DNA of 64,000 nucleotides from the IMG/VR virus record IMGVR_UViG_3300025848_000001, positions 1-64,000 of that record; one strand, written 5' to 3'. How positions within the stretch are numbered: the stretch's first letter is position 1; each line of letters begins with the position of its first letter. Made by a program: the position numbers and the translations under genes. Shown piece after piece: positions 1 to 64,000 of the stretch. The notes below the pieces were generated by a model, which saw only the letters and a program-made list of their open reading frames with translations, did no database searches and was not told where the DNA came from. The stretch comes from a virus. Taxonomy: Duplodnaviria > Caudoviricetes.

Positions 1-3000
1 CCTCATTTTAGCTAAGGCTACTGGATACATACTTGCAAAAACAATGGCTCTTTTTAGATTTTTATATTTATCAGACATTACTATGTGAGCCATAGTCTGT
101 CCTTTTTTCGTTTTATACGGAGTAAAGTTTACCACAATCTGCTCGTCCTCCGCAAGATCATATTCTCTTCTATACAAGTAGTCAATAAATAAATCATTAT
201 TTTTTGGATCAATATCTTTTACATTTATGTACCTAACAATACGATTATCTCCCACTAATATAAAGTACATTTGATTTGTTTCTATTTGTGTTTGTTCATT
301 ATGAAACAATCCTATGGAGCCTGTTTCATCTACTATCTCTACTCTTGCCCAACCGTCACCTCTTTTTATATTTTTTACCATTCCAAATATGACAAATGAA
401 CCAAGTGGATCAAAATCTTCTATTGGCCTTGCTTGGGCTTTTATTCTTGGAGGCAAATCAAGATTAAATGTAGGTATTCCTAAAAACTCATAATAAGATT
501 CAGATTCTTTGCCAGTTCGTGGGTTGTCATCAAAAGCTGCTGCCCCAATAGCATTTAACGAAGAAATTGCTCTTGAATTTATTCCACTTCCCTTTTTACC
601 TGCCTTGGATTTAAAATCTTCATAAGTAGAATATGGCCTGTTATTTATAATTTTATTTGCTATGCTATCTGAAATAAATTTAACTTCAGCAAGACCAAAT
701 CTAATTGAATCTCCTTGCAATGAGAAATTAATATCTGACTCATTAATATGTGGCAATTTAATTTTAAGACCTAATCTTTTTGCCTCAATTAAATATTCTG
801 TTCTTGTATCTTTGTCTCCTTCGTTTTTAAGGAGCGAGAATAAAAATTCCAAAGGATAATGAAGCTTAAGCCAAGCGGTATAATAAGAAAGCATAGAATA
901 AGCGACAGCGTGACTACGATTGAATGAATATCCAGCGTGGGCCTCAAATGTTTTCCAGAGTTGTTCTGCTTCTTGCTTGCTGATATGTAGCGAAGCGCCT
1001 TGAATAAATTTATCTTGGAACTGATCGAATTCTTTTGCATCTTTTTTCTTTCCAATAATCTTTCTTACCTTATCAGCTTCTGACCAGGTCATACCTCCCA
1101 AGTGTACGCAAGCTTGCATAACTTGTTCTTGATAAATGATAACTCCAAATGTATTTTCTGTGAAAGGCTTCATGATTGGATGTACAAACCTCACGGCCTC
1201 TTCTCCGTGTTTTCTTTTGATATAAGATGGGCCTACAGTATCCATTGCACCTGGTCTGACAAGAGCATTAGATGCAGCTAAATCTTCAAATGTGCTTACT
1301 CCCATTTTCATTAATAGATTTGTATACGGAGTTGCTTCAGCCTGAAATACACCCTTTGTATATCCTTCGCTTAATACTTTATAAACTTTTTCATCATTTA
1401 GATCTAGGGCTGATAGATCTATGTCTTTATTATATCTTTGCTTTATTGATTTTAATGTATCAGATATAACAGATAATGTTTTAAGCCCAAGAGCATCGAG
1501 TTTAATCAAACCTATGTCAGCAACAGTATCCATATCATATGCAACAACTGGAATTCTTCCAGAGACTTTATCTTGTGCATCTTCACGAGATTCTACTGGG
1601 GCGTACTTTCTAATATCGTCCTTTGCCACTACAACACCAGCAGCATGTACGCCTACGCTTCTAATCTTTCCACGAAGTCTTTCTGCAAGCCAAGTAACTT
1701 CTGGGTACTTTGTCCTAAATTCTTTTGTGTTTGGAGAATCTAAATAGTCTTCAAATGTATCGATTGATTTCAATGCTTTATTAACATCACCAAGGGGAAC
1801 CATAAATACACGAGCAGCATCTCTAATCACACCCTTATCTTTAAAATAAGTATATGTTGATATTGATGCTACGTGTTTAAATTTCTTTTTAAGATATTCT
1901 TTTACTTCTTTTCTGCGTCGATCCTCAAAGTCTGTATCAATATCAGGAAAATCATTACGTTCTGGATTAATAAAACGGAAAAATAGAAGATCATATTTAA
2001 TTGGATCAACATCTGTAATGCCAATTGTGTAACATACAAGTGATCCAGCAGCAGAACCACGTCCAGGCCCTACAAGCATGTCCTGAGATTTTGCCCAATT
2101 AATCATGTCGGCAACTACTAAAAAGTATGACGCAAATTTCTTTTGCTTAATTATATTTAATTCTTCATTTAATCGTTCTATATAAATATCATTATTATCT
2201 AATCCTAATTTTTTTAATCCAGCAAATGACATATCAGCTAATTTATCATCCGCATTAGTTTTAGGAACTGGAAGCAAGTCTAGGTTTTGATAAAAATCAT
2301 ATTGCTCTATTTTGTCTGCTATTTCTAATGTATTTTCAAATATATCAATTCTATTTATCCCAGACTTTTTAAAATCAACCTCAATTTCTTCACGAGTTTG
2401 TATAAATAAATTATAATCCTGAAAAGATATTCTTCTATCTGGATATAGATAATTAAATCTATCTAGCATATCTTTCATTTTACGTGATTCATCAAAATCT
2501 GCATCCTTATCCATTTTAGGATTTGTGGATAAAATAAGCATTGCTTCTTCTAATACTTTATCTTCACCGTTAGCAAAATGAGCATCTCCTGTTGCAACTG
2601 CCTTAATTTTAAGTTCATCTGCAAGTTCAAGAAGTTTTAAATTTATTTCCTGCGGATTATGAGACTGAACCTCCACATAAAAATCTTCTTGAAAAGTTTG
2701 TTTAAAATCTTTAAGTATAAGTTTTGCTTCTGAAAATTCGCCCTTTTCGATGCTCTTACTAATAAGACCATTAAGACATCCAGAAAGAACAATAATACCT
2801 TCCGCATATTCTTTTAACACCTCTCTATCAATACGTGGCTTATGGTAAAAACCTTCATTCCATGCAATCTCCTGAAGTGAATTAATATTCTCTAAGCCCT
2901 TTTTATTTTTTGCTAACAATATAATATGGTTATATGCCTGAATTGACTTATCTGTTTTAGAAGATCTGTCAAATCTATCAGTAGGAGAAATATATGCTTC

Positions 3001-3195
3001 TACCCCCAAGATTGGCTTTATATCATTTTCTTTGCATGCTATTTGAAAATCTCTATGAGATGACAATGTTCCATGATCTGTTATAGCAATTGATTTTTGC
3101 CCAGATTTTTTTGCTGCTAAAACTAGTTCGGCAGGAGAGTTAAGACCATCCATCAATGAATAATGAGAATGCACATGAAGATGCACAAATGACAT
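1..3195 (-). CDS. dnaE: DNA polymerase III alpha subunit (family C, PHP domain); 3' end runs off the window
   Basis: Absent from the ORF track because there is no stop in the window. Manual translation from ATG at 3195 gives MSFVHLHVHSHYSLMDG, ITDHG, GVEAY, VGPGRGSAAGSLVCY, FFRFINPERNDFPDIDTDF and YSFNRSHAVAYS, all hallmark DnaE motifs. Confidence 0.97.
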   Translation of the reverse strand, partial: MSFVHLHVHSHYSLMDGLNSPAELVLAAKKSGQKSIAITDHGTLSSHRDFQIACKENDIKPILGVEAYISPTDRFDRSSKTDKSIQAYNHIILLAKNKKGLENINSLQEIAWNEGFYHKPRIDREVLKEYAEGIIVLSGCLNGLISKSIEKGEFSEAKLILKDFKQTFQEDFYVEVQSHNPQEINLKLLELADELKIKAVATGDAHFANGEDKVLEEAMLILSTNPKMDKDADFDESRKMKDMLDRFNYLYPDRRISFQDYNLFIQTREEIEVDFKKSGINRIDIFENTLEIADKIEQYDFYQNLDLLPVPKTNADDKLADMSFAGLKKLGLDNNDIYIERLNEELNIIKQKKFASYFLVVADMINWAKSQDMLVGPGRGSAAGSLVCYTIGITDVDPIKYDLLFFRFINPERNDFPDIDTDFEDRRRKEVKEYLKKKFKHVASISTYTYFKDKGVIRDAARVFMVPLGDVNKALKSIDTFEDYLDSPNTKEFRTKYPEVTWLAERLRGKIRSVGVHAAGVVVAKDDIRKYAPVESREDAQDKVSGRIPVVAYDMDTVADIGLIKLDALGLKTLSVISDTLKSIKQRYNKDIDLSALDLNDEKVYKVLSEGYTKGVFQAEATPYTNLLMKMGVSTFEDLAASNALVRPGAMDTVGPSYIKRKHGEEAVRFVHPIMKPFTENTFGVIIYQEQVMQACVHLGGMTWSEADKVRKIIGKKKDAKEFDQFQDKFIQGASLHISKQEAEQLWKTFEAHAGYSFNRSHAVAYSMLSYYTAWLKLHYPLEFLFSLLKNEGDKDTRTEYLIEAKRLGLKIKLPHINESDINFSLQGDSIRFGLAEVKFISDSIANKIINNRPYSTYEDFKSKAGKKGSGINSRAISSLNAIGAAAFDDNPRTGKESESYYEFLGIPTFNLDLPPRIKAQARPIEDFDPLGSFVIFGMVKNIKRGDGWARVEIVDETGSIGLFHNEQTQIETNQMYFILVGDNRIVRYINVKDIDPKNNDLFIDYLYRREYDLAEDEQIVVNFTPYKTKKGQTMAHIVMSDKYKNLKRAIVFASMYPVALAKMR

Positions 3196-3216
3196 TAACT
3201 CTCCGCCTTTCGACTA

Positions 3217-3885
3217 CTACCAAGTTACATCGCTAGATGTAGATGGTTCTTCTTCTTCATGTCCGCCTTCTCCATTAAAGAAAGCTTCTTGATTCGCATA
3301 AGGTAGGTCACGAATCGCTGTTTCCTCAAGCTTATGAAGCTCAAGCCCAGAGGCATCAAACTTAGCCTCATCTTTGGCTAGTGGGATAATTGTATAGCTA
3401 GTATCTGTTTTTGTTCCAGATCTTTTAATTCTCCACATAAGATTTGTAATTGAACCCATTTCTCCAGCGTATTCTATTAAAGTTGGAGTAACTGTTTTGC
3501 CACTTGATCCCTGTGAAAGAATAGCTACGTACGGATCTTCTTTGCCATCATCAACTAATACATTTATGTATAAACGTGAACGGCCTTTCCATCCTGCCTT
3601 ATAGTCTTTTCTATGTTGCTCGCAACCCCAGCACTTACCCTGATCTTCCATTGTGCAAAGAGCCTTGCGACGATAATCTTTTGGGTTTGTGTGTTCTACT
3701 GCAATAAATCCAAGACCCAATTTATCATTATAATCTGGTGAGTCTGGGTCTAGCTCCTGAAGAAATCTAATCTTTACGCTTTCTCCATCTTCGAGTTTAA
3801 CCCAACGTCCCTTACTTTCTGAACCACTTGTTGATTGTGGCTTATCTATTACCTTTTTTAAAGCTGCTAATCCTGTAGCTTTCAT
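3217..3885 (-). CDS. Single-stranded DNA-binding protein (gp32-like)
   Basis: KIRFL beta-strand motif, Cys cluster (C-x7-CWGC), acidic tail ending in an aromatic residue (EEEEPSTSSDVTW); lies between primase and polymerase. Confidence 0.75.
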   Translation of the reverse strand: MKATGLAALKKVIDKPQSTSGSESKGRWVKLEDGESVKIRFLQELDPDSPDYNDKLGLGFIAVEHTNPKDYRRKALCTMEDQGKCWGCEQHRKDYKAGWKGRSRLYINVLVDDGKEDPYVAILSQGSSGKTVTPTLIEYAGEMGSITNLMWRIKRSGTKTDTSYTIIPLAKDEAKFDASGLELHKLEETAIRDLPYANQEAFFNGEGGHEEEEPSTSSDVTW

Positions 3886-3939
3886 AATTTCTCCTTAGTT
3901 TATATTTGACGGTATATATCCGTCTGTTTTTCTATTATA

Positions 3940-4935
3940 TCACGTTGCCCAAGATCGATATTCGAAATCGGATACCGCATTATTAATACATAGCTTTATT
4001 TCTTCATCTGTCATATCGCCAGCATCTTTTGCATCATGTGGATATATCTTACCATAATCATAAGAAGCCCACAAGAGGTTTTTATTTTTTAATTTACTTG
4101 CAATACTAATTCCCAAATTTCTTCCAGCCTCGTCACTATCAGTCATAATTATTATTTTATTAAAATACCTATTTAATAATTTAATATTATCTGTTGATAC
4201 ATGCCCGCCTAATGTTGCAACTACATTTGGAAATCCTGCTTGATGAACACGAATTGCATCAAAACTAGATTCCACTACTACAACAGTATCGCCAATTCTT
4301 TTAGCTCTATGAATATTAAATAAAGTTTTACTTTTAGGTAAATTTGTACTATTCTTAAATCTTTTATCCGATATAGATCTACCTACTAAGCCTACTGGAA
4401 CTCCATCTGGACTATGCACTGGAACAATAACCATATCTTGGTTAGAAGAATATCCTAATTTAAAATAATGCATTGAATCTAGGTTAATACCCCTACTTTC
4501 AAAATATGACTGAGCATGTTCACTTTTACCCAAATCACTATAAAGTGAATCAAGTATAGTTTGAGAAAATTCTATAAATTCTGGCTTATCTTCTAATATA
4601 GAATTTAATTCTTCTTCAAATATTTCTTCTTGGCTAGAGGATTTAGATGATATAAATCTAAGTGCTTGAAAATCATTTTTATCTAATATTTTTTTTACAA
4701 GATCAACTAAGTTGCCAGACTGTCCACATGATGGATTAAAGCATAGCCATGCTCCAGTTATTGTGCTTATACTAAAACTAAATGTGTGTACATTATTATG
4801 AAAAGGACAAAACATAGATATATTGTTATTTGATTCAGACAATATATCTAGCCCTAGAGCTTTTATTACACCCCTAATTTGGGACGGAGTGTACGTGGAA
4901 TTAATTTCCCTTGTGCCATTCCCTCTGTATCCCAT
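3940..4935 (-). CDS. DNA primase (zinc finger + TOPRIM)
   Basis: CPFH...CFNPSC zinc finger; VESSFD, TDSDEAG and KDAGD TOPRIM motifs. Start probably ATG 4935 (track extends to 4986). Confidence 0.92.
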   Translation of the reverse strand: MGYRGNGTREINSTYTPSQIRGVIKALGLDILSESNNNISMFCPFHNNVHTFSFSISTITGAWLCFNPSCGQSGNLVDLVKKILDKNDFQALRFISSKSSSQEEIFEEELNSILEDKPEFIEFSQTILDSLYSDLGKSEHAQSYFESRGINLDSMHYFKLGYSSNQDMVIVPVHSPDGVPVGLVGRSISDKRFKNSTNLPKSKTLFNIHRAKRIGDTVVVVESSFDAIRVHQAGFPNVVATLGGHVSTDNIKLLNRYFNKIIIMTDSDEAGRNLGISIASKLKNKNLLWASYDYGKIYPHDAKDAGDMTDEEIKLCINNAVSDFEYRSWAT

Positions 4936-5162
4936 GCCTTCTTCTTTCCCACATAAACTCCTTGGATAGTCATTAAAAACTTCCAAGTCTCACCATTAAA
5001 TTCTACCGAAAATGCTGGGTCTATGTCAAGTATTCTGACATAACCTTTATCTCTCATATCATGAATTAGTAAGCTTTCATACTGATGTCTAATCCTTATT
5101 ATGTCAGAATCATCTAAAAATTCTACATTAATTTGAAATCGCTTTATTCTTTTGTGTGTCAT
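4866..5162 (-). CDS. Hypothetical protein in replication operon
   Basis: 98-aa ORF overlapping both helicase and primase, co-oriented. Confidence 0.7.
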   Translation of the reverse strand: MTHKRIKRFQINVEFLDDSDIIRIRHQYESLLIHDMRDKGYVRILDIDPAFSVEFNGETWKFLMTIQGVYVGKKKAWDTEGMAQGKLIPRTLRPKLGV

Positions 5163-6393
5163 TATTTAATTCTGGTAAATTTTCATAAATAGGTTTGATG
5201 ATACCACGATTGATATCCCACTCTAAAAAGAATCTAAAGTCTTGTCCGTGACGGTTCTTTCTTGAAACTACCTCAACCAAATCTGTATTTGCATGCCTAT
5301 GAATTGCCATTGCCATATCAGCATCATATTCAATTGCTTTTGACCAAGCGACCTGGCTCATCATTGGAGGTTCTTTTTGATCAGATATATCATCAGCAGT
5401 TGCAGCAGTAATATCAATAATTGGAATATTATTTGATACTGCCAGTAACTTGAAGTCTCTTGAAATATTTCTATTTCTTTCTACTTCTGAATTACTACGC
5501 TTATTGTCATTAAATAACTGATGATAGTCAAGAATAACTAGATCTGGTTTGTGTTGATCAATTTTGCCCTGTATTGTCGCAGGCGTGACCTCCGCAGTGC
5601 CTTCGTTAGAAATAAGGATAAAACTGTTTTTCCCTGAAGTCGTTTTCTTTCCCCATGATTTGAAGTCATCTAAATTAATATCTCCTTTTGATAAATCGCT
5701 AGCTCTAAACAATCCAGAGCCTAGCATTGTGTATATTCTATCTCTCATATTCTCTGGAGCCATTTCCAGAGATACTATCATAGGCTTAAAGCCCTGCTCC
5801 CAAGCTTTGCAGGCAAGATATGAAGTAAACCATGTCTTACCCTTTCCTGGCCATCCTATGGCCACAATAAGGTGTCCTGGAGCCATGCCTGTGGGGTATG
5901 CTTTATCAATTGCATCAATACCCGTTAGTATTCCTGGGCTTCCGCCCATTGCTGCAGATCTTTCTTTTACAGATTGATAGTGTCTTTCTGCAGCATCTAT
6001 ATCAATTACATCAACATCTCTAACATTATTAGTAAACCTACTTAGTGTAGCTAATTGCGATTGCATGTTCCCAAGCACACGAGAAGCTGCATCTTCTTTT
6101 AGCGCAGAACCAGCCTGTAGCATAATTGTTTTAAGTCTACTTGAAACAAATTCATTCTTAAGTTTATCTAAATAATATCCAGTTTCTGCTGTTGTTTTAA
6201 CTGGCTCAAAGTCTTTATGGCGTTCCATTAGTACGCCAACTTCTGGAACCGCTTTAAACTTATAATAATATGATTTTAAACTATCCCATATATCTCTGTG
6301 TGATGAAAATAATTCATCTGCATTATCTGCTAACAGGGTGCTAATATCTTTATTTTTGCATACTGCAGATATTAATTCTGCCTCTGTATTCAT
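5128..6393 (-). CDS. DnaB-like replicative helicase
   Basis: Walker A GWPGKGKT, VSLEM, VILDYHQL, IEYDAD and KNRHG motifs. Confidence 0.95.
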   Translation of the reverse strand: MNTEAELISAVCKNKDISTLLADNADELFSSHRDIWDSLKSYYYKFKAVPEVGVLMERHKDFEPVKTTAETGYYLDKLKNEFVSSRLKTIMLQAGSALKEDAASRVLGNMQSQLATLSRFTNNVRDVDVIDIDAAERHYQSVKERSAAMGGSPGILTGIDAIDKAYPTGMAPGHLIVAIGWPGKGKTWFTSYLACKAWEQGFKPMIVSLEMAPENMRDRIYTMLGSGLFRASDLSKGDINLDDFKSWGKKTTSGKNSFILISNEGTAEVTPATIQGKIDQHKPDLVILDYHQLFNDNKRSNSEVERNRNISRDFKLLAVSNNIPIIDITAATADDISDQKEPPMMSQVAWSKAIEYDADMAMAIHRHANTDLVEVVSRKNRHGQDFRFFLEWDINRGIIKPIYENLPELNNDTQKNKAISN

Positions 6394-6704
6394 TCCTCAC
6401 CCTTAACTAATTTTTTTGTATTCTCAAGAAGAATATTCCTGAAAACTCTATCTTCTTCAATTTGCAACATCATATCTTCTAATCTGTCAAAATTAAAATA
6501 AAAAAATTGCAAAGGATGTTTATCCTTGCCTGTTTCAAAATAATATTCAAGAACCTTTTTTGCACGGTCATATCCTATACTATCTATGACATCTTGCATA
6601 GCCCACTTTTCTTTATATTTATTTAAAGATGGACTTTTACCATATTTATCTTTATATAAATTTTGATATAAAGATAATAGGATATATGGTTCTTTACTTG
6701 CCAC
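6390..6704 (-). CDS. Hypothetical protein (possible helicase loader/accessory)
   Basis: ATGA overlap with the helicase start; function from position only. Confidence 0.6.
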   Translation of the reverse strand: MASKEPYILLSLYQNLYKDKYGKSPSLNKYKEKWAMQDVIDSIGYDRAKKVLEYYFETGKDKHPLQFFYFNFDRLEDMMLQIEEDRVFRNILLENTKKLVKGEE

Positions 6705-6900
6705 TATTTAATTCTTCTTCCACTTCCTGTGTTTTCTCTACAAGCTTTGACTCAACAAACTTATAAACACGTTCAGTAGCCATGTCTACATTTTCTTCTG
6801 GGCGAACAAAATCCTCTACGCCAATACCAATTTTTATGCTTTCAAAATTTCCTAAATTTCTTGTAAATGATAAATCAACTTTAACCTTTGTCTCAGACAT
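6694..6900 (-). CDS. Hypothetical protein
   Basis: 68-aa ORF with upstream AGAAAGGCGG; overlaps the next gene. Confidence 0.7.
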   Translation of the reverse strand: MSETKVKVDLSFTRNLGNFESIKIGIGVEDFVRPEENVDMATERVYKFVESKLVEKTQEVEEELNSGK

Positions 6901-7013
6901 TATTTATGTTCCGCCTTTCTGTGTCTATTTAAAGTATCGTGAGCGAATATGCCCCATCGTACTTCTATCTCTTTATTACAAATATCGCATATAACGACTT
7001 TGCCTTTTTCCAC
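6900..7013 (-). CDS. 37-aa C2H2-type zinc-finger microprotein (not in ORF track)
   Basis: GTG start; MEKGKVVICDICNKEIEVRWGIFAHDTLNRHRKAEHK. TAGTG overlap upstream and TAATG overlap downstream fill the gap exactly. Confidence 0.7.
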   Translation of the reverse strand: MEKGKVVICDICNKEIEVRWGIFAHDTLNRHRKAEHK

Positions 7014-7492
7014 TAATCTGCCTTCCAGACTGGAACAAACCCAGTATCGGTCTTAGTATACAATATTAAATTGTGTTTGAGAAGAGCTTTTAATTCATTT
7101 TTTGAAGGCATATTTTTAGAATAACCTGATTCTAAAATAAACTGATGTATATCCATTATGTCAGATTCACTATACATAAATTTATACCAATCACTTTCAG
7201 GATTACCAATTGGATATACTTTTTGAGGATATTTAATTTTACCTTCAAGAATATAATCTTCAATTGTAATTTTATGTTTATTAAGAATTTGGGCCACCTG
7301 CTTAGTTGAATAAGCATTTTCCATATTTTTAATTACTTGTGAATAAGAATACAATACACGCTTTTTATCTGGATAACACCAAGCGATTAACTCGTCCTTC
7401 GCACGTGAATAATTTAATACTTTATGTATTTTATTATTTAAGAAGAAATAGATAAATCTTTTAGTTTGTTTTTTTCTACTTGTTCCAGCCAT
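7013..7492 (-). CDS. Putative DNA-binding protein (MerR/excisionase-like HTH)
   Basis: YSTKQVAQILNKHKITIEDYILEGKIKYP resembles an HTH_17/MerR-type HTH. Confidence 0.65.
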   Translation of the reverse strand: MAGTSRKKQTKRFIYFFLNNKIHKVLNYSRAKDELIAWCYPDKKRVLYSYSQVIKNMENAYSTKQVAQILNKHKITIEDYILEGKIKYPQKVYPIGNPESDWYKFMYSESDIMDIHQFILESGYSKNMPSKNELKALLKHNLILYTKTDTGFVPVWKAD

Positions 7493-7626
7493 CGCCCTAA
7501 TGCACTCGTATCCTTATTTATCATCCAACGCTTTCCGCATAATATGCAGAATAGCTCTACGTGAAGTTTTTGTGAAAATACACGATCAACAAAAACTCTA
7601 CCATTACATCTTCCACATTTCATCAT
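7438..7626 (-). CDS. Zinc-ribbon protein
   Basis: CGRC...CILCG; likely start 7626 (ATGA overlap with upstream stop). Confidence 0.7.
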   Translation of the reverse strand: MMKCGRCNGRVFVDRVFSQKLHVELFCILCGKRWMINKDTSALGRWLEQVEKNKLKDLSISS

Positions 7627-8429
7627 AATGTAAACACCTTGCCGTCTACTACACATGAATAATCTGGAGAAACTTGAATTAATTGAACATGTGGATATTT
7701 ACCATTTTCAATATGAGCAATTGCAAATCCTTTTTGCCAATCATGATGCTGCATATACTTCATGCCTGGACCTTTTTCATCACACATGTGTCCAATTTCG
7801 TATCCACGAATTGTTTCACCCTTACCCTTATTTCTAAGTTCGTATGTTTGAAAATGTGATGCCAATCTATGAGAATGTCCACGAATTAAAGAAACTTGTA
7901 AAGAATTCATATCAGCTCTTACCGCTCCAGCGTCGGCAATAGAAATACCATGATGCACATGAATATCTCCATAGCGTTTTTTTGGTAAAGCATCATAATA
8001 AATATAACCATATCCCAAAGAATCTAAATTCCATAGTGCTTCTGGTGTAACAATATTTATAAAATCTGGAAGTTTAGCATCCATATAATTAAAGATACGA
8101 ATGTCATGGTTTCCTAAAGCAGTAAATAGTTCTGCATCTGGTCCAGCAATTTCTCTATTTCTTGCATAAAATTCTCTTGCCCCTTTTGCCTCGTGCTGCA
8201 TTAAAGGAACAATTGCTGCTCCATTTTGATCTTTATACATTTTAAGAAATTCAGCAGATCTTCCTTCAGTATATTTGCTATAGCATGCCTGATCGTCTGT
8301 GTCTCCAAGTATATCAACTACATGAGGCTTAAACCATTCCATAACTTTAAACCAAAGTTCTATCATTTTATTATCTTGATATGGGAATTGCTGGTCGGAT
8401 GACAACATCCACCTTAAATCATTTGTCAT
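7623..8429 (-). CDS. Calcineurin-like metallophosphoesterase
   Basis: SDQQ, LGDTDD, GNHD, HHG and GHSH motifs in canonical order. Confidence 0.85.
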   Translation of the reverse strand: MTNDLRWMLSSDQQFPYQDNKMIELWFKVMEWFKPHVVDILGDTDDQACYSKYTEGRSAEFLKMYKDQNGAAIVPLMQHEAKGAREFYARNREIAGPDAELFTALGNHDIRIFNYMDAKLPDFINIVTPEALWNLDSLGYGYIYYDALPKKRYGDIHVHHGISIADAGAVRADMNSLQVSLIRGHSHRLASHFQTYELRNKGKGETIRGYEIGHMCDEKGPGMKYMQHHDWQKGFAIAHIENGKYPHVQLIQVSPDYSCVVDGKVFTL

Positions 8430-8511
8430 TTATTTCCTAAAATATATTACATTAACAATGCATTAATGTGTAGTAAATTGTAACATAAAAAAACAGGATG
8501 TCAAGCCTTAT

Positions 8512-8931
8512 TTATCTAGTAACTTCTCTGTTTTCAACAGCAATAAAATTAACTGTAACTGCTTTTGTATATTTATTATCTGAGCAATTAACATAAATTG
8601 TAGCAGCATTAGCACCAGTAACTTTTGATCCAACAGAAAATACAACATTGCTGCTTGATACATTTATTCCAAGAGATGCTACCATGTTGGGAGTAGTTTG
8701 AAATTGACCATTGAAATTAATAGTTTTAGTTCCCTTGCCAGCAGACATTGGAACTGATGTAGTATCTGCATATACAAATGGAATAGTGGATTTTGTAGTT
8801 CCGCCAGAAGTTAGGTTTAATAAATTATTAGATGCAGTCCAAGCTTCTGTTATGTTTGTCTGTAATTGATTTAATTGAGATGGATCTATTGGAGCGCCTT
8901 GATAAAATGTAACTGCTTTAAAATCAGCCAT
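8512..8931 (-). CDS. Tail-associated protein (beta-rich, H-type lectin/gp53-like C-terminus)
   Basis: INFNGQFQTTPNMVAS...VNFIAV pattern; last gene of the tail operon. Confidence 0.5.
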   Translation of the reverse strand: MADFKAVTFYQGAPIDPSQLNQLQTNITEAWTASNNLLNLTSGGTTKSTIPFVYADTTSVPMSAGKGTKTINFNGQFQTTPNMVASLGINVSSSNVVFSVGSKVTGANAATIYVNCSDNKYTKAVTVNFIAVENREVTR

Positions 8932-9076
8932 TGCCGTCCTCCGTCATGCTTTCTTTCTGTTCAATTAATTCTGTAATCTCTGCCCTTAACAATGCAATTT
9001 GGGTTTCATAATTAACTACCATTTCACCCATTCTTTGCTGTAAAGCAACTAATACTAATTCTATTTTTTCTGCCAT
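8924..9076 (-). CDS. 50-aa coiled-coil protein (not in ORF track)
   Basis: MAEKIELVLVALQQRMGEMVVNYETQIALLRAEITELIEQKESMTEDGNG; AAGGAG RBS upstream; overlaps the next start. Confidence 0.7.
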   Translation of the reverse strand: MAEKIELVLVALQQRMGEMVVNYETQIALLRAEITELIEQKESMTEDGNG

Positions 9077-9119
9077 TTTGCTCCTTTTAATATATTATAC
9101 ATAATTATATTGAAATTGT

Positions 9120-12020
9120 CTAGTTCAATTTAGATTCTAATTCTTCAACTTTTATAGATAATTGTTTAACTGCGTTAAATAAATGAGGTATTAAATTTTC
9201 TCTAAAAATATTCATGTATGCGGGATCACCATTCTCATCTACTCCGCCTGGAATACCTTCAACAATATCTGGATATTTTGGATAAAATTCTGGAGCCATA
9301 AAACCGATTGTTTTTCTACTACTATCTTCTTGATCTATGCCATGAAATTTATACACACTAATATTTTTAATATCTTCTAAAAATGATGTATCATTAAATA
9401 ATTCTATATTTTTCTTTAATCTTGGGTCTGAACCTGTACCAAAAGAAATTGATGAAGTGGTTCCGCCAGCTGATATGAATCCTACGCTTCTATAATCTCC
9501 TCCATCAGCATAAGATTTTGAAAATTGAATCATTCTTGTTTGAACAGATAAATCTGATGTTAAATCAGCAGCAGAGGCATTATCTCTTCTTGCCATAAAT
9601 GGAGCAGTAGTAGTTGCCAATCCATATCCTTGAACTAAGCACCCTTCTGTTATATAAGTTCTAGCCGTAAATACTGTTCTATATGTTCCGCCATACCAGC
9701 CACGTATTTGTAAATCTCCACCTGATGTTTGTTGAATTCTAGCATCTGCTAATGTTGGGCTTGTTGTTGTATAAAAATTAATTATAGAAGCATTTCCTGG
9801 GGCAGCAAACATTGCTAAATTTGCACCAGCATTTAGTTTTAAGGAATCATCTCCTGTTGTTCCTATAGTAATTTTTCCATTATTATATAATACTGTACCG
9901 CCACTTGAACTTGTAATGTCTGAATTGTTTATTGCCCAGCCAGCTATCGAACCAGAATCTGCTGTTATTTTTCCAGATAGATCTGCTGATGTTGCAAATA
10001 ATTTGCCATCAGCTTGCAGTCTAAAAACTCCAGCAGATGTCGAACCTCCGTCTGTGCTGTGATAAATATACGATTTAGCAGCATCTGTGCCAGCACCTGT
10101 TGATGCAGTAGGATTCAATATAATAGAATTTCCTACAGCAGAACCAAATCTTGCTTTACCTGCATTATCTAATCTAAATGTTGAACCTGCTGCATTTGCG
10201 CCATTTTGAATTGCATCTGCAGCAATAACGATTCCACCAATATTTCCGCCATCTGCTTTTATTGTTCCACCTATATCTGCACCTGTAGCTGTTAAAACTC
10301 CTGAAGTATTTACTGAAAATTTTCCAGAGCTTGTAGATATTTCTGTAGCTTTAAGATTACCAGTAATTGTAACACCGCCACCTAGTGGGGCTTCAAAAAC
10401 TGCAGTTCCTCCTGAATTATAAATATATAAACCAGCGGGGAGTCCACTTGATGCGCTTGCCGACATGTCTATTCTTCCGCCACCAGCGGCACCTGCACGA
10501 ATATATGTAGTTGTTTTTAATGATCCAGCCTCAAGATTATTTACAGATATTGTGCCAGCAGCTAATTTATTTACATCAATTTCGCCAGCTTGTATTTTAC
10601 TTGCCGTAATTGCATTAGTTGCAATCTTATCTGCTGTAATAGCAGATGAAACAATTTTATCTGCAGTAATTGCATTAGCTACAATCTTGGCAGAAGTAAT
10701 TGCGTTTGCTGCAATCTTATCAGATTCAATAGCATTTGCTGCAATTTTTTCTGCAGTAATTGCTCCTGCTGCAATTTTTCCAGCTTCTACTGAACCTGCT
10801 GCTAATTTAGCGGCTGTAATTGCATTGGCAGCAATTTTATCAGCATCAATGGCATTTGCTGCTACCTTATCTGCGGTAATTGCAGAAGCAGTAATTTTAT
10901 CTGCAGTAATAGCATTTGTAACTAATTTTGGAGTAGTAATAGCATTATCTGCAATTGCAGTAGCAGTTACTGCATTTGCTGCAATTTTAGCTGCAGTAAT
11001 AGCAGCATTATCTATTTTAACTTCAGTAATTGCACCTGCTGCTATTTTAGCTGCGGTAATGGCATCGTTATCTATTTTAACTTCAGTAATTGCACCTGTA
11101 GCAATTTTAGCAGCAGTAACAGCATCGTTAACCAATTTAGCATTTGTAATTATATTATCTGATAAATCTGAAGGGATTGCAGATCTGGCTCCTGTAGCTT
11201 GGCTCGTAACATTTGAAACCATGGCAGACTCTTCGCCTTTTTTATTTAAAGAGCTTGCATGAAAATAAACTGGCTGATCATACCTAATATAAGTTCCATC
11301 TACTGGAGCAACAATTTTATTGCCAGTTTTATTTGCGGTCATTTGACCAACTTTTATATAAGTGCCAGAAGTTGCTGTTGAAGATGTGCCAGCATATATA
11401 TTAATAGCCTGGAATCCATACCATTCTGCACCGCCAGTATATGTACCATCCCATGCCACTTCAATTCCAGAAAGAACTCTTTCTGAAGTAAATCCTTTAG
11501 GTGTTACTGGAGCTTGAACTTCTTCTTCTTGTGATGGAACAGTAACTGTATAAGCTTCACTAAAAAATGAAGAAACTCCGCTTTTATAATATATTTTAAT
11601 TTGTACTATATATATGCCTGGTTCGGCTTTAAATAAATGCTTAAAGGTTCCTTTAAATGAACCAGCTGGTTTTGTTCCATCGCCGTATGAAGTTCCAGAG
11701 ATGTGTATATCTACTCTATCAAATTGAATTGGATCTACGTCTATTCCAGTTCCTACTTGACCGTTCCATTTTATAATTATTCCACCAGGTACTGCAACAA
11801 CATCACCTGGTTCAAATTTTGGATCTCCTGGCAACTCTTCATTAGGAGTAATTAAATCTTTTTTTGCACTCCACTTGCTAAAAGTATTATCTTTATAAGC
11901 CCATCTAAATTGTAAAGGGTATGTAGTTCCAGGCTTAAGTCCAGTTAAAATTACTTTAAAGTATCCAGCCCTGTCTGACTTTACAGGTTTATCTTGTAAC
12001 TCTTCTTCTGGTAAAGGCAT
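9120..12020 (-). CDS. Tail fibre/spike: FN3-like N-terminus, decapeptide-repeat shaft, C-terminal intramolecular chaperone (peptidase S74)
   Basis: LTGLKPGTTY FN3 motif; about 20 AITAAKIAAN-type repeats; SDPRLKKNI...GFMA...C-terminal coiled coil. Confidence 0.85.
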   Translation of the reverse strand: MPLPEEELQDKPVKSDRAGYFKVILTGLKPGTTYPLQFRWAYKDNTFSKWSAKKDLITPNEELPGDPKFEPGDVVAVPGGIIIKWNGQVGTGIDVDPIQFDRVDIHISGTSYGDGTKPAGSFKGTFKHLFKAEPGIYIVQIKIYYKSGVSSFFSEAYTVTVPSQEEEVQAPVTPKGFTSERVLSGIEVAWDGTYTGGAEWYGFQAINIYAGTSSTATSGTYIKVGQMTANKTGNKIVAPVDGTYIRYDQPVYFHASSLNKKGEESAMVSNVTSQATGARSAIPSDLSDNIITNAKLVNDAVTAAKIATGAITEVKIDNDAITAAKIAAGAITEVKIDNAAITAAKIAANAVTATAIADNAITTPKLVTNAITADKITASAITADKVAANAIDADKIAANAITAAKLAAGSVEAGKIAAGAITAEKIAANAIESDKIAANAITSAKIVANAITADKIVSSAITADKIATNAITASKIQAGEIDVNKLAAGTISVNNLEAGSLKTTTYIRAGAAGGGRIDMSASASSGLPAGLYIYNSGGTAVFEAPLGGGVTITGNLKATEISTSSGKFSVNTSGVLTATGADIGGTIKADGGNIGGIVIAADAIQNGANAAGSTFRLDNAGKARFGSAVGNSIILNPTASTGAGTDAAKSYIYHSTDGGSTSAGVFRLQADGKLFATSADLSGKITADSGSIAGWAINNSDITSSSGGTVLYNNGKITIGTTGDDSLKLNAGANLAMFAAPGNASIINFYTTTSPTLADARIQQTSGGDLQIRGWYGGTYRTVFTARTYITEGCLVQGYGLATTTAPFMARRDNASAADLTSDLSVQTRMIQFSKSYADGGDYRSVGFISAGGTTSSISFGTGSDPRLKKNIELFNDTSFLEDIKNISVYKFHGIDQEDSSRKTIGFMAPEFYPKYPDIVEGIPGGVDENGDPAYMNIFRENLIPHLFNAVKQLSIKVEELESKLN

Positions 12021-12955
12021 TAGAAACTTAACTCCATACGATATTCTACGTCAACCAATCTTCCTATAGTTTTTGTTAGAGGGCTAGAAAGTACTGATCT
12101 ACTAATTAATCCATAGGTTGGGTCAAAAGAATCTTCATCGTTAATTCTAAGTGCATCCATTCCTACTGTAGCTTGAACTCCAGATTTAGGAACAACTACT
12201 ATTCCAATTTTATTTATTTTAGATATATCTGGATTTTCTGAATTTGCTCCAGCATACAGAACAGACAATAGGATGTCGCTAGATATCTTATTGCCAGTTC
12301 CAGAATTATCATTTATTTCTACCTCATAGTAGGCAGTATCAGAACTATAGAATCTAATTTTTATTTTATCTAAATTATTATCATTCTTATAATAAGAAAA
12401 TTTAATTGAATCGTTTACGCTATACCCAGAAAAATCTGTTTCTGTTATTGTGCAAGAATATTCTTTTTCTATTCCTGTTCCTGAAATAAAGTTTAAAACA
12501 TCTTCTCCTACTAATGCCCCAGTTGTAGATCTTTCTGGATTAAATAAATCAGAATCTTGCCAAGCAAACTGATCAGAGAAATCTGATATAAATTTACTAT
12601 CAAAACTATTAGAGGAAGATCTTCTTGATGGATAAGTTCCAATTTCTTTTATTACACCAGCTACGTCTACTGGAAGGACTGTTTTATATACAACAAAATA
12701 TCTTATTCCATTTTCATCTGAATATATATCTGTGCTACCAAATTCTACTGGAAGTCTATAAAACTCAAATCCAAGTCTTGTATCAGTTTCAGTGGCAGCA
12801 GTATAATCTATGCCAAACGCTAAATCTTTTTTATGATCAGTTATATTTCCTGCAATAAAATTGGCAAGAAATCTTTTACCGTATAAAGTAATTATATTTT
12901 CTGATCTATATATCTCTTTACCATTTTCGCTAAATATATATGTGCCCTTAACCAT
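12020..12955 (-). CDS. Minor tail/baseplate protein
   Basis: ENIITLYGKRFLA...DTRLGFEFYR pattern typical of tail-tip proteins; position. Confidence 0.6.
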   Translation of the reverse strand: MVKGTYIFSENGKEIYRSENIITLYGKRFLANFIAGNITDHKKDLAFGIDYTAATETDTRLGFEFYRLPVEFGSTDIYSDENGIRYFVVYKTVLPVDVAGVIKEIGTYPSRRSSSNSFDSKFISDFSDQFAWQDSDLFNPERSTTGALVGEDVLNFISGTGIEKEYSCTITETDFSGYSVNDSIKFSYYKNDNNLDKIKIRFYSSDTAYYEVEINDNSGTGNKISSDILLSVLYAGANSENPDISKINKIGIVVVPKSGVQATVGMDALRINDEDSFDPTYGLISRSVLSSPLTKTIGRLVDVEYRMELSF

Positions 12956-13361
12956 TTCCTACCTCTGTTTTCTTTTCTTTTTGAATATCTACCCATTCTA
13001 CTGTATCTGGAAATTTAGAAGTATTCTTTATATATATTTCATATTCCCAATGTAGCTGGCCATTAATATAAATCTTTTTTGGAGGATATACTATTTCTAC
13101 AGAATCTAAAGATACTACATCTACTCCTCCGCCTGGATCTTCTTCATTATTTTCCTCATCACCTTTTATTCCACTATCTTCTTCTCTGGATTTAAAATTT
13201 AAATTTGAAAAATTAGAATCTTTTATTGGCTCTACAACTGGATTTTCATTTTTTACTTTGCTGGGATTTAAAAATAATGCAGCTTTACTACCTGGAGCTA
13301 CGACAACAATAGGGGACTCTTGCTGTCTAAGTAATTTTTTTACAGTATCTTTAGTTGCCAT
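12948..13361 (-). CDS. Hypothetical tail-region protein
   Basis: 137-aa ORF with its own extended -10 promoter. Confidence 0.6.
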   Translation of the reverse strand: MATKDTVKKLLRQQESPIVVVAPGSKAALFLNPSKVKNENPVVEPIKDSNFSNLNFKSREEDSGIKGDEENNEEDPGGGVDVVSLDSVEIVYPPKKIYINGQLHWEYEIYIKNTSKFPDTVEWVDIQKEKKTEVGNG

Positions 13362-13380
13362 TTTTTTATTATACCATTAC

Positions 13381-15078
13381 CTATATTGTCCTGCATACTA
13401 CATCTGTAGAAAGGCCTTGCTGAAAAGTATGAGATACCTGTGTGACCACAAGGGTTTCAGTCCCAATAAAATTCTGATAAGCATATTTAATTGAAACTAT
13501 ATCTCCTATTTGTATTAATGGGTTTCCAAAAACTTTCATTTTTACTACTCTTCCTTTATTAATTATTTGTGTCTTTATCCAATCCCCCAAAGATTTAGCG
13601 TCCTCTAATCTTTGTACCCAGGTTGTTTCAAATACTACTGGTCTTTTTACAGCATAATCATTGTCCATTTTTGTTTCATATTCTAAAGTAGACGATTCAG
13701 TAATTGGATTTCCATATAAGAAAAAGTTTGCTGAATTACCATCAGCAAGAGGAGTAGTTGTTGAACTATTATTAATTGCCCAAACTTGAGATGAAAAATT
13801 ATTATAATCTTGTGAAAGAATAGATACTGCAGAATTTACTCCAGTATCCCACCCTATAGGGTAAGCTGGAATTTTATTAAATTGAACATCAAACTTTCTA
13901 ATCTCTCTAACAACAGTACCAAATTCATCAACAAAATTTTTTACATTGTTTGGTAATTCTCCTTCTTGAAATTTTAATTCTCCGAAAGCTGTTGATAATA
14001 AATCTTTAGAATATCTTCCATAATATTTATTTGTTATTGCAGAAACATCAGAAAACTTTTTTGCATCTATCTCTAAAGCATACACATAATCAAAATGAGC
14101 TTTTCCTCTTGTACAAAGAAGGGCAATTTTCTTAGTAGGCTCAACAATTTTAGTAACCTTCTTGGTCCCAGTGTCATACTTGCTCGTGTCTGAAGCAGAA
14201 AACTTTATTCCATTTATATAAGCATTCATTTCAATTGTTTTGCCTGAAACCTTTACTCTTATATCTACGTTATATATTTCTCCAGCAAATATTGAAACAT
14301 CTATTGTTTCTGCTAATGTCTCAACTCCGCTTTTACCTGTTACTAATTTTACCCATCTTAATGTTTTTCTAGATGTTTCGGCAGCTGATGCTGCTGTTTC
14401 CATGATAAGATAATATCCCTTATTTCCTCTTTCATCTGCAAAAAATCCTATTCCTGCTCCAGATTTACCATTATCTAAATCTGAAGCAAATCTAAAACTT
14501 GTTCCAAAAGAATAATATTTTTCTGAATATGACTGTACAGTATTTTTACCGCCAGGTAGTAATACGTCTGTGCTGGAGGGCAGAGTTATTGATTCAAAAG
14601 TTTTTGTTGCAAGTGTATTTTTTTTATCATCAGATTGTTTTGATGCAAGCGTTAAATACCCTTTATAAAAATTACTATTTATATCTTTTGGATCTGTAGA
14701 ATTTCCTAATAAGGATTGACCTGCTATTTCTTCATCCATAGTAAACGTTGGAGTTGTTAAAACCTGAGTTTCTTTATCTTGAGAAGCAAAATATGCAACA
14801 ATTTCTAATTTATACTTATTACCTTTTAATAAATTAGGAACTATAAATGTGGAAGATGTCGGGTCTGGATTTAGTGCAACTGGTGATGTTGCTGTCGTTA
14901 CATTTATAATATTTACTTTATAAAAAGACGGCTCTTCGTCCATGTTCATAGTTTCAATAGTTACTTCGACTGCATTATCAGATATTTGAATTATTTCAGG
15001 AGAATTTATAATAGATTTGTTTTCATCAACTCCAGCGTCGTTATCGAGCATGAATCCACCACTAAAAGCTAACACCAT
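13381..15078 (-). CDS. Minor tail protein (tail tip)
   Basis: FN3-like and lectin-like segments; C-terminal GNPLIQIGDIV hub-type motif. Confidence 0.7.
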   Translation of the reverse strand: MVLAFSGGFMLDNDAGVDENKSIINSPEIIQISDNAVEVTIETMNMDEEPSFYKVNIINVTTATSPVALNPDPTSSTFIVPNLLKGNKYKLEIVAYFASQDKETQVLTTPTFTMDEEIAGQSLLGNSTDPKDINSNFYKGYLTLASKQSDDKKNTLATKTFESITLPSSTDVLLPGGKNTVQSYSEKYYSFGTSFRFASDLDNGKSGAGIGFFADERGNKGYYLIMETAASAAETSRKTLRWVKLVTGKSGVETLAETIDVSIFAGEIYNVDIRVKVSGKTIEMNAYINGIKFSASDTSKYDTGTKKVTKIVEPTKKIALLCTRGKAHFDYVYALEIDAKKFSDVSAITNKYYGRYSKDLLSTAFGELKFQEGELPNNVKNFVDEFGTVVREIRKFDVQFNKIPAYPIGWDTGVNSAVSILSQDYNNFSSQVWAINNSSTTTPLADGNSANFFLYGNPITESSTLEYETKMDNDYAVKRPVVFETTWVQRLEDAKSLGDWIKTQIINKGRVVKMKVFGNPLIQIGDIVSIKYAYQNFIGTETLVVTQVSHTFQQGLSTDVVCRTI

Positions 15079-17138
15079 TATGCCCAGGAAGCCCTATAGG
15101 CCTTCCATCCCCCTCCCGTAAAAGCCTCGCTAGTTTTAACATGGGCTGCTGGAGTGGTGCCTAAAGCACCCCTCTGTTTAATCCTTAATTTATTACTAGG
15201 TCCAAAAGTTACATTTAAAATACCTGTCGATGGATCGTATTGTCTGCTTTCTGCTAGTGCTTGGTACTTTGCAACATCAGATTCAGATTCAATCCAAACA
15301 TATTCTACCTTTTTATTTAGCTTATTAACTAATTTATATTGAACAGCATCATATTCTATAATTTCAGAATTAATTACTAAATATCCTGAATAAGAAAATG
15401 GAGAAAATATATTATTGTATTCTGTCATTTGATCTATTTGAATTTCTAGACCTTCGCCTGCTGCTGGACTAGAGGCTGTGGTTTCGGATAACAGAGCCCC
15501 TGCAGCAAGATAACTAACTGGAGAAGAATACAATGCTTCTGAAGATCCTATTAAATTAGAATTAAATGGGCTATTATAAATAACCTTAACCTGATTAGCG
15601 CTTGGTATTTCTTTGTGGCTAAAAGATGCTATGTTAGGAAGAGTTGTTCCGTCTTTATCATATGTAAATGTAAATGATTTTTCTTTTGTATTATCATATA
15701 TATAGTTTCTACTTGATATTAATAATGTTCCATACTCATCAAAAAAAGCGTTCATCTGTGTATCATTACATATTTCTTGAATTGATTCCCAAACGCTTTT
15801 TCTTCCGTCTGACCACCAATAATTAATTAATGGAATTGAATTATCTGACTTTACATTTGTTCCAAGAACTGGGTCAATCTGTTCTTTAATATTAAAATAA
15901 TAATTAGTAAATCCTACGGAATCTAAAAGCCCAGTAATTACTCCCGTTGCTGGATAAGACTCGTATAGTCTTTCTGGAGCTATTGATTCCATTAAAAATT
16001 TTGCATAATCAAATGCTTGTATATTTACAGAACCGTACCCAGATATCTCCCATGAATCTATATAAAATATTCCCTGCTGAACTACATCATAATTTGATGT
16101 TACAGTTACTGCATTACTGTGATAAATTTTAAAATAAGTTTTAATTTCTGCTTTTGCAACCATATAAATGATATCTGGATTAATAGAGGCGTCTTCAAAA
16201 TTATAATTTTTAATTTGCAAAGTAGCACTATTCATAGAATTATCTTCATATCTGGCTAAATCTAAAACCATTGAATTGGCAGAAACTTTTCCTACTGGCA
16301 ATATATCTTCTGAATTTGCGGATGCTTCTTTTTTAATTTGCATTGAAACTATATCTTCAGATATATCTTTTACAAGTCTTCCAGAAATTTCTATTAATCC
16401 TATTATTTTATCAGACTGATTAGTTGCTGTAACTCTAATTTTTTCTACTTCTAGTGGGTTAGCATATTTAAATTCTGTGCCATCGCTGTTGGAATAAACA
16501 TCATTTGAATTTCTTTCCCATGCATCTACAGTTTTATCTACATAATGCAAAATTAATTTTCCGTTAGTAATATCTGTATAAGTACCTACTAAACTTTCTT
16601 GTTGATTTTTTAATTTTATATACACACTACAACTAGACGGGACATAATGAAATTTTTCAAATGTAACAATTATTTTATTTATAAATGCTGTTTTAGTAGA
16701 ATTTGAATTAACATAATTAACAGACACATCTAAATTTTTACCAATTGGAGTAACAAAATATTTATATTCATTTGTATCACCTGCATAGTATACCCTTGGC
16801 ATATCACTTGGATACTCGTATACCCTTAATGTAGAATAATTATTATACGGAGAAGTAGAATCTGGATATTCAGATTGTGTTGCAATGTAATATTTAATTC
16901 CACCAATTTGTGGTCTAAACGGTTTCACGATTGAGTCTACTGGAAATAGTTTTTTAAAAGGATTAATTTTTATTGTAGGTGTAACTTGAGAAATATAATC
17001 ATTATCATTTGCAGTAGTAGTTACTGTTAAATTTTCTAATAATGAATTCATATTATATTCTATTCTTGCGCCTGGCTTGGCAATAATAGAAGATTGTTGT
17101 TTAAATAAATTAGTTAAGTTTGAGGATATATTTAACAT
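15078..17138 (-). CDS. Minor tail protein (baseplate hub-like)
   Basis: GIFYIDSW, AFFDEYGTL hub-type motifs; follows the distal tail gene. Confidence 0.7.
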   Translation of the reverse strand: MLNISSNLTNLFKQQSSIIAKPGARIEYNMNSLLENLTVTTTANDNDYISQVTPTIKINPFKKLFPVDSIVKPFRPQIGGIKYYIATQSEYPDSTSPYNNYSTLRVYEYPSDMPRVYYAGDTNEYKYFVTPIGKNLDVSVNYVNSNSTKTAFINKIIVTFEKFHYVPSSCSVYIKLKNQQESLVGTYTDITNGKLILHYVDKTVDAWERNSNDVYSNSDGTEFKYANPLEVEKIRVTATNQSDKIIGLIEISGRLVKDISEDIVSMQIKKEASANSEDILPVGKVSANSMVLDLARYEDNSMNSATLQIKNYNFEDASINPDIIYMVAKAEIKTYFKIYHSNAVTVTSNYDVVQQGIFYIDSWEISGYGSVNIQAFDYAKFLMESIAPERLYESYPATGVITGLLDSVGFTNYYFNIKEQIDPVLGTNVKSDNSIPLINYWWSDGRKSVWESIQEICNDTQMNAFFDEYGTLLISSRNYIYDNTKEKSFTFTYDKDGTTLPNIASFSHKEIPSANQVKVIYNSPFNSNLIGSSEALYSSPVSYLAAGALLSETTASSPAAGEGLEIQIDQMTEYNNIFSPFSYSGYLVINSEIIEYDAVQYKLVNKLNKKVEYVWIESESDVAKYQALAESRQYDPSTGILNVTFGPSNKLRIKQRGALGTTPAAHVKTSEAFTGGGWKAYRASWA

Positions 17139-17614
17139 TATACCTCTTCCATACTAAAGGAGACATTCCAGAAAGCGTTTACTCCTCGCTTAACTAATTG
17201 AAAACTACAATTTGTAAATGATACAGTATATTCTTCTTCATTAGTAGTACCATAATCTTTTGAACCGCCTTTTGCAAAATTTAATCTAATTTTAAAAGTT
17301 GATTTTCCTGAAGTGCTTTTATAAAATTCTCTTAAATCTTCCGCTCCCCACTTACCATCGGCTGTTTGAACCCTGTATGACGGGAGCATTGTCCAAGAAA
17401 CGTTAAACATTTTTTTATCATTTACATAAAATTTTCTTAATGTTCCATTTGCCATTCTTTGAGTTTCTTCAATTCTCAAAGAAGATACATCTACTTCTGA
17501 CCTATTATGATCAGATAATTCTATCCATGTTTCGGAAGTAAGTGCGGGGGTAGCAAGAGGGTCTTTTGCATATACTCTTATTAAATTACCCTTTGGTAAT
17601 GTTATAATTGTCAT
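17138..17614 (-). CDS. Distal tail protein-like
   Basis: Directly after the tape measure; RMANGTLRKFYV motif. Confidence 0.65.
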   Translation of the reverse strand: MTIITLPKGNLIRVYAKDPLATPALTSETWIELSDHNRSEVDVSSLRIEETQRMANGTLRKFYVNDKKMFNVSWTMLPSYRVQTADGKWGAEDLREFYKSTSGKSTFKIRLNFAKGGSKDYGTTNEEEYTVSFTNCSFQLVKRGVNAFWNVSFSMEEV

Positions 17615-20600
17615 TAAGCACCTACTCCTAAACTGATATTACTATTTGATGCACTTTTTTCAAAAGACATTAAAGATTTAAATTCTTCAAATACCTGTCT
17701 TCCATTTTTAACTGGTTCAGTAAATGTCATTTGAACAGAACCAATATTTATATTTTTATTATTGGTTGAAGTAGTATTCATTGTACCATTTCTTAAAGCA
17801 TTTACATAGTCTGTATCATAAACGCCTTCTCTTCCAGCCTGCAATATAGCAGACACTTCTGATCCATAAGCACCAGGTATTGGGCCATTCCAATCATGGA
17901 ATTTTCTTATTTGACCAGCGTAGCCACCTTTAGCCATTTTTGGAATTAATAAAGATTGACCTAAAGCTTCTTCTGCTCTTTTTATTATATCAAGCCAAAG
18001 AGTAGTTCCACCTTGCTCTAAATTATATTTAGAATGTCCTGGCATTGCTGTCATGAGTGGAGATGAAAGTTTTATTGATCTTCCAGAATCAGAATCTTTC
18101 ATTATCTGCATTAATGCTCTTATTTCATTTTCACTTAAAACAGATTTTAATCTTTCTACTGCTTCTGGAGATACTTTTCCTTTTGAAGGCATTAATGCTG
18201 TTTTATAAAAATCATACATTCTTAAATATCTTTGAGGGCCGCCTTGTCCATTCCATCCTAAACCAATTCTTGTTGCTGACCTTAAGCTATCTATGGTTGC
18301 TGGATTAAATACATTTGCATATTCCTCCATCATTCCGCCCATTCCTATTGGAGTTGGAAATGCTTCTGCTGGAATATCCGCCCTGTAGAGTCCTCCATAC
18401 TGTTTACCCGCAAGATTAGTTCTTGTCAAACCTAAGTTTCTTAAATATGAAGCAGCCATTCTTGAATTTAATGACCAGTAGCCACCTAGCTCATGTGCTA
18501 TGTTTGTGCTAAAAATTTGTTCTGGAGTAAGAGATGGATCTGACATCATCATTCCACTTACATAATTATCATAATTCCATGGAGCTCTAACGGCCCTAAA
18601 CATTGCTAACGGCTGTGAAGCGCTTAATCCATGTGCTTGAAGATATGCAGCATTTGCAGCTTTAATAAAATCTGAAGGTTTATCTATTTGAGAAGCAGAT
18701 GGGCCAGAAAAATCAAATCCCTCCCCTTTCCATCTACTTGTTGCATTTTCTGCATTTCCTACTATGGATTTAAAGAAATCGTCTTTGCTCATTCCTTCAA
18801 CAACTGGGTTTTTTGATGAAACTAAAATATCATAAGCTTTGCCCCAATATTTTCTAAAAGCTGCTCCAATGTCTGAAGATTCATCAAACATAGACGTAGA
18901 TAACTTTAATGAGTCAGTAGAAGAAATACTTGGAACAGCTCTTCCAGAACTAATTGCTGACTCAACTATTGCTTTACGCAAGTTTCTCATTATAGTTGTA
19001 CTTGCCTTAGTAGAACTAATTGCTGTAGACCCTGTAGCAGCTGTAACGCCTAGTTTTGCTAATGCTCCTGTACCAACAAAATTGAGTGGGAATAATGCTG
19101 CAGATAAGGTATCTCCCTTTCTTCCCTGACCAGCAACTTTTCTTAATAATGACTTAAGTCCTAGTGGATCTGCTGACATCCATGAAGTAAATTTACTACT
19201 ATTTAATAATGATTGTGCTTCATCTTGTGATTTTGTTAGACTATTAACATACTTTTGGAACCAATTTAATTTTTTAGCTGGGACTTGATTACGCATTCCC
19301 TTTTCATGTGGAGCTCCACCATCTTTAAATCCTAAATATCCACCTTGATTAAACATTAATGGGCCAAGACCGTATGCACCATTTCCTATTCCACCCATAG
19401 AAGCTCCAGAACCAGCGTAGCGTTCTGGAGATTTATCCAAACCTAATCCAGGACCTCCATAAGGTTTCTTTGGCTGTTCAGCCATCTGATGCCAATAATC
19501 TGAAAATTGAGGAATGTTTCCAGTAAATTTAAGTCCTGGAATTTCTGTTCCACCCCAAGGATCTTTTCCGTCATTATTAAATATTGGCTTACCATATTTA
19601 TCAAATCCAATTGGTGATTGTTGATATAGTCTTTCTAATTCTCCCCAATATCTTCCATGCGGACTACCTATAGGCCTTCCGCTTCTTGTATATGGAACAC
19701 CTGGTTTACGATTATTTATTAAAGGATTTAAAGATCCACCTTCTTTAAATCCTAATGCAGAAAGTTTAGTAATCCCTGCAACTTTCATAGGAATTAAAGT
19801 ATTCATATTTAAATTTTGTTTATCTACAAAATCTGGAGAAGAAACTAAATTACTATAATTTGATCTAGCCTCGTCAGGTCCTGAGTATTTTGATCCAACT
19901 ACATCAATATAATCTTTACCAGTTGCTATCTTATATGCTCTGTAAGCCCAAAAATTTCTTGTATTTAATCTATAGTAATCTTTATGTGGTCTTTCATATT
20001 TAAGCATAAATAATTTAGTTGCTTCAGCAATACTATTTGTTTTATTCATTGCTTTTATAGTTGTGCCTTGACTTGGCATTTCATATATTAAAAAGTCTAT
20101 TTGATTTTCAAGACTGTATACGTCTTTTCTTCCATTTCGTTTTAGCCAAGCTAAATAGTTTTTCCATCTGGCATCAGCGCCCCATTGTGCTATACCTCTG
20201 CCTGCCCAAAATAATTTTCCAGTTTTAGGATGTCTATGTGGGGTTTCGTTAGATCTTGGATTTAAGGTAGATTCTGCTATTAAATTACCTACAATTCCAG
20301 ACGCCGCTTCTTTAGTGAGTCCTGCTGAAATTAATTTTTGCATTGAGTATGACATTCTGTCTTCAAGATTATTAAAATTATATGTAGGCTGTTTTATACC
20401 GCCAGTAGAACCTGCAGCATATTTACCAATAAATCCTCCTTGGGCAAAACCAAGAATATTTTTTGCAGCCATTATAACGCCATCTGAACCATATTTATTT
20501 ATTAAATCCATATTTGGGACAGTAACATCATCTACGGAGGCACCTCTTGTTATATACTCTTCATTAGAAACTTTAATTGGAGAAATTCCTCCATTTGATC

Positions 20601-23600
20601 CCATAACATAACCAGGAATTGAATCTGAAGTGCTAGTTCCTGGACCCTGAATTAATCCATTAAAAGTACCACCTAAATATTTTTTATAATAAAATACTCT
20701 ATTTGCTCCAGCTATATCTTCTTTAGAATAAACAATGATATCTGACTTAACTACTTTATTTGTTTCATCAACAAATATGTGATCTTTTACTACATCTCCA
20801 GGATTCAATCCTCTTGCATTATTTATAAATTTACTTGCTGGCTCTGTATATATTTGTTTGCCCTCTGGCGTTACTCCAAGTGACTGTCTGTCACCATTTC
20901 TTCCTTGAGGTACAGAAGTTGTTACTGGATCATTTTTGCCAGCTGGACCAGCTACTGGCACAACAGTTTCTTTTCCATCTGTTCCAGATGCTGTTCCAGT
21001 ATTAGTTTTTACTCCAGCGATTATTCCAAGAAGCCTAATCATTTCATCTTGTCTTACATTCATTCCACCAAATATATCTTTTAATGAACTTTCAAATTTA
21101 TTTGTAGTTCCATCTAACTCTGCTTGTAGTATTGGAGCAAGTGATTGAATTACTGGATCTTTAGATGCTTTCATATCTTCTATAGTTTTTCTTACTATAG
21201 ATTTTTCAATATCATCATATCCGCCTTCTTTCATCATAAATGCTTGAATTGCTTTATTTAGCATCTCCTGCATTGCTTGTACATTTTTTGTAGCTGCATC
21301 AGAAGTTTTTTGTAAATTATCATAATCTGTTTCAAGAGATTTTAATCTATCACGCAATGAATCAATTATGTCTTCTTGTGCAGAAACATCTTGATTTTCT
21401 TTATCACTTATAGATCTCTTAGCTAATTCTAATTGCTGTTGGCCAACAAGTCTTTGAATATCCAACTGAGCTTGTGCTGCTGTCTGCATATCTCCTGCAG
21501 CCATTGCATTATTATATTCAAGCTGTTTCTTTTTAATTTGAAGCAATACATCTTCATCTTGTTGTTCACGCTCTAAAGCTTGTCTTCTTTGATCAGCTTC
21601 TTCCTTAATAGATTCAATTATCTTTTGATGTTTTTCTATTTCGTCTTCTAGAGCTGCTTTTCTATCTTCATAAGTTTGTATAACTTTTTCATTAATTACT
21701 AATGTCTTTTTAGACTCTTCATTAATTTGTTTTACTAAAGCCTGGAAAGGATTAGATGAAGTATCTTCTCTAAATAGTGTATCTAACTTCATAAAAGCTA
21801 TTGATATTTTTTGTGCTTTTGCGGGATCTAAATTTGATAGATCCATTGATACTCCCATTGTATACAATCTTATCTTTGCATATACGCTAGCTAAACTTTC
21901 ATTTTTACCTAATATACTTTCTAATATAGGATTTTGATTTTTTAAATTATTTAACTGTTCATTTGTTAAATTAACAGAGCCTGCTTGTGAATTATTTATT
22001 CTCTCTAATTGAATTTGATAAGCTTCGGCTGCATCTACTGTTCCCCATTGATTTACTTTTAATCCTATAATTTTTTGCTCTGCATTTGATAAAGCATTAA
22101 ATAAAGTATCTAAACTGTCTCCTAGCTGATCCACATTTCCATTCTTAAGTAAATTAAAAAATGTGTTTAATGCCGAAGATGCAGCAGTAGCTTCATCTTT
22201 TATAGCTCTAAAACCTTCTGAAGCAATTGCTTTAACAGCATAAGCAGCTTTATTAGATTGTGATATTAAAGCATATATTATATTAGTAGCTTCTTGTGCT
22301 GACATTCCTCCCGCAACAAATTGGGCTTTTAATTGTTCGGCTTTTGCAGAAACTTCTGCTCCAGATGCTTTGTCAAACATTTTAATTAAATCTGGAAATT
22401 CTTGTTTAACTTTTGCCTGTAACTCTTTTAATTCTTTTATAGATACAGTTAACCCTGGAACACCAGCACTGGTATAACTTGAAAATAGCGCTCCGCCAGA
22501 TTCTTTTATTGCAGTCATTCTATCCTTAGCTGCTTTTAATGTATCGTTAAGAGAAGTAAATTTTAGATTTAATTTATCTACAGTATCTTGTGTTGGAGCA
22601 AATCCTTGATCAATAATTCTTCTATGCTCATTAATCATATCGTTTACTTTTTTAATAGCTAATCCGATACCAATTATTGCTGCACCAATTTTAATTGGGC
22701 CAGGAAGTCTCCACATCCACTGGAATGCTCTCTTAGCCAAAGAACCTTTTTCTGCGGCTTCCTTACTTGCTAAACCTATTTTTGACAATGCTTGATAAGC
22801 TGCTAGTTCTCCTAATATGCTTCCAGCAATTGCCCCAAATGTTCCACCAAGTTGTCCGCCAATCATCATTCCACCCATGCTGCCAACTACAGATGCTCCC
22901 ATCATTGCGCCAGTTCCCATTTGCTTAGCCATGCCAGGATTTGGTGCCATTATTACCTGACCATTAGTAGGTTGTGCATCAGTAGATGCAACATAGTAAG
23001 GACTTTGTCTTGGAGTTTCTCTCCAGGAACCTGGATTACCTTGCCATGTTGCAGCTTTTGGATTATTTGAGCCGTAATTTCTTCTGCTTCTTCTTACAAT
23101 TCCTCCACCACGATTATATTTAGGTACAGAATGAGCTGAATGATATTTAGACCAATTTACATTCATTCCTTCATCAAGTCTGCCTAGCATTGCTAAATAA
23201 GGGGCCCTGTCTGATTCTGGCAAAGACTCTATAAATTTAAGAAGCTTGGGCCTCATTTTTGTCATAGACGATTTCATTTTTGCACCGTATTGACGTGAAC
23301 TCATTGACGCAGCAATATCTTTTGTATTATGTGTAAAATCTTTTCTTGCTCCACCTCTAACTGCAAGTAAATTAATTAAAGCTTGTTGCTCCATCGAATG
23401 CATATTAGTGGCATGAGAAGTATTCATTGATGCTCTAGAAAAGACGCCTGCTGGCCCAACATCAGCTAATACATTTCCAAATACATTTGATTTTGATAAA
23501 TCTTTGTTACCAAAAAGTAAAGATGCTATTGTCTGCCTAATCATTTGATCTGGTGTAAATTTAGTTCCGCCTGTAGCAAACATTGGATTAAATGGAGATT

Positions 23601-26600
23601 CAAGTCCTAATAATTTTGATTTTCCAGTTGGGTCTAGAGGGTTTTTAATTGTTCTTATTATTTGTTCAGGAGAATCCAATCCAAAAACTTCTCTAGCCAT
23701 TCTAGTTCCATACATCTCTGCTTTTGCGGATATTTCATTTGGAACACCTTTAAAGAAAACTAATTCACCTTTATCGTTTTTATAAAGACCTGATACTCCA
23801 GGAATAGGAAAGCTTTTACCTGTACTTGGGGCTATCATATGACTATAATTAGCAGCTGGAGTGTCTGCAAAATTTCCTAAAGATTTTTTACTAGAAAGTA
23901 TTTTAGCCCACTCTAATACCTTTAGCATTTTTTCTGGAGACAATAATGAAATTGGATTTCCATATCCCATTCTTCCACGAACTATAGACCCTCCAGGAAT
24001 TAAACCGCCTTCATTTAATCTAGCATCTACAAATGAAGTTCTTGGCATTAAATTAAATCTTGGGTTATTAAGTAAAGATAAGAATTGTAAGAATGATCTA
24101 TTTCCTACAGCACCCCTACTTATTGATTTACGTAATTCATCCATGCTGCCTACACCAGAAGTTTTTGTAGCCCAGTTTATTAAAGATTTTGCGTGTGGGT
24201 TATCAAATGCTACAAAGTTACCCCACAATTTTCTATTTCTAGTTTCTCCAAGTTGTGAGTGAAGCCAATTGATATCGGATTCCCCTGCCATTGCTTGTAA
24301 ATAATTTCCTCTTGCGCTATATCCCCAAGAACCACTACTTGAAGTTTTACCAGAAATATCTCTTGGAGACATGTGCTCTGAAGCAAATTTATTTTTTGTT
24401 TTATCTCTTAATAAATCAAGAAGATCTTTTTCATTTGCAGCATTTAAATGTTCTGTATCTAATCCAAATACTGAACTATATATTCTATCAACTTCTCCAG
24501 ATTTTAATCTAGCGACTACATCTGGATCATTTGCTAATTCTCTTAATAAACTGATAGAGCCTGTATCTATTTGAGAAGCATGCAAATTCATTGTGCCTGC
24601 TCCTACGCCAATAAGATTCTTTGACAATCCTAGTTTACTTAATTTAGCTTGTCTTGCTTTTACTATTCTCAAAGCTTCTTTTTTAAATTTAGCTCTATTT
24701 ACTCTTCCAGATGTCTTGGATGTAGATAGCCTATATGCATTCTCTACATCTTCATGAGCCATCTTTACCGCTTCTTTTGGATCTACTCCAATAGACACTA
24801 GCGCTGAAGCAGCATTTATTTTCATTCTAAACTTAGCTTCTTCTGTCCAATCTGCAGATACATCATATCTATTTGCTATTGCTGCTCTTGATTTATAATC
24901 ATCCCAATTACCGTAATTGCCTATGCCTCTCATAATTTGCCCGCCCAAATTATATCCATTATTTGCAGCATCTACGATTGCATAAAGCTCTGGCATTTTT
25001 GATATTTTAGGACCAAACACAATTTCACCAGGAGTTAGGGCTGCTGTAATTTTTCCGCCGTCTTCATATGTATACGGTGCCATTGCTACTATATCAGCAT
25101 AATCTGGATTTTGAGCAGCCTCTTGATTTAATACATATCCACCAACTGGAATAGATCCTAGCCTATCGTCATAATTAATTGATGTATCTCCAGACACTAC
25201 AGTTTTTCCTGGACCAAATGATTCGACTCCGCCACCCGTATTAAATCTTGGCAATCTTGTAGTTTGTATACTATATGGAGCACCAAATGTTCTTATACCC
25301 CTTAATCTTCCAAACTCTTCCATTACTGCTTTGTTGGCATCTTTTTTATATAAATCTCTTAGTGTAAATTGTCCTGAAGCATCAACAACTGGCTGATCCA
25401 TTAATGGGGCTTTTGTAAAATCAATTGTTCTTCCTCTTGACGCAGCAAATGCTGAAACTTCAGATCTCATCATCATATCAATTTCAGCATTTAATGCCAT
25501 AATTCTGGTTATTGCTTGTTCTGTTGTTATCTTTGCAGCCATTAAATCATCAACAATTAATGCAGATTCAGTTGCAGCTTTTTGTGTAAATTTTTGAGTT
25601 ATTGGTAAAATGTCGTCAAATGTTTGTAGTAAATCAGTGCTTACTGTTCCACCTAATGCTATTGTTTTCTTTAATGCTGCAACCTCTGCTTCTGTTTGCA
25701 TTCCTAAAGTTGCCATTAGCGCATGGAATTTAGCAGCTTCTGGAGCAACAATTCCAGTAGACACTCCCTTTATTGAAGTAACTCCTTCTATGTTTGGCAA
25801 ACGATCCGTCATGTATATCTGAGGAGTTCTACCTATTTTTTGATTTACTGGAGTGGCTCCTGGAACACCACCAAATATTGAAGCAGGGTTATTTGGATCA
25901 CGTGGATTAATATGAGACATTGAACGTGTATCTATATCACCAACTAATGGGTTAGTAGGGTCTACTTCTCTTATTCCTCCAGCAACTACCAATCTTCCGC
26001 CAGTTGTTGTTACAGAAGGAGTTACCCCTGGGCTTACTGGAACAACGCCATTAATCATTGCTCTTTCAAGACTTGCATAATCATTTATTAATTTTTGTAA
26101 TGCAGTATGCAATACACCTGCAGCTGTTGCGTCTGAATAAAATGCTTTTTCTACAAGATTAGCTGCTTTTTCTGCAGCAATCATTTCTGGTGTAAGCATC
26201 TTCCAACCCTTTGTTCCTTGGAAGAATGACTTCATTAAAACAATGCCCTTTGTTATATAGCCAAAGAAGTTAGCAAGAACACCAGTTATCATAATTAATG
26301 GTCCAGCAATTGCTGTTATAGCACCAAATCCAGCTATAAATTTTTTAATTGGATCTGGTAATCCGCTTACAAAATCAACAATCTTTTCAAATATATTTAA
26401 TATTTTTGTTCCAAAATTTAAAAAGTTATCTCCTATACCAGCAAGGCTTGCCTTTAACGATTCTACTGCTCTCTTAAATTTACCTGAAGCTGATTCTGTA
26501 ACTAATGTTAATTCTCGTCCTGCAACTGAAGCTAGCTCTGAAGCGCTAGCATTCATTAAATTCATAACCTGTAATGTCTGGCTTCCCTCTTTACCTAAGT

Positions 26601-27951
26601 TATTAAATAATGCAGCCATTCTTGCAAATTGGAATTTTCCAAACATTTGCTCTAATGCTCTTGCTTTACTTAAAGGATCCAAACCATCTAAAGCTTTTTG
26701 CAATCCCAATATCATTCCTGTTGTGTTGCCAGTGTTTTGAGCAACTAAGCCCATTATGTCTATTCCAAAATCAGACATTACAGCAACTGTTTGTTTTGTA
26801 GGATTAATCATAGATGCAAGACCAGATTTTAGTGCGTTAGCTGCTTCTGATGCATTAACGCCGCCTTCTCGCATAGCGGTTAAATATAAAGCTAAATCTT
26901 CTACGCTTCCACCTAATTGCTTAACTACGGTTCCTGCTTTTGGAATAGCCTCAACCAAATCGTTAAGCGTTGTGGATGTTTGGTTTTCAACTGCGTTTAA
27001 AAAGTTAATTGATTCGGTTAGTTCTTGTGTATTAGATTTAAAAGCAGTTTGTATCGCAAGAGTAGCCTTCATTGCTTCTTGCCTATCTACTTCACCTAAT
27101 ACTGATAATCTTGTTGTTTCTTTAACTGAAGCTAATAGGTCATTACCAGTTTTACCTGTTGCAGCAATATCAGCTGCTAAAGCTAGAGTGTCTTTAAAAC
27201 TTACTCCCATTGTTTGAGATAATTCTTTTGCAGTTTCAGTTACATCTTTTCTTATTTTATCTAATTGCTGTGATGAAGACCCAGATATATCTCCATAGAC
27301 CTTGACTAATCTTGTTAATTCCTGATCTGCTTCTCTAAATGCTTTTGCTGCCTGTGTTCCAAACATTGCTAACGGGACTGTTAATCCAACCGTTAACTGA
27401 CGGCCAGCCCATTGAGTATTTTTACCCCAGTTGATTAACTGAGTAGATCCTTCTAGTAAAGCCTTGTTCATAATCTGCAATTCCATTCTTGCTAATTGAG
27501 ATTTATTTTTAACTAAATCTAAACCTCTTGGAACTGCAACATTAAATTGCATTAGACCTTGAGCATTTCTACCCAATGGCTGCAATACTGCATTTTGTAA
27601 CATAACTTGCTCTCTAGCAAGTTCTCTAATTAATCCTTTTGATGTCTTTGCATGCTGTTGAAATGTACTGAAATAATCTCTTAATTTTAATCTTCCGCCA
27701 TCTAAATTTTTACCAAACTTATCTACATCTGATTGTAAATTAACAAAGTGGCTTGAAAACAAGCCACTTTGTGTTAAAGTATCTCTAAATGCATTATTGG
27801 CAACTTTTGTAGATGCTGCAATTGATTTATTAGATGCAAGTAATTCTCTTTGTAATTTTTGTAGACTAGCAGTAACCCTATGTACTTCTGATACAAGGTT
27901 TGATAAGTCAGCCTTGGCGACTATACTCGTTACAATTTGCTCGTCAGCCAC
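17614..27951 (-). CDS. Tape measure protein (3445 aa) with embedded enzyme-like cassettes
   Basis: N-terminal TP901-type TMP core, TM-like Gly/Ala segments, GPGTSTSDSIP motif; downstream of the frameshifted chaperone. Confidence 0.95.
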   Translation of the reverse strand: MADEQIVTSIVAKADLSNLVSEVHRVTASLQKLQRELLASNKSIAASTKVANNAFRDTLTQSGLFSSHFVNLQSDVDKFGKNLDGGRLKLRDYFSTFQQHAKTSKGLIRELAREQVMLQNAVLQPLGRNAQGLMQFNVAVPRGLDLVKNKSQLARMELQIMNKALLEGSTQLINWGKNTQWAGRQLTVGLTVPLAMFGTQAAKAFREADQELTRLVKVYGDISGSSSQQLDKIRKDVTETAKELSQTMGVSFKDTLALAADIAATGKTGNDLLASVKETTRLSVLGEVDRQEAMKATLAIQTAFKSNTQELTESINFLNAVENQTSTTLNDLVEAIPKAGTVVKQLGGSVEDLALYLTAMREGGVNASEAANALKSGLASMINPTKQTVAVMSDFGIDIMGLVAQNTGNTTGMILGLQKALDGLDPLSKARALEQMFGKFQFARMAALFNNLGKEGSQTLQVMNLMNASASELASVAGRELTLVTESASGKFKRAVESLKASLAGIGDNFLNFGTKILNIFEKIVDFVSGLPDPIKKFIAGFGAITAIAGPLIMITGVLANFFGYITKGIVLMKSFFQGTKGWKMLTPEMIAAEKAANLVEKAFYSDATAAGVLHTALQKLINDYASLERAMINGVVPVSPGVTPSVTTTGGRLVVAGGIREVDPTNPLVGDIDTRSMSHINPRDPNNPASIFGGVPGATPVNQKIGRTPQIYMTDRLPNIEGVTSIKGVSTGIVAPEAAKFHALMATLGMQTEAEVAALKKTIALGGTVSTDLLQTFDDILPITQKFTQKAATESALIVDDLMAAKITTEQAITRIMALNAEIDMMMRSEVSAFAASRGRTIDFTKAPLMDQPVVDASGQFTLRDLYKKDANKAVMEEFGRLRGIRTFGAPYSIQTTRLPRFNTGGGVESFGPGKTVVSGDTSINYDDRLGSIPVGGYVLNQEAAQNPDYADIVAMAPYTYEDGGKITAALTPGEIVFGPKISKMPELYAIVDAANNGYNLGGQIMRGIGNYGNWDDYKSRAAIANRYDVSADWTEEAKFRMKINAASALVSIGVDPKEAVKMAHEDVENAYRLSTSKTSGRVNRAKFKKEALRIVKARQAKLSKLGLSKNLIGVGAGTMNLHASQIDTGSISLLRELANDPDVVARLKSGEVDRIYSSVFGLDTEHLNAANEKDLLDLLRDKTKNKFASEHMSPRDISGKTSSSGSWGYSARGNYLQAMAGESDINWLHSQLGETRNRKLWGNFVAFDNPHAKSLINWATKTSGVGSMDELRKSISRGAVGNRSFLQFLSLLNNPRFNLMPRTSFVDARLNEGGLIPGGSIVRGRMGYGNPISLLSPEKMLKVLEWAKILSSKKSLGNFADTPAANYSHMIAPSTGKSFPIPGVSGLYKNDKGELVFFKGVPNEISAKAEMYGTRMAREVFGLDSPEQIIRTIKNPLDPTGKSKLLGLESPFNPMFATGGTKFTPDQMIRQTIASLLFGNKDLSKSNVFGNVLADVGPAGVFSRASMNTSHATNMHSMEQQALINLLAVRGGARKDFTHNTKDIAASMSSRQYGAKMKSSMTKMRPKLLKFIESLPESDRAPYLAMLGRLDEGMNVNWSKYHSAHSVPKYNRGGGIVRRSRRNYGSNNPKAATWQGNPGSWRETPRQSPYYVASTDAQPTNGQVIMAPNPGMAKQMGTGAMMGASVVGSMGGMMIGGQLGGTFGAIAGSILGELAAYQALSKIGLASKEAAEKGSLAKRAFQWMWRLPGPIKIGAAIIGIGLAIKKVNDMINEHRRIIDQGFAPTQDTVDKLNLKFTSLNDTLKAAKDRMTAIKESGGALFSSYTSAGVPGLTVSIKELKELQAKVKQEFPDLIKMFDKASGAEVSAKAEQLKAQFVAGGMSAQEATNIIYALISQSNKAAYAVKAIASEGFRAIKDEATAASSALNTFFNLLKNGNVDQLGDSLDTLFNALSNAEQKIIGLKVNQWGTVDAAEAYQIQLERINNSQAGSVNLTNEQLNNLKNQNPILESILGKNESLASVYAKIRLYTMGVSMDLSNLDPAKAQKISIAFMKLDTLFREDTSSNPFQALVKQINEESKKTLVINEKVIQTYEDRKAALEDEIEKHQKIIESIKEEADQRRQALEREQQDEDVLLQIKKKQLEYNNAMAAGDMQTAAQAQLDIQRLVGQQQLELAKRSISDKENQDVSAQEDIIDSLRDRLKSLETDYDNLQKTSDAATKNVQAMQEMLNKAIQAFMMKEGGYDDIEKSIVRKTIEDMKASKDPVIQSLAPILQAELDGTTNKFESSLKDIFGGMNVRQDEMIRLLGIIAGVKTNTGTASGTDGKETVVPVAGPAGKNDPVTTSVPQGRNGDRQSLGVTPEGKQIYTEPASKFINNARGLNPGDVVKDHIFVDETNKVVKSDIIVYSKEDIAGANRVFYYKKYLGGTFNGLIQGPGTSTSDSIPGYVMGSNGGISPIKVSNEEYITRGASVDDVTVPNMDLINKYGSDGVIMAAKNILGFAQGGFIGKYAAGSTGGIKQPTYNFNNLEDRMSYSMQKLISAGLTKEAASGIVGNLIAESTLNPRSNETPHRHPKTGKLFWAGRGIAQWGADARWKNYLAWLKRNGRKDVYSLENQIDFLIYEMPSQGTTIKAMNKTNSIAEATKLFMLKYERPHKDYYRLNTRNFWAYRAYKIATGKDYIDVVGSKYSGPDEARSNYSNLVSSPDFVDKQNLNMNTLIPMKVAGITKLSALGFKEGGSLNPLINNRKPGVPYTRSGRPIGSPHGRYWGELERLYQQSPIGFDKYGKPIFNNDGKDPWGGTEIPGLKFTGNIPQFSDYWHQMAEQPKKPYGGPGLGLDKSPERYAGSGASMGGIGNGAYGLGPLMFNQGGYLGFKDGGAPHEKGMRNQVPAKKLNWFQKYVNSLTKSQDEAQSLLNSSKFTSWMSADPLGLKSLLRKVAGQGRKGDTLSAALFPLNFVGTGALAKLGVTAATGSTAISSTKASTTIMRNLRKAIVESAISSGRAVPSISSTDSLKLSTSMFDESSDIGAAFRKYWGKAYDILVSSKNPVVEGMSKDDFFKSIVGNAENATSRWKGEGFDFSGPSASQIDKPSDFIKAANAAYLQAHGLSASQPLAMFRAVRAPWNYDNYVSGMMMSDPSLTPEQIFSTNIAHELGGYWSLNSRMAASYLRNLGLTRTNLAGKQYGGLYRADIPAEAFPTPIGMGGMMEEYANVFNPATIDSLRSATRIGLGWNGQGGPQRYLRMYDFYKTALMPSKGKVSPEAVERLKSVLSENEIRALMQIMKDSDSGRSIKLSSPLMTAMPGHSKYNLEQGGTTLWLDIIKRAEEALGQSLLIPKMAKGGYAGQIRKFHDWNGPIPGAYGSEVSAILQAGREGVYDTDYVNALRNGTMNTTSTNNKNINIGSVQMTFTEPVKNGRQVFEEFKSLMSFEKSASNSNISLGVGA

Positions 27952-27954
27952 TAA

Positions 27955-28326
27955 TTACTCCTTAGAGTATCCTAATCCCATTCCGATTCCAAATCCAGCT
28001 TCGCTTGCAAACGAACCCTGTAATGATACTACATCATCACCAGATGCGTTTATTCCTAAAGCCCTTCTTCGAACATCGTCGAAACTAGAACCCTCCTTTT
28101 CTTTTTTATCATCTCTAAGGTCTACTCCCTGTAAAGATGCTAAAAATATTCTATTTTCTTCTTCAGCTTTTTGTTTTGATTTCAGAGTCTGAAGAATCTC
28201 TGGCATTGATAGATTGCTTTCTATTTCGTCATAATTCTTCCAGTTTCCTAGAAGAAATAACTCTCCTAATAAAGCGGCAAGATCTAGTTCTGACCAGCCA
28301 GAACCGCTGCCGCCATCAGGTTTGGG
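27955..28326 (-). CDS. Tail assembly chaperone, -1 frame extension (gpGT-like)
   Basis: The -1 frame is open from the slippery site: PDGGSGSGWSELDLAALLGELFLLGNWKNYDEIESNLS then MPEILQ... (track ORF 27955..28206). Confidence 0.85.
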   Translation of the reverse strand, partial: PKPDGGSGSGWSELDLAALLGELFLLGNWKNYDEIESNLSMPEILQTLKSKQKAEEENRIFLASLQGVDLRDDKKEKEGSSFDDVRRRALGINASGDDVVSLQGSFASEAGFGIGMGLGYSKE

Positions 28327-28616
28327 TCGTCCATCTTAATTCCTCCACAAACTTCTAGAATGCGGTTAATTGTTGGAACATCCAAAGCATCTTCTAATGC
28401 GTCCCTATCTTTTACAAGATCTGGAAGTTGTTTTTCTAAAGCAACAGCGCATGCATCAATTAAAATTGTTAACGTCTCATCTTCATTTTGGACATCTGCT
28501 GTTTTTTGAATTACTGTCATGAACTTTCTCAACTCTTTAATTGTGAGTGGCTTTAGAATAGCTTTACTGCCATTCTGAAGTTCAATTTCTTCTATGTCGT
28601 ATACTTTTGTAGCCAA
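28284..28616 (-). CDS. Tail assembly chaperone (gpG-like)
   Basis: Between major tail protein and TMP; LKPLTIKELRKF; slippery heptamer near the 3' end. Confidence 0.85.
   Translation of the reverse strand: MATKVYDIEEIELQNGSKAILKPLTIKELRKFMTVIQKTADVQNEDETLTILIDACAVALEKQLPDLVKDRDALEDALDVPTINRILEVCGGIKMDDPNLMAAAVLAGQN
28320..28326 (-). other. Programmed -1 ribosomal frameshift site C CCA AAC
   Basis: XXXYYYZ heptamer in the correct phase (gaC CCA AAC) with an open -1 frame. Confidence 0.85.
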
Positions 28617-28676
28617 TTTATCCTCCTTAAGGATTGTCTTAATTATTATAACATAAGGATATTAAGACTACAAGTG

Positions 28677-28702
28677 AAAGGCCCCCATTTCTGGGGGCCT
28701 TT
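28677..28702. terminator. Intrinsic terminator-like hairpin after the major tail gene
   Basis: AAAGGCCCCC-ATTTCT-GGGGGCCTTT. Confidence 0.8.
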
Positions 28703-28726
28703 ATTTTTAATAATTAATTTTAATTA

Positions 28727-29407
28727 TTATGCCCAAGCACGGTCAATAATTAAACCGTATTCTTGACCGACCTTTGAAGCATCTGGAAGAAGACGGAATG
28801 TTACTGGGAACGTAGTTGGAGTTGTACGAGCCAAAGAGAACTGTGACTGTTGTACAGAAAGAACACGACGTGCATAATATACACGCTCTGTCTTTGGAGA
28901 AGCTGTTGTTGGAGCTTGTCCAACTGCAATTAGCTGACGCTCTGTTGGAGCCTCACCTAGTGATCCACCCGCAAGTGCGAGAACATCATTTCCACTTTGT
29001 GTTCCTGAAGATGGTGATGTCAAGGTGTCTGATCCCTGTCCAAATACAACTAGAACGTTTTCTAATGTACCTTCGGACATTTCTGTTGCGATCATAACCT
29101 CCATCGCAGACTTGAACAGCTTAGCTGTATCAAGTAACTGGTCAACCGTTACAGAATCATATGTTGGGTTATAAGTGATCTGAAGACCATTGTTAGTAAA
29201 ACCAACGTTTCTGTAATAGAATGCACCACTGTCTACACCATTAAGTGTTTCTGTATAAGATTTTGATGTCTCATATGCAGCTGCATCTGCTGTACCTGGT
29301 TCTGCGTTTTCCTTGTATGCTGATCCTTCTGTAATATCAATGTTTGAAATAAACAATGGGGAAGCACCAACGAGAATATTTTTAGCATTACCTGCTGATT
29401 GTGCCAT
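28727..29407 (-). CDS. Major tail protein
   Basis: NILVGA...VGFTNNGLQITY...VDQ...FPVTFRLL tail-tube pattern; strong AGGAGG RBS; downstream terminator. Confidence 0.85.
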   Translation of the reverse strand: MAQSAGNAKNILVGASPLFISNIDITEGSAYKENAEPGTADAAAYETSKSYTETLNGVDSGAFYYRNVGFTNNGLQITYNPTYDSVTVDQLLDTAKLFKSAMEVMIATEMSEGTLENVLVVFGQGSDTLTSPSSGTQSGNDVLALAGGSLGEAPTERQLIAVGQAPTTASPKTERVYYARRVLSVQQSQFSLARTTPTTFPVTFRLLPDASKVGQEYGLIIDRAWA

Positions 29408-29508
29408 GAAGTTAACCTCCTATTTCATGAAATAAATATATATATTTGTGGCTGGCTAGGCCCTTTCCTCTATGACTAATTTTAGAGTATAATACTGCCT
29501 AAAGCAAA

Positions 29509-30018
29509 CTAGGCGAACCTGCCGTTATTGTCTGTAATTCTTGAATATTTAACCTCAAGTATTACATCTGTTTCTAAAAATCCTTGAATTTCTTCTGATG
29601 GCTTTATTGGGGATATGTCTGCTATAAATATGCTATGGAACTTAAATCTGTCTGATAATCCAGACCAATAATTTATATCCTCCGCCGAATCATCCATTCT
29701 TCTAAATTCATCCATCATAAAATTTCTTATTTCTACTACATCAGCCAGATCGGTGGCATATATAGTAAACAATATTTGTTCACAGCATATCAACCAATTG
29801 TTCTCATAAGATATTCCTATTTTGTCGTAAACTATATGCTTCTTGCCGCTCAAAAATTGATTCATTTCTGGAGCCTGCTGAATTGGGATAAGCGGAATCA
29901 TAGTTTCTTTAATATTATCTGAATAATAATCATTTGCATCGAATATGTTTGCAGCTTTTAATTTATTCCAAAGGTACTTTCTTAACTCAAACATTGCATC
30001 TAATTTATAGTTAGGCAT
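29509..30018 (-). CDS. Putative tail terminator/completion protein
   Basis: Size and position directly before the major tail protein. Confidence 0.55.
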   Translation of the reverse strand: MPNYKLDAMFELRKYLWNKLKAANIFDANDYYSDNIKETMIPLIPIQQAPEMNQFLSGKKHIVYDKIGISYENNWLICCEQILFTIYATDLADVVEIRNFMMDEFRRMDDSAEDINYWSGLSDRFKFHSIFIADISPIKPSEEIQGFLETDVILEVKYSRITDNNGRFA

Positions 30019-30802
30019 TTGCTACCCCCGAAAATGCTGCTAACAATGCTGCTTCAGCTTGGCTGGCAACAGAGTTTGGAGAAAATCTATATTGAACTTT
30101 TTTAATACTAACTGGAGTGTCTAGTGCTCTTGTCATAGCAGAATTAAATAATCTTTGAAACCCAGATTTTTTTATTGACATATTGACAAGATTTCCAGTA
30201 AAGAAGTGTTTGTATGCGGATATAAATGAATTTTTTGTTGCTACTCCTCCAGGTTTTGTTACAGTTACCGATTGTCCTTTTGGCATGAATATAGTTTCCC
30301 CATCTAATTCAAACACTAATCTTTCTGAAGATCTTGGAGTAATAATAACAGTTTTACCCTGCTCCATTACTTCTGCTTTTTTTATAAACACATGTCTATT
30401 CCGTGACCCTTTTGCTGGCACAAAAGATTTTGAATCCATTAATTCATAATTAACAGTAAATCCTAAACCAATATCAGAGATTCTATTTAATTTAAATAAT
30501 CTAGCTTCTTTTATTCCAGTTTGGTCCCATTCATATACGTGATGTAATGATTTTGGAGATACTGTAGCTTTTGAATCTATGTAATCGCCAAAATCTTTAT
30601 CTATCTGATTGAATATAGTATTATTAAAAGATTTTTGAAATGCTGGATTAGAAGTTAGCTTTGCTAGCACATTTGTTTTATAAAATATTGCTGCAGATAT
30701 TTGAGCTACAGTAGAATCTTTTATAGCACCACTGACTGGCTGTCCAGCCATTAGTTTAACTAATCCGCTAGCAGCCTGAAGTGCCATTACTTCAGAAGCC
30801 AA
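30011..30802 (-). CDS. Putative neck/tail completion protein
   Basis: Position in the head-tail joining block. Confidence 0.5.
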   Translation of the reverse strand: MASEVMALQAASGLVKLMAGQPVSGAIKDSTVAQISAAIFYKTNVLAKLTSNPAFQKSFNNTIFNQIDKDFGDYIDSKATVSPKSLHHVYEWDQTGIKEARLFKLNRISDIGLGFTVNYELMDSKSFVPAKGSRNRHVFIKKAEVMEQGKTVIITPRSSERLVFELDGETIFMPKGQSVTVTKPGGVATKNSFISAYKHFFTGNLVNMSIKKSGFQRLFNSAMTRALDTPVSIKKVQYRFSPNSVASQAEAALLAAFSGVANA

Positions 30803-31217
30803 TTTGCTGATTCTCCGATCTCTTTAATGACGTGTTATATCCAACAACTAATCCGAATGGATCTGTTATTGGCGTTGATCCGACTACCTCAAATATAGTT
30901 GGAGTATCAGTTGGATAGTTTAACTCAATCCAAATTGAATTGCCTTCCGAATCTCGTACATTACCAACTTTTTCTCTTTGAGTTAATCTTTCAATAGTTC
31001 TTACTTCTATATATTGTTGATTTTCATATTTATTAGAAAATGTTTGTTTGTCTAAATTTCTAGTCGTGCTCTGGCTTATGATGCCACGAGCATAGCATGG
31101 AATTGTTTTATAATACATAAATTGTCTTTTCATGACCCCTGTATCTGGATCTTGCTCTTCTTCTTGTCTATATACATCTATGGTCATGGCCAAAAGCCCA
31201 TCAACTATGCTAAACAT
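30792..31217 (-). CDS. Head-tail stopper-like protein
   Basis: IDVYRQ...QDPDTG...IPCYARG beta pattern; position. Confidence 0.6.
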   Translation of the reverse strand: MFSIVDGLLAMTIDVYRQEEEQDPDTGVMKRQFMYYKTIPCYARGIISQSTTRNLDKQTFSNKYENQQYIEVRTIERLTQREKVGNVRDSEGNSIWIELNYPTDTPTIFEVVGSTPITDPFGLVVGYNTSLKRSENQQIGF

Positions 31218-32200
31218 TAGAACACAACCATTTGTGTCACAACATAATCAAGAAGTAATTTATCTGCATATGCTGATCCTGTTCCTGTAAAAGCATCTGA
31301 TGCAAATTCAAAATCCCAATCTGTTGTAGATATTTTATTTACGTACCTATCTCTCCATGCACGATCTTTTGAAAAATAAGATCGCATAATTTCTATTGTA
31401 GCTTGCTCTACTTCGTCTGGAACATCATCCCAACCAAATCTGGCATAAACATCATAATGTTTTCCACGTTTAAATATATTTGGATTTGAGTCATAAATTG
31501 TTGGAGGAACCATTCCATTAGCAATATATGTATCGTTATCCAGAATGCTTGATTGATTTATTTTAATTCCAAATCCACTTGTTGTTGGTTCTACTACAAA
31601 ACCTAAATTATTAACATTGTTTAAATTATCTATTAATAAAGAATCATTAACATGTAGCGTATGTAAATTATTTATTTTTCTTGTTAATGGCAATGTATCT
31701 GAGTCATTACCCATAATTGTCATAGTGTCATCAAATAAATTAAATTTTTGTCCAGTGTAGTATTCTACTTGCTTTCTAGCGTACTTCTCCGCCATTCTTA
31801 ATTCATGATAAGTTTTATTATTTGGATCATTTGAATCAGATCCCAATCCTAAATCTTCAATAGCTTCTTCTATAGAAATATATGGTGTTACTACATCTAC
31901 ATATGTTATATGTGTCGATATTTCATTATTATATTCGTATGTCCACTCTATTTTAAATTTTCTATCTCTGCCTACAAACGCTACTGGGAAATAAAAACTA
32001 TACACTCCAAAATCTGTTTCTTCTTGTTCTGCAATAGTATTATATATGATTGAGTTGGGATTAATTGATGGCAATATTAATGGATCTTGAGTAATGTCAT
32101 AAACTTTAACTATAACATCGGAATCAGTAATAACTGGCTCTCCCCTATAATATAGTTTTGCCTTTATTGCTGTACTACGTCCTTTATATATCTCTGCCAT
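31217..32200 (-). CDS. Head-tail adaptor/connector
   Basis: ARKQVEYYTGQKF, FGWDDVPDEVEQA, TGSAYADKLL adaptor motifs. Confidence 0.75.
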   Translation of the reverse strand: MAEIYKGRSTAIKAKLYYRGEPVITDSDVIVKVYDITQDPLILPSINPNSIIYNTIAEQEETDFGVYSFYFPVAFVGRDRKFKIEWTYEYNNEISTHITYVDVVTPYISIEEAIEDLGLGSDSNDPNNKTYHELRMAEKYARKQVEYYTGQKFNLFDDTMTIMGNDSDTLPLTRKINNLHTLHVNDSLLIDNLNNVNNLGFVVEPTTSGFGIKINQSSILDNDTYIANGMVPPTIYDSNPNIFKRGKHYDVYARFGWDDVPDEVEQATIEIMRSYFSKDRAWRDRYVNKISTTDWDFEFASDAFTGTGSAYADKLLLDYVVTQMVVF

Positions 32201-32209
32201 TTATAAGGT

Positions 32210-32605
32210 TTAGTTATAGTACTCTTGTACCTCTCTTGGCGAAGCCAATCTAAACCCTTCCTCCTTGTCAAAAATTTGCTGTGCCTTTTCGCTTGGCATT
32301 GCAACAAACGGATGATCCTTGGTAAATGTATAACCTAGAACATCATATCTGTAATTATTTCTAGTCATTCTTACAAGTACTGCATCCTTGTCAACTTCTT
32401 GAGCAGGATCAAATTTTGGAAGAACTTCTACCTCTTCTTTATTATCTTCAATATTTTTAATTGTATTTTGATATACGGACCATGTAACGCCTTCTTCTGC
32501 TAGTGCTGCGATAACGTCTGCTTTGTTTTTTAGTCCTTCGGTGTCTACGGCAAAGTCTTCAGCAATTTGCTTTAATTCTTTTACCTTCAATGTGTCAAAT
32601 GACAT
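32210..32605 (-). CDS. Protein with N-terminal Rho-N/HeH-like domain
   Basis: LKVKELKQIAEDFAVD...KADVIAAL. Confidence 0.6.
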   Translation of the reverse strand: MSFDTLKVKELKQIAEDFAVDTEGLKNKADVIAALAEEGVTWSVYQNTIKNIEDNKEEVEVLPKFDPAQEVDKDAVLVRMTRNNYRYDVLGYTFTKDHPFVAMPSEKAQQIFDKEEGFRLASPREVQEYYN

Positions 32606-32657
32606 ATTATCTCCTTAATATTAGGTCTATTAATTATAGCATTAGTAGATTAAAAGT

Positions 32658-32689
32658 AAAAGCCCCCAAAAATTAATTTGGGGGCTTTT
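32658..32689. terminator. Intrinsic terminator after the major capsid gene
   Basis: AAAAGCCCCCAAA-AATTAA-TTTGGGGGCTTTT. Confidence 0.85.
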
Positions 32690-32711
32690 TTGCAGTTTAA
32701 TTCCTATTTAA

Positions 32712-33746
32712 TTAGGAAGCAACCTTAACGTTCTTAACAACGACCCAAGCATCTGCTTGTTCAATTTGAGCTCCAACACGAGTATACATTGTATATTCGA
32801 TAGAGTCCTTCTTTGGCCAGAAGAAACGATAGACAGTGACATCACGCTTGATACCAATAACAACGTTATTTGGGAATGTCAAGTGGATATCGCCCTGATC
32901 TGAATCAGCGCCCTGAGTTTCCTTAAGCAAAGGAACTTCAACAATCGGAATACCGAATGCGAATGGAGCTGTGAATCCTGCTGGGCCACCAAGACCTGCT
33001 GTATCGCCACGGATAATGCTTGCTGCAATATCTTGTGGGTTTACGTTCTGGATATTTTGTGATGTTGAATACAAATAATCCTGAATTAGGTTTGATCCAG
33101 AAAGGAAGCGAAGGTCTGGACGACGTTGCTTGTACTTTCTTGGAAGTGCCTTGAGGGCATTATTGAAGACTTCACGGGAGATGTTAGCGCCATCGGCGTC
33201 AACAACGTGACCGTTTGCCTTTGCAATCTTTACAATGCCATCAAAAGCTTTGTATAGATTGTCAGATGAGAGAGATGTATCACCATTAAGAACTACATCT
33301 TCAAGATCATTACCAGCCTGTGTTGCCATCAGACGTGCAATGTGGTCTTCTAGATCGGCACCTTCGATATTGTCTTCGAGAGACTCTGTTGAAAGTTCCC
33401 AATCAAGACGTAGCTTCTTGGTTGTAAGAGAGATCTTTGAGAATTGTACGGCAGCGTTTGTGCCAGTATTCTCAGCTTCAGAAGCAAGCTTCATAAGCTT
33501 CTCACCTACGCCAATACGATCAATCTCAGTCGTATCAGCTCGCATGCGAACTGTACGTGCTAATTTACCGACTACTGTTGCATCGAACATGTAATCGAGG
33601 AATCGTGCAGACTGCTCTGGATTTAGTAGACCGCCTTTACCTTCGGATCCAACGTGGATACCGTCGGTGGGATCTGCTGCTCCAACCATGCTACCTGTCA
33701 TGGTAGTATCGGCTGCTGCTGCTTTAGCTAATAGTTCATTACTCAT
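32712..33746 (-). CDS. Major capsid protein (HK97 fold)
   Basis: GGLLNPEQ, LSTESLEDNIEG, VLNGD, FGIPIVEVP motifs; after protease/scaffold; codon usage visibly more C-ending. Confidence 0.93.
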   Translation of the reverse strand: MSNELLAKAAAADTTMTGSMVGAADPTDGIHVGSEGKGGLLNPEQSARFLDYMFDATVVGKLARTVRMRADTTEIDRIGVGEKLMKLASEAENTGTNAAVQFSKISLTTKKLRLDWELSTESLEDNIEGADLEDHIARLMATQAGNDLEDVVLNGDTSLSSDNLYKAFDGIVKIAKANGHVVDADGANISREVFNNALKALPRKYKQRRPDLRFLSGSNLIQDYLYSTSQNIQNVNPQDIAASIIRGDTAGLGGPAGFTAPFAFGIPIVEVPLLKETQGADSDQGDIHLTFPNNVVIGIKRDVTVYRFFWPKKDSIEYTMYTRVGAQIEQADAWVVVKNVKVAS

Positions 33747-33764
33747 TAGTTATTTTCACCTACC

Positions 33765-35105
33765 TTATTTTATCAATTCACTAACGGAACCGAGGAAAGT
33801 GCCGTTCCATTTTGATTTTTTTATTGTTACTTCCCGTGACCCGCCAAGGTCAGAGGACTTCTTAATTGCAGTCTCAGATTCGACTGCGTCCACTCTCTTT
33901 TCTACACCTTCAATAGTATTCTTAATTGATTCTACTGCGGTAGAGAGTGCTGTATGTTTTTCTGCTAATTCTGAAATTCGAGCATCTACGCCCTTGCTAA
34001 ACGTTTCAACAGTTTCTTTAATTGCTGAAACCTGAGCGGCATTTGCCTCAGAGGCCTTTTCCAAAGTCTCCGAGAAGAAGCCTTTAAGGTCGCCTAGCAT
34101 TTTTGCAAAATCAGGTTCTACAACCTCTGTTGCTTCGGCTGCTGTTTCCAGAACTTCGGCAGAAGTGTTTTCTTCTGTAGAGACTACTTCTTCAGACTTT
34201 TCTACTTCAGCTACTGGTGCTTCAACTTCGACTTCAGCTTGAGCTGGAGCTTCTTGTCCTGGCACACGTAACTTTTCAACAGTCTCTTCGGTAGCTGTTG
34301 TGGTTTCTAAATTTTCCACTTCATTACCTCCTTCTGCGTTTGCCTGTTTTGCAATTTTTACATCAGGCAACGTGTTTAATCTTGACTTATATAAATCAAG
34401 AATCTTATCTATTTCTTTTGCTTTGTTTGTATCGTTTGATTCCACCCAACCAATAAGTTCTGTTTTCTTACCAGTTACTGGTGAAATATACTCAGCTTCT
34501 GTTGACATAAATACAGAATCGCTATCTGCACAATAAAAAATATTTTCCATTTTGACATCTGCAGCAATGCCTTTGAAAATCATTTGACCATTGACTTTTT
34601 CAATTGACAATATGTTGCATAATTCATTTGCTGGAGAATCTACTATTGACAATTCAACAAGTGAGTAATCCTTAATAAAGCGAACAGATTCTCCTGTTGC
34701 TTTGTTCATTTCTGTTTCTGAATCTATAATTTTTCCGCCGATTGAAAATCCTTGTAGTGTTCCATCTAATACTTTTTCCCAGGTATCTTGAGCACCCTTT
34801 GAAATATATGCATCTACATAAACACCATTGTAAAATTCTTTTGATTTTGGATCATAGTATGTTTCTGGTCTAAATGAAACAACTTTACCAACTGCGGTTG
34901 GCTGATGCATTTCTCTTAGATTGCCACGGAAATTTTCAAAAGCTTTCATGCTTGCTTCCATCGTGACAACATCACCAGTCTGGTCAAGGTTGTCTAATGT
35001 TGCGAACCCTGAGACTGTTCTTTTTTCTCTATTGACCTTCGTGAAAGGAACTGCTAAATTAATAACATTTCCCTCAGAAGACCAATGTGATTTTTCAATG
35101 GTCAT
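33765..35105 (-). CDS. Prohead protease fused to scaffold
   Basis: DQTGDVV, LREMH, GFSIGG, ELSIVDSPAN HK97-type protease motifs; acidic coiled-coil C-terminus. Confidence 0.92.
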   Translation of the reverse strand: MTIEKSHWSSEGNVINLAVPFTKVNREKRTVSGFATLDNLDQTGDVVTMEASMKAFENFRGNLREMHQPTAVGKVVSFRPETYYDPKSKEFYNGVYVDAYISKGAQDTWEKVLDGTLQGFSIGGKIIDSETEMNKATGESVRFIKDYSLVELSIVDSPANELCNILSIEKVNGQMIFKGIAADVKMENIFYCADSDSVFMSTEAEYISPVTGKKTELIGWVESNDTNKAKEIDKILDLYKSRLNTLPDVKIAKQANAEGGNEVENLETTTATEETVEKLRVPGQEAPAQAEVEVEAPVAEVEKSEEVVSTEENTSAEVLETAAEATEVVEPDFAKMLGDLKGFFSETLEKASEANAAQVSAIKETVETFSKGVDARISELAEKHTALSTAVESIKNTIEGVEKRVDAVESETAIKKSSDLGGSREVTIKKSKWNGTFLGSVSELIK

Positions 35106-35160
35106 ATGTGTATATTATAGGCTTTTATATATCTAAAGGCAAATAAGTAGTTGAGTAGGA

Positions 35161-36741
35161 CTACTCAACCTGTCTACCGTCGCCTTTTGCATTTCTGCCT
35201 TCCCCTGAATTATCTGGAGAATTTGCAGATCTATTTTGGTCTCTTTCACGACTTTGCATTGCTTGAGCTTTAATTTCAGCGGCCTGCGCCTGTAAATCAA
35301 CTGGCTTATCTCCGCCTTCTCTTGGCACTAACCCCATTCTCAATCTAATTTCATTAGGAGTCATTACCTGGAATCTTAAATATCTCTCATCAATTTTTGA
35401 CTGGGTATCAGAATCTGTCAAGCTTAATTCATTAAATTTAAGCTGGAGTGCATCTGTCATTTCCATAATAATTCTATTTAATTTCTTTTCTAGAATATCT
35501 TGTGCTGGGGCACATACCTGCTCTTTAAATGTTTTATCTGCATCCCTGGCATTTGCTAAAGATATTCCTGTGGCTGTTCCAATTTTATTTATTGGAACAC
35601 GATGAGCCATTAATATTTCATCTCTATTTGATTGTCTATAAATATTAAATGAAGACTCTTGAGCACCTGCCTCAATTGGTTCCATTTTAAATTCAGTTTT
35701 TGAATCTGGAGAATCTGGAGGCAATGGTATATATAAAGATCTGTGGTTTTTTCCACGAAGTCCAACCTGGAAAAATTCTAATAATTTACGTTCAGACTCT
35801 GGTGATAATTTAGCACCTTTAACGGTGATAATATATCTTGGGACTGCCTTATTTTCAAAATAATCTAAGTTATATTTTCCAGCAAATTCATTTCCAGCCA
35901 TTGCGCTTTGGGCTGCAATAATATCTGGAATTCCATAATAATTATTTTTTGGAGTATATTTCTTTAAATGAATAATTTCATTTGGTCTATCAGTAGCTCC
36001 AGCTATTGGATTTGCAGTTTCTTGATCTCCAAAATTACGGAAAAAAACTGCTTTGCCGTAAAGTAATTGTACAAAGCCATCTCTTAAACGTCTAACACGC
36101 ATGGTCTTTGAAGGAATATGTCCTATATATCCTATTTTCCCAGCAGTAGTTCTACCTATTTCTAAATAGCCATTTCCTGTTGCTTCTACGTCTGTGTAGA
36201 ACTTAATTAAAGTTTCTTTAAATGTTTCTTCTTCATTGCAATCTTCTAACCACTCATGCAAATCTTGTTTAATTCTAGAAAGTTTTCTACGGGCACGTTC
36301 TAATTGTTTTTCGTCTTCAATACCGTCCAACAAATCATTTGTCTTTTTTGTTTCTACAAAATCAAATCCTAAACCAACAATGTTGGCAACCTTAGCATTA
36401 ATTGCTGCATAATTATATGGAGATATCTCGTATATTGTAGATAAATAATCTAAATTATATTCAGGCATAACAAGATCAAATAATGCATATCCACTAACTG
36501 CCTGCTGTATTAATAACTGTTGAGTTGCTGTTCCTTCTGTTCCAACAAATTTTTTCTGTATATCTCTACTTACTCTTCTTCTAACTGCAGGGCTTAAACC
36601 ATTTAGCTTTAATATATCTTCGCCTTCAATAGAAAACGGATCTTGATTATTATTAATAGATGGGGTATTAAATTTCATCCAATCTGCTACATTAGATATT
36701 TCAATGTCTTGACTTGGTGTATCTTCTTCGTATTCAATCAT
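35161..36741 (-). CDS. Portal protein (PBSX/HK97-type)
   Basis: TGNGYLE, EIIHLK, YYGIP, YFENKAVP, HRVP, MTPNEIR motifs. Confidence 0.95.
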   Translation of the reverse strand: MIEYEEDTPSQDIEISNVADWMKFNTPSINNNQDPFSIEGEDILKLNGLSPAVRRRVSRDIQKKFVGTEGTATQQLLIQQAVSGYALFDLVMPEYNLDYLSTIYEISPYNYAAINAKVANIVGLGFDFVETKKTNDLLDGIEDEKQLERARRKLSRIKQDLHEWLEDCNEEETFKETLIKFYTDVEATGNGYLEIGRTTAGKIGYIGHIPSKTMRVRRLRDGFVQLLYGKAVFFRNFGDQETANPIAGATDRPNEIIHLKKYTPKNNYYGIPDIIAAQSAMAGNEFAGKYNLDYFENKAVPRYIITVKGAKLSPESERKLLEFFQVGLRGKNHRSLYIPLPPDSPDSKTEFKMEPIEAGAQESSFNIYRQSNRDEILMAHRVPINKIGTATGISLANARDADKTFKEQVCAPAQDILEKKLNRIIMEMTDALQLKFNELSLTDSDTQSKIDERYLRFQVMTPNEIRLRMGLVPREGGDKPVDLQAQAAEIKAQAMQSRERDQNRSANSPDNSGEGRNAKGDGRQVE

Positions 36742-37076
36742 TTTTTACCCAACTTTTTCATTTCATCTTTATAAACGCCAATATCTAATTCGTCAGGAAC
36801 TAGTCCAAGTGCTAGTCTTGTCTTTTGACGCTGAAATTCTTCGTCATCTATTTGCCTACTACCTTCTAAAAACTTAGGCTTTCCCTCGTCAATTCCATAA
36901 CTTCTTACCGCCTGTGCAAGCAAATTTATTCTAGATCTATCTCCGTACATTGACTGTATTGATAAGAAATTTTTATCATCATCACCTATCCATCGGCCAT
37001 CTGGCATTTCCCATACATATACGCCAAGTCTGGTTTCTCCAGTCTTTATTTTTGATCCAAGCTTTTTAATTTCCAT
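36738..37076 (-). CDS. Hypothetical protein coupled to portal
   Basis: ATGA overlap with the portal start. Confidence 0.7.
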   Translation of the reverse strand: MEIKKLGSKIKTGETRLGVYVWEMPDGRWIGDDDKNFLSIQSMYGDRSRINLLAQAVRSYGIDEGKPKFLEGSRQIDDEEFQRQKTRLALGLVPDELDIGVYKDEMKKLGKK

Positions 37077-37139
37077 AGGTTACTATTTTACCACTTTCAA
37101 AGTCTCAAGTCTAGGGTTTTGTCAAGTATTATGACAAAA

Positions 37140-39074
37140 TTATTGGTTAATTGTACGCTCCCATTCCAAATCATATGCCTCAACTGAGGATTCTGTCAGG
37201 GTCATGGACGAATTAGATAGGTCGAATAGGATATATACGTCACCATATCTGTATAAATTATAATTAGTTAATGCATCTAACGCAGTAAATTGATACTCAT
37301 ATAATGCAATATTCTGATATAGTCCCGAAGTGCCGCCGCCGATAGAAGAACCATTTATAATAATATCTCCCGTAATTGGCTCCATAAATGTCAAAACGAC
37401 ATAATTTAGATCTCCTTCGGTCAATATATCCTTAATATTGTTTTCGCCTGTCTTAGTGTAATTATTTACATATATTTCTTCTATATTTGCTCTGGCTATA
37501 TCTCCATTCGAATTCCAAGATAATAATGTAGTTCCAGCGAATATTATTGATCCAGCCTCAGAAAGGCTGTATGGGGTGTAGAAGAATTCTATTGTGTTTA
37601 TGTTGTCTGCGGTAGTTATTTTAAAGCTAGAGCCTGTATTGGCTTTTAAACCGTTTCTAGAGTCTCTCTGTAGGATCTCTGAGCTAACCCGTCCCAAAAC
37701 AAAAGACCCTTCTTCTGGAGTGATATAAGAAGGCCCATTTACGGCTAATTTTTTCATATTATTATAAAACTTTACAATTAAATAATTTAATCTGGGATTA
37801 TATCTACTTGAATCTAAAGTAGCAATTGTGACCCTAATAAATAATCTTCTTTCTTCGCTGAAGTTGTTAGATTGATATTGTGGAATTTCATCTCCATTAT
37901 TACATTGAACATATGATATACCATCATCACTTGTTTCTACAATTATGCCATTGTCTCCGTCCCACTCTATTTTAGACGAGTCCATAGTATTGCCTGGCAA
38001 AACAATTTCATCTTCTATTACAACTGTTTTTTCTTGAAGCGTTTCTGTTTTTAAAATTGATATATATTGTTTATCTTGATCAAAATATAAATCTTCAGTA
38101 ATAAATAATTCCCAAGCTTTATTAGATGGCCATGCGTACTGATAAGCTAATCTTGAATTATCGTCGTACAAATTAAACCATTCACCACCATTTGATTCAA
38201 TTAATTGAGACGGCCTAATTGCTTTAGCATCGTTATAATGATTATTAATTTGATTTTGAGATAAAGCATATCTATAAACACCAACACTATTTATAATAAA
38301 ATATTGTCCTATACCACAAGGACCTGTTTTAAAATTTACAGAATTTCTAGTAAATGGATTACTAGTTATTAATTTTGTAACCTCAAGAACATTATTGATA
38401 TAAAGAGATAAAGAAGAGTTTGTATAAATTGCAACGACATGGAACGCCTTATCTGTATATGGTATTGTATACTCTATTTTTTCTGTATCGACCTGAAATA
38501 CTATATTGTTTTTATAATAAAATAATCCTACTTCACTTCCCGTCGTTTTATCTGCAAATAAAGGTGTAAAAAATGATCCTGTTATTTTAGGCTTAAACCA
38601 AAGTTCTATTGTAAAATCATTATCTGCTGAATCTGACGTAGCAAATTTGCTAGACGTTGTTTGTCCAGAGTAATCTTTATCAATTATATATTCTATATAA
38701 TTTGAATCTCCTATTTTAGCCGCTGTTGAATTTCCTTTTACTATAGGGACAATTCCTCCTATTGGCCTTCCAACATATTTACTATTATTTTGACATTCAG
38801 AATTATCATACGCAATATCTCCTCCGAGATTTGCATAAGAAGCATATGCTGCTGCTACATCTGCATATGTTCCATAAGTTAAAAGTAATTCAGCATATGT
38901 TAAAGGTTTAGTTCCAGTTATTTGTTGATAACTATCATAATTATCTAAAATTTCTTGATAGTCTTCATTTTGTGCAAGCAGGTCTACATAACCAGCATCA
39001 CTAGATGTAGTAAAATCATCAAGAGGATAGTATGCTAGCGGGTAATCACTTAATACCGTAGATCTATAAGACAT
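37140..39074 (-). CDS. LamG/concanavalin A-like domain virion protein
   Basis: PLAYYPLD, FTIELWF, HVVAIY, LYINN, VYRYALSQNQINNHY. Confidence 0.8.
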   Translation of the reverse strand: MSYRSTVLSDYPLAYYPLDDFTTSSDAGYVDLLAQNEDYQEILDNYDSYQQITGTKPLTYAELLLTYGTYADVAAAYASYANLGGDIAYDNSECQNNSKYVGRPIGGIVPIVKGNSTAAKIGDSNYIEYIIDKDYSGQTTSSKFATSDSADNDFTIELWFKPKITGSFFTPLFADKTTGSEVGLFYYKNNIVFQVDTEKIEYTIPYTDKAFHVVAIYTNSSLSLYINNVLEVTKLITSNPFTRNSVNFKTGPCGIGQYFIINSVGVYRYALSQNQINNHYNDAKAIRPSQLIESNGGEWFNLYDDNSRLAYQYAWPSNKAWELFITEDLYFDQDKQYISILKTETLQEKTVVIEDEIVLPGNTMDSSKIEWDGDNGIIVETSDDGISYVQCNNGDEIPQYQSNNFSEERRLFIRVTIATLDSSRYNPRLNYLIVKFYNNMKKLAVNGPSYITPEEGSFVLGRVSSEILQRDSRNGLKANTGSSFKITTADNINTIEFFYTPYSLSEAGSIIFAGTTLLSWNSNGDIARANIEEIYVNNYTKTGENNIKDILTEGDLNYVVLTFMEPITGDIIINGSSIGGGTSGLYQNIALYEYQFTALDALTNYNLYRYGDVYILFDLSNSSMTLTESSVEAYDLEWERTINQ

Positions 39075-39273
39075 TTCCTAATGCCAGTATTTGATTTTCT
39101 TTTTCTGCAATTTCATTTTCCATAATTGAAATTTTTTCCAAGTCTGGATTTGATTTTGCTTTTTCTAATAAGATATCAATCTCTAAAGCATACATGCCGT
39201 ATTCCAAATTACGTTTAGCATTTATCTTTATTTGATTTTTTTCATTATCGTTTAGCTCTTCATATGATGGCAT
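39064..39273 (-). CDS. Small coiled-coil hypothetical protein
   Basis: AGGAG RBS; resembles the upstream neighbour. Confidence 0.65.
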   Translation of the reverse strand: MPSYEELNDNEKNQIKINAKRNLEYGMYALEIDILLEKAKSNPDLEKISIMENEIAEKENQILALGNVL

Positions 39274-39299
39274 TTTTTCTCCTATATAAATTATATAAA

Positions 39300-39521
39300 C
39301 TATTGTTCAAGTTCATTAAGCATACCATAAAGTTCATCTATAAAAATTATAGATTTTTGAATTTCTTGTTCTAATGCTGCCAACCCTTTTTCATCATTAT
39401 TTTTTTCAGCTTCTATTTTATTTATAGATAAAGAATAAAGGTTTCCTTCTAAATAATATATTTTTGATTTCAATATTACAATTTTATCATTTTGTGATAG
39501 AAAATTATATTGGTATGTCAT
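39300..39521 (-). CDS. Small coiled-coil hypothetical protein
   Basis: Likely start ATG 39521; similar N-terminus to 39064..39273. Confidence 0.6.
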   Translation of the reverse strand: MTYQYNFLSQNDKIVILKSKIYYLEGNLYSLSINKIEAEKNNDEKGLAALEQEIQKSIIFIDELYGMLNELEQ

Positions 39522-39522
39522 T

Positions 39523-41196
39523 TTATACTGCTCCTCCTCCACCGCCACCGCAGCTGTCTCCACCAAAATCTCCTACGCTATAAGCACTAACCCCTGAAGA
39601 ATTTCTAGCTCTAACAAACCAATACCAACTTCCAGAAACTCCAACAGTAGCACTTGGAATTGTTATTCCAGTAAAATCTGCACCATCTCCTGTATACTGT
39701 GTTGAAGAAGATTGATACCATAATTCATAAGATGTTGCGCCAGATACTGCATTCCAAGATAAATTTGTTCCGCTTCCATTATTACAAGCAGTTAATCCTG
39801 TTGGAGTTGCTGGAGCAGTACTTCCACCACCACCACCACCTGGAGCTGTCCATGAAATACTAGAAGTAGCAGTGTGTCCTGTAGATGATGTAACGGTCAA
39901 TGAAATACTATATGTAGTTCCAGCTGTGTGAGTTCCTATATATTTTTGTCTATCTGCATCTGCTGTGCCAGTGAATGATGAACCTCCTCCAGCGCCTCCA
40001 GTTGATGGGTTAACTGATATAGAATATGTATCTTGATAATCTACTGTCCAGTTTACATATGTTAATGTGCTACTGTTAGTTACAGATAAACTGCTAATTG
40101 TAGGAACAATTGGAGTGACTGTCCATTGTGCATAAAGTGTTGTAGTTGATCCTGGTGTATATGATGACCCAACATCAACTATTTTTGTTCCACCTGAAGT
40201 ACTATTCCACCAACCAGTACATGTATAACCAGATCTTGTTGGTGTTGGAGCTGTGACAGAACTTCCAGCATTTACACTGCTTGATGTTGGACTAACAGAT
40301 CCACCATTTGCATCCCATGTGACCGTATAAGTATTTATTTGCCATTGTGCATATAATGTAACTGAAGCTGTAGGATAATATGTATTTCCTCCTCCATTAA
40401 TATAAGTACCTCCAGAGGATGCGGTATACCATCCAAGAAAACTATAATTTGTTCTAGATGGCGTAGGCAATACAACTCCACCAGAATTAGTTCCAGATGA
40501 AGATGTTGGACTAACAGATCCGCCATTTGCATTAAATGTTACTGTATAAGATATTGCAGACCATTGTGCATATATTGTTGTAGTAGATGGAGGAGTATAA
40601 GAATTATTTGTTGTTCCCAAATAAGTTCCACCAGAGGCTGCTGTATACCAACCATTAAAAGTATAATAATCTCTGCTTGCTGAAGGCAAAGTGACTGCAC
40701 TTCCAGCATTTACTGTTGTAGATGTAGAAGCATTTCCAAGTACAATTCCACCATTTCCATTATATGTAAGTGTATATGTTGAAGCAACTATTGTTATTCC
40801 ATTGCTTGAATTAGCAGAAAGCGTTCCCCTATTATTAACAGCTGTGACGGTACAAGTTATTGAATTTCCTATATCTGCTGTCACTGTAGTATATGTTGAA
40901 GATGTTGCACCAGATATATTAGATCCAGCTCTTTTCCATTGATAGGTGTATGATGTTGGAGCATATGCTAAGTTAGTATTCCAAGATCCGTTCGTTACAG
41001 ATAGTGTTTGTCCTTGTGTTGTAGATCCAGATACTGTTGGAGATCCTGTATTTATTGGATATTCTGGATACCATTGCTTCCATAGAGAGCCATTCCATAT
41101 CCAGCCTTTTGTTGCATTTTTCCATGCGGTACCGTTATAAAGTTTTAATCCATTTATATTTTTCCAATTAGCTCCGTCATGAATTTTTGTAACCAT
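39523..41196 (-). CDS. Ig-like virion protein with three Listeria-Bacteroides (InlB B-type) repeats and FN3
   Basis: 3x YTVTFNANGG...P.R..Y.F.GWYTA.SGGT...TLYAQW; N-terminal Ig (GQTLSVTNGSW...YQW); C-terminal APATPTGL FN3. Confidence 0.85.
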   Translation of the reverse strand: MVTKIHDGANWKNINGLKLYNGTAWKNATKGWIWNGSLWKQWYPEYPINTGSPTVSGSTTQGQTLSVTNGSWNTNLAYAPTSYTYQWKRAGSNISGATSSTYTTVTADIGNSITCTVTAVNNRGTLSANSSNGITIVASTYTLTYNGNGGIVLGNASTSTTVNAGSAVTLPSASRDYYTFNGWYTAASGGTYLGTTNNSYTPPSTTTIYAQWSAISYTVTFNANGGSVSPTSSSGTNSGGVVLPTPSRTNYSFLGWYTASSGGTYINGGGNTYYPTASVTLYAQWQINTYTVTWDANGGSVSPTSSSVNAGSSVTAPTPTRSGYTCTGWWNSTSGGTKIVDVGSSYTPGSTTTLYAQWTVTPIVPTISSLSVTNSSTLTYVNWTVDYQDTYSISVNPSTGGAGGGSSFTGTADADRQKYIGTHTAGTTYSISLTVTSSTGHTATSSISWTAPGGGGGGSTAPATPTGLTACNNGSGTNLSWNAVSGATSYELWYQSSSTQYTGDGADFTGITIPSATVGVSGSWYWFVRARNSSGVSAYSVGDFGGDSCGGGGGGAV

Positions 41197-41198
41197 GA

Positions 41199-42887
<1,689 letters not shown>

Positions 42888-42896
42888 AATTTTTAA

Positions 42897-43973
42897 TTAT
42901 ACCATCTGATATGTTCTAATATCTCGTTCATACCAGCCTTTCCCCCATAACTTTAATAAGTCTTGGAAGTATCTTTCATATTGATATTTTACAATATCTA
43001 CTGAATAAAGGGAAATTGCCCTATCCCTAATATATACTGGATCTAAGGATTTTACCGCCTCAACTGCCTCACAAAATTCTTCAAAAGTTCTACATCTAAA
43101 TCCAGTTTTGCCGTGCTCTACCGTTTCGGTAAATGCCCCCCAATCAGTTGTAATAACTGGAGTTCCACAAGCCTGGGATTCAATATTAACATTACCAAAA
43201 GGCTCTATATAAAGTGTTGGGACAAATGTAGCAATTGCATTACCCATAAGCTTAGCTCTTTCTTCTGGTCCAACGGGACCTACATATTCTCCATATCCTT
43301 TAAAATCTCCTGGGCCAGCAACTATCAACCTTTTACCTAATTCTTGACATACTTGTTGAGCTATGTGATAGCCTTTTCTATCTATTAGTCTTCCTATAAA
43401 TAAATAATAATCATCTTTTTTCTCTACAAGTGGAAACATTTCTGGATCTAAATATCCTGGAATAACTCTATCAAAAAATGCACCATTTGATGCTGCTGCA
43501 TCTTTATTCTGTGCATATATTGAATGCATCCAAGAATATGATTCAAATACTTTATATGGGCTAAAAACTCCTGAATATCCTACACCAAATTCTATAGATA
43601 TATGATTTGGAAATGAGTCAGCTATTATCTTATGAGCATGTCCACCAATTAAACAAATAAAATCTTTTTGTTTTATTCTTTTTCCTATTTCATTAATAGC
43701 AGTTCTGTTAAATGATACCCAATGTTGTTTTGTATAATCAAAAGACCCAGATGTAAAGTGCTGACCATTTAATGATTTTAATCTTTGTTCTTCTGTAATA
43801 CATGAAATTAATTCTGTAACTTCTGCCTCATTTTGATCTCCCGCATACAAATAAACTTCATGCCCCAAAGATTTCATCATATTACAAAAACGCCTAACTT
43901 TTTCTGTATAGGCGCAATTAACAAATTGTTTAGTTGTTTGAGTATGTGGTAAAGATACTACATGAAAACGCAT
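42897..43973 (-). CDS. Glycosyltransferase, GT-B fold (GT4 family)
   Basis: FIGRLIDRKG, EPFGNVNIESQACGTPVITTDWGA (Ex7E motif). Confidence 0.92.
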   Translation of the reverse strand: MRFHVVSLPHTQTTKQFVNCAYTEKVRRFCNMMKSLGHEVYLYAGDQNEAEVTELISCITEEQRLKSLNGQHFTSGSFDYTKQHWVSFNRTAINEIGKRIKQKDFICLIGGHAHKIIADSFPNHISIEFGVGYSGVFSPYKVFESYSWMHSIYAQNKDAAASNGAFFDRVIPGYLDPEMFPLVEKKDDYYLFIGRLIDRKGYHIAQQVCQELGKRLIVAGPGDFKGYGEYVGPVGPEERAKLMGNAIATFVPTLYIEPFGNVNIESQACGTPVITTDWGAFTETVEHGKTGFRCRTFEEFCEAVEAVKSLDPVYIRDRAISLYSVDIVKYQYERYFQDLLKLWGKGWYERDIRTYQMV

Positions 43974-44665
43974 TATTTAAGCCAGTGAGTTGTATACATG
44001 ATCTTACTGCCTTTAGTGACTGGTAAAGATTCATGTAGATATGGTGCAGTTGAAGGGAAAAGCACCAGGCTTCCAGCTTTTGGTTTTATTTTTACATCTT
44101 GATTTTTAAAATAAATTTCTCCGCCTTCATAATCATCATTAAGATATGTAACCATTGAATACTTTAAATTTGTTCCTGTGCCAGTAGGGTCTTCTGCGTC
44201 ACAATGTGGGCCCATACCCTGACCTTCATTATATTTATATAAATTTATATATTGTAAATTTATATTTGGTTTTTCTGGAACGTAATTAGATTTCATTTTT
44301 TTATGATAGATAATCTGTGTATCATAAAATCTATTTGCTGTCATTTCTGGAGACATCATAAGACTATTTATAACATATAAAATTTGTTTATTTAGGAAAT
44401 CATCGCCAGTATTTATATTTTTTTTAGAAGAATCAATATGTTTCCCAGAACCAATTATAAACGATTTATCATCGCTTGCGGTCCAATCTCCCCATTTACT
44501 TATTGCTTCATGGGACAATGGATTTAAATCAATTTTTTCTATTAAATCTACTAAAATTTCTGGATAGCTAACTGTATTTTCAAAATAATATATATTCTGA
44601 TGGTTGAAAACCATATCGAACATTACATACATCTGTCTTGGAGGTATGTTTTTAATTTCAAGCAT
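43973..44665 (-). CDS. 2OG-Fe(II) oxygenase, prolyl 4-hydroxylase-like
   Basis: PHCD...YLNDDYEGGEIYF...KPKAGSLVLFPS...HESLPV...K. Confidence 0.9.
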   Translation of the reverse strand: MLEIKNIPPRQMYVMFDMVFNHQNIYYFENTVSYPEILVDLIEKIDLNPLSHEAISKWGDWTASDDKSFIIGSGKHIDSSKKNINTGDDFLNKQILYVINSLMMSPEMTANRFYDTQIIYHKKMKSNYVPEKPNINLQYINLYKYNEGQGMGPHCDAEDPTGTGTNLKYSMVTYLNDDYEGGEIYFKNQDVKIKPKAGSLVLFPSTAPYLHESLPVTKGSKIMYTTHWLK

Positions 44666-45434
44666 CTATTTCTCCAGTTTCTGCTAACTCTGCATCATAT
44701 TCTTTCCAATCTGGAGTTATTCTTTTACCTTTGTTTCTTATCTCTTCCCACTCTTTTTGTTCTACAGCCTGCTTTGCTCTTGTTTCTTTAATTTCATCTT
44801 CCCAAGAAGATTTCTTATTTACATCATAAGCTTCCTCTGGCCTATCATCCCAAAATGATCCCACTGTGTATCTGTCATTTTTTGTTACAATTGTTACTTC
44901 ATGCATATTTTCATGGCCACCATCAAATATTGCGTACATACCAGCTTTTGGCTTTATACTTAAATCAAAATTTTTAAAATTTAATTCGCCTCCGCCAAAA
45001 TCATCATTGAGATACAAGAATCCTGCATATCTACTTCTTTCAAATGCGCTAGGAACTCCATCGTAGCTATTATCTGAATGAAATCCAGCAAATGCCCCAG
45101 GAATCCATTTTTGAGAATGAAAACTAATTTTATAAGCTGGGCCTCCAATAATTTGTTCTGCTCCCCATTTAAATTTTTCTTCTAAGTCTTCAAAAAAATT
45201 ATTTGGAAGTCCTGCATCTTTATACCATTTTTCTAAAGTCTTTGGATTGTTTGTAAGCTGATGCGGCATATTGTATGCATATGACTCATAAAAAGAAATT
45301 GGATGCCAGGAAAAATCTCCAGACTCTATTAAGTTATTAAACATTTTTATAATACCAGCACATTCCTCTGGCGTTATAAAATCTTCATAAACCCATACTG
45401 GGTGATCTCCTTCTCTATATTTTATTAAATTCAT
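44658..45434 (-). CDS. 2OG-Fe(II) oxygenase, prolyl 4-hydroxylase-like
   Basis: FHSD...YLNDDFGGGEL...HEVTIV...RYT. Confidence 0.9.
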   Translation of the reverse strand: MNLIKYREGDHPVWVYEDFITPEECAGIIKMFNNLIESGDFSWHPISFYESYAYNMPHQLTNNPKTLEKWYKDAGLPNNFFEDLEEKFKWGAEQIIGGPAYKISFHSQKWIPGAFAGFHSDNSYDGVPSAFERSRYAGFLYLNDDFGGGELNFKNFDLSIKPKAGMYAIFDGGHENMHEVTIVTKNDRYTVGSFWDDRPEEAYDVNKKSSWEDEIKETRAKQAVEQKEWEEIRNKGKRITPDWKEYDAELAETGEIDA

Positions 45435-46300
45435 TTATATAAATCTCCTTCTAATGGAATGTTTTCAATTATATCTTCATAAGGAATAATCTTTCCATCT
45501 TTAACATATAACATATTTCTTGGATCTTCATAAGCAACTCTTTCTAGTTCTTGCTTAGCCCATCTGTACGCTCCCAATCTTTTTTGATTAGCAAGCCATT
45601 CCTGTGACCCATCATAATCTGTCATAATAAAATTTCTAATAAAAAACTTATTGCCGTCTGGTATTGTTTTTACTCCATGCCAATATGGCTCGCCTGATGG
45701 AAAAACAACAATGTCTCCAGCTTTTGGCTTATGGTTTATAAACTGACCATCTATATAAAATTCTATATCTCCACCATTATAATTATCATTTATATAAAAA
45801 GTGCATGTAGTATGAAATTTTTCTCCTGGCATATCTTTTTGAGAAATAATAAAATCCGTATGATATTGCATTGTCATTTTATTATTTAACTGATCAATTT
45901 TATTAAAGTATTTACACCAAGATTGTCCGCTATATCTTGCATTTTCTGGAATTTTAATATTAGTATGTTTAAAATAATGTGAAATTGCTTTATCGTAAGA
46001 AACAGCTATCTCTTCATATAATTTTTTTTCTTCTTCAAAAATAATGCCTTTTTCGGCAGAATCAATTTCGCCTTCGCCTTTTGCCTGTGTATAAGTTCCA
46101 AAATGTGCCCAAGCATCCCATGTTTTAAAAAAATATTTTCCGTTACTGCTTTCTTCTGATCTCATCATAATTTTATATGCACTATCTGGATCAGACAACA
46201 TATTTCTATATACAATTATTCCTGGATATATTTCTTCCCAAGATAGCTCGTGTAAATCTTCTCTTAAATTTAAGTTATGCATTTTGCGAATCTCCTCCAA
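45431..46300 (-). CDS. 2OG-Fe(II) oxygenase, prolyl 4-hydroxylase-like
   Basis: YHTD...YINDNYNGGDI...HGVKTI...K. Confidence 0.9.
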   Translation of the reverse strand: MEEIRKMHNLNLREDLHELSWEEIYPGIIVYRNMLSDPDSAYKIMMRSEESSNGKYFFKTWDAWAHFGTYTQAKGEGEIDSAEKGIIFEEEKKLYEEIAVSYDKAISHYFKHTNIKIPENARYSGQSWCKYFNKIDQLNNKMTMQYHTDFIISQKDMPGEKFHTTCTFYINDNYNGGDIEFYIDGQFINHKPKAGDIVVFPSGEPYWHGVKTIPDGNKFFIRNFIMTDYDGSQEWLANQKRLGAYRWAKQELERVAYEDPRNMLYVKDGKIIPYEDIIENIPLEGDLYK

Positions 46301-47045
46301 AATATTTCTGCCATGCTGGTGATTTATAAAAATTATTTTCCGAACCTTCTGGTGGTTGTTTTTCTCCAGTATGCTTTAGGATGGTCCAAAAAAATGGAGA
46401 TGTAAATCTATTACCAGATCTTACTGGACGAACTCCATGTACATAATGTTTATCGCCTGGGAAAAAATATGCTGCACCAGCTTTGGGCTTGAACTCTATA
46501 CCCTGTCTTGGGAAATATAATTCTCCTCCTTCATAATCGTCATTAAAATAAAATAAGCCAGCAATGTCATACCATGGAAAATCATTTGGTCTTCCTTCTT
46601 CTAATCCAGTATGAAATTCTTTATCTGCGTGTGGTTCTTGTCTTGCCCCTACAGGCCATCTAACTATAGCAGGACCTGTCGCTTGAACATCAACATTAAA
46701 AAATTTATCTACTTCTATTTTTAATCTATCAATCATTTGCCACAATAAATCAACTATCTCTGGGTCAGATTTCATCAAAGAATTACCAGTACACACTCTA
46801 TCTTTCCAAATATTAGCATCATATAAAACAATACCATCTTCATCTACGTGTGTTTCTGTTTCGTCCCAAACTTTATTATTTAAAGCAAAATTTATTAATC
46901 TTTCTTTTTCTTCTTCTGTTAAAAAATTTGGAAGCTCTACTATATTACTAATATCTGTACCAAAAAATCCAGATGGGGTTACAGATATTGGGGCTCTTCC
47001 TCCGCCCATTATACCTTGATTTACTATTTCCACTGATTCTCCCAT
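46275..47045 (-). CDS. 2OG-Fe(II) oxygenase, prolyl 4-hydroxylase-like
   Basis: PHAD...YFNDDYEGGELYF...HGVRPV...RFT. Confidence 0.9.
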   Translation of the reverse strand: MGESVEIVNQGIMGGGRAPISVTPSGFFGTDISNIVELPNFLTEEEKERLINFALNNKVWDETETHVDEDGIVLYDANIWKDRVCTGNSLMKSDPEIVDLLWQMIDRLKIEVDKFFNVDVQATGPAIVRWPVGARQEPHADKEFHTGLEEGRPNDFPWYDIAGLFYFNDDYEGGELYFPRQGIEFKPKAGAAYFFPGDKHYVHGVRPVRSGNRFTSPFFWTILKHTGEKQPPEGSENNFYKSPAWQKYFGGDSQNA

Positions 47046-47069
47046 ACTATTAATATATCATATTTAAAT

Positions 47070-47798
47070 TTAAATATCTATAGTTTTATCAATAATCTTT
47101 AATTTTATTGATTTTACTTCATGTTCGCCTATTGAATTTCCTTTATGATCAACTGCATCTCTATAAAAATTAGACCATTCTGCTTTCTTATTTAATTCAA
47201 TAATTGCTTGAGAGTATCCAATATTATCAGCATGATCATCACTTTCATGATTTAATATATGAACTTCTGAATTATTTATATTTGAAAGTGATATTGGAAT
47301 TATTGAACATATTGGATGACCTGCTGGAATTGTTATTTCTGTATTTGGTTTTGTTATCATCCAGGCTACTGGTAATTCCCCTTTAAAAAATGAAGTACTT
47401 ATTAATGTAGTAAAACATTGTGCCCCGTCAATAAAAAAATTAGGGGCTGGCATAGTAAGCAATGTAGTATTTTCATCGGTTTTAAATTTAATACCTGTAT
47501 TAAAACTTATTGTTGAATTTGCCCTTCCAGTGTAGGCATATTTTTCTCCTTTTATAATTTTAACATGTTTATCAGCAGAGTCAGAGATACCGTCCCAAAT
47601 AAATGTAATGTCTTCTGGAAATGATAAATACCAGCCTAATGTATTTGTTAATGTAACTGGAAAACAATGATACGCATGTTTTTTCCAAGTTTTATCCATC
47701 CAATTTCTTTTTACTGGTAAAGTATTTATTTGTGATAAATTTTTATTAGTAAGATATGCCTTTATGACTTCCATCTTTATCACTTTCTCTTGGCACAT
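47070..47798 (-). CDS. DUF6065-like protein
   Basis: R.WMD...HAYHCFPVTLTNTLGW...WDG pattern recalled for DUF6065; start may be 47774. Confidence 0.65.
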   Translation of the reverse strand: MCQEKVIKMEVIKAYLTNKNLSQINTLPVKRNWMDKTWKKHAYHCFPVTLTNTLGWYLSFPEDITFIWDGISDSADKHVKIIKGEKYAYTGRANSTISFNTGIKFKTDENTTLLTMPAPNFFIDGAQCFTTLISTSFFKGELPVAWMITKPNTEITIPAGHPICSIIPISLSNINNSEVHILNHESDDHADNIGYSQAIIELNKKAEWSNFYRDAVDHKGNSIGEHEVKSIKLKIIDKTIDI

Positions 47799-48447
47799 TA
47801 GAATTCATTTTTTTCATTCTAAGCATATCAAAATCTGGATTATGTGTATTATCGTTATAATCCAACATAGTAACTATAGAATATTTTGTTCCAGTAGTGA
47901 CTGGTTTTGCTACATGAGAAAATAAATAAGTAGATGGGAATATAACAATATCGCCAGCCTCTGGCTTAATTGTTAATTTAAGTTTTGGAAAATAAAGTTC
48001 TCCACCTTCATAATCATCATTTGGATAAGAAACTAAAGATACTGTGGCTATATAAGAATATCCGTGATCTGAATGCTCTTGAAAATGTTGACCTGGGCCA
48101 TATTTAATAAAATTCATGGCTTCCCAATATTTCATTTCAATATTATACATTCTGCAATAATCTTTGACTGCATTAATTTGCATATCATATGCGTACTGCC
48201 AAATGTCGTTTAATTCTTTTCTTGCGTTATCCATGTCCATAACTTGTATGTTTTGTATTTTAAAATCAACACAATCTCTATAAGATGGAACTTTTTGAGC
48301 ATACCCTACAGTAGCTTCTGCCCAACTATATTTATCTGGATATTTTTTTAAAAAATTTTCTACATTATCAATTATATTTTTATTGATCTGATTTTTGTAT
48401 ACCCAGATTCCAGCAAATACTTCTTGCTTAACAATGTCATTAGACAC
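47746..48447 (-). CDS. 2OG-Fe(II) oxygenase, prolyl 4-hydroxylase-like
   Basis: EHSD...YPNDDYEGGELYF...HVAKPV...KYS. Confidence 0.9.
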   Translation of the reverse strand: MSNDIVKQEVFAGIWVYKNQINKNIIDNVENFLKKYPDKYSWAEATVGYAQKVPSYRDCVDFKIQNIQVMDMDNARKELNDIWQYAYDMQINAVKDYCRMYNIEMKYWEAMNFIKYGPGQHFQEHSDHGYSYIATVSLVSYPNDDYEGGELYFPKLKLTIKPEAGDIVIFPSTYLFSHVAKPVTTGTKYSIVTMLDYNDNTHNPDFDMLRMKKMNSNVPRESDKDGSHKGISY

Positions 48448-48455
48448 TAATATCT

Positions 48456-48872
48456 CTATTCTTTAAACTGTGTACCGTCCCATGACATTCCAATTTTTAA
48501 ATTAGAATATTCCATATCAGTACAATCTACAGCAATAACCCCTTCGGATTCTGCAATATTAAATAGCGCTTTTCTTTTTTCTGTCCAAACTTTTATAATA
48601 CCTTTTACTGAGTTATCTTGAACTATCGCAAAAGCATATGGAGAATCTGTTGCTTTTCTTTCTAATTCACCTTCTACAAAAGAAGAAGTATTTGGATCCC
48701 ATACAGATCCAATTTGTACCTTTTTATTATTAGAAACATCTTTTAATAAAATAGGGTTGGAAAGAATTGAAGTATATCTTTCAACTCTTTCCAAGCTATC
48801 TCTAGATTCTTCTAGGTCGATAAACTCTATAATACCGTTAGTATTTGTGACAAGTGCCCAAACTTTTTTCAT
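48456..48872 (-). CDS. Hypothetical protein with internal duplication (possible fibre chaperone)
   Basis: Two half-repeats ending IGSVWD...F and IGMSWDGTQF; follows the FN3 gene. Confidence 0.6.
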   Translation of the reverse strand: MKKVWALVTNTNGIIEFIDLEESRDSLERVERYTSILSNPILLKDVSNNKKVQIGSVWDPNTSSFVEGELERKATDSPYAFAIVQDNSVKGIIKVWTEKRKALFNIAESEGVIAVDCTDMEYSNLKIGMSWDGTQFKE

Positions 48873-48921
48873 TTTTTTCTCCTTATGTGTAGTGTACCAA
48901 AATTATATAATTTAGTCAATA

Positions 48922-49815
48922 TTAATAAAATCTTGGCGACCAGAAACCACCGAATCCTGGAGGCGCAAAGAATCCTGGAGGCGCAAAGAATCCTGGAGGC
49001 GCAAAGAATCCTGGAGGCGCAAAGAATGATGGAGGCGCAAAGAATGATGGAGGCGCAAAGAATGATGGAGGCGCAAAGAATGATGGTGGGAAAAATGGAG
49101 GCGCAAAAAATCCTGGTGGGAAAAATGGAGGCGCAAAAAATCCTGGTGGGAAAAATGGCGGCGCAAAGAATCCTGGTGGGAAAAATGGCGGGCTAAAAAA
49201 TGATGGAGCTAATGTTGTTACAGGAGCTGAATATATACTAAATGCTCCAGAACCGTTAGCATTTCTAGCTCTAACTCTATAAGACTGGCTAGTATTTGGC
49301 TCATTTGTTATTGTTGTGCTACCACTACCTGCTTGTGTTACAGTTTTTGTTTTTGCTGGAGTTTCATTAGATTCAATATAATAATCTATAATTGTTGAAC
49401 CACCATCTGCTGGAGCAGTCCATGTGACTGTATCAGCATCTACTCCTGCCGTTGCTCCTGGCTGACTTGGTGCAGCTGGAACTGTTGTTACAACTATTGC
49501 AGAACTTGTTGTTCCAACACATTCCCCGTAAGCATCATATGATCTAATTGTATATGTATTAGAAGAACCTGTTGCTAATAAGGTATCTGAATAAGTGTTT
49601 GATGGGTGCGCTACAGTTGCAATTAACGATCCATTTCTATAAACTTTATAACCCGATGGAGTATTACCTGTAGATGGATTTGTCCAAGACAAATCTATTC
49701 TTCCATCATTGTATGGTCTGTTAGAAGGAAGAGGTGTAACAACTAAATTAGTCACACACGCTGGTCCGATAAAGTTATCTTGTGCTGATGACTTTGTACC
49801 TATATTTTTTGTCAT
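48922..49815 (-). CDS. Two-FN3-domain protein with Pro/Phe-rich C-terminal repeat tail
   Basis: LSWTNP...YKVY and VTWTAPADGGSTIIDY...YRVRARNANG FN3 domains, then (FFAPP/FFPP)n. Confidence 0.85.
   Translation of the reverse strand: MTKNIGTKSSAQDNFIGPACVTNLVVTPLPSNRPYNDGRIDLSWTNPSTGNTPSGYKVYRNGSLIATVAHPSNTYSDTLLATGSSNTYTIRSYDAYGECVGTTSSAIVVTTVPAAPSQPGATAGVDADTVTWTAPADGGSTIIDYYIESNETPAKTKTVTQAGSGSTTITNEPNTSQSYRVRARNANGSGAFSIYSAPVTTLAPSFFSPPFFPPGFFAPPFFPPGFFAPPFFPPGFFAPPFFPPSFFAPPSFFAPPSFFAPPSFFAPPGFFAPPGFFAPPGFFAPPGFGGFWSPRFY
48950..49205. repeat. Coding tandem repeats (18-bp and 30-bp units) encoding [GS]FFAPP and GFFAPPFFPP
   Basis: GGAGGCGCAAAGAATCCT / GGAGGCGCAAAGAATGAT units in direct tandem on the plus strand. 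Confidence 0.95.
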
Positions 49816-49832
49816 TATTTATCCCCTATTCT

Positions 49833-52800
49833 TTATGCTTTCAAATCTCCAGCAAGCAACCAGGTGTTGGTTGCAACTTTAGTAAGCGTTGCTGATGAAT
49901 ATGTTGTTCTTAATGTTGCTCCTGGTGTAGCTAATATTGAAACTGATACATCAGCTCCAACAAAATTACCACCTGTGCCTGCTGATTGATAAAAGCTTAT
50001 TGTTGTTCCAACTGGATAAGCAGTAGTTGCATTTGTTGGAACTGTTATAGCGTGTGCTCCACCAACTGGAATTAATTGATCTCTTAATGCTAACCCACCT
50101 GTTGATAAGTTATAAGCACCTGTTGTAGCTGCTGCAATTGTTGTTAATGATGGAACTGCAGCTTTTGTTTGTGTTCCATCTGTGAATGCTACTCCAGATG
50201 CTGCAACTGTTACGGTTCCTGTAAATGTTGGATTTGCAGTTGGAGCCTTTGCATCTAATTGTGTTTGAATTGCTGAAGTAACACCATCAAGGTATCCAAT
50301 TTCTGTATCTGAAACTCCAGACACTCTGTATTGAACAGTTGATGAATCTACGGCAAGTGTACCTGGTGTAGTTTCTGTTAAACCAGTTCCAGCAGTTACT
50401 GCCTTAGCGGCGTTAAATGCTGCGTATGTAACATTTGTTGTTCCAATTGTAATTGCTGATGTATTAGAGCAAACATATCCATAACCTGAGTTTACTGTAC
50501 CTTCAAGAACAAGAGTAAAATCTCCACCCTTTAATTCTCCGTCTGGTGTATTATCTGCATCTGTTGCTCTTGTCCATGAACCTGAAGCAACTACATAAAT
50601 ACCATTTTGTGTCTGTGTAGTTTGATCTTTTACAAGAACACGATCACCGACTGATAGAGAAACTCCATCAATTGTTTGTGTTCCGCTAAGCGTAATATTT
50701 CCTGTTGTAGCAACACGAACTGGCTGATGGAAATTAATTCCTGCAGTTACATTGTCTACATATGCTTTTGTTGCTGCATGTGCGTCTTGTGTAGGTGCGC
50801 CCGAAAGTGTAAGTGCTCCTGTCATTGTTCCGCCAGCAAGAGATAGCTTAGCATCTAACGCTGTTTGTGTTGCAGTAGAAACTGGCTTATTAGCATCTGA
50901 TGTATTGTCTACGTTACCAAGGCCAACCATTGACTTAGATACACCAGAAACTGTTCCAGTAAATGTTGGAGAAGCAATAGGTGCATAAGTTGAAGCGGCA
51001 GTAGCAGAATTTAATTTAGAATCTATCTGTGTTTGAATTGCAGACGTAACGCCATCTAAATATCCTAATTCAGTACTTGAAACATCTCCAACTGAAGTTG
51101 TAGATGGCAAAACAACAGTTCCTGTAAAAGTAGGTCCAGCAAGAGGAGCTTTAAGAGCTAAATCTGATGTGAGGTTAGCAATCTTAGATTGTTCAATTGC
51201 TGCAGAAGAGTTAATATCTGCATTTACAATTGTTGCATTTGCAATCTTTGCTGATGTTATAGAACCATCAAGAATTTTAATTTCTGTTACTGCATCGTCT
51301 GCAAGTTTTGCAGTTGTAACAGATTCGGCTGCAATTTTATCAGTTGTTACATTACTATCTGCAATTTTAGCTGTTGTAACAGAATCAGAAGCTAATTTAT
51401 CAGATGTTACTGCTTGATTATTTATTTTTTCTGTTGTAACTGATATATTATCTAACTTGGAAGTCGAAACAGCTCCATCTGCAATTTTACTATCTATAAC
51501 AGAAGAGTCTGCTAGTCTTGTAGTGGTAACAGACCCTACGGCAAGCTTGTCTGTTGTAATTGCATCATCTAATATTTTTTCTGTTGTTACTGCATCTGTT
51601 GCAATTTTTGTATTTGTTACAGCAGCAAATCCAATCTTATCTTCTGTTACTGCTGAATCTGCTAATTTAGCTGTAGTAACGTTACTGTCTGCTATTTTAA
51701 TAGTAGTAACGTTATCATCTGCTATTTTCTCAGTAGTTACAGCCTGAACATCTATTTTTGCTGTTGTAATACTTGCATTTGCAATTTTATCAGTTGTTAC
51801 AGCATTATTTGCAATTTTTTGAGTTATTACAGAATCATCTACTGGGGTTCTTTCATTATTTAATCTTATATCGTCTGTATAAACTAAATTAGCTGTATTA
51901 TTTATACCGTGTATATTAGTTGTTAAATTTTGATGTGCTGTGAGCGCATTATCAGTATTTGAAATTAATCCTGTAACTGTAGATGCAAAACTTTCATCAT
52001 CATTAATTGCTGCTGCAAGTTCATTTAATGTATTAAGAAGTCCTGGAGCTCCATCTACTAAATTATTAACTGCAGTAGAAACAAATGCAGTTGTAGCAAT
52101 TTGAGTTGTATTTGTCGATGGATCTGCTGTTGGAGCAGTTGGAGTTCCTGTTAATGCAGGGGATGTTAATGATTTAGAAGTTAATGTCTGATTTCCATCA
52201 AGAGTAACTAATGCTGCTGTATCTACAATTCCATGAACATTTGTTTGATCACTATTATGATTATCTAAAGCGTCTGATGCTGCTGAAATTGCTGCAACTT
52301 GTGCATTTAATGCTGAATTGTCTGCATAGTCTGTTGCATTTGTTAATTGACTTAGTGGAACTAGCGTGTCTGCATCTAATGTGGCTACGCCTAATGCTGT
52401 TCCTTTTTCTGATAGTGGAACATAATCTCCAATAGTGTTATTAAGATTATTTCCTAAATTAGTAATTTCATCATCTACATATTGTTTTGTAGAAATTACA
52501 TCGGTATCAACTGATACTGTTAGGGTATTTGCAGCATCATTATAATTCTTTGTTATACCTGTTCCCGCCGTCAAAGCTTGATCGATAGAATCCTGGGCAA
52601 CTTCAGCTAATTCTGCCTTAGTAGCAATTACGGAAGTATCAACAGATACTGTTATTGTGTTTGCGCCATCATTATATGACTTAACAATACCAGTTCCAGC
52701 AACAAGGGCTGCGTCAATAGCATCTTGTGCTATTTCGCTAATTTCTGGATTGTCTGCTGCTATATAATTTAATGAAGCCCAGCCAGTGGTGCCATCACCA

Positions 52801-52916
52801 ATTTTAACTTTTCGTGTGTCTGTTTCAACACCCATTTCGCCAGCTGCTAGAATTGGGTTTGCGCTGGTCCATTGAGAGGCTGTACCTCTTCTAATTTGTA
52901 ATCTTACTGTTGCCAT
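49833..52916 (-). CDS. Long virion fibre with Mtd-N/hyaluronidase-type N-terminal domain and decapeptide repeats
   Basis: LQIRRGTASQWTSANPILAAGEMGVETDT..KIGDG..W; about 20 AVTTAKIADS repeats; GDRVLVKDQ...NGIY domain. Confidence 0.85.
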   Translation of the reverse strand: MATVRLQIRRGTASQWTSANPILAAGEMGVETDTRKVKIGDGTTGWASLNYIAADNPEISEIAQDAIDAALVAGTGIVKSYNDGANTITVSVDTSVIATKAELAEVAQDSIDQALTAGTGITKNYNDAANTLTVSVDTDVISTKQYVDDEITNLGNNLNNTIGDYVPLSEKGTALGVATLDADTLVPLSQLTNATDYADNSALNAQVAAISAASDALDNHNSDQTNVHGIVDTAALVTLDGNQTLTSKSLTSPALTGTPTAPTADPSTNTTQIATTAFVSTAVNNLVDGAPGLLNTLNELAAAINDDESFASTVTGLISNTDNALTAHQNLTTNIHGINNTANLVYTDDIRLNNERTPVDDSVITQKIANNAVTTDKIANASITTAKIDVQAVTTEKIADDNVTTIKIADSNVTTAKLADSAVTEDKIGFAAVTNTKIATDAVTTEKILDDAITTDKLAVGSVTTTRLADSSVIDSKIADGAVSTSKLDNISVTTEKINNQAVTSDKLASDSVTTAKIADSNVTTDKIAAESVTTAKLADDAVTEIKILDGSITSAKIANATIVNADINSSAAIEQSKIANLTSDLALKAPLAGPTFTGTVVLPSTTSVGDVSSTELGYLDGVTSAIQTQIDSKLNSATAASTYAPIASPTFTGTVSGVSKSMVGLGNVDNTSDANKPVSTATQTALDAKLSLAGGTMTGALTLSGAPTQDAHAATKAYVDNVTAGINFHQPVRVATTGNITLSGTQTIDGVSLSVGDRVLVKDQTTQTQNGIYVVASGSWTRATDADNTPDGELKGGDFTLVLEGTVNSGYGYVCSNTSAITIGTTNVTYAAFNAAKAVTAGTGLTETTPGTLAVDSSTVQYRVSGVSDTEIGYLDGVTSAIQTQLDAKAPTANPTFTGTVTVAASGVAFTDGTQTKAAVPSLTTIAAATTGAYNLSTGGLALRDQLIPVGGAHAITVPTNATTAYPVGTTISFYQSAGTGGNFVGADVSVSILATPGATLRTTYSSATLTKVATNTWLLAGDLKA

Positions 52917-52962
52917 TTTATTTTATACCCCTATATTAGAATTATACCATTTGCTAATTTTA

Positions 52963-53283
52963 TCAGGCTACTGTTCCTGAATCAAACGTTAAAGCAAATG
53001 ATGAAGTGCTTGGGGAACCGCCATCGGCCATTTTATTTGCCTCAGTGATAACCCCATCCCCACCAACAGAATATATTGGTGCGCCATTATAATCAATAGC
53101 TAGATCTATGTCGTTAAATCCCATATCATTTGAATCTGATATATCGATCCATTGACCATTGACCTGAATTCTTAATTTATTATTATCTGTATTAAATGCG
53201 AGGGGCACTGAGCCTAATGTAACCTGTCCTGATTGGACTACAAGGTTATTCTTTACTTTAAAATCTCTATTTGTTGTTGACAC
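52963..53283 (-). CDS. Small virion/decoration protein
   Basis: N-terminus paralogous to 53349..54977. Confidence 0.6.
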   Translation of the reverse strand: MSTTNRDFKVKNNLVVQSGQVTLGSVPLAFNTDNNKLRIQVNGQWIDISDSNDMGFNDIDLAIDYNGAPIYSVGGDGVITEANKMADGGSPSTSSFALTFDSGTVA

Positions 53284-53307
53284 GAGTTCAATATCCCCCG
53301 AATTTTA

Positions 53308-53331
53308 GGTGGGGGATTTTATTCCCCCACC
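53308..53331. terminator. Hairpin (terminator-like)
   Basis: GGTGGGGGA-TTTTAT-TCCCCCACC. Confidence 0.65.
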
Positions 53332-53348
53332 AATTAATTATTTAGTTT

Positions 53349-54977
53349 TTATGAACCGATTAAGGTTCCAGCAACCACTACGGTGCTGTTGTTATTTAGA
53401 GTTGTTACTCTAATTCTTACTTTGTTTGTATCAAAATCTGCTGAAATTGTAGATAGTGATCCATTTGTTCCAACCATACCATATTCAGTAAAGTGTACGT
53501 TATTGCTTGTATCAGTTGTTACAAGAATTTCAGACAATTCTGTATGTGTTCCAGCTGCTACCTTTACGGTAAATTTACCGCTTGTAAATCCATTATGATT
53601 CCATTGATAAGCAGTTACTGTACTAGCTGTTGGAACAGTTACTTTAGCTGCAACATTCTTTGCAAGACCATTAAAGTCAATTGCTGCATATACTGGCTCT
53701 GCTACTGCATTACCTGCAAGAATTGCTCCATCTGTATAAGATTGTGCGGAAGCAACTGCATCAGTTTCTGCCTGATCTACATATTGCTTTGTAGCTGCAT
53801 GTAAAGCATTTACTGGATCTGCATTAAGTGTTAATGCTCCAGTCATTGTATCGCCAGCCTTGGCGACCTTTTCTCCAATTGATGCTGTTACTGTTGTAAC
53901 AAAGTTCTCATCATCACCAATGGCTGCTGCTAATTCATTTAATGTATCAAGCAGGGCTGGTGCAGAATCAACAAGATCTGCAACTGCATCATCAACATAT
54001 TGTTTAGTTGAAATTACATCTGTGTCAACAGAAATTGCTCCTGTTGCATCATCATAAGAAAGTCCATTTCCTACGGCATTTCCTACCGCATCCTGTGCTC
54101 TTTCATCTGTAAAATATTTATTGGAAGAACCCTCTTCGATGTCATCTGTATCTAATGCATTAATTGCATTATCTGTATAGGTTTGTGCATTTCCTTCAGC
54201 TGTTGAAGCTGCTCCATATGCATCATATGTTCCAGAAGTTACATTGATAATACCATCTGCGGCATTATATGTAATTCCTGTTCCAGCCGATACTGCATTT
54301 CTTGCACGACCATTTGTGAAGTATAAATTAGATGAACCTTCATCAATATTATCTGTGGTTGCATTATCTATTGCAGAAGAAGCTGCATTGTCAGCATATG
54401 TCTTTGTAGCAATTGTATTGTCTACAGAAACTACGCCAGTTGAGTTATCATAAGATATTCCTGTTCCGCCAGAAATTGCTTGACGGGCACGTGTATTTGT
54501 AAAATAAAGATTAGTTGTGCCTTCTGCCAAATCATCTGTATCAGAATCTGCTACACCATTTTCAGCAGTAATTGTAAGACCAGCGCCAGTACCAGTAATT
54601 GTAATATTGGTTAAATTAGCATTAGTTAATAAATCTGCTGCTGATGTTTTAGCACGAGCATCTGTAAAATATTGATTTGTGCCTTCTGCAAGGTCGTCTG
54701 TATCGTGATTTGATAAACTAGAAACTGTACCAGTTACATCACCAGTTACATTACCAGATAAGTTTGCTGTTATTGTGCCAGCTGAGAAATTGCCAGACCC
54801 GTCACGCTTTACAACAGCGTTTGCTGTATTCGTAGAAGTTGCTTGCCCACCAATAAGGTTGACGATATAACTATCTGATCCACCTTCTACTAATATATTT
54901 TGACCATTTACTGTAGCTGTTGATCCTTCAACTACGAGGCCATTTTTAATTCTAAAGTTTTTGTTAACTGTTGCCAC
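53349..54977 (-). CDS. Virion fibre protein with TDDLAEG..N.YFT..RA repeats
   Basis: Four TD[DN][LI].EG repeats; APALLDTLNELAAA motif. Confidence 0.75.
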   Translation of the reverse strand: MATVNKNFRIKNGLVVEGSTATVNGQNILVEGGSDSYIVNLIGGQATSTNTANAVVKRDGSGNFSAGTITANLSGNVTGDVTGTVSSLSNHDTDDLAEGTNQYFTDARAKTSAADLLTNANLTNITITGTGAGLTITAENGVADSDTDDLAEGTTNLYFTNTRARQAISGGTGISYDNSTGVVSVDNTIATKTYADNAASSAIDNATTDNIDEGSSNLYFTNGRARNAVSAGTGITYNAADGIINVTSGTYDAYGAASTAEGNAQTYTDNAINALDTDDIEEGSSNKYFTDERAQDAVGNAVGNGLSYDDATGAISVDTDVISTKQYVDDAVADLVDSAPALLDTLNELAAAIGDDENFVTTVTASIGEKVAKAGDTMTGALTLNADPVNALHAATKQYVDQAETDAVASAQSYTDGAILAGNAVAEPVYAAIDFNGLAKNVAAKVTVPTASTVTAYQWNHNGFTSGKFTVKVAAGTHTELSEILVTTDTSNNVHFTEYGMVGTNGSLSTISADFDTNKVRIRVTTLNNNSTVVVAGTLIGS

Positions 54978-54993
54978 TCTGACAACCCCCTAT

Positions 54994-55545
54994 TTAAGCT
55001 TTAAGCGCAGTTCTTACAAATCTGGCTGTAACAGCAGAACTTGTAGGAGTTACGCATAAACTAATTATACCTGCATTTGATTCAAAAGTGACGGAAGCAA
55101 GATTATTTGAGGTATTTGAGATAATATTACTTTCTGATACGTTAATATCAGTGCCATCGTTTAATAATAAGAAGTCTGATGTATGGTATTCAGATCCTCT
55201 TGTTATTTGAAGATTATATTTAATTGTTCTATATACTGATGCCGCCCATGTATCTACAGCAGTCTTGTTTTCTATACCTGTTATAGTAAGGTCATTATTG
55301 CCTTCTAGTCCAAGTAATTCTAATGTAGAATCTGATTGATTATCTAAATCAGATAATTGAGATTCTAGCTGTGAAACTTTATAGTCTATAGAGCTTGCAT
55401 TTGCAGATCCATCTACGCCAAGTTTCGCTTGTATTGCTTCAATAGCATCATTTACATTTCCATGTAGTGCAGCATGTCCTGCCATGCTATCTGTGCCATT
55501 TGGATTGTTTAGGTTATCTAAACTTGCTGGGAAATTAGTTGCCAA
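54994..55545 (-). CDS. Virion protein (fibre-associated)
   Basis: MATNFPASLD...AIEAIQAKLG N-terminus; C-terminal domain resembles that of 53349..54977. Confidence 0.65.
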   Translation of the reverse strand: MATNFPASLDNLNNPNGTDSMAGHAALHGNVNDAIEAIQAKLGVDGSANASSIDYKVSQLESQLSDLDNQSDSTLELLGLEGNNDLTITGIENKTAVDTWAASVYRTIKYNLQITRGSEYHTSDFLLLNDGTDINVSESNIISNTSNNLASVTFESNAGIISLCVTPTSSAVTARFVRTALKA

Positions 55546-55909
55546 TTTCTCCTCCGTCTAACAATGTTAACTGTGTATAAGAAGCATTGTTATATGTTGA
55601 TTCTGGTGCACCACCATCAAGTCCTATTATAACAGGAATTTCTTCTTCAACATTAGATTCGTTGTTAATATCTGTATTAAAGTTAATTGTTTCTTGTATA
55701 TCAATAGTATGAACATCTCCATCATATGAATGTGTATGCATATAAAATGGAGCAGGATCTGTAGAACCTGGAGTTAAATCAACCCAAATTGCACCATTAT
55801 AAATTTTTATGTTTTTAGAAACTGTATTAAAGTAAACATCTCCAGTAGAACCAGCAGCAGGATCTTCTTCTAATGTTACTAAGTTTAATAATGATTTAAG
55901 CTTTGGCAT
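55535..55909 (-). CDS. Small virion protein
   Basis: GDVYFNT...IYNG..W motif and LDGG motifs. Confidence 0.6.
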   Translation of the reverse strand: MPKLKSLLNLVTLEEDPAAGSTGDVYFNTVSKNIKIYNGAIWVDLTPGSTDPAPFYMHTHSYDGDVHTIDIQETINFNTDINNESNVEEEIPVIIGLDGGAPESTYNNASYTQLTLLDGGEIGN

Positions 55910-55920
55910 TATTAAACTCC

Positions 55921-57462
55921 TTATCCGATAACGACTACTCTGTAAGCTCCAGCTGAAGGCGCCACCGCAAACTTAATAGTAATTGCAGATGTTGATGTAT
56001 GTTCTACGTCTGCCTCTATTTGTGCAAATGGAGAACCGACTTCATAAATTTGTACAGTAACATCTTTTGTTCCAAGATTATGAGTTACAGTATATGATGT
56101 TGCTGATGTGCTTAATGTAGCACTATACTTTCTTGTTATCTCATGATAATTTATACCATCATTAGTTAGTTGCCATTGATCAGCAGATTCACTCCATTTA
56201 ATATCTACATCATTTTCTATTCCACGATGTACTTTAATGCCTGCATCTACTGAAGGAGAATTCTCCTCTGGCATATCACTATTTAAGTTAATATAATTAT
56301 CAGAAATATTAACTTGTGTTGTATTTACAGCATTGATATTACCAGTAACATTTAAGTCTCCACCAACATTTAAGTTATTAGCAATTGTTACATCATCTGG
56401 CAATCCAATTGTTACTGCAGCTGTTTCTGAGCCAGACCCAGATACTGTAATTTCATTAGCAGTTCCTTGAATTGTAGCAACATATGCGCCTGTAGTGTCA
56501 TCGCCAAGGGCTACTGAATTAGGCTGTACGGTTGTAGATATTGTTACATTTTGGCTGCCATCAAATGATACAGAACCAGCAACGTCTCCAGATAGAGAAA
56601 TTGTTCTTGCTGTTTCTAATTGTGATGCAGTATCTGCATTTCCAGTTAAATCTCCAGTAACATTTCCAGTAATTGTTCCAGCTACTGTTAAATTTTGATT
56701 TGCCTGTATATTTCCATCAAATGTTGCTGTGGAAGCTACATCTAATGTGGAATTTACATCTACTCCGCCTGCAACTGTTAAGAAGCTTCCGTTTGCAATA
56801 ATTACATCTTCATTAAATGTAGTTTCACCATTTACTACGGTTACTCCGCTTATATTTAAAGATGAATTTATGTCTACTGGATTATTAAATGTAGCATCTC
56901 CAGAAACAGTAAGTGATGTACCTAGTGTAACTGCTCCATCTACATTTAATGTACTATCTAGATCTACTGAGCCAGCAACATTTAGGGAGTCGTTTACTGT
57001 AGTAAATCCTTGTACAGTTGTAAAACCAGAAACTTCTAGATTGCCACCAACAGTTATGTGACCAGATGTGTCTAATGTGGCTGCATTTACATCTGTAACA
57101 TCTAAAGTGTTAGGAATCGAAAGGGTTACGTCTCCATTGCCAGCTTTAGATACTGTTATCTGATTTGTTGTTCCTAGTATATCTGCTACATCATGTTTGT
57201 GATCTGCACGTGCAACATAGGGTGAAGTACCATGACTTACTGCTTCACCAAACTTTAATCTTGTTGTATAATTACCTACACCGAAATCACCAGATGCTGT
57301 TAACCATTCTGTTCCATTCCAGAAATAAAGTAAATTGTCATTTGAATCATAATAAATTTGACCAGTAACTGGGCTGCTTGGTGCAACTCCAAGATTCTGG
57401 ATTCTGGCATTGAGTAATTCGTTTTTATTTAGGTCAATGCTAACCAAAAATTTTCTTGCCAT
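55921..57462 (-). CDS. Virion fibre protein with beta-helical repeats
   Basis: GQIYYDS..FWNGTEW; LNVxG repeats; C-terminal VTHNLGT domain. Confidence 0.7.
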
Positions 57463-57474
57463 TTTTCACTCCCT

Positions 57475-57912
57475 TTAAGACAGATGCGCTGTCCCTGAAA
57501 ACGGCTGTGCCATTGTCAGTGTAATTATATTAAGACTATTATAGACTATTCCTGTTTCTAATATGTCGCCACTACTAGACTTGACTGTAACATTAGGATG
57601 AAACCCTAAATTATGCTCTATTTCTATAGAATATATGCCATCAACTGGCCCAGTAACTTGGGCTAATTCCCAAGAATGGGTCAATGCTATCTGTTTATCT
57701 AATATAAAACTATTATTTATATTCCATGTATTATTGTTTGAGTCTTTTGGACCCCAAAATCTAGTCGTAAGTTTATCAAAATAAAAATCTCCAGGAACTC
57801 CTAGTAAATTTGATGGGTTTCCTTCTCCACTAATAATTGTTCTTCCTGGTGCGCCAGAGGCTCTGACCACAACAAGTGGGTTATTTTCAGTTACTATTAG
57901 TTTTGTTCCCAT
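57475..57912 (-). CDS. Small virion protein
   Basis: GDFYFD...WGPK; IEHNLGFHPNVTV. Confidence 0.6.
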   Translation of the reverse strand: MGTKLIVTENNPLVVVRASGAPGRTIISGEGNPSNLLGVPGDFYFDKLTTRFWGPKDSNNNTWNINNSFILDKQIALTHSWELAQVTGPVDGIYSIEIEHNLGFHPNVTVKSSSGDILETGIVYNSLNIITLTMAQPFSGTAHLS

Positions 57913-58256
57913 TAAATTGTTACGGCTCTATTGAGAGTCATATACCCTTCTAAAAGTCTTGTTTTATTTACACTTGGATCTATAAGCACTAAATCGTATG
58001 CAGATTTTGGATAAAACATTTTATTTGTTCTATCTGCTGCAATAGATATTGATAATTTGCCTTCAGTTGGACTTATTGTAATTCCGTCTTCTTCTGTTAA
58101 TGTAAAAGCTATTTTTTTCCCACCCTGTGTATCTCTTACCTGCATTTTGGCGGTATGAAAATGAAGTTGTATTGGGCTCTCATCCTCGTCTAGATATTGA
58201 ACCTCAAATGTAAAAGTTGAGTTTTGATCAACTTCAAAATTCTTTTGTGCAGCCAT
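57912..58256 (-). CDS. BppU-N-like Ig-fold virion attachment protein
   Basis: DQNSTF...AKMQVR...YDLVL...RLLEG pattern. Confidence 0.6.
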   Translation of the reverse strand: MAAQKNFEVDQNSTFTFEVQYLDEDESPIQLHFHTAKMQVRDTQGGKKIAFTLTEEDGITISPTEGKLSISIAADRTNKMFYPKSAYDLVLIDPSVNKTRLLEGYMTLNRAVTI

Positions 58257-58272
58257 TAAATACCCCTAAAAT

Positions 58273-58313
58273 AGGAAAACTCCTATGCTTTATTTTAGCA
58301 TAAGAGTTGTCCT
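58273..58313. promoter_or_regulatory. 17-bp imperfect inverted repeat overlapping a minus-strand extended -10 (TGCTAAAAT)
   Basis: AGGAAAACTCCTATGCT-TTATTTT-AGCATAAGAGTTGTCCT, directly upstream of the first fibre-block gene. Confidence 0.5.
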
Positions 58314-58327
58314 AACTTGATATTAAA

Positions 58328-58555
58328 TTATGCCTTCTTGGTAAATCCAAAACTTGGTTCGTTTGGATTAAGTGCCTTTAAAATAACAGGCAAACATGCT
58401 GCAATTCCACCCTTAATTAAATCTCCTGGGTCTGTGTTGCCAGTCATGTATAGAGCAATAGCGGCACCTAAAAAGTGACGACCATAGCTTGCTAACGCTG
58501 CTAAAATTTTTTCTTGCATTGTTACCTTTCCATCATTATTAAGATCTTCTTTCAT
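58328..58555 (-). CDS. Holin-like small membrane protein
   Basis: Two hydrophobic segments, basic C-terminus, AGGAGG RBS. Confidence 0.55.
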   Translation of the reverse strand: MKEDLNNDGKVTMQEKILAALASYGRHFLGAAIALYMTGNTDPGDLIKGGIAACLPVILKALNPNEPSFGFTKKA

Positions 58556-58620
58556 AAAGACCTCCTTATTCTGGGCCTTGTGCCCAGGAATTTAGGGTTT
58601 CCCCTAATTATATTATACTA

Positions 58621-60558
58621 CTAAGCTGAAATATCTACAATCTCACAATTTCCATCGGAAGTACAAGCTAAAGTTTGAGTTCCACTTGTTCCATCTTCTG
58701 TTTCATAAAAAGATAAATCTTCCCAGCGAATAGATTTAGGCATTTTAGAAACAAGCTCTTCATAATCTTCTTTTGTTACTTCTTGATATGGAGCTTGTTT
58801 ATATGAATGATCTGAATGTGGAAGGAATGAAATTCCAGACACTTCGTCAAAATGTTTGTATACCCAAGCACCAACTTCCATCCATTCATCTTCTTTTACA
58901 GATACAGTAATAGATGGTTTATGTTCACACCATGCACGTTGATATACCAACCAAGTATTTAAATGTTCAATAGCTGTTAAATCATTTCTTAGAATTGCGC
59001 CTTCTGGTGCTTTCACTGGAAATGAGAATACGTATGTATCGTTTGGTTTCATAAAATCATCTTCTACAGGAATTCCAACTTCTTTTAAAAATGTAGACAA
59101 AGGATCTTTCTTATCTCCACGAACTGTACGAATGTAATATTGTGAATGCCAAGGGTGCATTCCTGAAGATACCCCTACAAGTTGTGAAACTGTTCCTGAA
59201 GGCTTAACGCATGTTATAGCAGCAGACTCATTAATTCCGATCCTTGTTGCTTCTTCTTTATTTGTATCACGAGCATATTCACGAAGTCCTTCTAGGGTTT
59301 CTTGAAGTTTACTTAAATTTTCTTTTCCAGAAAAAAATTTGTTTCCAAATTGTCCAGTTAAAGATACTCCAAGTAGTCGCTCTTCCTCTGTATTGTCTTT
59401 CCAAATCTTACGAAGATATTTAAAATCTGTAAGTGTAGATTGCCATGTTCCTAGGATTGTAGCTAAGCGAACTTTTTCTGCTACTGTTTTAGGAGTATCA
59501 TTTTCACGAATTACAACTTCGGACAGATTACAGAACTGATAAGGGCGAAGGATAATTTCTGAGCATGGGTTAGTTCCATAATGGATTTCTTCGCTTCTGC
59601 GTCCCCATCTTGCTGCTTGCTTTTGAGCAGCGGCAACATTGTATATGCCACGCTCACCAGATTTTGAGTCATATAAATTCTTCCATTCAGCAATAAACTG
59701 TTCCATTTCTGGTTTACGAGAATACGCTACTGAGTTATTTGATAAAGCTCGTTGAGAATTGTTTTCCCACCAATTACCAGACTTTGCTGCTGCCATTTCA
59801 ATATCATTAATATTAGAAAGAGAAATCATTGCAGATCGACGAACTCCACCAACAACTACAACTTCACCTATCTTACACATAATATCATGAGCTTCAATAG
59901 GCTTCAACTGACGACCTGCTGCACTTTTAAATTTTGCAATTGTAAAGTCAAAAAGGTTTATAAGAGGCTGTGGTCCAGATGAACGACCACCCATTGTTTT
60001 AAGACGTGCACCTGCTGGACGAAGTTTTGAAACATCAATAGATGGAATCTGCCCAGCCCAAAGCATTGCAAGAAGTTCACGATATGCTTTAGCCCAACCA
60101 GTCTTTGAATCTTCTACTACAATGGCTGTAGAAGATTTTTCAAATAATTCTGGAACGGCGGGAAGCTTATTAACATATTTATATTCAACAGAGAAACCTA
60201 CTCCTGTTCCACACATAAGTATATACATTGTTTCATCAAATGATCTTGGATTGTCAACTGGAACAAAAGAACAATTGTATCCTGCAACATGGTCTCTATC
60301 AAGAGCAGCGCCTGCAGTCATTACTGCTCTCATAGATGGCATTACACTTCTGCTATAGACTGCCTCTTTTAGATCTTCAACAAGTTTTGAATCTGGAACA
60401 TAATTAAATGTTTTTAAATGATCTAATATAAAAGCAAAGTATCTATCTACTGTTTCTCCCCAAGTCTCACGACGATTATCTTCCGATAGCCATCTAGCAT
60501 ATCTCGATAATGCAATAAAATTCTCATATGGGTTTTCAATAACTCTTGACATATACAC
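58621..60558 (-). CDS. nrdJ: Class II (adenosylcobalamin-dependent) ribonucleotide reductase
   Basis: YNCSF, GTGVGFSV, VGGVRRSA, GTNPCSEI, CNLSE, VKPSGT and C-terminal CTSDGNC; no beta subunit gene adjacent. Confidence 0.93.
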   Translation of the reverse strand: MYMSRVIENPYENFIALSRYARWLSEDNRRETWGETVDRYFAFILDHLKTFNYVPDSKLVEDLKEAVYSRSVMPSMRAVMTAGAALDRDHVAGYNCSFVPVDNPRSFDETMYILMCGTGVGFSVEYKYVNKLPAVPELFEKSSTAIVVEDSKTGWAKAYRELLAMLWAGQIPSIDVSKLRPAGARLKTMGGRSSGPQPLINLFDFTIAKFKSAAGRQLKPIEAHDIMCKIGEVVVVGGVRRSAMISLSNINDIEMAAAKSGNWWENNSQRALSNNSVAYSRKPEMEQFIAEWKNLYDSKSGERGIYNVAAAQKQAARWGRRSEEIHYGTNPCSEIILRPYQFCNLSEVVIRENDTPKTVAEKVRLATILGTWQSTLTDFKYLRKIWKDNTEEERLLGVSLTGQFGNKFFSGKENLSKLQETLEGLREYARDTNKEEATRIGINESAAITCVKPSGTVSQLVGVSSGMHPWHSQYYIRTVRGDKKDPLSTFLKEVGIPVEDDFMKPNDTYVFSFPVKAPEGAILRNDLTAIEHLNTWLVYQRAWCEHKPSITVSVKEDEWMEVGAWVYKHFDEVSGISFLPHSDHSYKQAPYQEVTKEDYEELVSKMPKSIRWEDLSFYETEDGTSGTQTLACTSDGNCEIVDISA

Positions 60559-60704
60559 CTTTTCCGCCTTTTGGCTAATTATTTTTTATTAAGTAGTTAA
60601 TTCTACCAAAAACATTTTTCTATGTGAAGACTTTTTATATTTTTTATATTAAAAATAAATAGTTTTATTAGTTAACTATAAATAAAATATTTTAGTCAAC
60701 TAAC

Positions 60705-61322
60705 TTGACATGCATTATAAAACAATGTTATTATTATAGTCCGTTATCTCTAATGGAGGAAATGCCAATGGAGAATAAAGAAAAACTTAGTGATGTATTA
60801 CATCATTATGTTGCAATAGCAGTTGGTTTAATGTTTTTATATTCTGGTTCGCCAGTTATTAATTCTACGCCAGCTGAGGCTTTGGTTGTAAAACCAGAGA
60901 CAAAAAATGAAGCACAACTGAAAAGAGAAACGCTGGAAAAATTCAGCAATACTGTATACAAACCTTCAGAAATGCTTACAGACAAAGAATTGAAATCACT
61001 TCTTAGAAATGTAGGATTTGAAGGAAACGCCCTTAAAATGGCGTGGGCTGTAGCTAAAGCGGAGTCTAATGGACGACCTATGGCTTATAACGGCAACAGG
61101 AATACTGGAGACAGTTCCTACGGAATTTTTCAGATCAATATGCTGGGAGCTCTTGGCACAGATCGTAAAGAGAAATTCGAATTGAGATCAAATGTACTTT
61201 TATTTGATCCAGTCATAAACGCAGAGATAACGTATCATATGACTCAAGGCGGAAAGAATTGGTCATCTTGGCCTAATTCTATTAATAAAGCAAAGAAATT
61301 GATAAATCAATTTCCAAAATAG
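60705..61322 (+). CDS. Lytic transglycosylase (lysozyme-like) with N-terminal hydrophobic anchor
   Basis: AKAESNG...DSSYGIFQIN...NA...NWSSW; real start probably 60762 or 60768 (GGAGG RBS). Confidence 0.85.
   Translation: MTCIIKQCYYYSPLSLMEEMPMENKEKLSDVLHHYVAIAVGLMFLYSGSPVINSTPAEALVVKPETKNEAQLKRETLEKFSNTVYKPSEMLTDKELKSLLRNVGFEGNALKMAWAVAKAESNGRPMAYNGNRNTGDSSYGIFQINMLGALGTDRKEKFELRSNVLLFDPVINAEITYHMTQGGKNWSSWPNSINKAKKLINQFPK
60706..60735 (+). promoter_or_regulatory. Sigma70/SigA-like promoter
   Basis: TTGACA-18 nt-TATTAT with a TG extension, at the start of the divergent plus-strand block. Confidence 0.55.
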
Positions 61323-61334
61323 TTAGGAGATAAA

Positions 61335-61544
61335 TTGAAGATACAGGTTGTATCCAAATATTTATCTTTAGCAGAAGAGGGCCTTGTTCAAAAAATGGAA
61401 TGTCCATTAGATCAAGGCCTTCTTATGCCAAATCAGGATAACGATGATAAAATATTTTTATATTGTCTTTCTTGTGAGTATAAAAAAATAATAGGCTTAG
61501 AAATGTACAATAAAATGAAAAGAGCTATGGATGCAAAGAGTTGA
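61335..61544 (+). CDS. Small zinc-ribbon-like protein
   Basis: CPLD...CLSC; AGGAG RBS. Confidence 0.65.
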   Translation: MKIQVVSKYLSLAEEGLVQKMECPLDQGLLMPNQDNDDKIFLYCLSCEYKKIIGLEMYNKMKRAMDAKS

Positions 61545-61722
61545 TTTAGATCAAGAACTTGTAAGAATGGTTGCACGTAGTATTCCATGTATACACATGA
61601 ATACTGATTTTTTAGCTGCAAATGCAATATCTGTTTTTTTAAAATATTTAAAAAATTGTAAAGAAAATTCATTATCTCTTGATGATGCAATTAATAATAT
61701 TAAGTTAAAAGATGTCGAATAA
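61531..61722 (+). CDS. Hypothetical protein
   Basis: Overlaps both neighbours in the plus-strand operon. Confidence 0.5.
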   Translation: MQRVDLDQELVRMVARSIPCIHMNTDFLAANAISVFLKYLKNCKENSLSLDDAINNIKLKDVE

Positions 61723-61939
61723 CGACGGGTTAGAACCAAAAAATTTAGAAGATAACATACCACTAGTTAGCTATATAATGCTTCATAGAATATATGATGT
61801 ACTTACGCTAATAGCTAATTTATCTTCAAAAACAGAAGAAGATAGACTTCAAATATCAAAAATGGTAGAATATCATAAACAGGGCTACCTGCTAGGGCCT
61901 GCCCCATCTTATAATGAATCAGGAGATAATAATGGATAA
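61712..61939 (+). CDS. Hypothetical protein
   Basis: Operon continuity. Confidence 0.65.
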   Translation: MSNNDGLEPKNLEDNIPLVSYIMLHRIYDVLTLIANLSSKTEEDRLQISKMVEYHKQGYLLGPAPSYNESGDNNG

Positions 61940-62117
61940 AGAATCTATATTAAACCTTATGGTTGATAAATTTGTTGAGGGTAATAGATACCTCGGCGCT
62001 AGCTCTGGAATGACACCAGAGGAAATTGAATTAAAATTATCAGAAGGTATGATGGCAATAAATTATTTATTATCAGAAGTGTATGACGAGCTTCTTGCAA
62101 AAGATTTGCTTAAATAG
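61932..62117 (+). CDS. Hypothetical protein
   Basis: AGGAG RBS before ATG 61932 (track starts at 61914). Confidence 0.6.
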   Translation: MDKESILNLMVDKFVEGNRYLGASSGMTPEEIELKLSEGMMAINYLLSEVYDELLAKDLLK

Positions 62118-62134
62118 TAAAATATATACTATCG

Positions 62135-62170
62135 CAAAACCCTGAAGAATCCGCCTTCTTCAGGGTTTTG
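62135..62170 (+). terminator. Perfect 15-bp-stem hairpin
   Basis: CAAAACCCTGAAGAA-TCCGCC-TTCTTCAGGGTTTTG. Confidence 0.75.
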
Positions 62171-62197
62171 TGCTGTTTGGTGGTATAATAAAAACAT

Positions 62198-62347
62198 ATG
62201 GAAACTAATAAAAAAGTAGAGAAAGTAGCTGAAATTATAAGAATGACAGCTCCAGATTTTACTGTTGCAAAATCTTATTTTTTGGCTTTTAATATAGTAG
62301 AAGCACTTAGAGATTTTCCTGAACAAGATTTAAGGGAGATCCCGTAA
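62198..62347 (+). CDS. 49-aa hypothetical protein (not in track)
   Basis: METNKKVEKVAEIIRMTAPD...; TGGTATAAT 8 nt upstream. Confidence 0.55.
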   Translation: METNKKVEKVAEIIRMTAPDFTVAKSYFLAFNIVEALRDFPEQDLREIP

Positions 62348-62514
62348 TGGTTGATGGCCCAAGAAGACATTTTTCTAAACTAATGCATTCTCCATATTTT
62401 CAAACACAGCATTATAAAGAAGAACATACAAGTCTTGAACGAAAAATAGAAAAACCTATTATATATGTATTAAATAAAATATTATTTTGGAAGGATAAAG
62501 ATGTTTTACGATAG
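62347..62514 (+). CDS. 55-aa hypothetical protein (not in track)
   Basis: TAATG overlap with the upstream ORF; MVDGPRRHFSKLMHSPYF... Confidence 0.55.
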   Translation: MVDGPRRHFSKLMHSPYFQTQHYKEEHTSLERKIEKPIIYVLNKILFWKDKDVLR

Positions 62515-63343
62515 ACCTGACTGTACAATACTTTCTAAATCAGTAGATGAATATGGAACGCCTACTGGTGTATTTGTATTTAAAAAAATCATACCTGAAG
62601 ATATGATAAATCATTTTGAATCTCAATTAAAAAAACAAGAAGAAGATGCAGTTGTTAACGTTTATAAAGACACTTTAATCGATTGGTATTCTGAAAAAAC
62701 AACAGCTCCAGTTGATGGAATTATTAATTTATGGGAAACAATTAGTGATATTATCTACCCAGAATATGTTATACACCCCTGCAGAAACTTTTTAAAAGTT
62801 AAACCTGGCGATAATGGAATGTTTACCCATTCAGATTCACCTGGTAAAAACTCTTGTCATTTACTATCTCAAGTAGATGTATTTAAAACATGTTGTATTA
62901 TAGATTATGGCTTAGTAGCATACCTTGGTGATTTTGAAGGTGGTGAAGTGTTTTATCCAAATTTAAATCCTGATGGAACCAAAAAGGTTGATAATTTTGA
63001 TGGGCCTTGTTTAGAATATAAACCAGAAAAGGGAGATGTTATTATTCACGGAGCATTTACTGATTATGCACATGGAGTAAGAGAAGTAAAGTCTGGAATA
63101 AGATACGCATTTTCTAATTTCGTACTTAAGTATGAAGAAAATCCAGGAACTTTTTATAATTATAAAACACAAGAATATTATAATCAAATAGGAGACAAAA
63201 CTTTAGATTTTGAATTAGACTGGATGACTCCACTAAAACAAAATCCACAATTTACTCCAGAACTCATAAAGCAATATCAAGAATCAGGATTAAAAGGCCC
63301 AGATCTAGCAGAACACTTTTTTAAAGATATGGTAGAAAATTAA
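62501..63343 (+). CDS. 2OG-Fe(II) oxygenase, prolyl 4-hydroxylase-like (sixth copy)
   Basis: THSD...YLGDFEGGEVFY...HGVREV..G.RYA. Confidence 0.88.
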   Translation: MFYDRPDCTILSKSVDEYGTPTGVFVFKKIIPEDMINHFESQLKKQEEDAVVNVYKDTLIDWYSEKTTAPVDGIINLWETISDIIYPEYVIHPCRNFLKVKPGDNGMFTHSDSPGKNSCHLLSQVDVFKTCCIIDYGLVAYLGDFEGGEVFYPNLNPDGTKKVDNFDGPCLEYKPEKGDVIIHGAFTDYAHGVREVKSGIRYAFSNFVLKYEENPGTFYNYKTQEYYNQIGDKTLDFELDWMTPLKQNPQFTPELIKQYQESGLKGPDLAEHFFKDMVEN

Positions 63344-63397
63344 TACTTATTTAGTGAAAAAGTGCGAAAAAGTGCGGCGGAAGTAGAAGAGAACATT

Positions 63398-63413
63398 TGT
63401 TTCACATGAAACA
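63398..63413. promoter_or_regulatory. parS-like palindrome
   Basis: TGTTTCACATGAAACA, one mismatch to the bacterial parS consensus TGTTTCACGTGAAACA; intergenic. Confidence 0.7.
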
Positions 63414-63415
63414 TA

Positions 63416-63523
63416 TTATCCTTTTCTCCTCCAATGATCATTATCTTCATTAAGGGATGCCAATAAGGCAAATGCCATAAGAATAATGCCAGATATACAT
63501 CCAATAAAGAAAGCTATCTCCAT
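63416..63523 (-). CDS. 35-aa single-TM protein (not in track)
   Basis: MEIAFFIGCISGIILMAFALLASLNEDNDHWRRKG. Confidence 0.5.
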   Translation of the reverse strand: MEIAFFIGCISGIILMAFALLASLNEDNDHWRRKG

Positions 63524-63527
63524 ATAA

Positions 63528-63719
63528 TCACCATTTACCAAGAGGACATGTGGCATTTTCTAATTTAGCCTTAGCAGGCATAATACAGCCACATTTCTTG
63601 CATTGTTGTGTTAATTGTATTAATTCAGGACATTTATCACAAATATCCAGTCTATAGGTATATAGTTCTTCTTTTGATCTAGGTTGTTTTGGATTAAATA
63701 GGTCCCAGGGTTTTACCAT
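63528..63719 (-). CDS. Cys-rich small protein (DUF6171-like)
   Basis: RLDICDKC...CKKCGC...CPLGKW. Confidence 0.7.
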   Translation of the reverse strand: MVKPWDLFNPKQPRSKEELYTYRLDICDKCPELIQLTQQCKKCGCIMPAKAKLENATCPLGKW

Positions 63720-63747
63720 TGATTCCCCCTTTTAAATATTAAGATAG

Positions 63748-63822
63748 TAGGCCTAATCGGATTTGAACCGATACTCGATTGTATATAAGACAATTGCTTT
63801 CACCAGATTAAGCTATAGGCCC
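63748..63822 (-). tRNA. tRNA-Ile (anticodon UAU), CCA not encoded
   Basis: Cloverleaf: GGGCCTA/TAGGCCT acceptor stem, GCTT/AAGC D stem, ATTGT-CT TAT AT-ACAAT anticodon arm, ATCGG-TTCAAAT-CCGAT T arm, discriminator A. Confidence 0.9.
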
Positions 63823-63897
63823 AAAGAATATTTGGATTGCTATGCCAGATATGATGGTTATTATGGCTATTGCTGTTATGGTGATAAGTAGTCTCAT
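63808..63897 (-). CDS. 29-aa Ile-rich ORF overlapping the tRNA-Ile 5' end (candidate leader peptide)
   Basis: MRLLITITAIAIITIISGIAIQIFFGPIA; 8 ATA + 3 ATC codons; AAAGGCGG upstream. Confidence 0.5.
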   Translation of the reverse strand: MRLLITITAIAIITIISGIAIQIFFGPIA

Positions 63898-64000
63898 TTT
63901 AGATTTTTCCCGCCTTTTCTTGTATATATATAATATATATTATATAGTGATATCTGGGAATATTAGATTTTAGGAAAGCCCCCCTACCCCCCAAAAAGAA

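Follow-up and report, generated by a model that had tools for sequence, protein, structure and literature searches.

A 3,445-residue tape measure protein with cassettes bracketed by a short recurrent motif in an uncultured siphophage

The tape measure gene and its conserved parts

The window (the whole stretch of DNA that was analysed, 64,000 nucleotides) belongs to a complete genome of 119.8 kb with direct terminal repeats, that of an uncultured siphophage of ~120 kb. A single ORF encodes one tape measure protein (TMP; P0001, Table 1), which is matched by PHROG TMP families with E-values down to 1e-113. The open frame is real, because a protein of the same length and 95% identity (P0002) is present in other samples. 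The gene is flanked by a distal tail protein and by two small ORFs that are presumed to be the tail assembly chaperone pair; this role is suggested by their position and by synteny with genes annotated as chaperone in Streptomyces phage Muntaha, and their own PHROG families are of unknown function. The 158-aa and 686-aa tail genes downstream matched no Pfam family and showed no peptidase domain.

P0001 has more than 1,000 relatives, and more than 100 metagenomic ones (2,477-4,576 aa) retain the motif described below; 120 relatives were used for coverage and 27 for aligned motif and residue conservation. The N-terminal core, with PF10145 (E 3.8e-29), is conserved in 120/120 relatives and shows 31-34% identity to the TMPs of 125-134-kb Streptomyces phages. 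The region aa 1617-2426 is kept in 119-120/120, with lower identity. The C-terminal piece is 65-79% identical in P0004, P0006, P0007, and P0010 despite a different upstream cassette, and its last helix is predicted with a pLDDT of 50-58. By analogy with the T5, 80alpha, and JBD30 structures, this piece is presumed to be a hub anchor.

Table 1. Features of the tape measure gene and its neighbours (all on the minus strand)
Feature	Residues of P0001	Position	Basis or remarks
Two small ORFs upstream, 110 aa and 83 aa		27955..28616	Position; PHROG 10504, PHROG 10474
TMP gene P0001	1-3445	17614..27951	Single ORF, 3,445 aa, GTG start
Tail-tip genes downstream, 158 aa (distal-tail-like) and 686 aa (minor tail protein)		15078..17614	PHROG 1194; PHROG 10359 'minor tail protein'
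N-terminal core, PF10145 (aa 239-438), one hydrophobic helix (aa 537-566)	1-640	26032..27951	Pfam; Kyte-Doolittle
Conserved segment between core and first junction	641-902	25246..26031	Present in 120/120 relatives
First junction module: three motif copies (903, 962, 1000), two 'IP-x-L...GE-x-V'-type boxes	903-1004	24940..25245	AF2, alignment
FNTGG	903	25231-25245	Motif scan
YEDGG	962	25054-25068	Motif scan
YNLGG	1000	24940-24954	Motif scan
Cassette B, helical	1005-1311	24019..24939	AF2 helices, pLDDT 45-75
LNEGG delimiter, then LIPGG and conserved I-V-R...Y-G box	1312	24004-24018	pLDDT <50; swap junctions aa 1303-1333
Cassette C, HipA/CtkA/PI3-4-kinase-like fold (predicted)	1317-1611	23119..24003	Foldseek, Atlas neighbours, conserved residues
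YNRGG delimiter with conserved I-V-R...N-Y-G box	1612	23104-23118	Opens linker of pLDDT <50; junctions aa 1604-1627
Basic/Pro linker, Gly/Met-rich stretch, long Ala/Glu/Leu/Lys/Gln-rich second ruler section	1617-2426	20674..23103	Composition
Second junction module: GG box, G-P-G-T-S-T-S-D-S-I-P box, E-E-Y-I box, helix, FAQGG	2427-2506	20434..20673	Family consensus
FAQGG	2502	20434-20448	Motif scan
Cassette E, phage tail lysozyme PF18013 (aa 2532-2674)	2507-2734	19750..20433	Pfam E 8.7e-25
FKEGG delimiter	2735	19735-19749	pLDDT <50; junctions aa 2732-2742
Cassette F, Gly/Pro-rich (19% Gly, 12% Pro), predicted disordered	2740-2866	19354..19734	AF2, composition
FNQGG/FKDGG double delimiter	2867/2875	19315-19353	pLDDT <50; junctions aa 2870-2887
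Cassette G, folded α/β core at ~aa 2976-3240	2880-3338	17938..19314	AF2, pLDDT up to 96
MAKGG delimiter, then G-x-x-G-S-E-V box	3339 (107 aa from C-terminus)	17923-17937	pLDDT <50; junctions aa 3335-3342
C-terminal conserved piece, terminal helix aa 3417-3436	3344-3445	17617..17922	Relatives, AF2

A recurrent motif and the cassettes between its copies

An earlier note on this DNA had named ten copies of a [FYLM]xxGG motif, and all of them are present where it had placed them. P0001 contains 17 matches to this pattern versus 5.4±2.2 expected (2,000 shuffles, maximum 14), and 10 matches to [FYWLM]xxGGx[IVL] versus 1.1±1.1 in the shuffles (maximum 6). Seven of the loose-pattern matches (aa 360, 1317, 1458, 1695, 1878, 2240, and 3311) are not delimiters; that at aa 360 lies inside PF10145 and that at aa 1458 inside the kinase-like fold. 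The delimiter consensus, built for the family from 1,220 unique motif contexts, is [G/K/R]-[F/Y/L/M]-[N/A]-x-G-G-x-[I/V/L], and at three places in P0001 it is extended by an 'IPA-x-L-x-x-GE-x-V'-type box. The second junction module carries a GPGT-TSDSIPA-LS-GE-V box in the family consensus.

The delimiter motif is under selection at the peptide level. Its aromatic residue, GG pair, and I/V at +6 are kept as amino acids over more than 100 relatives (45-78% identity), and the GG pairs and the downstream YG are invariant in 27/27 aligned relatives. The ten copies are encoded with different codons for Gly, Phe/Tyr, and Asn, and no DNA repeat is common to them, so that the idea of recombination joints at the DNA level, also put forward in the earlier note, is not supported. 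The motif is not universal, because it is absent from the SPP1 and TP901-1 TMPs.

Parts of P0001 were predicted with AlphaFold2 (AF2) in two models of low overall confidence (mean pLDDT 54-56, shallow alignments). In these models eight delimiter copies (aa 903, 1000, 1312, 1612, 2735, 2867/2875, and 3339) fall in linkers of pLDDT <50 between folded parts, copy 1000 opening the linker that follows the first junction module, as would be expected if the motifs lie at insert boundaries. This placement fails for copy 962, the only one in the models outside disordered linkers, which sits within a small α/β unit (aa 930-998, pLDDT 60-80). Copy 2502 is beyond model coverage and lies outside the Pfam lysozyme domain.

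The lysozyme proposed among the inserts was recovered by Pfam as cassette E, and the Pro/Gly-rich domain is borne out by the composition and predicted disorder of cassette F. For cassette C, a HipA/CtkA-type kinase-like fold is supported by the modelled structure, in agreement with the kinase-like insert suggested before. The top Foldseek match is CtkA (3akk; prob 1.0, E 4.5e-3, TMt 0.39), most of the next matches being other kinase-fold proteins, and the nearest named Atlas clusters among protein-language-model neighbours are PI3_PI4_kinase, LepB_N, and HipA_2 (0.89-0.90). Conservation is at least 90% at Lys1401, Glu1412, and Asp1497 and in the catalytic loop aa 1482-1489. Cassette G has only 34 relatives in 1.84 billion representatives, nearly all within giant TMPs. 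Its proposed ART-like nature was not confirmed: two fold searches gave no match, homologues have either Arg or Lys at the position of the proposed strand-1 Arg, and TNT and ART-PolyVal (both at 0.82) appear as weak Atlas leads.

Exchange of segments among relatives

Relatives replace, delete, duplicate, and re-order segments of the TMP with junctions at the motifs, which upholds the view of this protein as built of cassettes. In the alignment of related TMPs that had been proposed as a check, swaps start or end at the motif in 24-40% of junctions versus 9% for random positions. When all HSP ends are considered, the interval [-10,+15] relative to a motif takes in 40% of ends and 33% of starts; for strict swap points the values are 24% and 35%, about two-thirds of these points being away from any motif. 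In P0001 itself, 7/14 junction clusters fall in motif windows that cover 9.6% of its length (P=1.4e-4).

Cassette B is replaced by unrelated sequence in 13/120 relatives exactly between copies 1000 and 1312 (e.g., P0006). Cassette C is absent from P0042 and P0070, and in P0010 its deletion runs from copy 1312 to copy 1612, both flanks aligning to the same 48 residues. Directly after the second junction module the coverage drops from ~100 to ~15 of 120 relatives, and 49 HSPs stop at aa 2527; cassette E is common to only ~11-17/120, other relatives having CHAP+LysM or lysozyme+OmpA in the interval between motif copies of their own. Their cargo varies among lysozyme, OmpA-like, CHAP, and LysM domains. 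Cassette F occurs in 27 relatives, where 4 different segments precede it and 12 different ones follow it, and it is tandemly duplicated in P0014. Cutting 121 proteins in silico at the motif yielded 870 segments, of which 825 form 41 clusters (≥70% reciprocal coverage), some with up to 15 different neighbours.

Known tape measure proteins and the possible role of the motif

That swap points coincide with the motif and that the motif is conserved were both observed directly, and a motif-bounded cassette architecture of P0001 is in our opinion very probable. Our literature search found no description of a TMP of this kind. One of the closest comparisons is T5 pb2, which is matured into pb2* and pb2C (Boulanger 2008; Linares 2023, PMC10038345). 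Both are siphophage TMPs whose C-terminal part is wall-active, and the C-terminal helix of pb2 is anchored in the hub. At 92 aa from its end pb2 has x-A-x-G-G and then a G-x-x-G-T-E-V box, in the same order and at a similar distance as the last copy of P0001 (107 aa). The pb2 cut site is disputed (after R1127, or after V1148±1; PMC11937520), and both published sites fall inside PR|AEGG...GTEV|VTP, an element homologous to the delimiter and located 92 or 71 aa from the C-terminus. A single copy and a single small C-terminal fragment in T5 contrast with about ten copies and five cassettes in P0001, of which two cassettes are internal; position 0 of the T5 element is Arg rather than an aromatic residue. 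Beyond the motif no sequence homology was detected between them, and PF24164 and PF24165 were not matched in P0001. Moreover, cleavage has been mapped in pb2, whereas for P0001 it is only proposed.

In lambda, gpH is matured to gpH* and gpHC of ~78 and ~14 kDa, the cut having been placed by mass (Tsui & Hendrix 1983; PMC12617516). We found FATGG at 733 and YATGG at 778, beginning 121 and 76 aa from the C-terminus, after a Gly-rich hydrophobic stretch and flanking a GE-F-V box; a cut at 733 would give 79.8 and 12.5 kDa. Unlike P0001, gpH lacks cargo cassettes or enzymes and belongs to another TMP family (PF06791, PF09718). The TMP of the cultured phage Muntaha, gp35, has 34% identity to P0001 over the N-terminal 620 aa and the same gene order around it; LKVGG lies 84 aa from its end, behind an M23 peptidase domain, as a terminal delimiter like that near the C-terminus of P0001. 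Enzymes inside the ruler gene are also found in TM4 (Rpf-like motif), phiCbK gp95 (CHAP), and P23-45 gp96 (RNA polymerase), and like that of Muntaha they are presumed to be delivered at infection; in contrast to P0001, these four TMPs have one enzyme each and no repeated delimiter has been described. Long chains of shuffled conflict-type enzyme domains also occur in polyvalent proteins, for which entry into the host together with the DNA and cleavage into separate parts have been proposed (Iyer et al. 2017, PMC5512222). Those are, however, head-packaged or conjugation-delivered rather than TMPs, and typically have their own metallopeptidase; neither such a metallopeptidase nor any of their signature domains was found in a Pfam search of P0001.

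These comparisons suggest that the P0001 delimiter is a multiplied form of a junction element of which ordinary TMPs have one or two copies, ~70-120 residues from the C-terminus, in the region where pb2 and gpH are cut during tail maturation. A two-part conserved ruler (aa 1-902 and ~1690-2426) and the presumed C-terminal hub anchor form a frame into which the independent cassettes B, C, E, F, and G are inserted, each bracketed by the motif. If the motifs act as processing or hinge signals, the cargo may separate from the ruler at tail completion or ejection, so that the cell wall would be the target of the wall-degrading cassette, and the kinase-like one would enter the cytoplasm before the DNA. 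We favour this reading as the best explanation of the whole, with somewhat more confidence than doubt. That the motifs are cleavage sites is plausible by analogy: the odds seem to us evenly balanced for at least the last copy (aa 3339) being cut as in T5, and a true polyprotein, with most copies cut, is a doubtful proposition.

The main alternative is that the motifs are only assembly or structural signals and that the TMP stays intact in the virion, perhaps except at the last copy. They could bind the tail assembly chaperone, the tube lumen, or neighbouring TMP chains, or serve as hinges, and in this way allow bulky cassettes to be threaded in an extended state. An invariant short peptide amid disordered linkers is indeed the usual signature of a binding motif, and no Gly-Gly-directed protease (JAB, C48, or C39 peptidase) was found in the genome. 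Furthermore, the CHAP-bearing TMP of phiCbK is the largest virion band and appears intact, its full length predicting the measured tail length, and the 5,002-aa TMP of P23-45 has an RNA polymerase fused at its N-terminal part with no cleavage reported (PMC10770324). On the other hand, the homologous T5 element holds the mapped cut by either mapping, gpH is also cut in the corresponding region, and docking alone leaves the two-sided bracketing of every cassette unexplained. We regard this alternative as possible but rather unlikely.

A reading of the motifs as recombination joints or as generic glycine linkers, which would promote or tolerate exchange with no function in the protein, is improbable. 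The endpoints of swaps, deletions, and duplications do coincide with the motif, as the shared 48 residues of the P0010 deletion illustrate. However, the codon differences among copies and the conservation at the amino acid level argue against it, as does the retention of the motif in single-copy TMPs where no cassette has been exchanged. Finally, although the five-residue pattern is loose, chance occurrence in a Gly-rich protein and a gene-fusing assembly artefact can both be practically dismissed, given motif counts reached by no shuffle, the 95%-identical protein from other samples, the more than 1,000 relatives, and a contig that is a complete genome with terminal repeats.

Setting of the tape measure gene

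The virus record (119,837 bp, with direct terminal repeats) is rated complete, and from about 1 to 60.5 kb of the window every large ORF is on the minus strand. The ORF studied here is a tape measure protein (TMP), and its gene is part of a siphophage tail module, with the presumed tail-chaperone pair on one side and the distal tail and tail-tip genes on the other (Table). The Pfam family PF10145 (PhageMin_Tail) matches aa 239-438 with an E value of 3.8e-29 and 102 bits (cut-off 33), and 15 PHROG tape-measure families match the ORF, all but one within the first ~800 residues. Furthermore, over its N-terminal 640 aa it has 31-34% identity with the TMPs of 125-134-kb Streptomyces phages, with which the gene order is shared. 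Cultured relatives were found only with these 640 aa as query; neither a near-identity DNA search nor tblastn with aa 901-1700 gave any match among cultured phages. From length alone, 3,445 aa at 0.15 nm per residue would correspond to a tail of ~517 nm.

Genes around the tape measure ORF, in listed order (window coordinates)
Feature	Coordinates	Strand	Remarks
Portal	35161-36741		structural module
Head maturation protease	33765-35105		structural module
Major capsid protein	32712-33746		structural module
Adaptor			between major capsid and major tail proteins in gene order
Major tail protein	28727-29407		Ig-bearing
Two small ORFs	28284-28616 and 27955-28206		chaperone position
TMP ORF	17614-27951	(-)	one unbroken frame, 3,445 codons
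Tail-tip / minor tail proteins			158 aa and 686 aa; after TMP in gene order

Other structural genes were seen outside this block. A 966-aa tail fibre protein (window 9120-12020, minus strand) has a C-terminal intramolecular chaperone domain of the Peptidase_S74 type (aa 864-920, E 5.4e-5) and is therefore a self-cleaving fibre. Genes for a collagen-like fibre protein (41199-42887, minus strand) and for a 1,027-aa fibre/decoration-like protein (49833-52916, minus strand) are located a long way upstream of the tail module, past the head genes.

The motif and the exchange of cassettes

The earlier note had described the TMP as a chain of cassettes delimited by [FYLM]xxGG peptides, and each of the ten copies that it listed was found where it had been placed (aa 903, 962, 1000, 1312, 1612, 2502, 2735, 2867, 2875, and 3339). 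The loose pattern occurs 17 times in the protein, against 5.4±2.2 and a maximum of 14 in 2,000 shuffled sequences. A consensus drawn from 1,220 unique contexts in 121 family members has G, K, or R at position -1, F, Y, L, or M at 0, N or A at +1, GG at +3/+4, and I or V at +6. The refined pattern, [FYWLM]xxGGx[IVL], occurs 10 times versus 1.1±1.1 in shuffles (maximum 6), and it retains 8 of the 10 delimiters while discarding 5 of the 7 other loose matches. The copies in the TMP use different codons and share no common DNA repeat, which argues that selection acts on the peptide, and for the same reason the proposal that they are recombination joints at the DNA level was rejected. The GG pairs, together with a YG located 9-14 residues downstream, do not vary in any of 27 aligned relatives, whereas their surroundings do, and functional short linear motifs typically show such a pattern.

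In the three internal delimiters at aa 1000-1030, 1312-1335, and 1612-1630 (24862-24954, 23947-24018, and 23062-23118 in the window), a further conserved box, I-[MV]-R-x3-4-[NG]-Y-G, comes right after the GG. As this box is missing from the C-terminal delimiters, there may be two classes of junction.

Among the 8,000 candidates scored in a word-indexed search, at least 1,035 were relatives at E ≤ 0.001; with more than 1,000 relatives, the phage family appears to be abundant in metagenomic data. The 120 relatives listed out of these 1,035 are 2,477-4,576 aa long, all of them metagenomic; their contigs reach about 117 kb, and their Pfam content varies (lysozyme, OmpA-like, CHAP, LysM). That the TMP is built of cassettes is well supported by these proteins, in which segments bounded by the motif are replaced, deleted, duplicated, or put in another order. 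Residues 1 to about 2500 are common to nearly all of the 120 listed, and coverage drops sharply just past the FAQGG copy (aa 2502), with aa 2527 being the end of 49 alignments, so that the C-terminal third is the main variable region. The two internal cassettes can be exchanged as well: of the 120 listed relatives, 13 have other sequence in place of cassette B (aa 1005-1311), and 6 have lost or replaced cassette C (aa 1317-1611). In one relative, P0006, an identity of 78% up to aa 1014 is followed by ~280 unrelated residues before homology comes back at aa 1320; the break falls between copies 1000 and 1312, and P0006 carries its own motif copies at both ends. In another, P0010, the stretch from copy 1312 to copy 1612 that holds cassette C is missing, and the flanks overlap within the motif. 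The last 105 residues, starting at aa 3335-3342, retain 65-79% identity behind differing cassettes.

In an all-against-all comparison, 40% of the internal alignment ends and 33% of the starts fall in the interval of [-10,+15] residues around a motif, compared to 9% of random positions. When a swap point was defined strictly (in both proteins, homology had to extend over 80 residues to one side and be absent to the other), 24% and 35% were at the motif, versus 9% for random positions. In the TMP itself, motif windows make up 9.6% of the length but contain 7 of the 14 junction clusters (binomial P=1.4e-4). Splitting 121 proteins at the refined motif gave 870 segments of at least 40 aa, and 825 of them grouped into 41 clusters (at least 70% reciprocal coverage), a single cluster having up to 15 different neighbours and several ordinal positions; because related sequences are counted repeatedly, these counts are not independent events. 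The inserts are swapped at the motifs clearly above the chance level, but not exclusively there. No description of TMP cassettes bounded by such motifs turned up in our literature search.

Two AlphaFold2 models, of aa 880-1640 and aa 2725-3445, were built on shallow alignments (mean pLDDT 54-56). In them, eight copies (903, 1000, 1312, 1612, 2735, 2867/2875, and 3339) are predicted at pLDDT <50 between better-predicted parts, in line with a position at fold boundaries, but this does not extend to YEDGG (962), which is placed within a small α/β unit (aa 930-998, pLDDT 60-80), nor to FATGG (1458), inside cassette C.

Contents of the cassettes

Two of the assignments made from the sequence hold well. 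The lysozyme insert, cassette E, matches PF18013 (Phage_lysozyme2) at aa 2532-2674 with an E value of 8.7e-25 and 88 bits, above the cut-off of 28.2, and the Pro/Gly-rich domain, cassette F (aa 2740-2866), has 19% Gly and 12% Pro and is predicted to be disordered. In the relative P0014, cassette F is present twice in tandem (aa 2673-2984), with the motif closing each copy. Polyvalent proteins are characterized by signature domains together with a processing peptidase of their own (Iyer 2017, PMC5512222), whereas Pfam finds neither in the TMP, PF10145 and PF18013 being the only families that it matches.

Cassette C had been called kinase-like, and this label can be kept at moderate strength, since fold, neighbour, and residue support agree while no curated model matches. 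The top Foldseek rows are for CtkA of Helicobacter pylori (3akk), with a probability of 1.0 but an E value of 4.5e-3 and a TMt of 0.39, and the rows that follow are mostly other kinase-fold proteins. The nearest named Atlas clusters in a protein language model are PI3_PI4_kinase, LepB_N, and HipA_2, at 0.89-0.90. Both sets of scores are consistent with a predicted kinase fold, although they are under the firm thresholds. Furthermore, conservation among 27-55 relatives is at least 90% at Lys1401, at Glu1412, in a loop (aa 1482-1489), and at Asp1497, and these positions make up a catalytic-type pattern of strand Lys, helix Glu, a G-N-x-D-x4-N loop, and then a metal-binding Asp, these roles being given by pattern and not by superposition. 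No Pfam kinase family matches at E ≤ 0.1, nor does phmmer find a match among PDB sequences. When free-standing copies of cassette C were sought, only four short proteins came up, and the three located on 1.3-5.5 kb contigs are probably fragments. P0159, a protein of 169 aa on a 28-kb contig, shows 58% identity to 42% of the cassette; it could come from a TMP that is split or frameshifted, or be a fragment that stands alone.

Cassette G (aa 2880-3338) had been proposed to be ART-like, and this could not be confirmed. Its core is predicted confidently (pLDDT up to 96), and it has just 34 relatives among 1.84 billion representatives, nearly all within TMPs. Foldseek returned nothing at E < 0.7, in a search with the whole 721-residue model that a single domain could escape, and the best wide VIA-align match (Z 4.3) was on other parts of that model. 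At the position of the candidate strand-1 Arg, about half of the homologues have Arg and the others Lys. The ART label was thus dropped; an Atlas lead to ART-PolyVal, at 0.82, is carried by 12% of one cluster. In P0004 (aa 2639-2674), and also in P0003 and P0006, the slot of cassette G holds a segment with the GNAT-type pattern R-x-x-G-x-A, on which the match to Acetyltransf_10 is weak (E 0.014, under the Pfam cut-off).

Possible processing of tape measure proteins at the motif

Single wall-degrading domains are a known feature of TMPs, and cutting of the TMP is established for T5 and lambda. The proteases responsible for these two cuts, as well as the site in lambda, have been unknown for about 40 years. 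In T5, pb2 is cut in assembled tails, and the two groups that mapped the cut disagree (PMC11937520), Linares et al. placing it after R1127 (PMC10038345) and Boulanger et al. (2008) after V1148±1. In the T5 sequence both sites are inside one element, PR|AEGG and, 11 residues on, GTEV|VTP, and the register of this element is equal to that of x-[A/N]-x-G-G plus a GE-x-V-type box in the TMP studied here. Lambda gpH has FATGG (733) and YATGG (778) around a GE-F-V box, directly after a Gly-rich hydrophobic stretch, and its cut has been placed in the Gly-rich region, with site and protease described as unknown (PMC12617516). A cut at 733 would yield fragments of 79.8 and 12.5 kDa, compared to the published ~78 and ~14 kDa. 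PF09718, the lambda TMP C-terminal family, covers gpH 627-701 and ends upstream of the motif; therefore, no curated model describes the junction element.

The element is also present in gp35 of the cultured Streptomyces phage Muntaha (127.5 kb), whose tail module has a gene order identical to that around our TMP. This 2,088-aa TMP (L007:7064-13330) has an M23 domain with an H-x-H-F-E signature, directly followed by LKVGG, 84 aa from the end, and then by a 60-aa anchor, and Muntaha could be a ready experimental system for the question of TMP processing. In the TMP studied here, the MAKGG copy (aa 3339) starts 107 aa from the C-terminus, in the range of ~70-120 aa, and is followed by G-x-x-G-S-E-V; its position and box order match the T5, lambda, and Muntaha elements, and the other copies are extra. 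The C-terminal helix (aa 3417-3436) is predicted at a pLDDT of 50-58, and Pfam gives no match in the TMP to PF24165, the family of the trimeric T5 hub-anchor C-terminal helix. A universal TMP motif was rejected, as the element is absent from the TMPs of SPP1 and TP901-1, and in HK97 only a G-A-G variant is present, with E-A-G-P-E-A-I-M-P after it.

The earlier note had taken the motifs as possible cleavage sites, which is a reasonable reading by analogy. The chances that the last copy is cut, as in T5, would be roughly balanced, and cleavage at all copies would be less probable than at that copy alone. No Gly-Gly-directed peptidase (Prok-JAB, C48, or C39) was found in the genome, the downstream tail-tip genes have no peptidase domain according to Pfam, and the only protease seen in the genome is the head maturation protease. 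Moreover, the CHAP-bearing TMP of phiCbK is the largest virion band, its full length predicting the measured tail, and processing of the TMP-fused RNA polymerase of P23-45 is not mentioned in the corresponding paper (PMC10770324). We have counted the absent peptidases, the intact-size band, and this silence against cleavage. On a broader reading, which we regard as rather unlikely, aromatic-x-x-Gly-Gly would be a general maturation signal of TMPs, marking the lambda gpH cut and the true T5 site, and either a host factor or the assembling tail itself would recognize it; giant TMPs would have multiplied it into true polyproteins that release kinase, wall hydrolases, and other effectors into the host ahead of the DNA, the cassettes forming an arms-race toolkit exchanged among phages.

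A conserved short element located at the T5 and lambda cuts, and bounding every swappable cassette in a family of 2,500-4,600-aa TMPs, provides a concrete site for mutation and mass spectrometry. If the cassettes were released, siphophages could deliver ready-made enzymes through the tail lumen as well as from the capsid, and this second route would have a bearing on host takeover, on the sensing of TMPs by defence systems, and on the engineering of phage-borne cargo.

Finally, a stretch of T5 pb2 (L002:14122-17781, aa 1128-1151) is annotated with IPR000834, a zinc-carboxypeptidase signature, which seems to fall on the G-E-H-G-T-E-V-V-T-P box. Because this box belongs to an element shared with peptidase-free TMPs, the T5 'metallopeptidase motif' may be a junction box and not a catalytic site.

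Follow-up and report, generated by a model that had tools for sequence, protein, structure and literature searches.

The window, a stretch of 64,000 nucleotides from a very common freshwater phage, harbors a late operon (41199-52916, minus strand) that forms a single tightly packed unit inside the fibre/portal late module. The operon encodes, in this order, a fibre, a protein with two FN3 domains and an (FFxPPx)15 tail, a small ORF, the oxygenase oxyA, a DUF6065 protein, the oxygenases oxyB-E, a GT4-type glycosyltransferase and a Thr-rich collagen. The gene positions listed in an earlier note on this DNA are all correct and all lie on the minus strand. The overlaps described there are present as well (oxyB/C, 26 nt; oxyC/D, 4 nt; oxyD/E, 8 nt), as is the TAATG coupling, in which the GT4 start overlaps the oxyE stop.

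49833..52916, minus: 1027-aa fibre protein; PHROG tail-fibre and head-decoration families, conserved synteny
48922..49815, minus: 297-aa putative virion appendage protein, the proposed substrate; Pfam fn3, AF2 model
48925..49209, minus: repeat tail of the 297-aa protein, residues 203-297; about 15 FFxPPx/FFPP units, ending in GFGGFWSPRFY
48456..48872, minus: 138-aa ORF; accessory, in 9/62 islands
47746..48447, minus: oxyA, P4H-like 2OG/Fe(II) oxygenase; PF13640, 51.4 bits; H125, D127, H178, K188
47070..47798, minus: DUF6065 protein; PF19541, 106.6 bits; AF2 pLDDT 91.6
46275..47045, minus: oxyB, P4H-like oxygenase; PF13640; H139, D141, H203, R213
45431..46300, minus: oxyC, P4H-like oxygenase; PF13640; H147, D149, H208, K218
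44658..45434, minus: oxyD, P4H-like oxygenase; PF13640; H119, D121, H178, R188
43973..44665, minus: oxyE, P4H-like oxygenase; PF13640, 57.8 bits; H154, D156, H211, K221
42897..43973, minus: GT4-type glycosyltransferase; Pfam Glycos_transf_1, 59.7 bits
41199..42887, minus: 562-aa collagen-like fibre; Pfam Collagen, 150.9 bits; triplet statistics X = Ala/Pro, Y = Thr
37140..39074, minus: 644-aa conserved protein; right island boundary, two genes ahead of the portal
35161-36741: portal gene

The 1027-aa fibre gene is located immediately upstream of the repeat gene and flanks the cassette on its left in every relative. The 138-aa ORF had been taken for a duplicated-domain gene; the alignment between its halves reaches only E 0.13, which does not bear out a duplication.

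The repeat protein, the oxygenases and DUF6065

In the AF2 model of the 297-aa protein, two beta-sandwich FN3 domains (pLDDT >90 at residues 20-200) precede a tail with pLDDT of 38-51, and the tail is thus predicted to be unstructured and accessible. The FFxPPx/FFPP units occupy residues 203-290, and TRF detects tandem repeats of period 18 (13.5 copies) and period 30 (4.7 copies, 91% match). Orthologues of the repeat protein are found in 207 IMG/VR loci. Across 53 orthologues the unit number ranges from 5 to 22, the residue after FF is A, S or G, and the residue after PP is G in 57%.

A putatively self-cleaving, intein-like Hint domain follows the repeat in 32/53 orthologues. It is absent from 20/53, including the repeat protein of the window, and hence is not essential. 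The Hint profile A1 matches the BIL domain 2lwy at 1.5e-5, together with inteins, and profile A7 matches PI-SceI at 1.1e-5. Cys1 or Ser1 is positioned exactly where the Pro-rich tract ends, a T/SxxH block is present, and the Cys-type domains also end in HN. The family match, the Cys1/Ser1 residue and the T/SxxH block are shared with Hint/BIL autoprocessing domains. Unlike splicing inteins, the phage domain has no C-extein and always stands after a Pro-rich tract, next to tailoring enzymes; cleavage or transfer would therefore be expected, not splicing.

All five oxygenases exceed the Pfam cut-off for PF13640. Each keeps the HxD..H motif and the basic residue noted earlier, the latter being K or R at H+10, and these catalytic positions are invariant, whereas the mutual identity of oxyA-E is only 27-48% over a core of 50-110 aa. 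In profile searches against the PDB, oxyE matches the PBCV-1 P4H (5c5t) at 9.5e-10 and oxyA matches the Bacillus anthracis P4H at 6.6e-9. For these profiles, the PBCV-1 enzyme and the B. anthracis enzyme (the latter at ~3-7e-9) are placed ahead of any other solved enzyme, with the B. anthracis P4H (3itq, 5hv0) as best or second-best solved match. The PF13640 enzymes nearest P4Hs act on peptidyl proline; the B. anthracis P4H is not known to be linked to any Phe/Pro repeat.

The AF2 model of DUF6065 adopts a dUTPase-like beta-barrel, resembling dUTPases with a VIA Z of 10.3 and a Foldseek probability of 1.0; dUTPase motifs were not found among its invariant residues. DUF6065 is fused to PF13640 in other lineages, to Cupin_8/JmjC in Alphaproteobacteria, to a Stf0 sulfotransferase (carbohydrate type) and, in locus L148, to a PrmA-like methyltransferase. 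These fusions to several tailoring-enzyme classes fit a shared targeting module. For the oxygenase half of the DUF6065::oxygenase fusions L111 and L112, the best-scoring window paralogue is oxyB; for the L113 fusion, oxyE is marginally ahead of oxyB. The Alphaproteobacterial DUF6065 genes, including the JmjC fusions, have no Pro-rich/Hint neighbour in the few flanking ORFs covered (~1.5 kb on each side).

Conservation in related and unrelated phages

The related set comprises 80 loci, of which 62 are complete islands spanning the whole cassette. The repeat protein and at least five oxygenases occur in 62/62 complete islands, and DUF6065 in 60/62. The FN3-(FFxPPx)n gene lies directly upstream of the array in 62/62 repeat-seeded loci, and likewise in 5/5 loci seeded independently by DUF6065, wherever the flank was long enough to be informative. 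The arrangement goes beyond chance, being kept in each of the 62 related loci that cover the whole island. The oxygenase number per island is 5-9, and some relatives have oxyC and oxyD in swapped order. Accessory genes are sporadic: the 62 islands carry the small ORF in nine cases, collagen in 18 and GT4 in none, and the 80 related loci carry a sulfotransferase (Sulfotransfer_2) in 11, AspH in ten and an SDR in six. The whole block is missing from the related Streptomyces phage StarPlatinum.

The association on which the earlier note's proposal hinged is also seen across phage genomes, in 32 IMG/VR loci seeded by the DUF6065 motif outside the clade of the window. A protein with polyPro or (aromatic-Pro-Pro)n tracts is encoded at 14/19 loci with DUF6065 and a PF13640 oxygenase, compared with 0/13 loci without oxygenase (Fisher p = 3e-5); after loci of one lineage are merged, 7/9 stand against 0/10 (p = 7e-4). 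A Hint-like domain follows the Pro-rich ORF in 11 of the 14 loci. L113, L116/117 and L111 are further independent cases. The contigs with the cassette beside Pro-rich/Hint genes range in GC from 31 to 61%, and the genes next to these foreign cassettes belong to tail-fibre or virion PHROGs. The Pro-rich partners span P20-23 to (FFPPHFPP)n, (PPFFPFF)n and (IPAPFFPP)n, and all contain PP(G/S/P) runs. The element common to all of them is PP, not FF, which favors Pro over Phe as the target. Ten phage loci carry a stand-alone DUF6065 with neither oxygenase nor Pro-rich gene.

At least 12 oxygenase domains are encoded genome-wide in three clusters, two of which (one near RecA, the other at 79953-87290) lie a long way from any Pro-rich gene. 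Genes of the latter cluster have counterparts inside the island in relatives.

79953-87290 of the genome: second cluster; sulfotransferase-like, AspH-like, further oxygenase and DUF6065-like genes
111924-112685 of the genome: APS-kinase-like gene

The two extra clusters, the Hint domain, the fold and fusions of DUF6065 and the sulfotransferase/methyltransferase partners were not part of the earlier note.

A candidate tailoring system for Pro-rich tracts

Judged from sequence, there is about an even chance that the core of the locus is a virion-protein tailoring cassette hydroxylating Pro-rich tracts, with DUF6065 as a shared targeting module. The protein with two FN3 domains would display a disordered, polyproline-II-prone (FFxPPx)n tail as substrate, and the five divergent P4H-type 2OG/Fe(II) oxygenases would hydroxylate its prolines, different paralogues taking different positions or regiochemistries. 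DUF6065, which in other lineages is joined to or adjoins the enzymes that would modify the tract, may serve them as a common substrate-targeting or partner module, and the enzymes of the 79953-87290 cluster may act in trans. In most relatives, the C-terminal Hint domain would cleave itself off at Cys1 or Ser1 by an acyl shift. Oxygenase genes labelled as metabolic would then probably decorate the virus particle instead. Of the dedicated Pro-repeat modification first proposed, the tie of oxygenases and DUF6065 to a Pro-rich virion protein is upheld by comparative genomics, and the GT4 step is not.

Some observations go against such a cassette. The hexapeptide has two prolines, and simple 4-hydroxylation would need fewer than five enzymes; some clusters are far from Pro-rich genes, DUF6065 loci without a Pro-rich partner exist, and the several such oxygenases of cyanomyoviruses are not known to be tied to Pro-rich proteins. 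Moreover, the SDR, the sulfotransferase, the APS-kinase-like gene and the nucleotide-binding-type fold would point just as well to small-molecule or glycan chemistry.

The literature search found no description of such a tailoring cassette. vCPH of PBCV-1 is likewise a P4H-type 2OG/Fe(II) enzyme encoded by a virus; it is monomeric, acts on Pro-rich viral repeats such as (PAPK)n, comes from a genome that has Pro-rich repeat proteins too, and shares the HxD..H..K(+10) pattern with the window oxygenases. However, PBCV-1 infects eukaryotes and has a single enzyme, without DUF6065 or Hint and with a non-adjacent substrate gene, whereas the phage has 5-10 deeply diverged paralogues in a late operon. 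Small DUF6065, fused to four modifying-enzyme classes and located beside a precursor-like gene that is repetitive and whose product would cleave itself at its end, recalls the RiPP recognition elements (RRE), in which one domain recruits diverse tailoring enzymes to one precursor. This likeness is confined to the mode of working: the DUF6065 fold is dUTPase-like rather than PqqD-like, FN3 or other virion domains are part of the "precursor", and no protease or cyclase is present. Marine T4-like cyanophages also carry sets of 2OG-Fe(II) oxygenase paralogues (Sullivan et al. 2010, PMC3037559), for which a part in repairing DNA or in sensing 2OG has been proposed. As in the window phage, multiple PF13640-type genes per genome are labelled AMGs, but DUF6065, Hint or Pro-repeat partners have not been reported for them.

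The array could instead be an accessory, AMG-like paralogue island with host or other phage targets, adjoining the repeat gene at a fibre-portal insertion hot spot. The plasticity of the island fits this, with its varying oxygenase number, swapped oxyC/oxyD, the coming and going of SDR, sulfotransferase, AspH, GT4 and collagen, and the absence of the block from StarPlatinum, as do the two further clusters and the up to 5-6 such genes in cyanomyoviruses. We regard it as unlikely, given that unrelated phages repeatedly pair DUF6065 and oxygenase with Pro-rich/Hint genes, never without oxygenase. PPG and PPP runs stall ribosomes, and PF13640 and Cupin_8/JmjC include hydroxylases of ribosomal proteins and translation factors (OGFOD1/Tpa1, YcfD, JMJD4/7), while PrmA methylates ribosomal protein L11. 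The oxygenases and DUF6065 might thus be translation helpers that hydroxylate EF-P, ribosomal proteins or other factors for synthesis of the Pro-rich gene; the virion gene would need the enzymes, and so the genes would travel together. XPPX stalling and its EF-P dependence are established (bioRxiv 10.1101/2024.04.15.589488). The PP(G/S/P) runs of all partners, the PrmA-like fusion, the bacterial JmjC fusions without Pro-rich neighbour in the ORFs examined, and the placing of oxygenase clusters of this genome in its early and replication regions agree with a host-directed role. Yet a single helper should suffice where 5-10 distinct paralogues are kept, the best solved matches are not OGFOD1 or YcfD but collagen-type and viral P4Hs, a late fibre operon is too late for preparing ribosomes, and the co-conserved Hint domain and sulfotransferase are left unaccounted for, which makes this explanation quite improbable.

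A small-molecule, nucleotide-sugar or glycan pathway, altering a cell-surface polysaccharide or making a modified sugar for attachment to fibres, would suit the nucleotide-hydrolase-type fold of DUF6065, its Stf0 fusion, the SDR and Sulfotransfer_2 genes of related loci, and the APS-kinase-like and GT4 genes of this genome. Its chance is slim: the dUTPase motifs fall outside the invariant residues, the accessory enzymes are sporadic beside a constant Pro-rich gene, PF13640 enzymes nearest P4Hs have peptidyl proline as their substrate, and the Pro-rich and Hint association is unexplained. Very improbable is a mimivirus- or BclA-like maturation, in which the oxygenases mainly modify X-position Pro of the collagen-like fibre together with GT4 and the repeat protein is a bystander. 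The contiguity of oxyE, GT4 and collagen, the B. anthracis P4H among the best solved matches, and the tail-fibre module of cyanophage ACG-2014f, which combines collagen, GT and one 2OG oxygenase, are in line with it. However, the 44/62 islands without collagen keep 5-7 oxygenases and the 18/18 with collagen carry the same five, so no more than one enzyme, extra or shared, could be there for collagen.

The GT4-collagen pair

The earlier note had proposed GT4 for a possible glycosylation of the repeat tail. This role is not supported, in view of its absence from all 80 related loci and of its orthologues in the cyanophages ACG-2014f and S-CBWM1, which likewise adjoin Thr-rich collagen-like fibres. 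Extensin-type glycosylation finds no counterpart either, as both a Ser-Pro motif of the extensin type and a Hyp-glycosyltransferase are missing. From gene content and neighbourhood, GT4 is seen as a genome-specific accessory gene partnered with collagen rather than with the repeat tail, and the two appear to form a separate, horizontally shared pair. The collagen-like fibre is the probable GT4 substrate. BclA of B. anthracis is an O-glycosylated, collagen-like GxT glycoprotein, and its Thr-rich collagen parallels the pair in the window (X = A/P, Y = T). By this analogy of Thr-rich collagen, rather than by relatedness to the BclA glycosyltransferases, the most likely target for O-glycosylation by GT4 is Thr in the GxT repeats.

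Gene content and conserved core of the island

The source virus record is a complete genome of 119.8 kb with direct terminal repeats, the window being its first 64 kb. The genome is of siphovirus type, with genes for the tape measure, portal (35161-36741), protease and major capsid protein, and its portal shares 57-60% identity with portals of Stanwilliamsviridae (Streptomyces phages). The tape-measure ORF is very long (3445 aa, window 17614-27951). The ribonucleotide reductase-to-portal stretch of StarPlatinum contains neither the fibre nor the oxygenase block, which is therefore specific to an aquatic clade of ~35% GC. This clade is very abundant, with 207 IMG/VR loci encoding the repeat protein, and megablast with the region gave zero matches among cultured phages. 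Four contigs of G004, a MAG labelled Acidimicrobiaceae, all belong to the clade (C61, C64, C79 and C102); this may be a clue to the host, in line with a portal resembling those of Streptomyces phages, or else an artefact of binning.

The island genes are closely spaced and lie throughout on the minus strand. In transcription order they are:

49833-52916, minus strand: fibre gene (first)
48922-49815, minus strand: repeat protein, two FN3 domains and an (FFxPPx)n tail (second)
48456-48872, minus strand: 138-aa ORF (third)
47746-48447, minus strand: oxygenase oxyA (Pfam PF13640)
47070-47798, minus strand: DUF6065 gene (Pfam PF19541, 106.6 bits, cut-off 26.6)
46275-47045, minus strand: oxygenase oxyB (Pfam PF13640)
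45431-46300, minus strand: oxygenase oxyC (Pfam PF13640)
44658-45434, minus strand: oxygenase oxyD (Pfam PF13640)
43973-44665, minus strand: oxygenase oxyE (Pfam PF13640)
42897-43973, minus strand: glycosyltransferase GT4 (Pfam Glycos_transf_1, 59.7 bits, cut-off 26.4)
41199-42887, minus strand: collagen gene (Pfam Collagen, 150.9 bits, 5 stretches; last)

Pfam supports every gene assignment of the earlier note, with scores above the cut-offs; the 138-aa ORF, described there as a duplicated-domain gene, gave no support for internal duplication. Between the collagen gene and the conserved 644-aa protein (37140-39074) lies a Ser/Thr/Gly-rich protein of 557 aa with repeated units of ~70 aa (window 39523-41196), for which no homologue was found in 80 related loci. 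A promoter and terminator scan of the region performed no better than on shuffled sequence. The strongest terminator-like element of the region is a perfect 9-bp GC-rich hairpin (GGTGGGGGA...TCCCCCACC) at window 53308-53331, in the spacer separating two fibre genes.

The Phe/Pro repeat is, as proposed, a genuine tandem array. The AF2 model of the repeat protein contains two confident FN3 domains followed by an unstructured tail (pLDDT 38-51). A repeat search over 5.8 billion proteins returned members of the FN3-fused family only, and thus provides no independent test. The 80 related loci were labelled with HMMs built from the window genes, and the core was counted in the 62 islands that reach from the repeat gene to the 644-aa protein. 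All 62 contain the repeat gene together with at least five oxygenases, so the co-occurrence expected earlier holds within the clade. DUF6065 is present in 60 of the 62, collagen in 18 and the small 138-aa ORF in nine. The island is plastic, with additional oxyA copies and DUF6065-like paralogues in 39 of the 80 loci, and its accessory genes encode Sulfotransfer_2 (11 of 80), an AspH-like oxygenase (10) and an SDR (6). Moreover, nine contigs retrieved through DUF6065 alone proved to be phage contigs mis-binned in MAGs, and the repeat gene is located upstream in all five whose flank extends far enough.

A domain of 160-190 aa comes after the repeat in 32 of the 53 distinct orthologues; it begins with Cys or Ser and, in the Cys type, terminates in HN. 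Among the matches of its profile are numerous inteins and 2lwy, a solved bacterial intein-like domain (1.5e-5), while all Pfam matches are below cut-off. The orthologues alone show a nucleophile as first residue, the T/SxxH block and profile similarity to solved Hint (intein-like) folds. These matches point to a Hint domain without a C-extein, expected to self-cleave, which in the orthologues should cut itself off the repeat end. No Hint domain was found in the window's own repeat protein, which ends in a short aromatic tail instead, or anywhere in this genome.

Oxygenases and the DUF6065 module

The five oxygenases of the array score 34.6-57.8 bits against PF13640 (cut-off 27), and five further PF13640 oxygenases are located outside the array in the same genome. 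The HxD..H motif and the basic 2OG-binding residue noted earlier in the five were confirmed: all ten paralogues keep the motif as well as K/R at H+10, the residue for the 2OG C5 carboxylate, and neither the iron triad nor the basic residue varies across the orthologue alignments A3 and A4. The ten paralogues have the catalytic core alone in common (27-48% identity). Among solved structures, the top matches of the oxyE and oxyA orthologue profiles are the prolyl 4-hydroxylases of PBCV-1 (9.5e-10) and B. anthracis (3e-9 to 7e-9), joined for oxyE by the uncharacterised Shewanella PKHD-type hydroxylase 3dkq (4.6e-9). Prolyl 3-hydroxylase 1 and PiuC rank next, and the lysyl hydroxylase LH3 is a lower-ranked match of the oxyA profile.

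DUF6065 is predicted with high confidence (AF2 pLDDT 91.6) to adopt a dUTPase-like beta-barrel fold, with a Foldseek probability of 1.0 against dUTPases (E 1e-4) and a VIA Z of 10.3 against 1dun (rmsd 4.7, 119 aligned residues). Residues R31, W33, C45, P47, N52, G55, W68, G70, N120, P168 and Y212 are invariant across phage, fused and bacterial members. None of the five dUTPase motifs, including the catalytic Asp of motif III and the P-loop-like motif V, was recognisable on inspection of the alignment; their absence from the invariant residues led us to reject an active dUTPase. Close DUF6065 relatives form 2148 clusters at 90% identity, a further sign of how abundant the clade is, and the whole family has 1397 representatives at 50% identity; a tblastn search with DUF6065 gave zero matches in cultured phages, and a search for nearby relatives retrieved close family members only.

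DUF6065 is fused to PF13640 oxygenases in phages and to Cupin_8/JmjC oxygenases in Alphaproteobacteria (39 of 401 genomes, a tally that includes G042, a genome flagged unpublished that supports no other claim here). In addition, it is fused to an Stf0 sulfotransferase (the set P0231/P0284/P0251) and to a PrmA-like methyltransferase. A search restricted to lengths from 470 aa up returned no fused DUF6065, and scans with the single proteins P0226, P0207 and P0295 yielded no useful result. That a single domain is joined to modifying enzymes of four kinds is the hallmark of a putative shared targeting or partner module. The same P0231, P0284 and P0251 set also joins DUF6065 to an Arm-type DNA-binding domain and an AraC-type HTH, which may be gene-calling fusions.

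Pro-rich partners in unrelated phages

A DNA pattern for a DUF6065 motif (AN, not TN, which leaves out the window's own clade) retrieved 32 IMG/VR loci, in which Pro-rich ORFs were defined by at least 12 P in 30 aa. Such an ORF is present in 14 of the 19 loci with a fused or adjacent oxygenase, 11 of them with a Hint-like domain next, versus 0 of the 13 loci with stand-alone DUF6065 or none (Fisher p = 3e-5). The proposed co-occurrence thus extends to unrelated phages, and persists after collapsing lineages (7/9 vs 0/10, p = 7e-4). Three of the five exceptions end at a contig edge. The partners vary widely: P20-23 immediately N-terminal to a Cys-Hint in proteins of 228-231 aa, P18 and then a Cys-Hint in a 778-aa protein, (IPAPFFPP)n-Hint next to ten oxygenases, (PPFFPFF)n carrying a Ser-type Hint, (FFPPHFPPHFPP)n next to five oxygenases and lacking a Hint, and P23 at a C-terminus. 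The earlier note left the target as Pro or Phe; PP is common to all partners and FF is not, which points to proline rather than phenylalanine.

Look-ups of fused representatives added further cases, namely two polyPro-Hint genes in L113 (GC 41%), a polyPro-Cys-Hint seen in a stop-to-stop frame in L116/117 (GC 61%) and a Pro-rich virion protein in L111. The profile of the foreign polyPro-Hint proteins matches PI-SceI (1.1e-5) and BIL (1.2e-3), and their Pfam matches, below threshold, lie exactly at the Cys. The cassettes have tail-fibre or virion PHROGs as neighbours. Between the polyPro-Hint gene and the DUF6065 fusion lie a weak methyltransferase and a gene whose sulfotransferase-like label depends solely on an 'RSGT' motif plus an Atlas lead. 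Members of the large virion family phrog_358 (L113:1-4086 and L111:1-2247) possess a polyPro linker followed by DP(L/I)AQ(T/S)F, and the L113 member has an internal Hint-like insert precisely between the two. The literature searched on DUF6065, hydroxyproline in phages, oxygenases of freshwater actinophages and polyPro-Hint proteins yielded nothing relevant and no description of the cassette.

Taking the sequence evidence together, we see about an even chance that the oxygenases hydroxylate prolines of the repeat tail with DUF6065 as their partner. Against this count the at least 12 oxygenase domains of the genome, in three clusters, and the bacterial and stand-alone DUF6065 genes, which lack a Pro-rich neighbour where flanks were examined. 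Stand-alone phage members of 247-259 aa (L125, L127, L130, L132, L133, L136, L142-L144 and L155) have no oxygenase, Pro-rich or Hint gene nearby, and this class may have a different function.

Alternative readings and further clusters

The core of the earlier interpretation stands; its glycosylation step does not, and its picture was incomplete, the Hint domain and DUF6065 fusions having been missed. GT4, whose translation contains the EX7E motif (E-PFGNVNI-E), had been placed as a possible step on the Phe/Pro tail, yet it occurs in 0 of 62 islands and 0 of 80 related loci, and pairs with collagen elsewhere. Its orthologues in cyanophages are 36-39% identical. ACG-2014f has, in this order, collagen, two ORFs, GT, 2OG oxygenase, ORF and tail fibre, while S-CBWM1 has the GT after a collagen-like 'tail fiber'. 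These two collagens and that of the window have the same unusual composition of their G-X-Y runs, with X = Ala/Pro and Y = Thr. By analogy with the O-glycosylated, Thr-rich collagen-like protein BclA, and given the pairing with Thr-rich collagens in cyanophages, GT4 is best read as a putative Thr-O-glycosyltransferase of the collagen-like fibre, and its action on collagen is somewhat favoured. Nor is the collagen accepted as what the five core oxygenases chiefly act on, since 44 islands without it retain them all. Extensin-like glycosylation of the tail also falls away: extensin/HRGP systems combine Ser-Pro(3-5) motifs with a co-conserved Hyp-specific glycosyltransferase, whereas here the repeat is FFxPPx and none of the 80 related loci has the sole GT.

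A rival to be taken seriously casts the enzymes as translation helpers that modify EF-P or the ribosome so that PPG/PPP runs get made. Such helpers would explain the co-occurrence, but they leave the paralogue number, the Hint domain and the position in a late operon unaccounted for. DNA hypermodification was rejected, as the enzymes are not of TET/JBP type and are located in late fibre operons. The multiple 2OG oxygenases of cyanomyoviruses have been given a quite different interpretation (PMC3037559).

Tail hydroxylation could also be part of a novel RiPP-like tailoring, which we regard as improbable. DUF6065 would recruit hydroxylases, sulfotransferases and methyltransferases to the Pro-rich tract, and Hint would turn the C-terminus of the tract into a thioester, to be resolved by a defined nucleophile (such as the hydroxyl of a newly made hydroxyproline, or an acceptor on the virion or host) rather than water. 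What results would be a polyproline whisker on the virion, hydroxylated and possibly sulfated, and either crosslinked through esters or anchored covalently. RiPP pathways pair a leader/core precursor with a recognition element and with a protease or cyclase releasing a small product. Protease and cyclase genes were not seen here; Hint and the shared partner domain exist in relatives, and the 228-231 aa polyPro-Hint genes have a predicted released peptide of ~35 aa.

2OG-Fe(II) oxygenase genes are among the commonest 'auxiliary metabolic genes' (AMGs) reported in aquatic phages, and PHROGs labels the present oxygenases in the same way. If tail hydroxylation is true, it would provide the first example of a phage structural protein being enzymatically hydroxylated; a large class of these genes would encode virion-maturation enzymes, and AMG catalogues would read differently. 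Testable roles follow for DUF6065, the (FFxPPx)n/polyPro-Hint proteins and the recurrent sulfotransferase-like partner. For making hydroxylated collagen-like or polyproline materials, compact P4Hs from bacteria or phages whose Pro-rich substrates are defined are of practical interest, in combination with Hint tags that cleave themselves.

Two further clusters are located beyond the window. Cluster 3 (genome 79953-87290) contains oxyF, oxyG with a DUF6065-like gene after it, oxyH and a weak 2OG-FeII_Oxy_5 gene, as well as a 408-aa protein in which Asp/Asn beta-hydroxylase and PF13640 domains are fused, and a sulfotransferase-like gene. Its sulfotransferase-like gene (86487-87290, a transitive phmmer match), AspH+PF13640 fusion (85264-86490) and DUF6065-like gene (81438-82214) are homologous to in-island genes of relatives, and cluster 3 may thus belong to this system and act in trans. 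Cluster 2 (genome 111924-119067) comprises, in this order, RecA, oxyJ, oxyI, a 115-aa ORF and a second DUF6065 paralogue (115224-115919; PF19541, 52.6 bits), which follows an oxygenase; the weaker DUF6065-like gene of cluster 3 likewise comes after an oxygenase. Near cluster 2 are a PD-(D/E)XK nuclease and an APS-kinase-like/cytidylyltransferase-like gene, which could supply PAPS for sulfation. The sole Pro-rich ORF of the genome besides the repeat protein encodes a 712-aa PA14-domain protein with a SPEPSPEP-type linker (genome 98099-100237), conceivably another P4H substrate.

Follow-up and report, generated by a model that had tools for sequence, protein, structure and literature searches.

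A mini-ORF fused to tRNA-Ile(UAU) in some 80 phage fragments suggests control of tRNA production by its translation

Introduction

In the leader-peptide attenuators of Escherichia coli and Salmonella, such as ilvL, hisL, trpL, and thrL, a very short translated open reading frame (ORF) that is rich in cognate codons heads the regulated gene. In Streptomyces, the bldA tRNA-Leu(UAA) limits the translation of TTA-containing genes, acting in trans on dispersed targets, and rare-codon gating of this kind is known in actinobacteria. In animal mitochondria, ORFs abut tRNAs without a spacer, the 5' cleavage of the tRNA sets the 3' end of the mRNA at or inside the stop codon, and polyadenylation completes the stop codon after the cleavage. 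Phage tRNA genes are usually viewed as passive codon supplements, and in the full-text literature we found no description of phage tRNA output control or of tRNA genes controlled by a leader ORF. Among arrangements studied experimentally, E. coli secG-leuU is the closest to the one described here: once RNase P has released the mRNA from the tRNA, this mRNA decays within 30 s; secG has a complete stop codon and a 14-nt spacer before the tRNA (PMC2241853).

Here we analyze a phage locus at the end of a 64,000-nt stretch of DNA (the window), which is the first 64 kb of a 119.8-kb contig with a GC content of 34% and eight tRNA genes. Freshwater and river metagenomes are the source of the DNA. The major capsid protein shares 58 to 62% identity with those of Streptomyces siphophages of ~125 to 135 kb, which suggests an actinobacterial host. 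A sequence-only reading of the window had pointed to an AUA-rich leader ORF that runs into the tRNA decoding AUA and had proposed, by analogy with attenuators, that the pair may work as a feedback sensor of tRNA supply.

Results

Codon reading of the minus strand confirmed the 29-codon ORF of that reading (Table 1). Its isoleucines are encoded by ATA at codons 7, 10, 12, 13, 16, 19, 23, and 28 (n = 8) and by ATC at codons 5, 15, and 21 (n = 3), with no ATT. Placement of the tRNA by ARAGORN and Rfam likewise bore out that the last four codons and the stop (GGG CCT ATA GCT TAA) double as the beginning of tRNA-Ile(UAU), where they cover the 5' strand of the acceptor stem, nt 8 and 9, and the start of the D arm. 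The mini-ORF includes the RNase P cleavage site, the RNA immediately 5' of the tRNA is mini-ORF throughout, and, given that their sequences overlap, the two are expected to lie on one transcript. In the tRNA gene, C74 is encoded and the full CCA is absent, and the G1-U72 wobble pair is kept in 40 of 41 versions (the window plus 40 relatives). None of the other seven tRNAs of the genome has a comparable abutting ORF. Within 1 kb around the locus there are 15 ORFs of at least 20 amino acids (aa), and one ORF on the opposite strand overlies the mini-ORF region.

Table 1. Features at and around the mini-ORF and tRNA-Ile(UAU), in window coordinates
Feature	Position	Strand	Description
Mini-ORF	63808..63897	-	29 codons, hydrophobic, Ile-rich; product MRLLITITAIAIITIISGIAIQIFFGPIA
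tRNA-Ile, anticodon UAU	63747..63822	-	ARAGORN; Rfam tRNA RF00005, 71 bits
Overlap, 15 nt	63808..63822	-	ORF codons 26-29 plus TAA = tRNA nt 1-15
Codon 16, ATA	63850..63852	-	Sole invariant Ile codon in the family
ORF + tRNA cassette	63722..63906 (approximate)	-	Present or absent as one ~180-nt block between SD and Zn-ribbon ATG
Left-edge SD-like motif	63906-63917	-	AAAGGCGG at 63917..63910; AAAGGCGGG at 63909..63917; AAAGGCGGGAA
Right-edge SD-like motif	63723..63733	-	AAAGGGGGAAT; now serves the Zn-ribbon gene
63-aa Zn-ribbon gene, DUF6171 / phrog_13558	63528..63719	-	Downstream, same strand; 60 relatives in IMG/VR
Conserved untranslated leader, 3' part	63898..64000	-	Whole leader ~170 nt, starting beyond the window
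Opposite-strand ORF	63842..63973	+	Overlies the mini-ORF region
parS-like palindrome	63398-63413		GTTTCAC(G/A)TGAAAC
Major capsid gene	32712-33746	-	0 ATA in 21 Ile codons

We searched for relatives starting from either part of the pair. Scans with tRNA-sequence patterns found 20 viral and 24 metagenome loci, with a homologous ORF directly upstream of the tRNA in every evaluable one, and the pattern was absent from bacterial and archaeal genomes. The reverse scan, which used a degenerate DNA pattern for peptide codons 10 to 19 only, returned 47 loci, all of them family members, with tRNA-Ile(UAU) right behind the ORF wherever the 3' sequence sufficed. A search started from the peptide alignment found no versions beyond those close to the window's own. 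The 79 evaluable loci, from phages or metagenomes, represent 47 distinct versions of a mini-ORF of 25 to 31 codons. The ORF adjoins tRNA-Ile(UAU) in all 79 and runs into it in each case, and in these scans the mini-ORF was never found apart from the tRNA. At least four different acceptor stems and at least five genomic contexts occur, with flanking genes that differ on both sides and that switch exactly at the mini-ORF ATG and just past the tRNA 3' end. The ORF and the tRNA are one mobile two-part module of ~150 nt.

A blastn search of the region against cultured phages gave no match. The cassette of a relative matched cultured phages in its tRNA half only, and the match in Streptomyces phage Annadreamy is a tRNA-Ile(GAU) without such an ORF. 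At one locus, L112 (7191-7343, plus strand), a tRNA-Lys(UUU) follows 3 nt after the tRNA-Ile, and the mini-ORF heads a small tRNA array.

Alignment of the regions upstream of the Zn-ribbon gene showed that the cassette is present in the window (REF), L002, L008, and L010 and absent in L003 and L004, whose Zn-ribbon protein is 97 to 98% identical, as well as in L005 to L007, L009, and L011. The close relatives without the cassette lose the ORF and the tRNA together. In the cassette-less relatives (L003 to L007, L009, and L011), the left-edge motif lies 4 to 7 nt before the Zn-ribbon ATG and is the ribosome-binding site of that gene. The Shine-Dalgarno (SD)-like sequence previously assigned to the mini-ORF is therefore present but borrowed from the neighboring gene, and in the window 11 nt separate its GGCGGG from the mini-ORF ATG. 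In other contexts, the left motif is translated as the K-G-G-K at the C-terminal end of a 37-aa Zn-ribbon protein whose gene lies upstream. The SD-like motifs at the two edges of the cassette, AAAGGCGGGAA and AAAGGGGGAAT (63906-63917 and 63722-63733), resemble each other, and the cassette-less relatives have a single copy, a pattern that fits gain or loss by recombination between short repeats.

The untranslated leader upstream of the mini-ORF starts at a promoter-like TTGACT-18-TATACT (genome positions 64106..64077, minus strand), is highly conserved in relatives with different upstream genes, and has no Rfam family match. A long pyrimidine/purine hairpin (G6-N3-G6 tract) is predicted in it, together with an AT run, and its role may be that of a regulatory 5' UTR or of a small RNA. 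We noticed two further motifs in the neighborhood. The parS-like palindrome, which could mark recombination joints or a binding site, lies ~330 nt downstream of the cassette in the window, just 3' of the tRNA in L008, L067, L070, and L092, and just 5' of the cassette in L076. The motif GT(C/T)GACTA(A/G)(A/G)AT, often within the palindrome TAGTCGACTA, occurs at genome positions 64134, 65495, 60700 (-), and 111202 (+) and in L065, L068, L069, L088, and L094; it overlaps the -35-like TTGACT/TCGACT and is found upstream of early-looking promoters and, in other contexts, directly upstream of the cassette. At L124 (7319-7674, minus strand) and similar loci, the cassette sits within a string of micro-genes. 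The order in L124 is a 37-aa CxxC...CxxC Zn-ribbon gene, whose stop overlaps the mini-ORF start, the mini-ORF, the tRNA, and a gene for a 25-aa membrane peptide, and at loci of this type the canonical AAGGAGG of the last gene is located 2 to 10 nt past the tRNA. A possible internal promoter at the conserved CATATATG was rejected, having no acceptable -10 on inspection and a varying sequence (TGTATATG, ATCATATC).

The mini-ORF carries a coding signature throughout the family. Most versions start with ATG (43), the others with GTG (3) or ATT (1); codons 1 to 22 align gap-free, and column variability (entropy) is highest at codon position 3 (1.30), followed by position 1 (0.94) and position 2 (0.50). 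Internal stops occur in none of the 47 versions in the ORF frame and in all 47 in the +1 frame. All four codons occur at Gly18, and three each at Ala11 and Val14; pN/pS is 0.2 to 1.0 with a pS of 0.4 to 1.0, and synonymous sites are near saturation between subfamilies. This signature identifies the mini-ORF as a conserved, translated coding gene whose predicted peptide is under purifying selection at the amino acid level. A short translated ORF of 25 to 31 codons directly upstream of the tRNA is, in this respect, the same layout as in leader-peptide attenuators. In many contexts, the mini-ORF ATG overlaps the TGA (ATGA) of the upstream 37-aa Zn-ribbon gene; in others, a promoter-like -10 lies 6 to 8 nt before the start, a spacing that would allow leaderless translation.

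The peptide has the consensus M-[KR]-x-[IL]-x-[TW]-[IV]-[GT]-x-[IV]-A-[IL]-x-[VT]-[HC]-I-C-G-[IL], that is, a basic residue at position 2 (K/R), W/T at position 6, and a run of ~20 hydrophobic residues, then [HC]-I-C-G with the glycine at position 18. The window's subfamily ends I-I-S-G and has lost the His and Cys residues. No relative of the peptide was found in Pfam, PHROGs, or the ESM Atlas. In its small size and hydrophobicity, it is like the toxins of type I toxin-antitoxin systems, which are repressed by cis-encoded antisense RNAs. This is a new and widespread mini-protein family that gene callers have missed and that is absent from Pfam and PHROGs.

The stop codon falls into three classes. 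In 25 versions it is a TAG whose G is tRNA nt +1 (1-nt overlap), in 7 it is a TAG at tRNA nt 8 to 10 (10-nt overlap), and in 15 it is a TAA at tRNA nt 13 to 15 (15-nt overlap), so that the overlap lies in two frames across the family. Several switches between classes have occurred by small indels or stop loss (e.g., L119 and L142), and none of the 47 versions has a stop wholly upstream of the tRNA. Because the stop always needs tRNA nucleotides, RNase P cleavage at +1 would remove it, and processing must turn the mini-ORF mRNA into a non-stop message. From the same anatomy, we infer that a terminating ribosome would always sit on the acceptor stem and the cleavage site. The nucleotides that precede tRNA +1 are CUA in the commonest class.

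We then compared the isoleucine codons with those of the genome. The 105 long ORFs use ATT, ATC, and ATA in proportions of.51,.06, and.43; the probability of no ATT in 10 Ile codons is 8e-4, and that of at least 7 ATA among 10 is 0.085. Among 28,117 segments of 25 codons taken from the long ORFs, none has at least 7 ATA or at least 8 Ile codons. The neighboring 204-aa gene uses ATA for 15 of its 22 Ile codons (68%), the 95th percentile of the ATA share per gene is 0.69, and the ATA share of the window's mini-ORF as such is not exceptional for this genome. In the 47 versions, with the codons inside the tRNA left out, Ile is encoded as ATA.56, ATC.30, and ATT.15, compared with ATA.39, ATC.12, and ATT.48 in long ORFs at the same loci, and the count of ATA per mini-ORF ranges from 2 to 8. 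ATA thus stays the commonest Ile codon in relatives, as had been predicted, but its share is only modestly raised (0.56 versus 0.39) and ATC is enriched even more. The third codon position shows a general shift in the family (T.22 versus.42, C.24 versus.09), so the avoidance of ATT is partly non-specific.

Two points single out ATA. The first is codon 16, which is ATA in 47 of 47 distinct versions, while the codons beside it vary synonymously (TGT 23, TGC 18; GGA 19, GGC 14, GGG 9, GGT 2). Homologs that conserve hydrophobicity alone, with mixed Ile codons, which would have spoken against a sensor, are not what the relatives show; the invariance of codon 16 could, however, stem from the hairpin described below or from common ancestry. 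The second is the major capsid gene, which has no ATA among its 21 Ile codons and the highest third-position C in the genome, so that ATA is not simply an "optimal" codon or the style of highly expressed genes here. The phage carries an AUA-reading tRNA and uses ATA for 43% of Ile overall, yet its major capsid gene uses none.

RNAalifold analysis of 41 leader-plus-tRNA sequences returned the cloverleaf only, with compensatory changes in 9 of 21 pairs, which indicates that the tRNA-Ile(UAU) is functional and evolving. Apart from the tRNA, Rfam at a permissive threshold gave nothing credible. In most subfamilies, a three-tier hairpin spans codon 13 to nt -1, i.e., the 3' half of the ORF, with a mean z of -2.9 over 47 versions. 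In 16 ungapped sequences, 95.5% of the cells of this hairpin are paired, against 25 to 53% in slid controls, and the covariation score is 0.184 versus 0.102 for shuffles, with 0 of 500 shuffles reaching 0.184. Among the pairs in which both partners have changed is one at synonymous third positions (UGC/CUG with UGU/CUA). At the base of the hairpin, CCUAGU with ACUAGG forms a stem that takes in nt -4 to +2, paired in 90.6% of cells, and is thereby predicted to bury the RNase P cleavage site and two acceptor-stem nucleotides in most lineages. The window's own subfamily is without the leader hairpin (-1.7 kcal/mol, z about 0).

Predicted pairing of the 5' half of the ORF with the D and anticodon arms of the tRNA beats codon-shuffled controls in 7 of 18 representatives; this long-range pairing lacks a family-wide consensus and compensatory changes, and it is disrupted by half of the synonymous sites. 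At the ORF-tRNA junction, we found no terminator-like site, the conserved hairpin has no U run behind it, and the overlap of 1 to 15 nt leaves no space for a terminator or antiterminator. A Rho-loading site, C-rich and G-poor, was considered for the leader but rejected as a family feature, since it is confined to the window's subfamily. In four metatranscriptome runs, both the ORF and the tRNA are represented by contigs, some of which extend across the junction (e.g., L001 3753-3914, 0 mismatches), a weak hint of an unprocessed precursor; as these data are assembled contigs, DNA carry-over is possible, and the parts they do not cover are uninformative.

Discussion

The two-way linkage of ORF and tRNA, the absence of a spacer, a stop codon that the cleavage site shares, and a covarying hairpin that includes tRNA nucleotides argue for a cis relation between leader translation and tRNA maturation. 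The Ile/AUA content, above all codon 16, makes the speed of AUA decoding its natural input. We tentatively propose a coupling in cis between leader translation and tRNA 5' processing that responds to the speed of AUA decoding. With a shade less confidence, we suggest the more specific possibility that the phage tRNA regulates its own supply, in that the dwell time of ribosomes on AUA, chiefly at codon 16, would set the exposure of the RNase P site.

Under this proposal, leader translation and tRNA 5' maturation would be mutually exclusive on each RNA molecule, and the time that the ribosome spends on Ile/AUA codons would set the outcome. Given the size of its footprint, a ribosome paused at codon 16 would hold codons 13 to 19 and leave nt -20 to -1 and the tRNA free, while one at the stop would occupy +1 to about +13. 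RNase P prefers single-stranded leaders. A ribosome waiting at an AUA codon (chiefly codon 16, 27 to 45 nt upstream of +1) would hold the 5' strand of the hairpin; the cleavage site would then be single-stranded and the tRNA free to fold, and RNase P could cut. If AUA is read fast, the ribosome would move onto the 5' end of the tRNA, and after its release the hairpin would re-form. The supply of the AUA-decoding tRNA would thereby come under negative feedback. In the window's subfamily, where the hairpin is lost, only the simpler occlusion step would operate.

Several points stand against feedback. The very subfamily in which the idea arose is hairpin-less, and the ATA excess is modest and accompanied by an ATC excess. 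The tRNA needs one cut only, and occlusion by a ribosome would be transient unless unprocessed precursors are also degraded. A host tRNA-Ile2 reading AUA may make the signal non-specific to the phage tRNA, and the conserved residues (K/R at position 2, W/T at position 6, and G at position 18) would fit a functional protein. The sensor as first proposed is thus partly supported: the fusion and the ATA codons are kept in relatives, whereas the modest ATA excess, an overlap that changes between 1, 10, and 15 nt and between two frames, and the borrowed SD weaken it.

The main rival, which we hold only slightly less likely than the proposal above, is that the peptide itself is the payload: a small membrane protein with a single pass and a role of its own in infection, tied to the tRNA through its AUA codons, either by co-adaptation or by tRNA-gated synthesis. 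Such gating would resemble that of TTA genes by bldA in Streptomyces, and the overlap would be ordinary phage gene packing. Purifying selection on the amino acid sequence and the conserved residue pattern agree with this explanation, and other tiny genes, for membrane and Zn-ribbon proteins, crowd the region. The SD of the next gene at 2 to 10 nt past the tRNA indicates that tight packing is general here, and a capsid identity of 58 to 62% to Streptomyces phages would place the system in a suitable, actinobacterial host. However, dependence in trans needs no physical fusion, yet the spacer is 0 nt in every version, and recombination has cut exactly at both ends of the module and never between ORF and tRNA. 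A payload gene would also have no complete stop upstream of the cleavage site, so that its processed mRNA is always non-stop, and it would share its sequence with a hairpin that covaries at synonymous sites and includes tRNA nt +1 and +2. The loss of His and Cys in the window's subfamily (I-I-S-G) and the lack of a Pfam, PHROG, or Atlas relative likewise do not favor it.

It is unlikely that cis coupling exists without any sensing, the translated leader and the hairpin merely aiding tRNA expression inside a protein-coding operon. Ribosomes running up to the tRNA would block Rho-dependent termination and RNase attack, the hairpin would insulate the tRNA from mispairing with flanking mRNA, and the Ile/AUA content would be incidental to a hydrophobic filler ORF. 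The tRNA does lie within polycistronic units with no untranslated gap, the hairpin is backed by covariation, the ATA enrichment is modest, and RNA-library contigs bridge the ORF-tRNA junction, the last point being weak given possible DNA carry-over in such contigs. But a 22-residue core, an invariant ATA at codon 16, and avoidance of ATT would not be expected to persist in a filler across saturated synonymous divergence; the other tRNAs of the same genome do without such an ORF, and the hairpin is missing in the window's subfamily.

A chance open frame in an AT-rich pre-tRNA leader, in which only the RNA matters and there is no gene, is very improbable, for although short ORFs are abundant at this locus (15 of at least 20 aa within 1 kb), the SD spacing of 11 nt in the window is poor, and the RNA hairpin explains part of the sequence conservation, the ORF frame is free of stops in a family where the +1 frame never is (0/47 versus 47/47), the start codon is conserved, variability follows the order 3>1>2, the Gly, Ala, and Val codons turn over synonymously, and the ATG overlaps the stop of the upstream gene in many contexts.

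What would stand even without the sensor proposal is the mini-protein family, the strict linkage of gene and tRNA, and the non-stop mRNA expected from RNase P processing. The module is compact (~150 nt) and naturally replicated in 47 versions, with the ORF and the tRNA sharing the cleavage site and the stop codon, and this makes testable the long-open question of whether the level of a tRNA can be sensed through the decoding of its own codon.

Among known systems, secG-leuU is similar in having a small membrane protein gene and a tRNA on one transcript, with separation by RNase P being predicted for the phage. It differs in that the phage stop is shared with the tRNA, the phage ORF has 25 to 31 codons, and the phage pair moves as a cassette; no cognate-codon link is reported for secG-leuU, unlike the phage module. 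The tRNA punctuation of animal mitochondria also has zero spacer and cleavage inside or at the stop codon. In the phage, however, the cleavage removes the stop, and we know of no mechanism that would complete it afterwards. With bldA, the module shares a dedicated tRNA for an uncommon A-ending codon and, as the capsid suggests, the actinobacterial setting, but here the ORF with the codons and the tRNA gene are joined into one piece of DNA, and any limitation of AUA decoding in the host is putative.

The attenuators are like the phage module in their very short translated ORF ahead of the regulated sequence and perhaps in its richness in cognate codons, and ilvL, like the mini-ORF, has a hydrophobic look from its richness in Ile, Leu, and Val alone. 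Unlike typical leader peptides, the phage peptide is conserved in amino acid sequence. The regulated product would be a tRNA and not a biosynthetic enzyme, the ORF ends inside the regulated RNA, and any control would act through folding and RNase P processing instead of transcription termination. Lacking a terminator/antiterminator pair and the space for it, the module is not a classical attenuator, and the analogy drawn in the sequence-only reading holds only loosely. If the proposal is true, the phage module would be a case of leader-peptide sensing, as in ilvL and its kin, applied to tRNA maturation and not to transcription termination.
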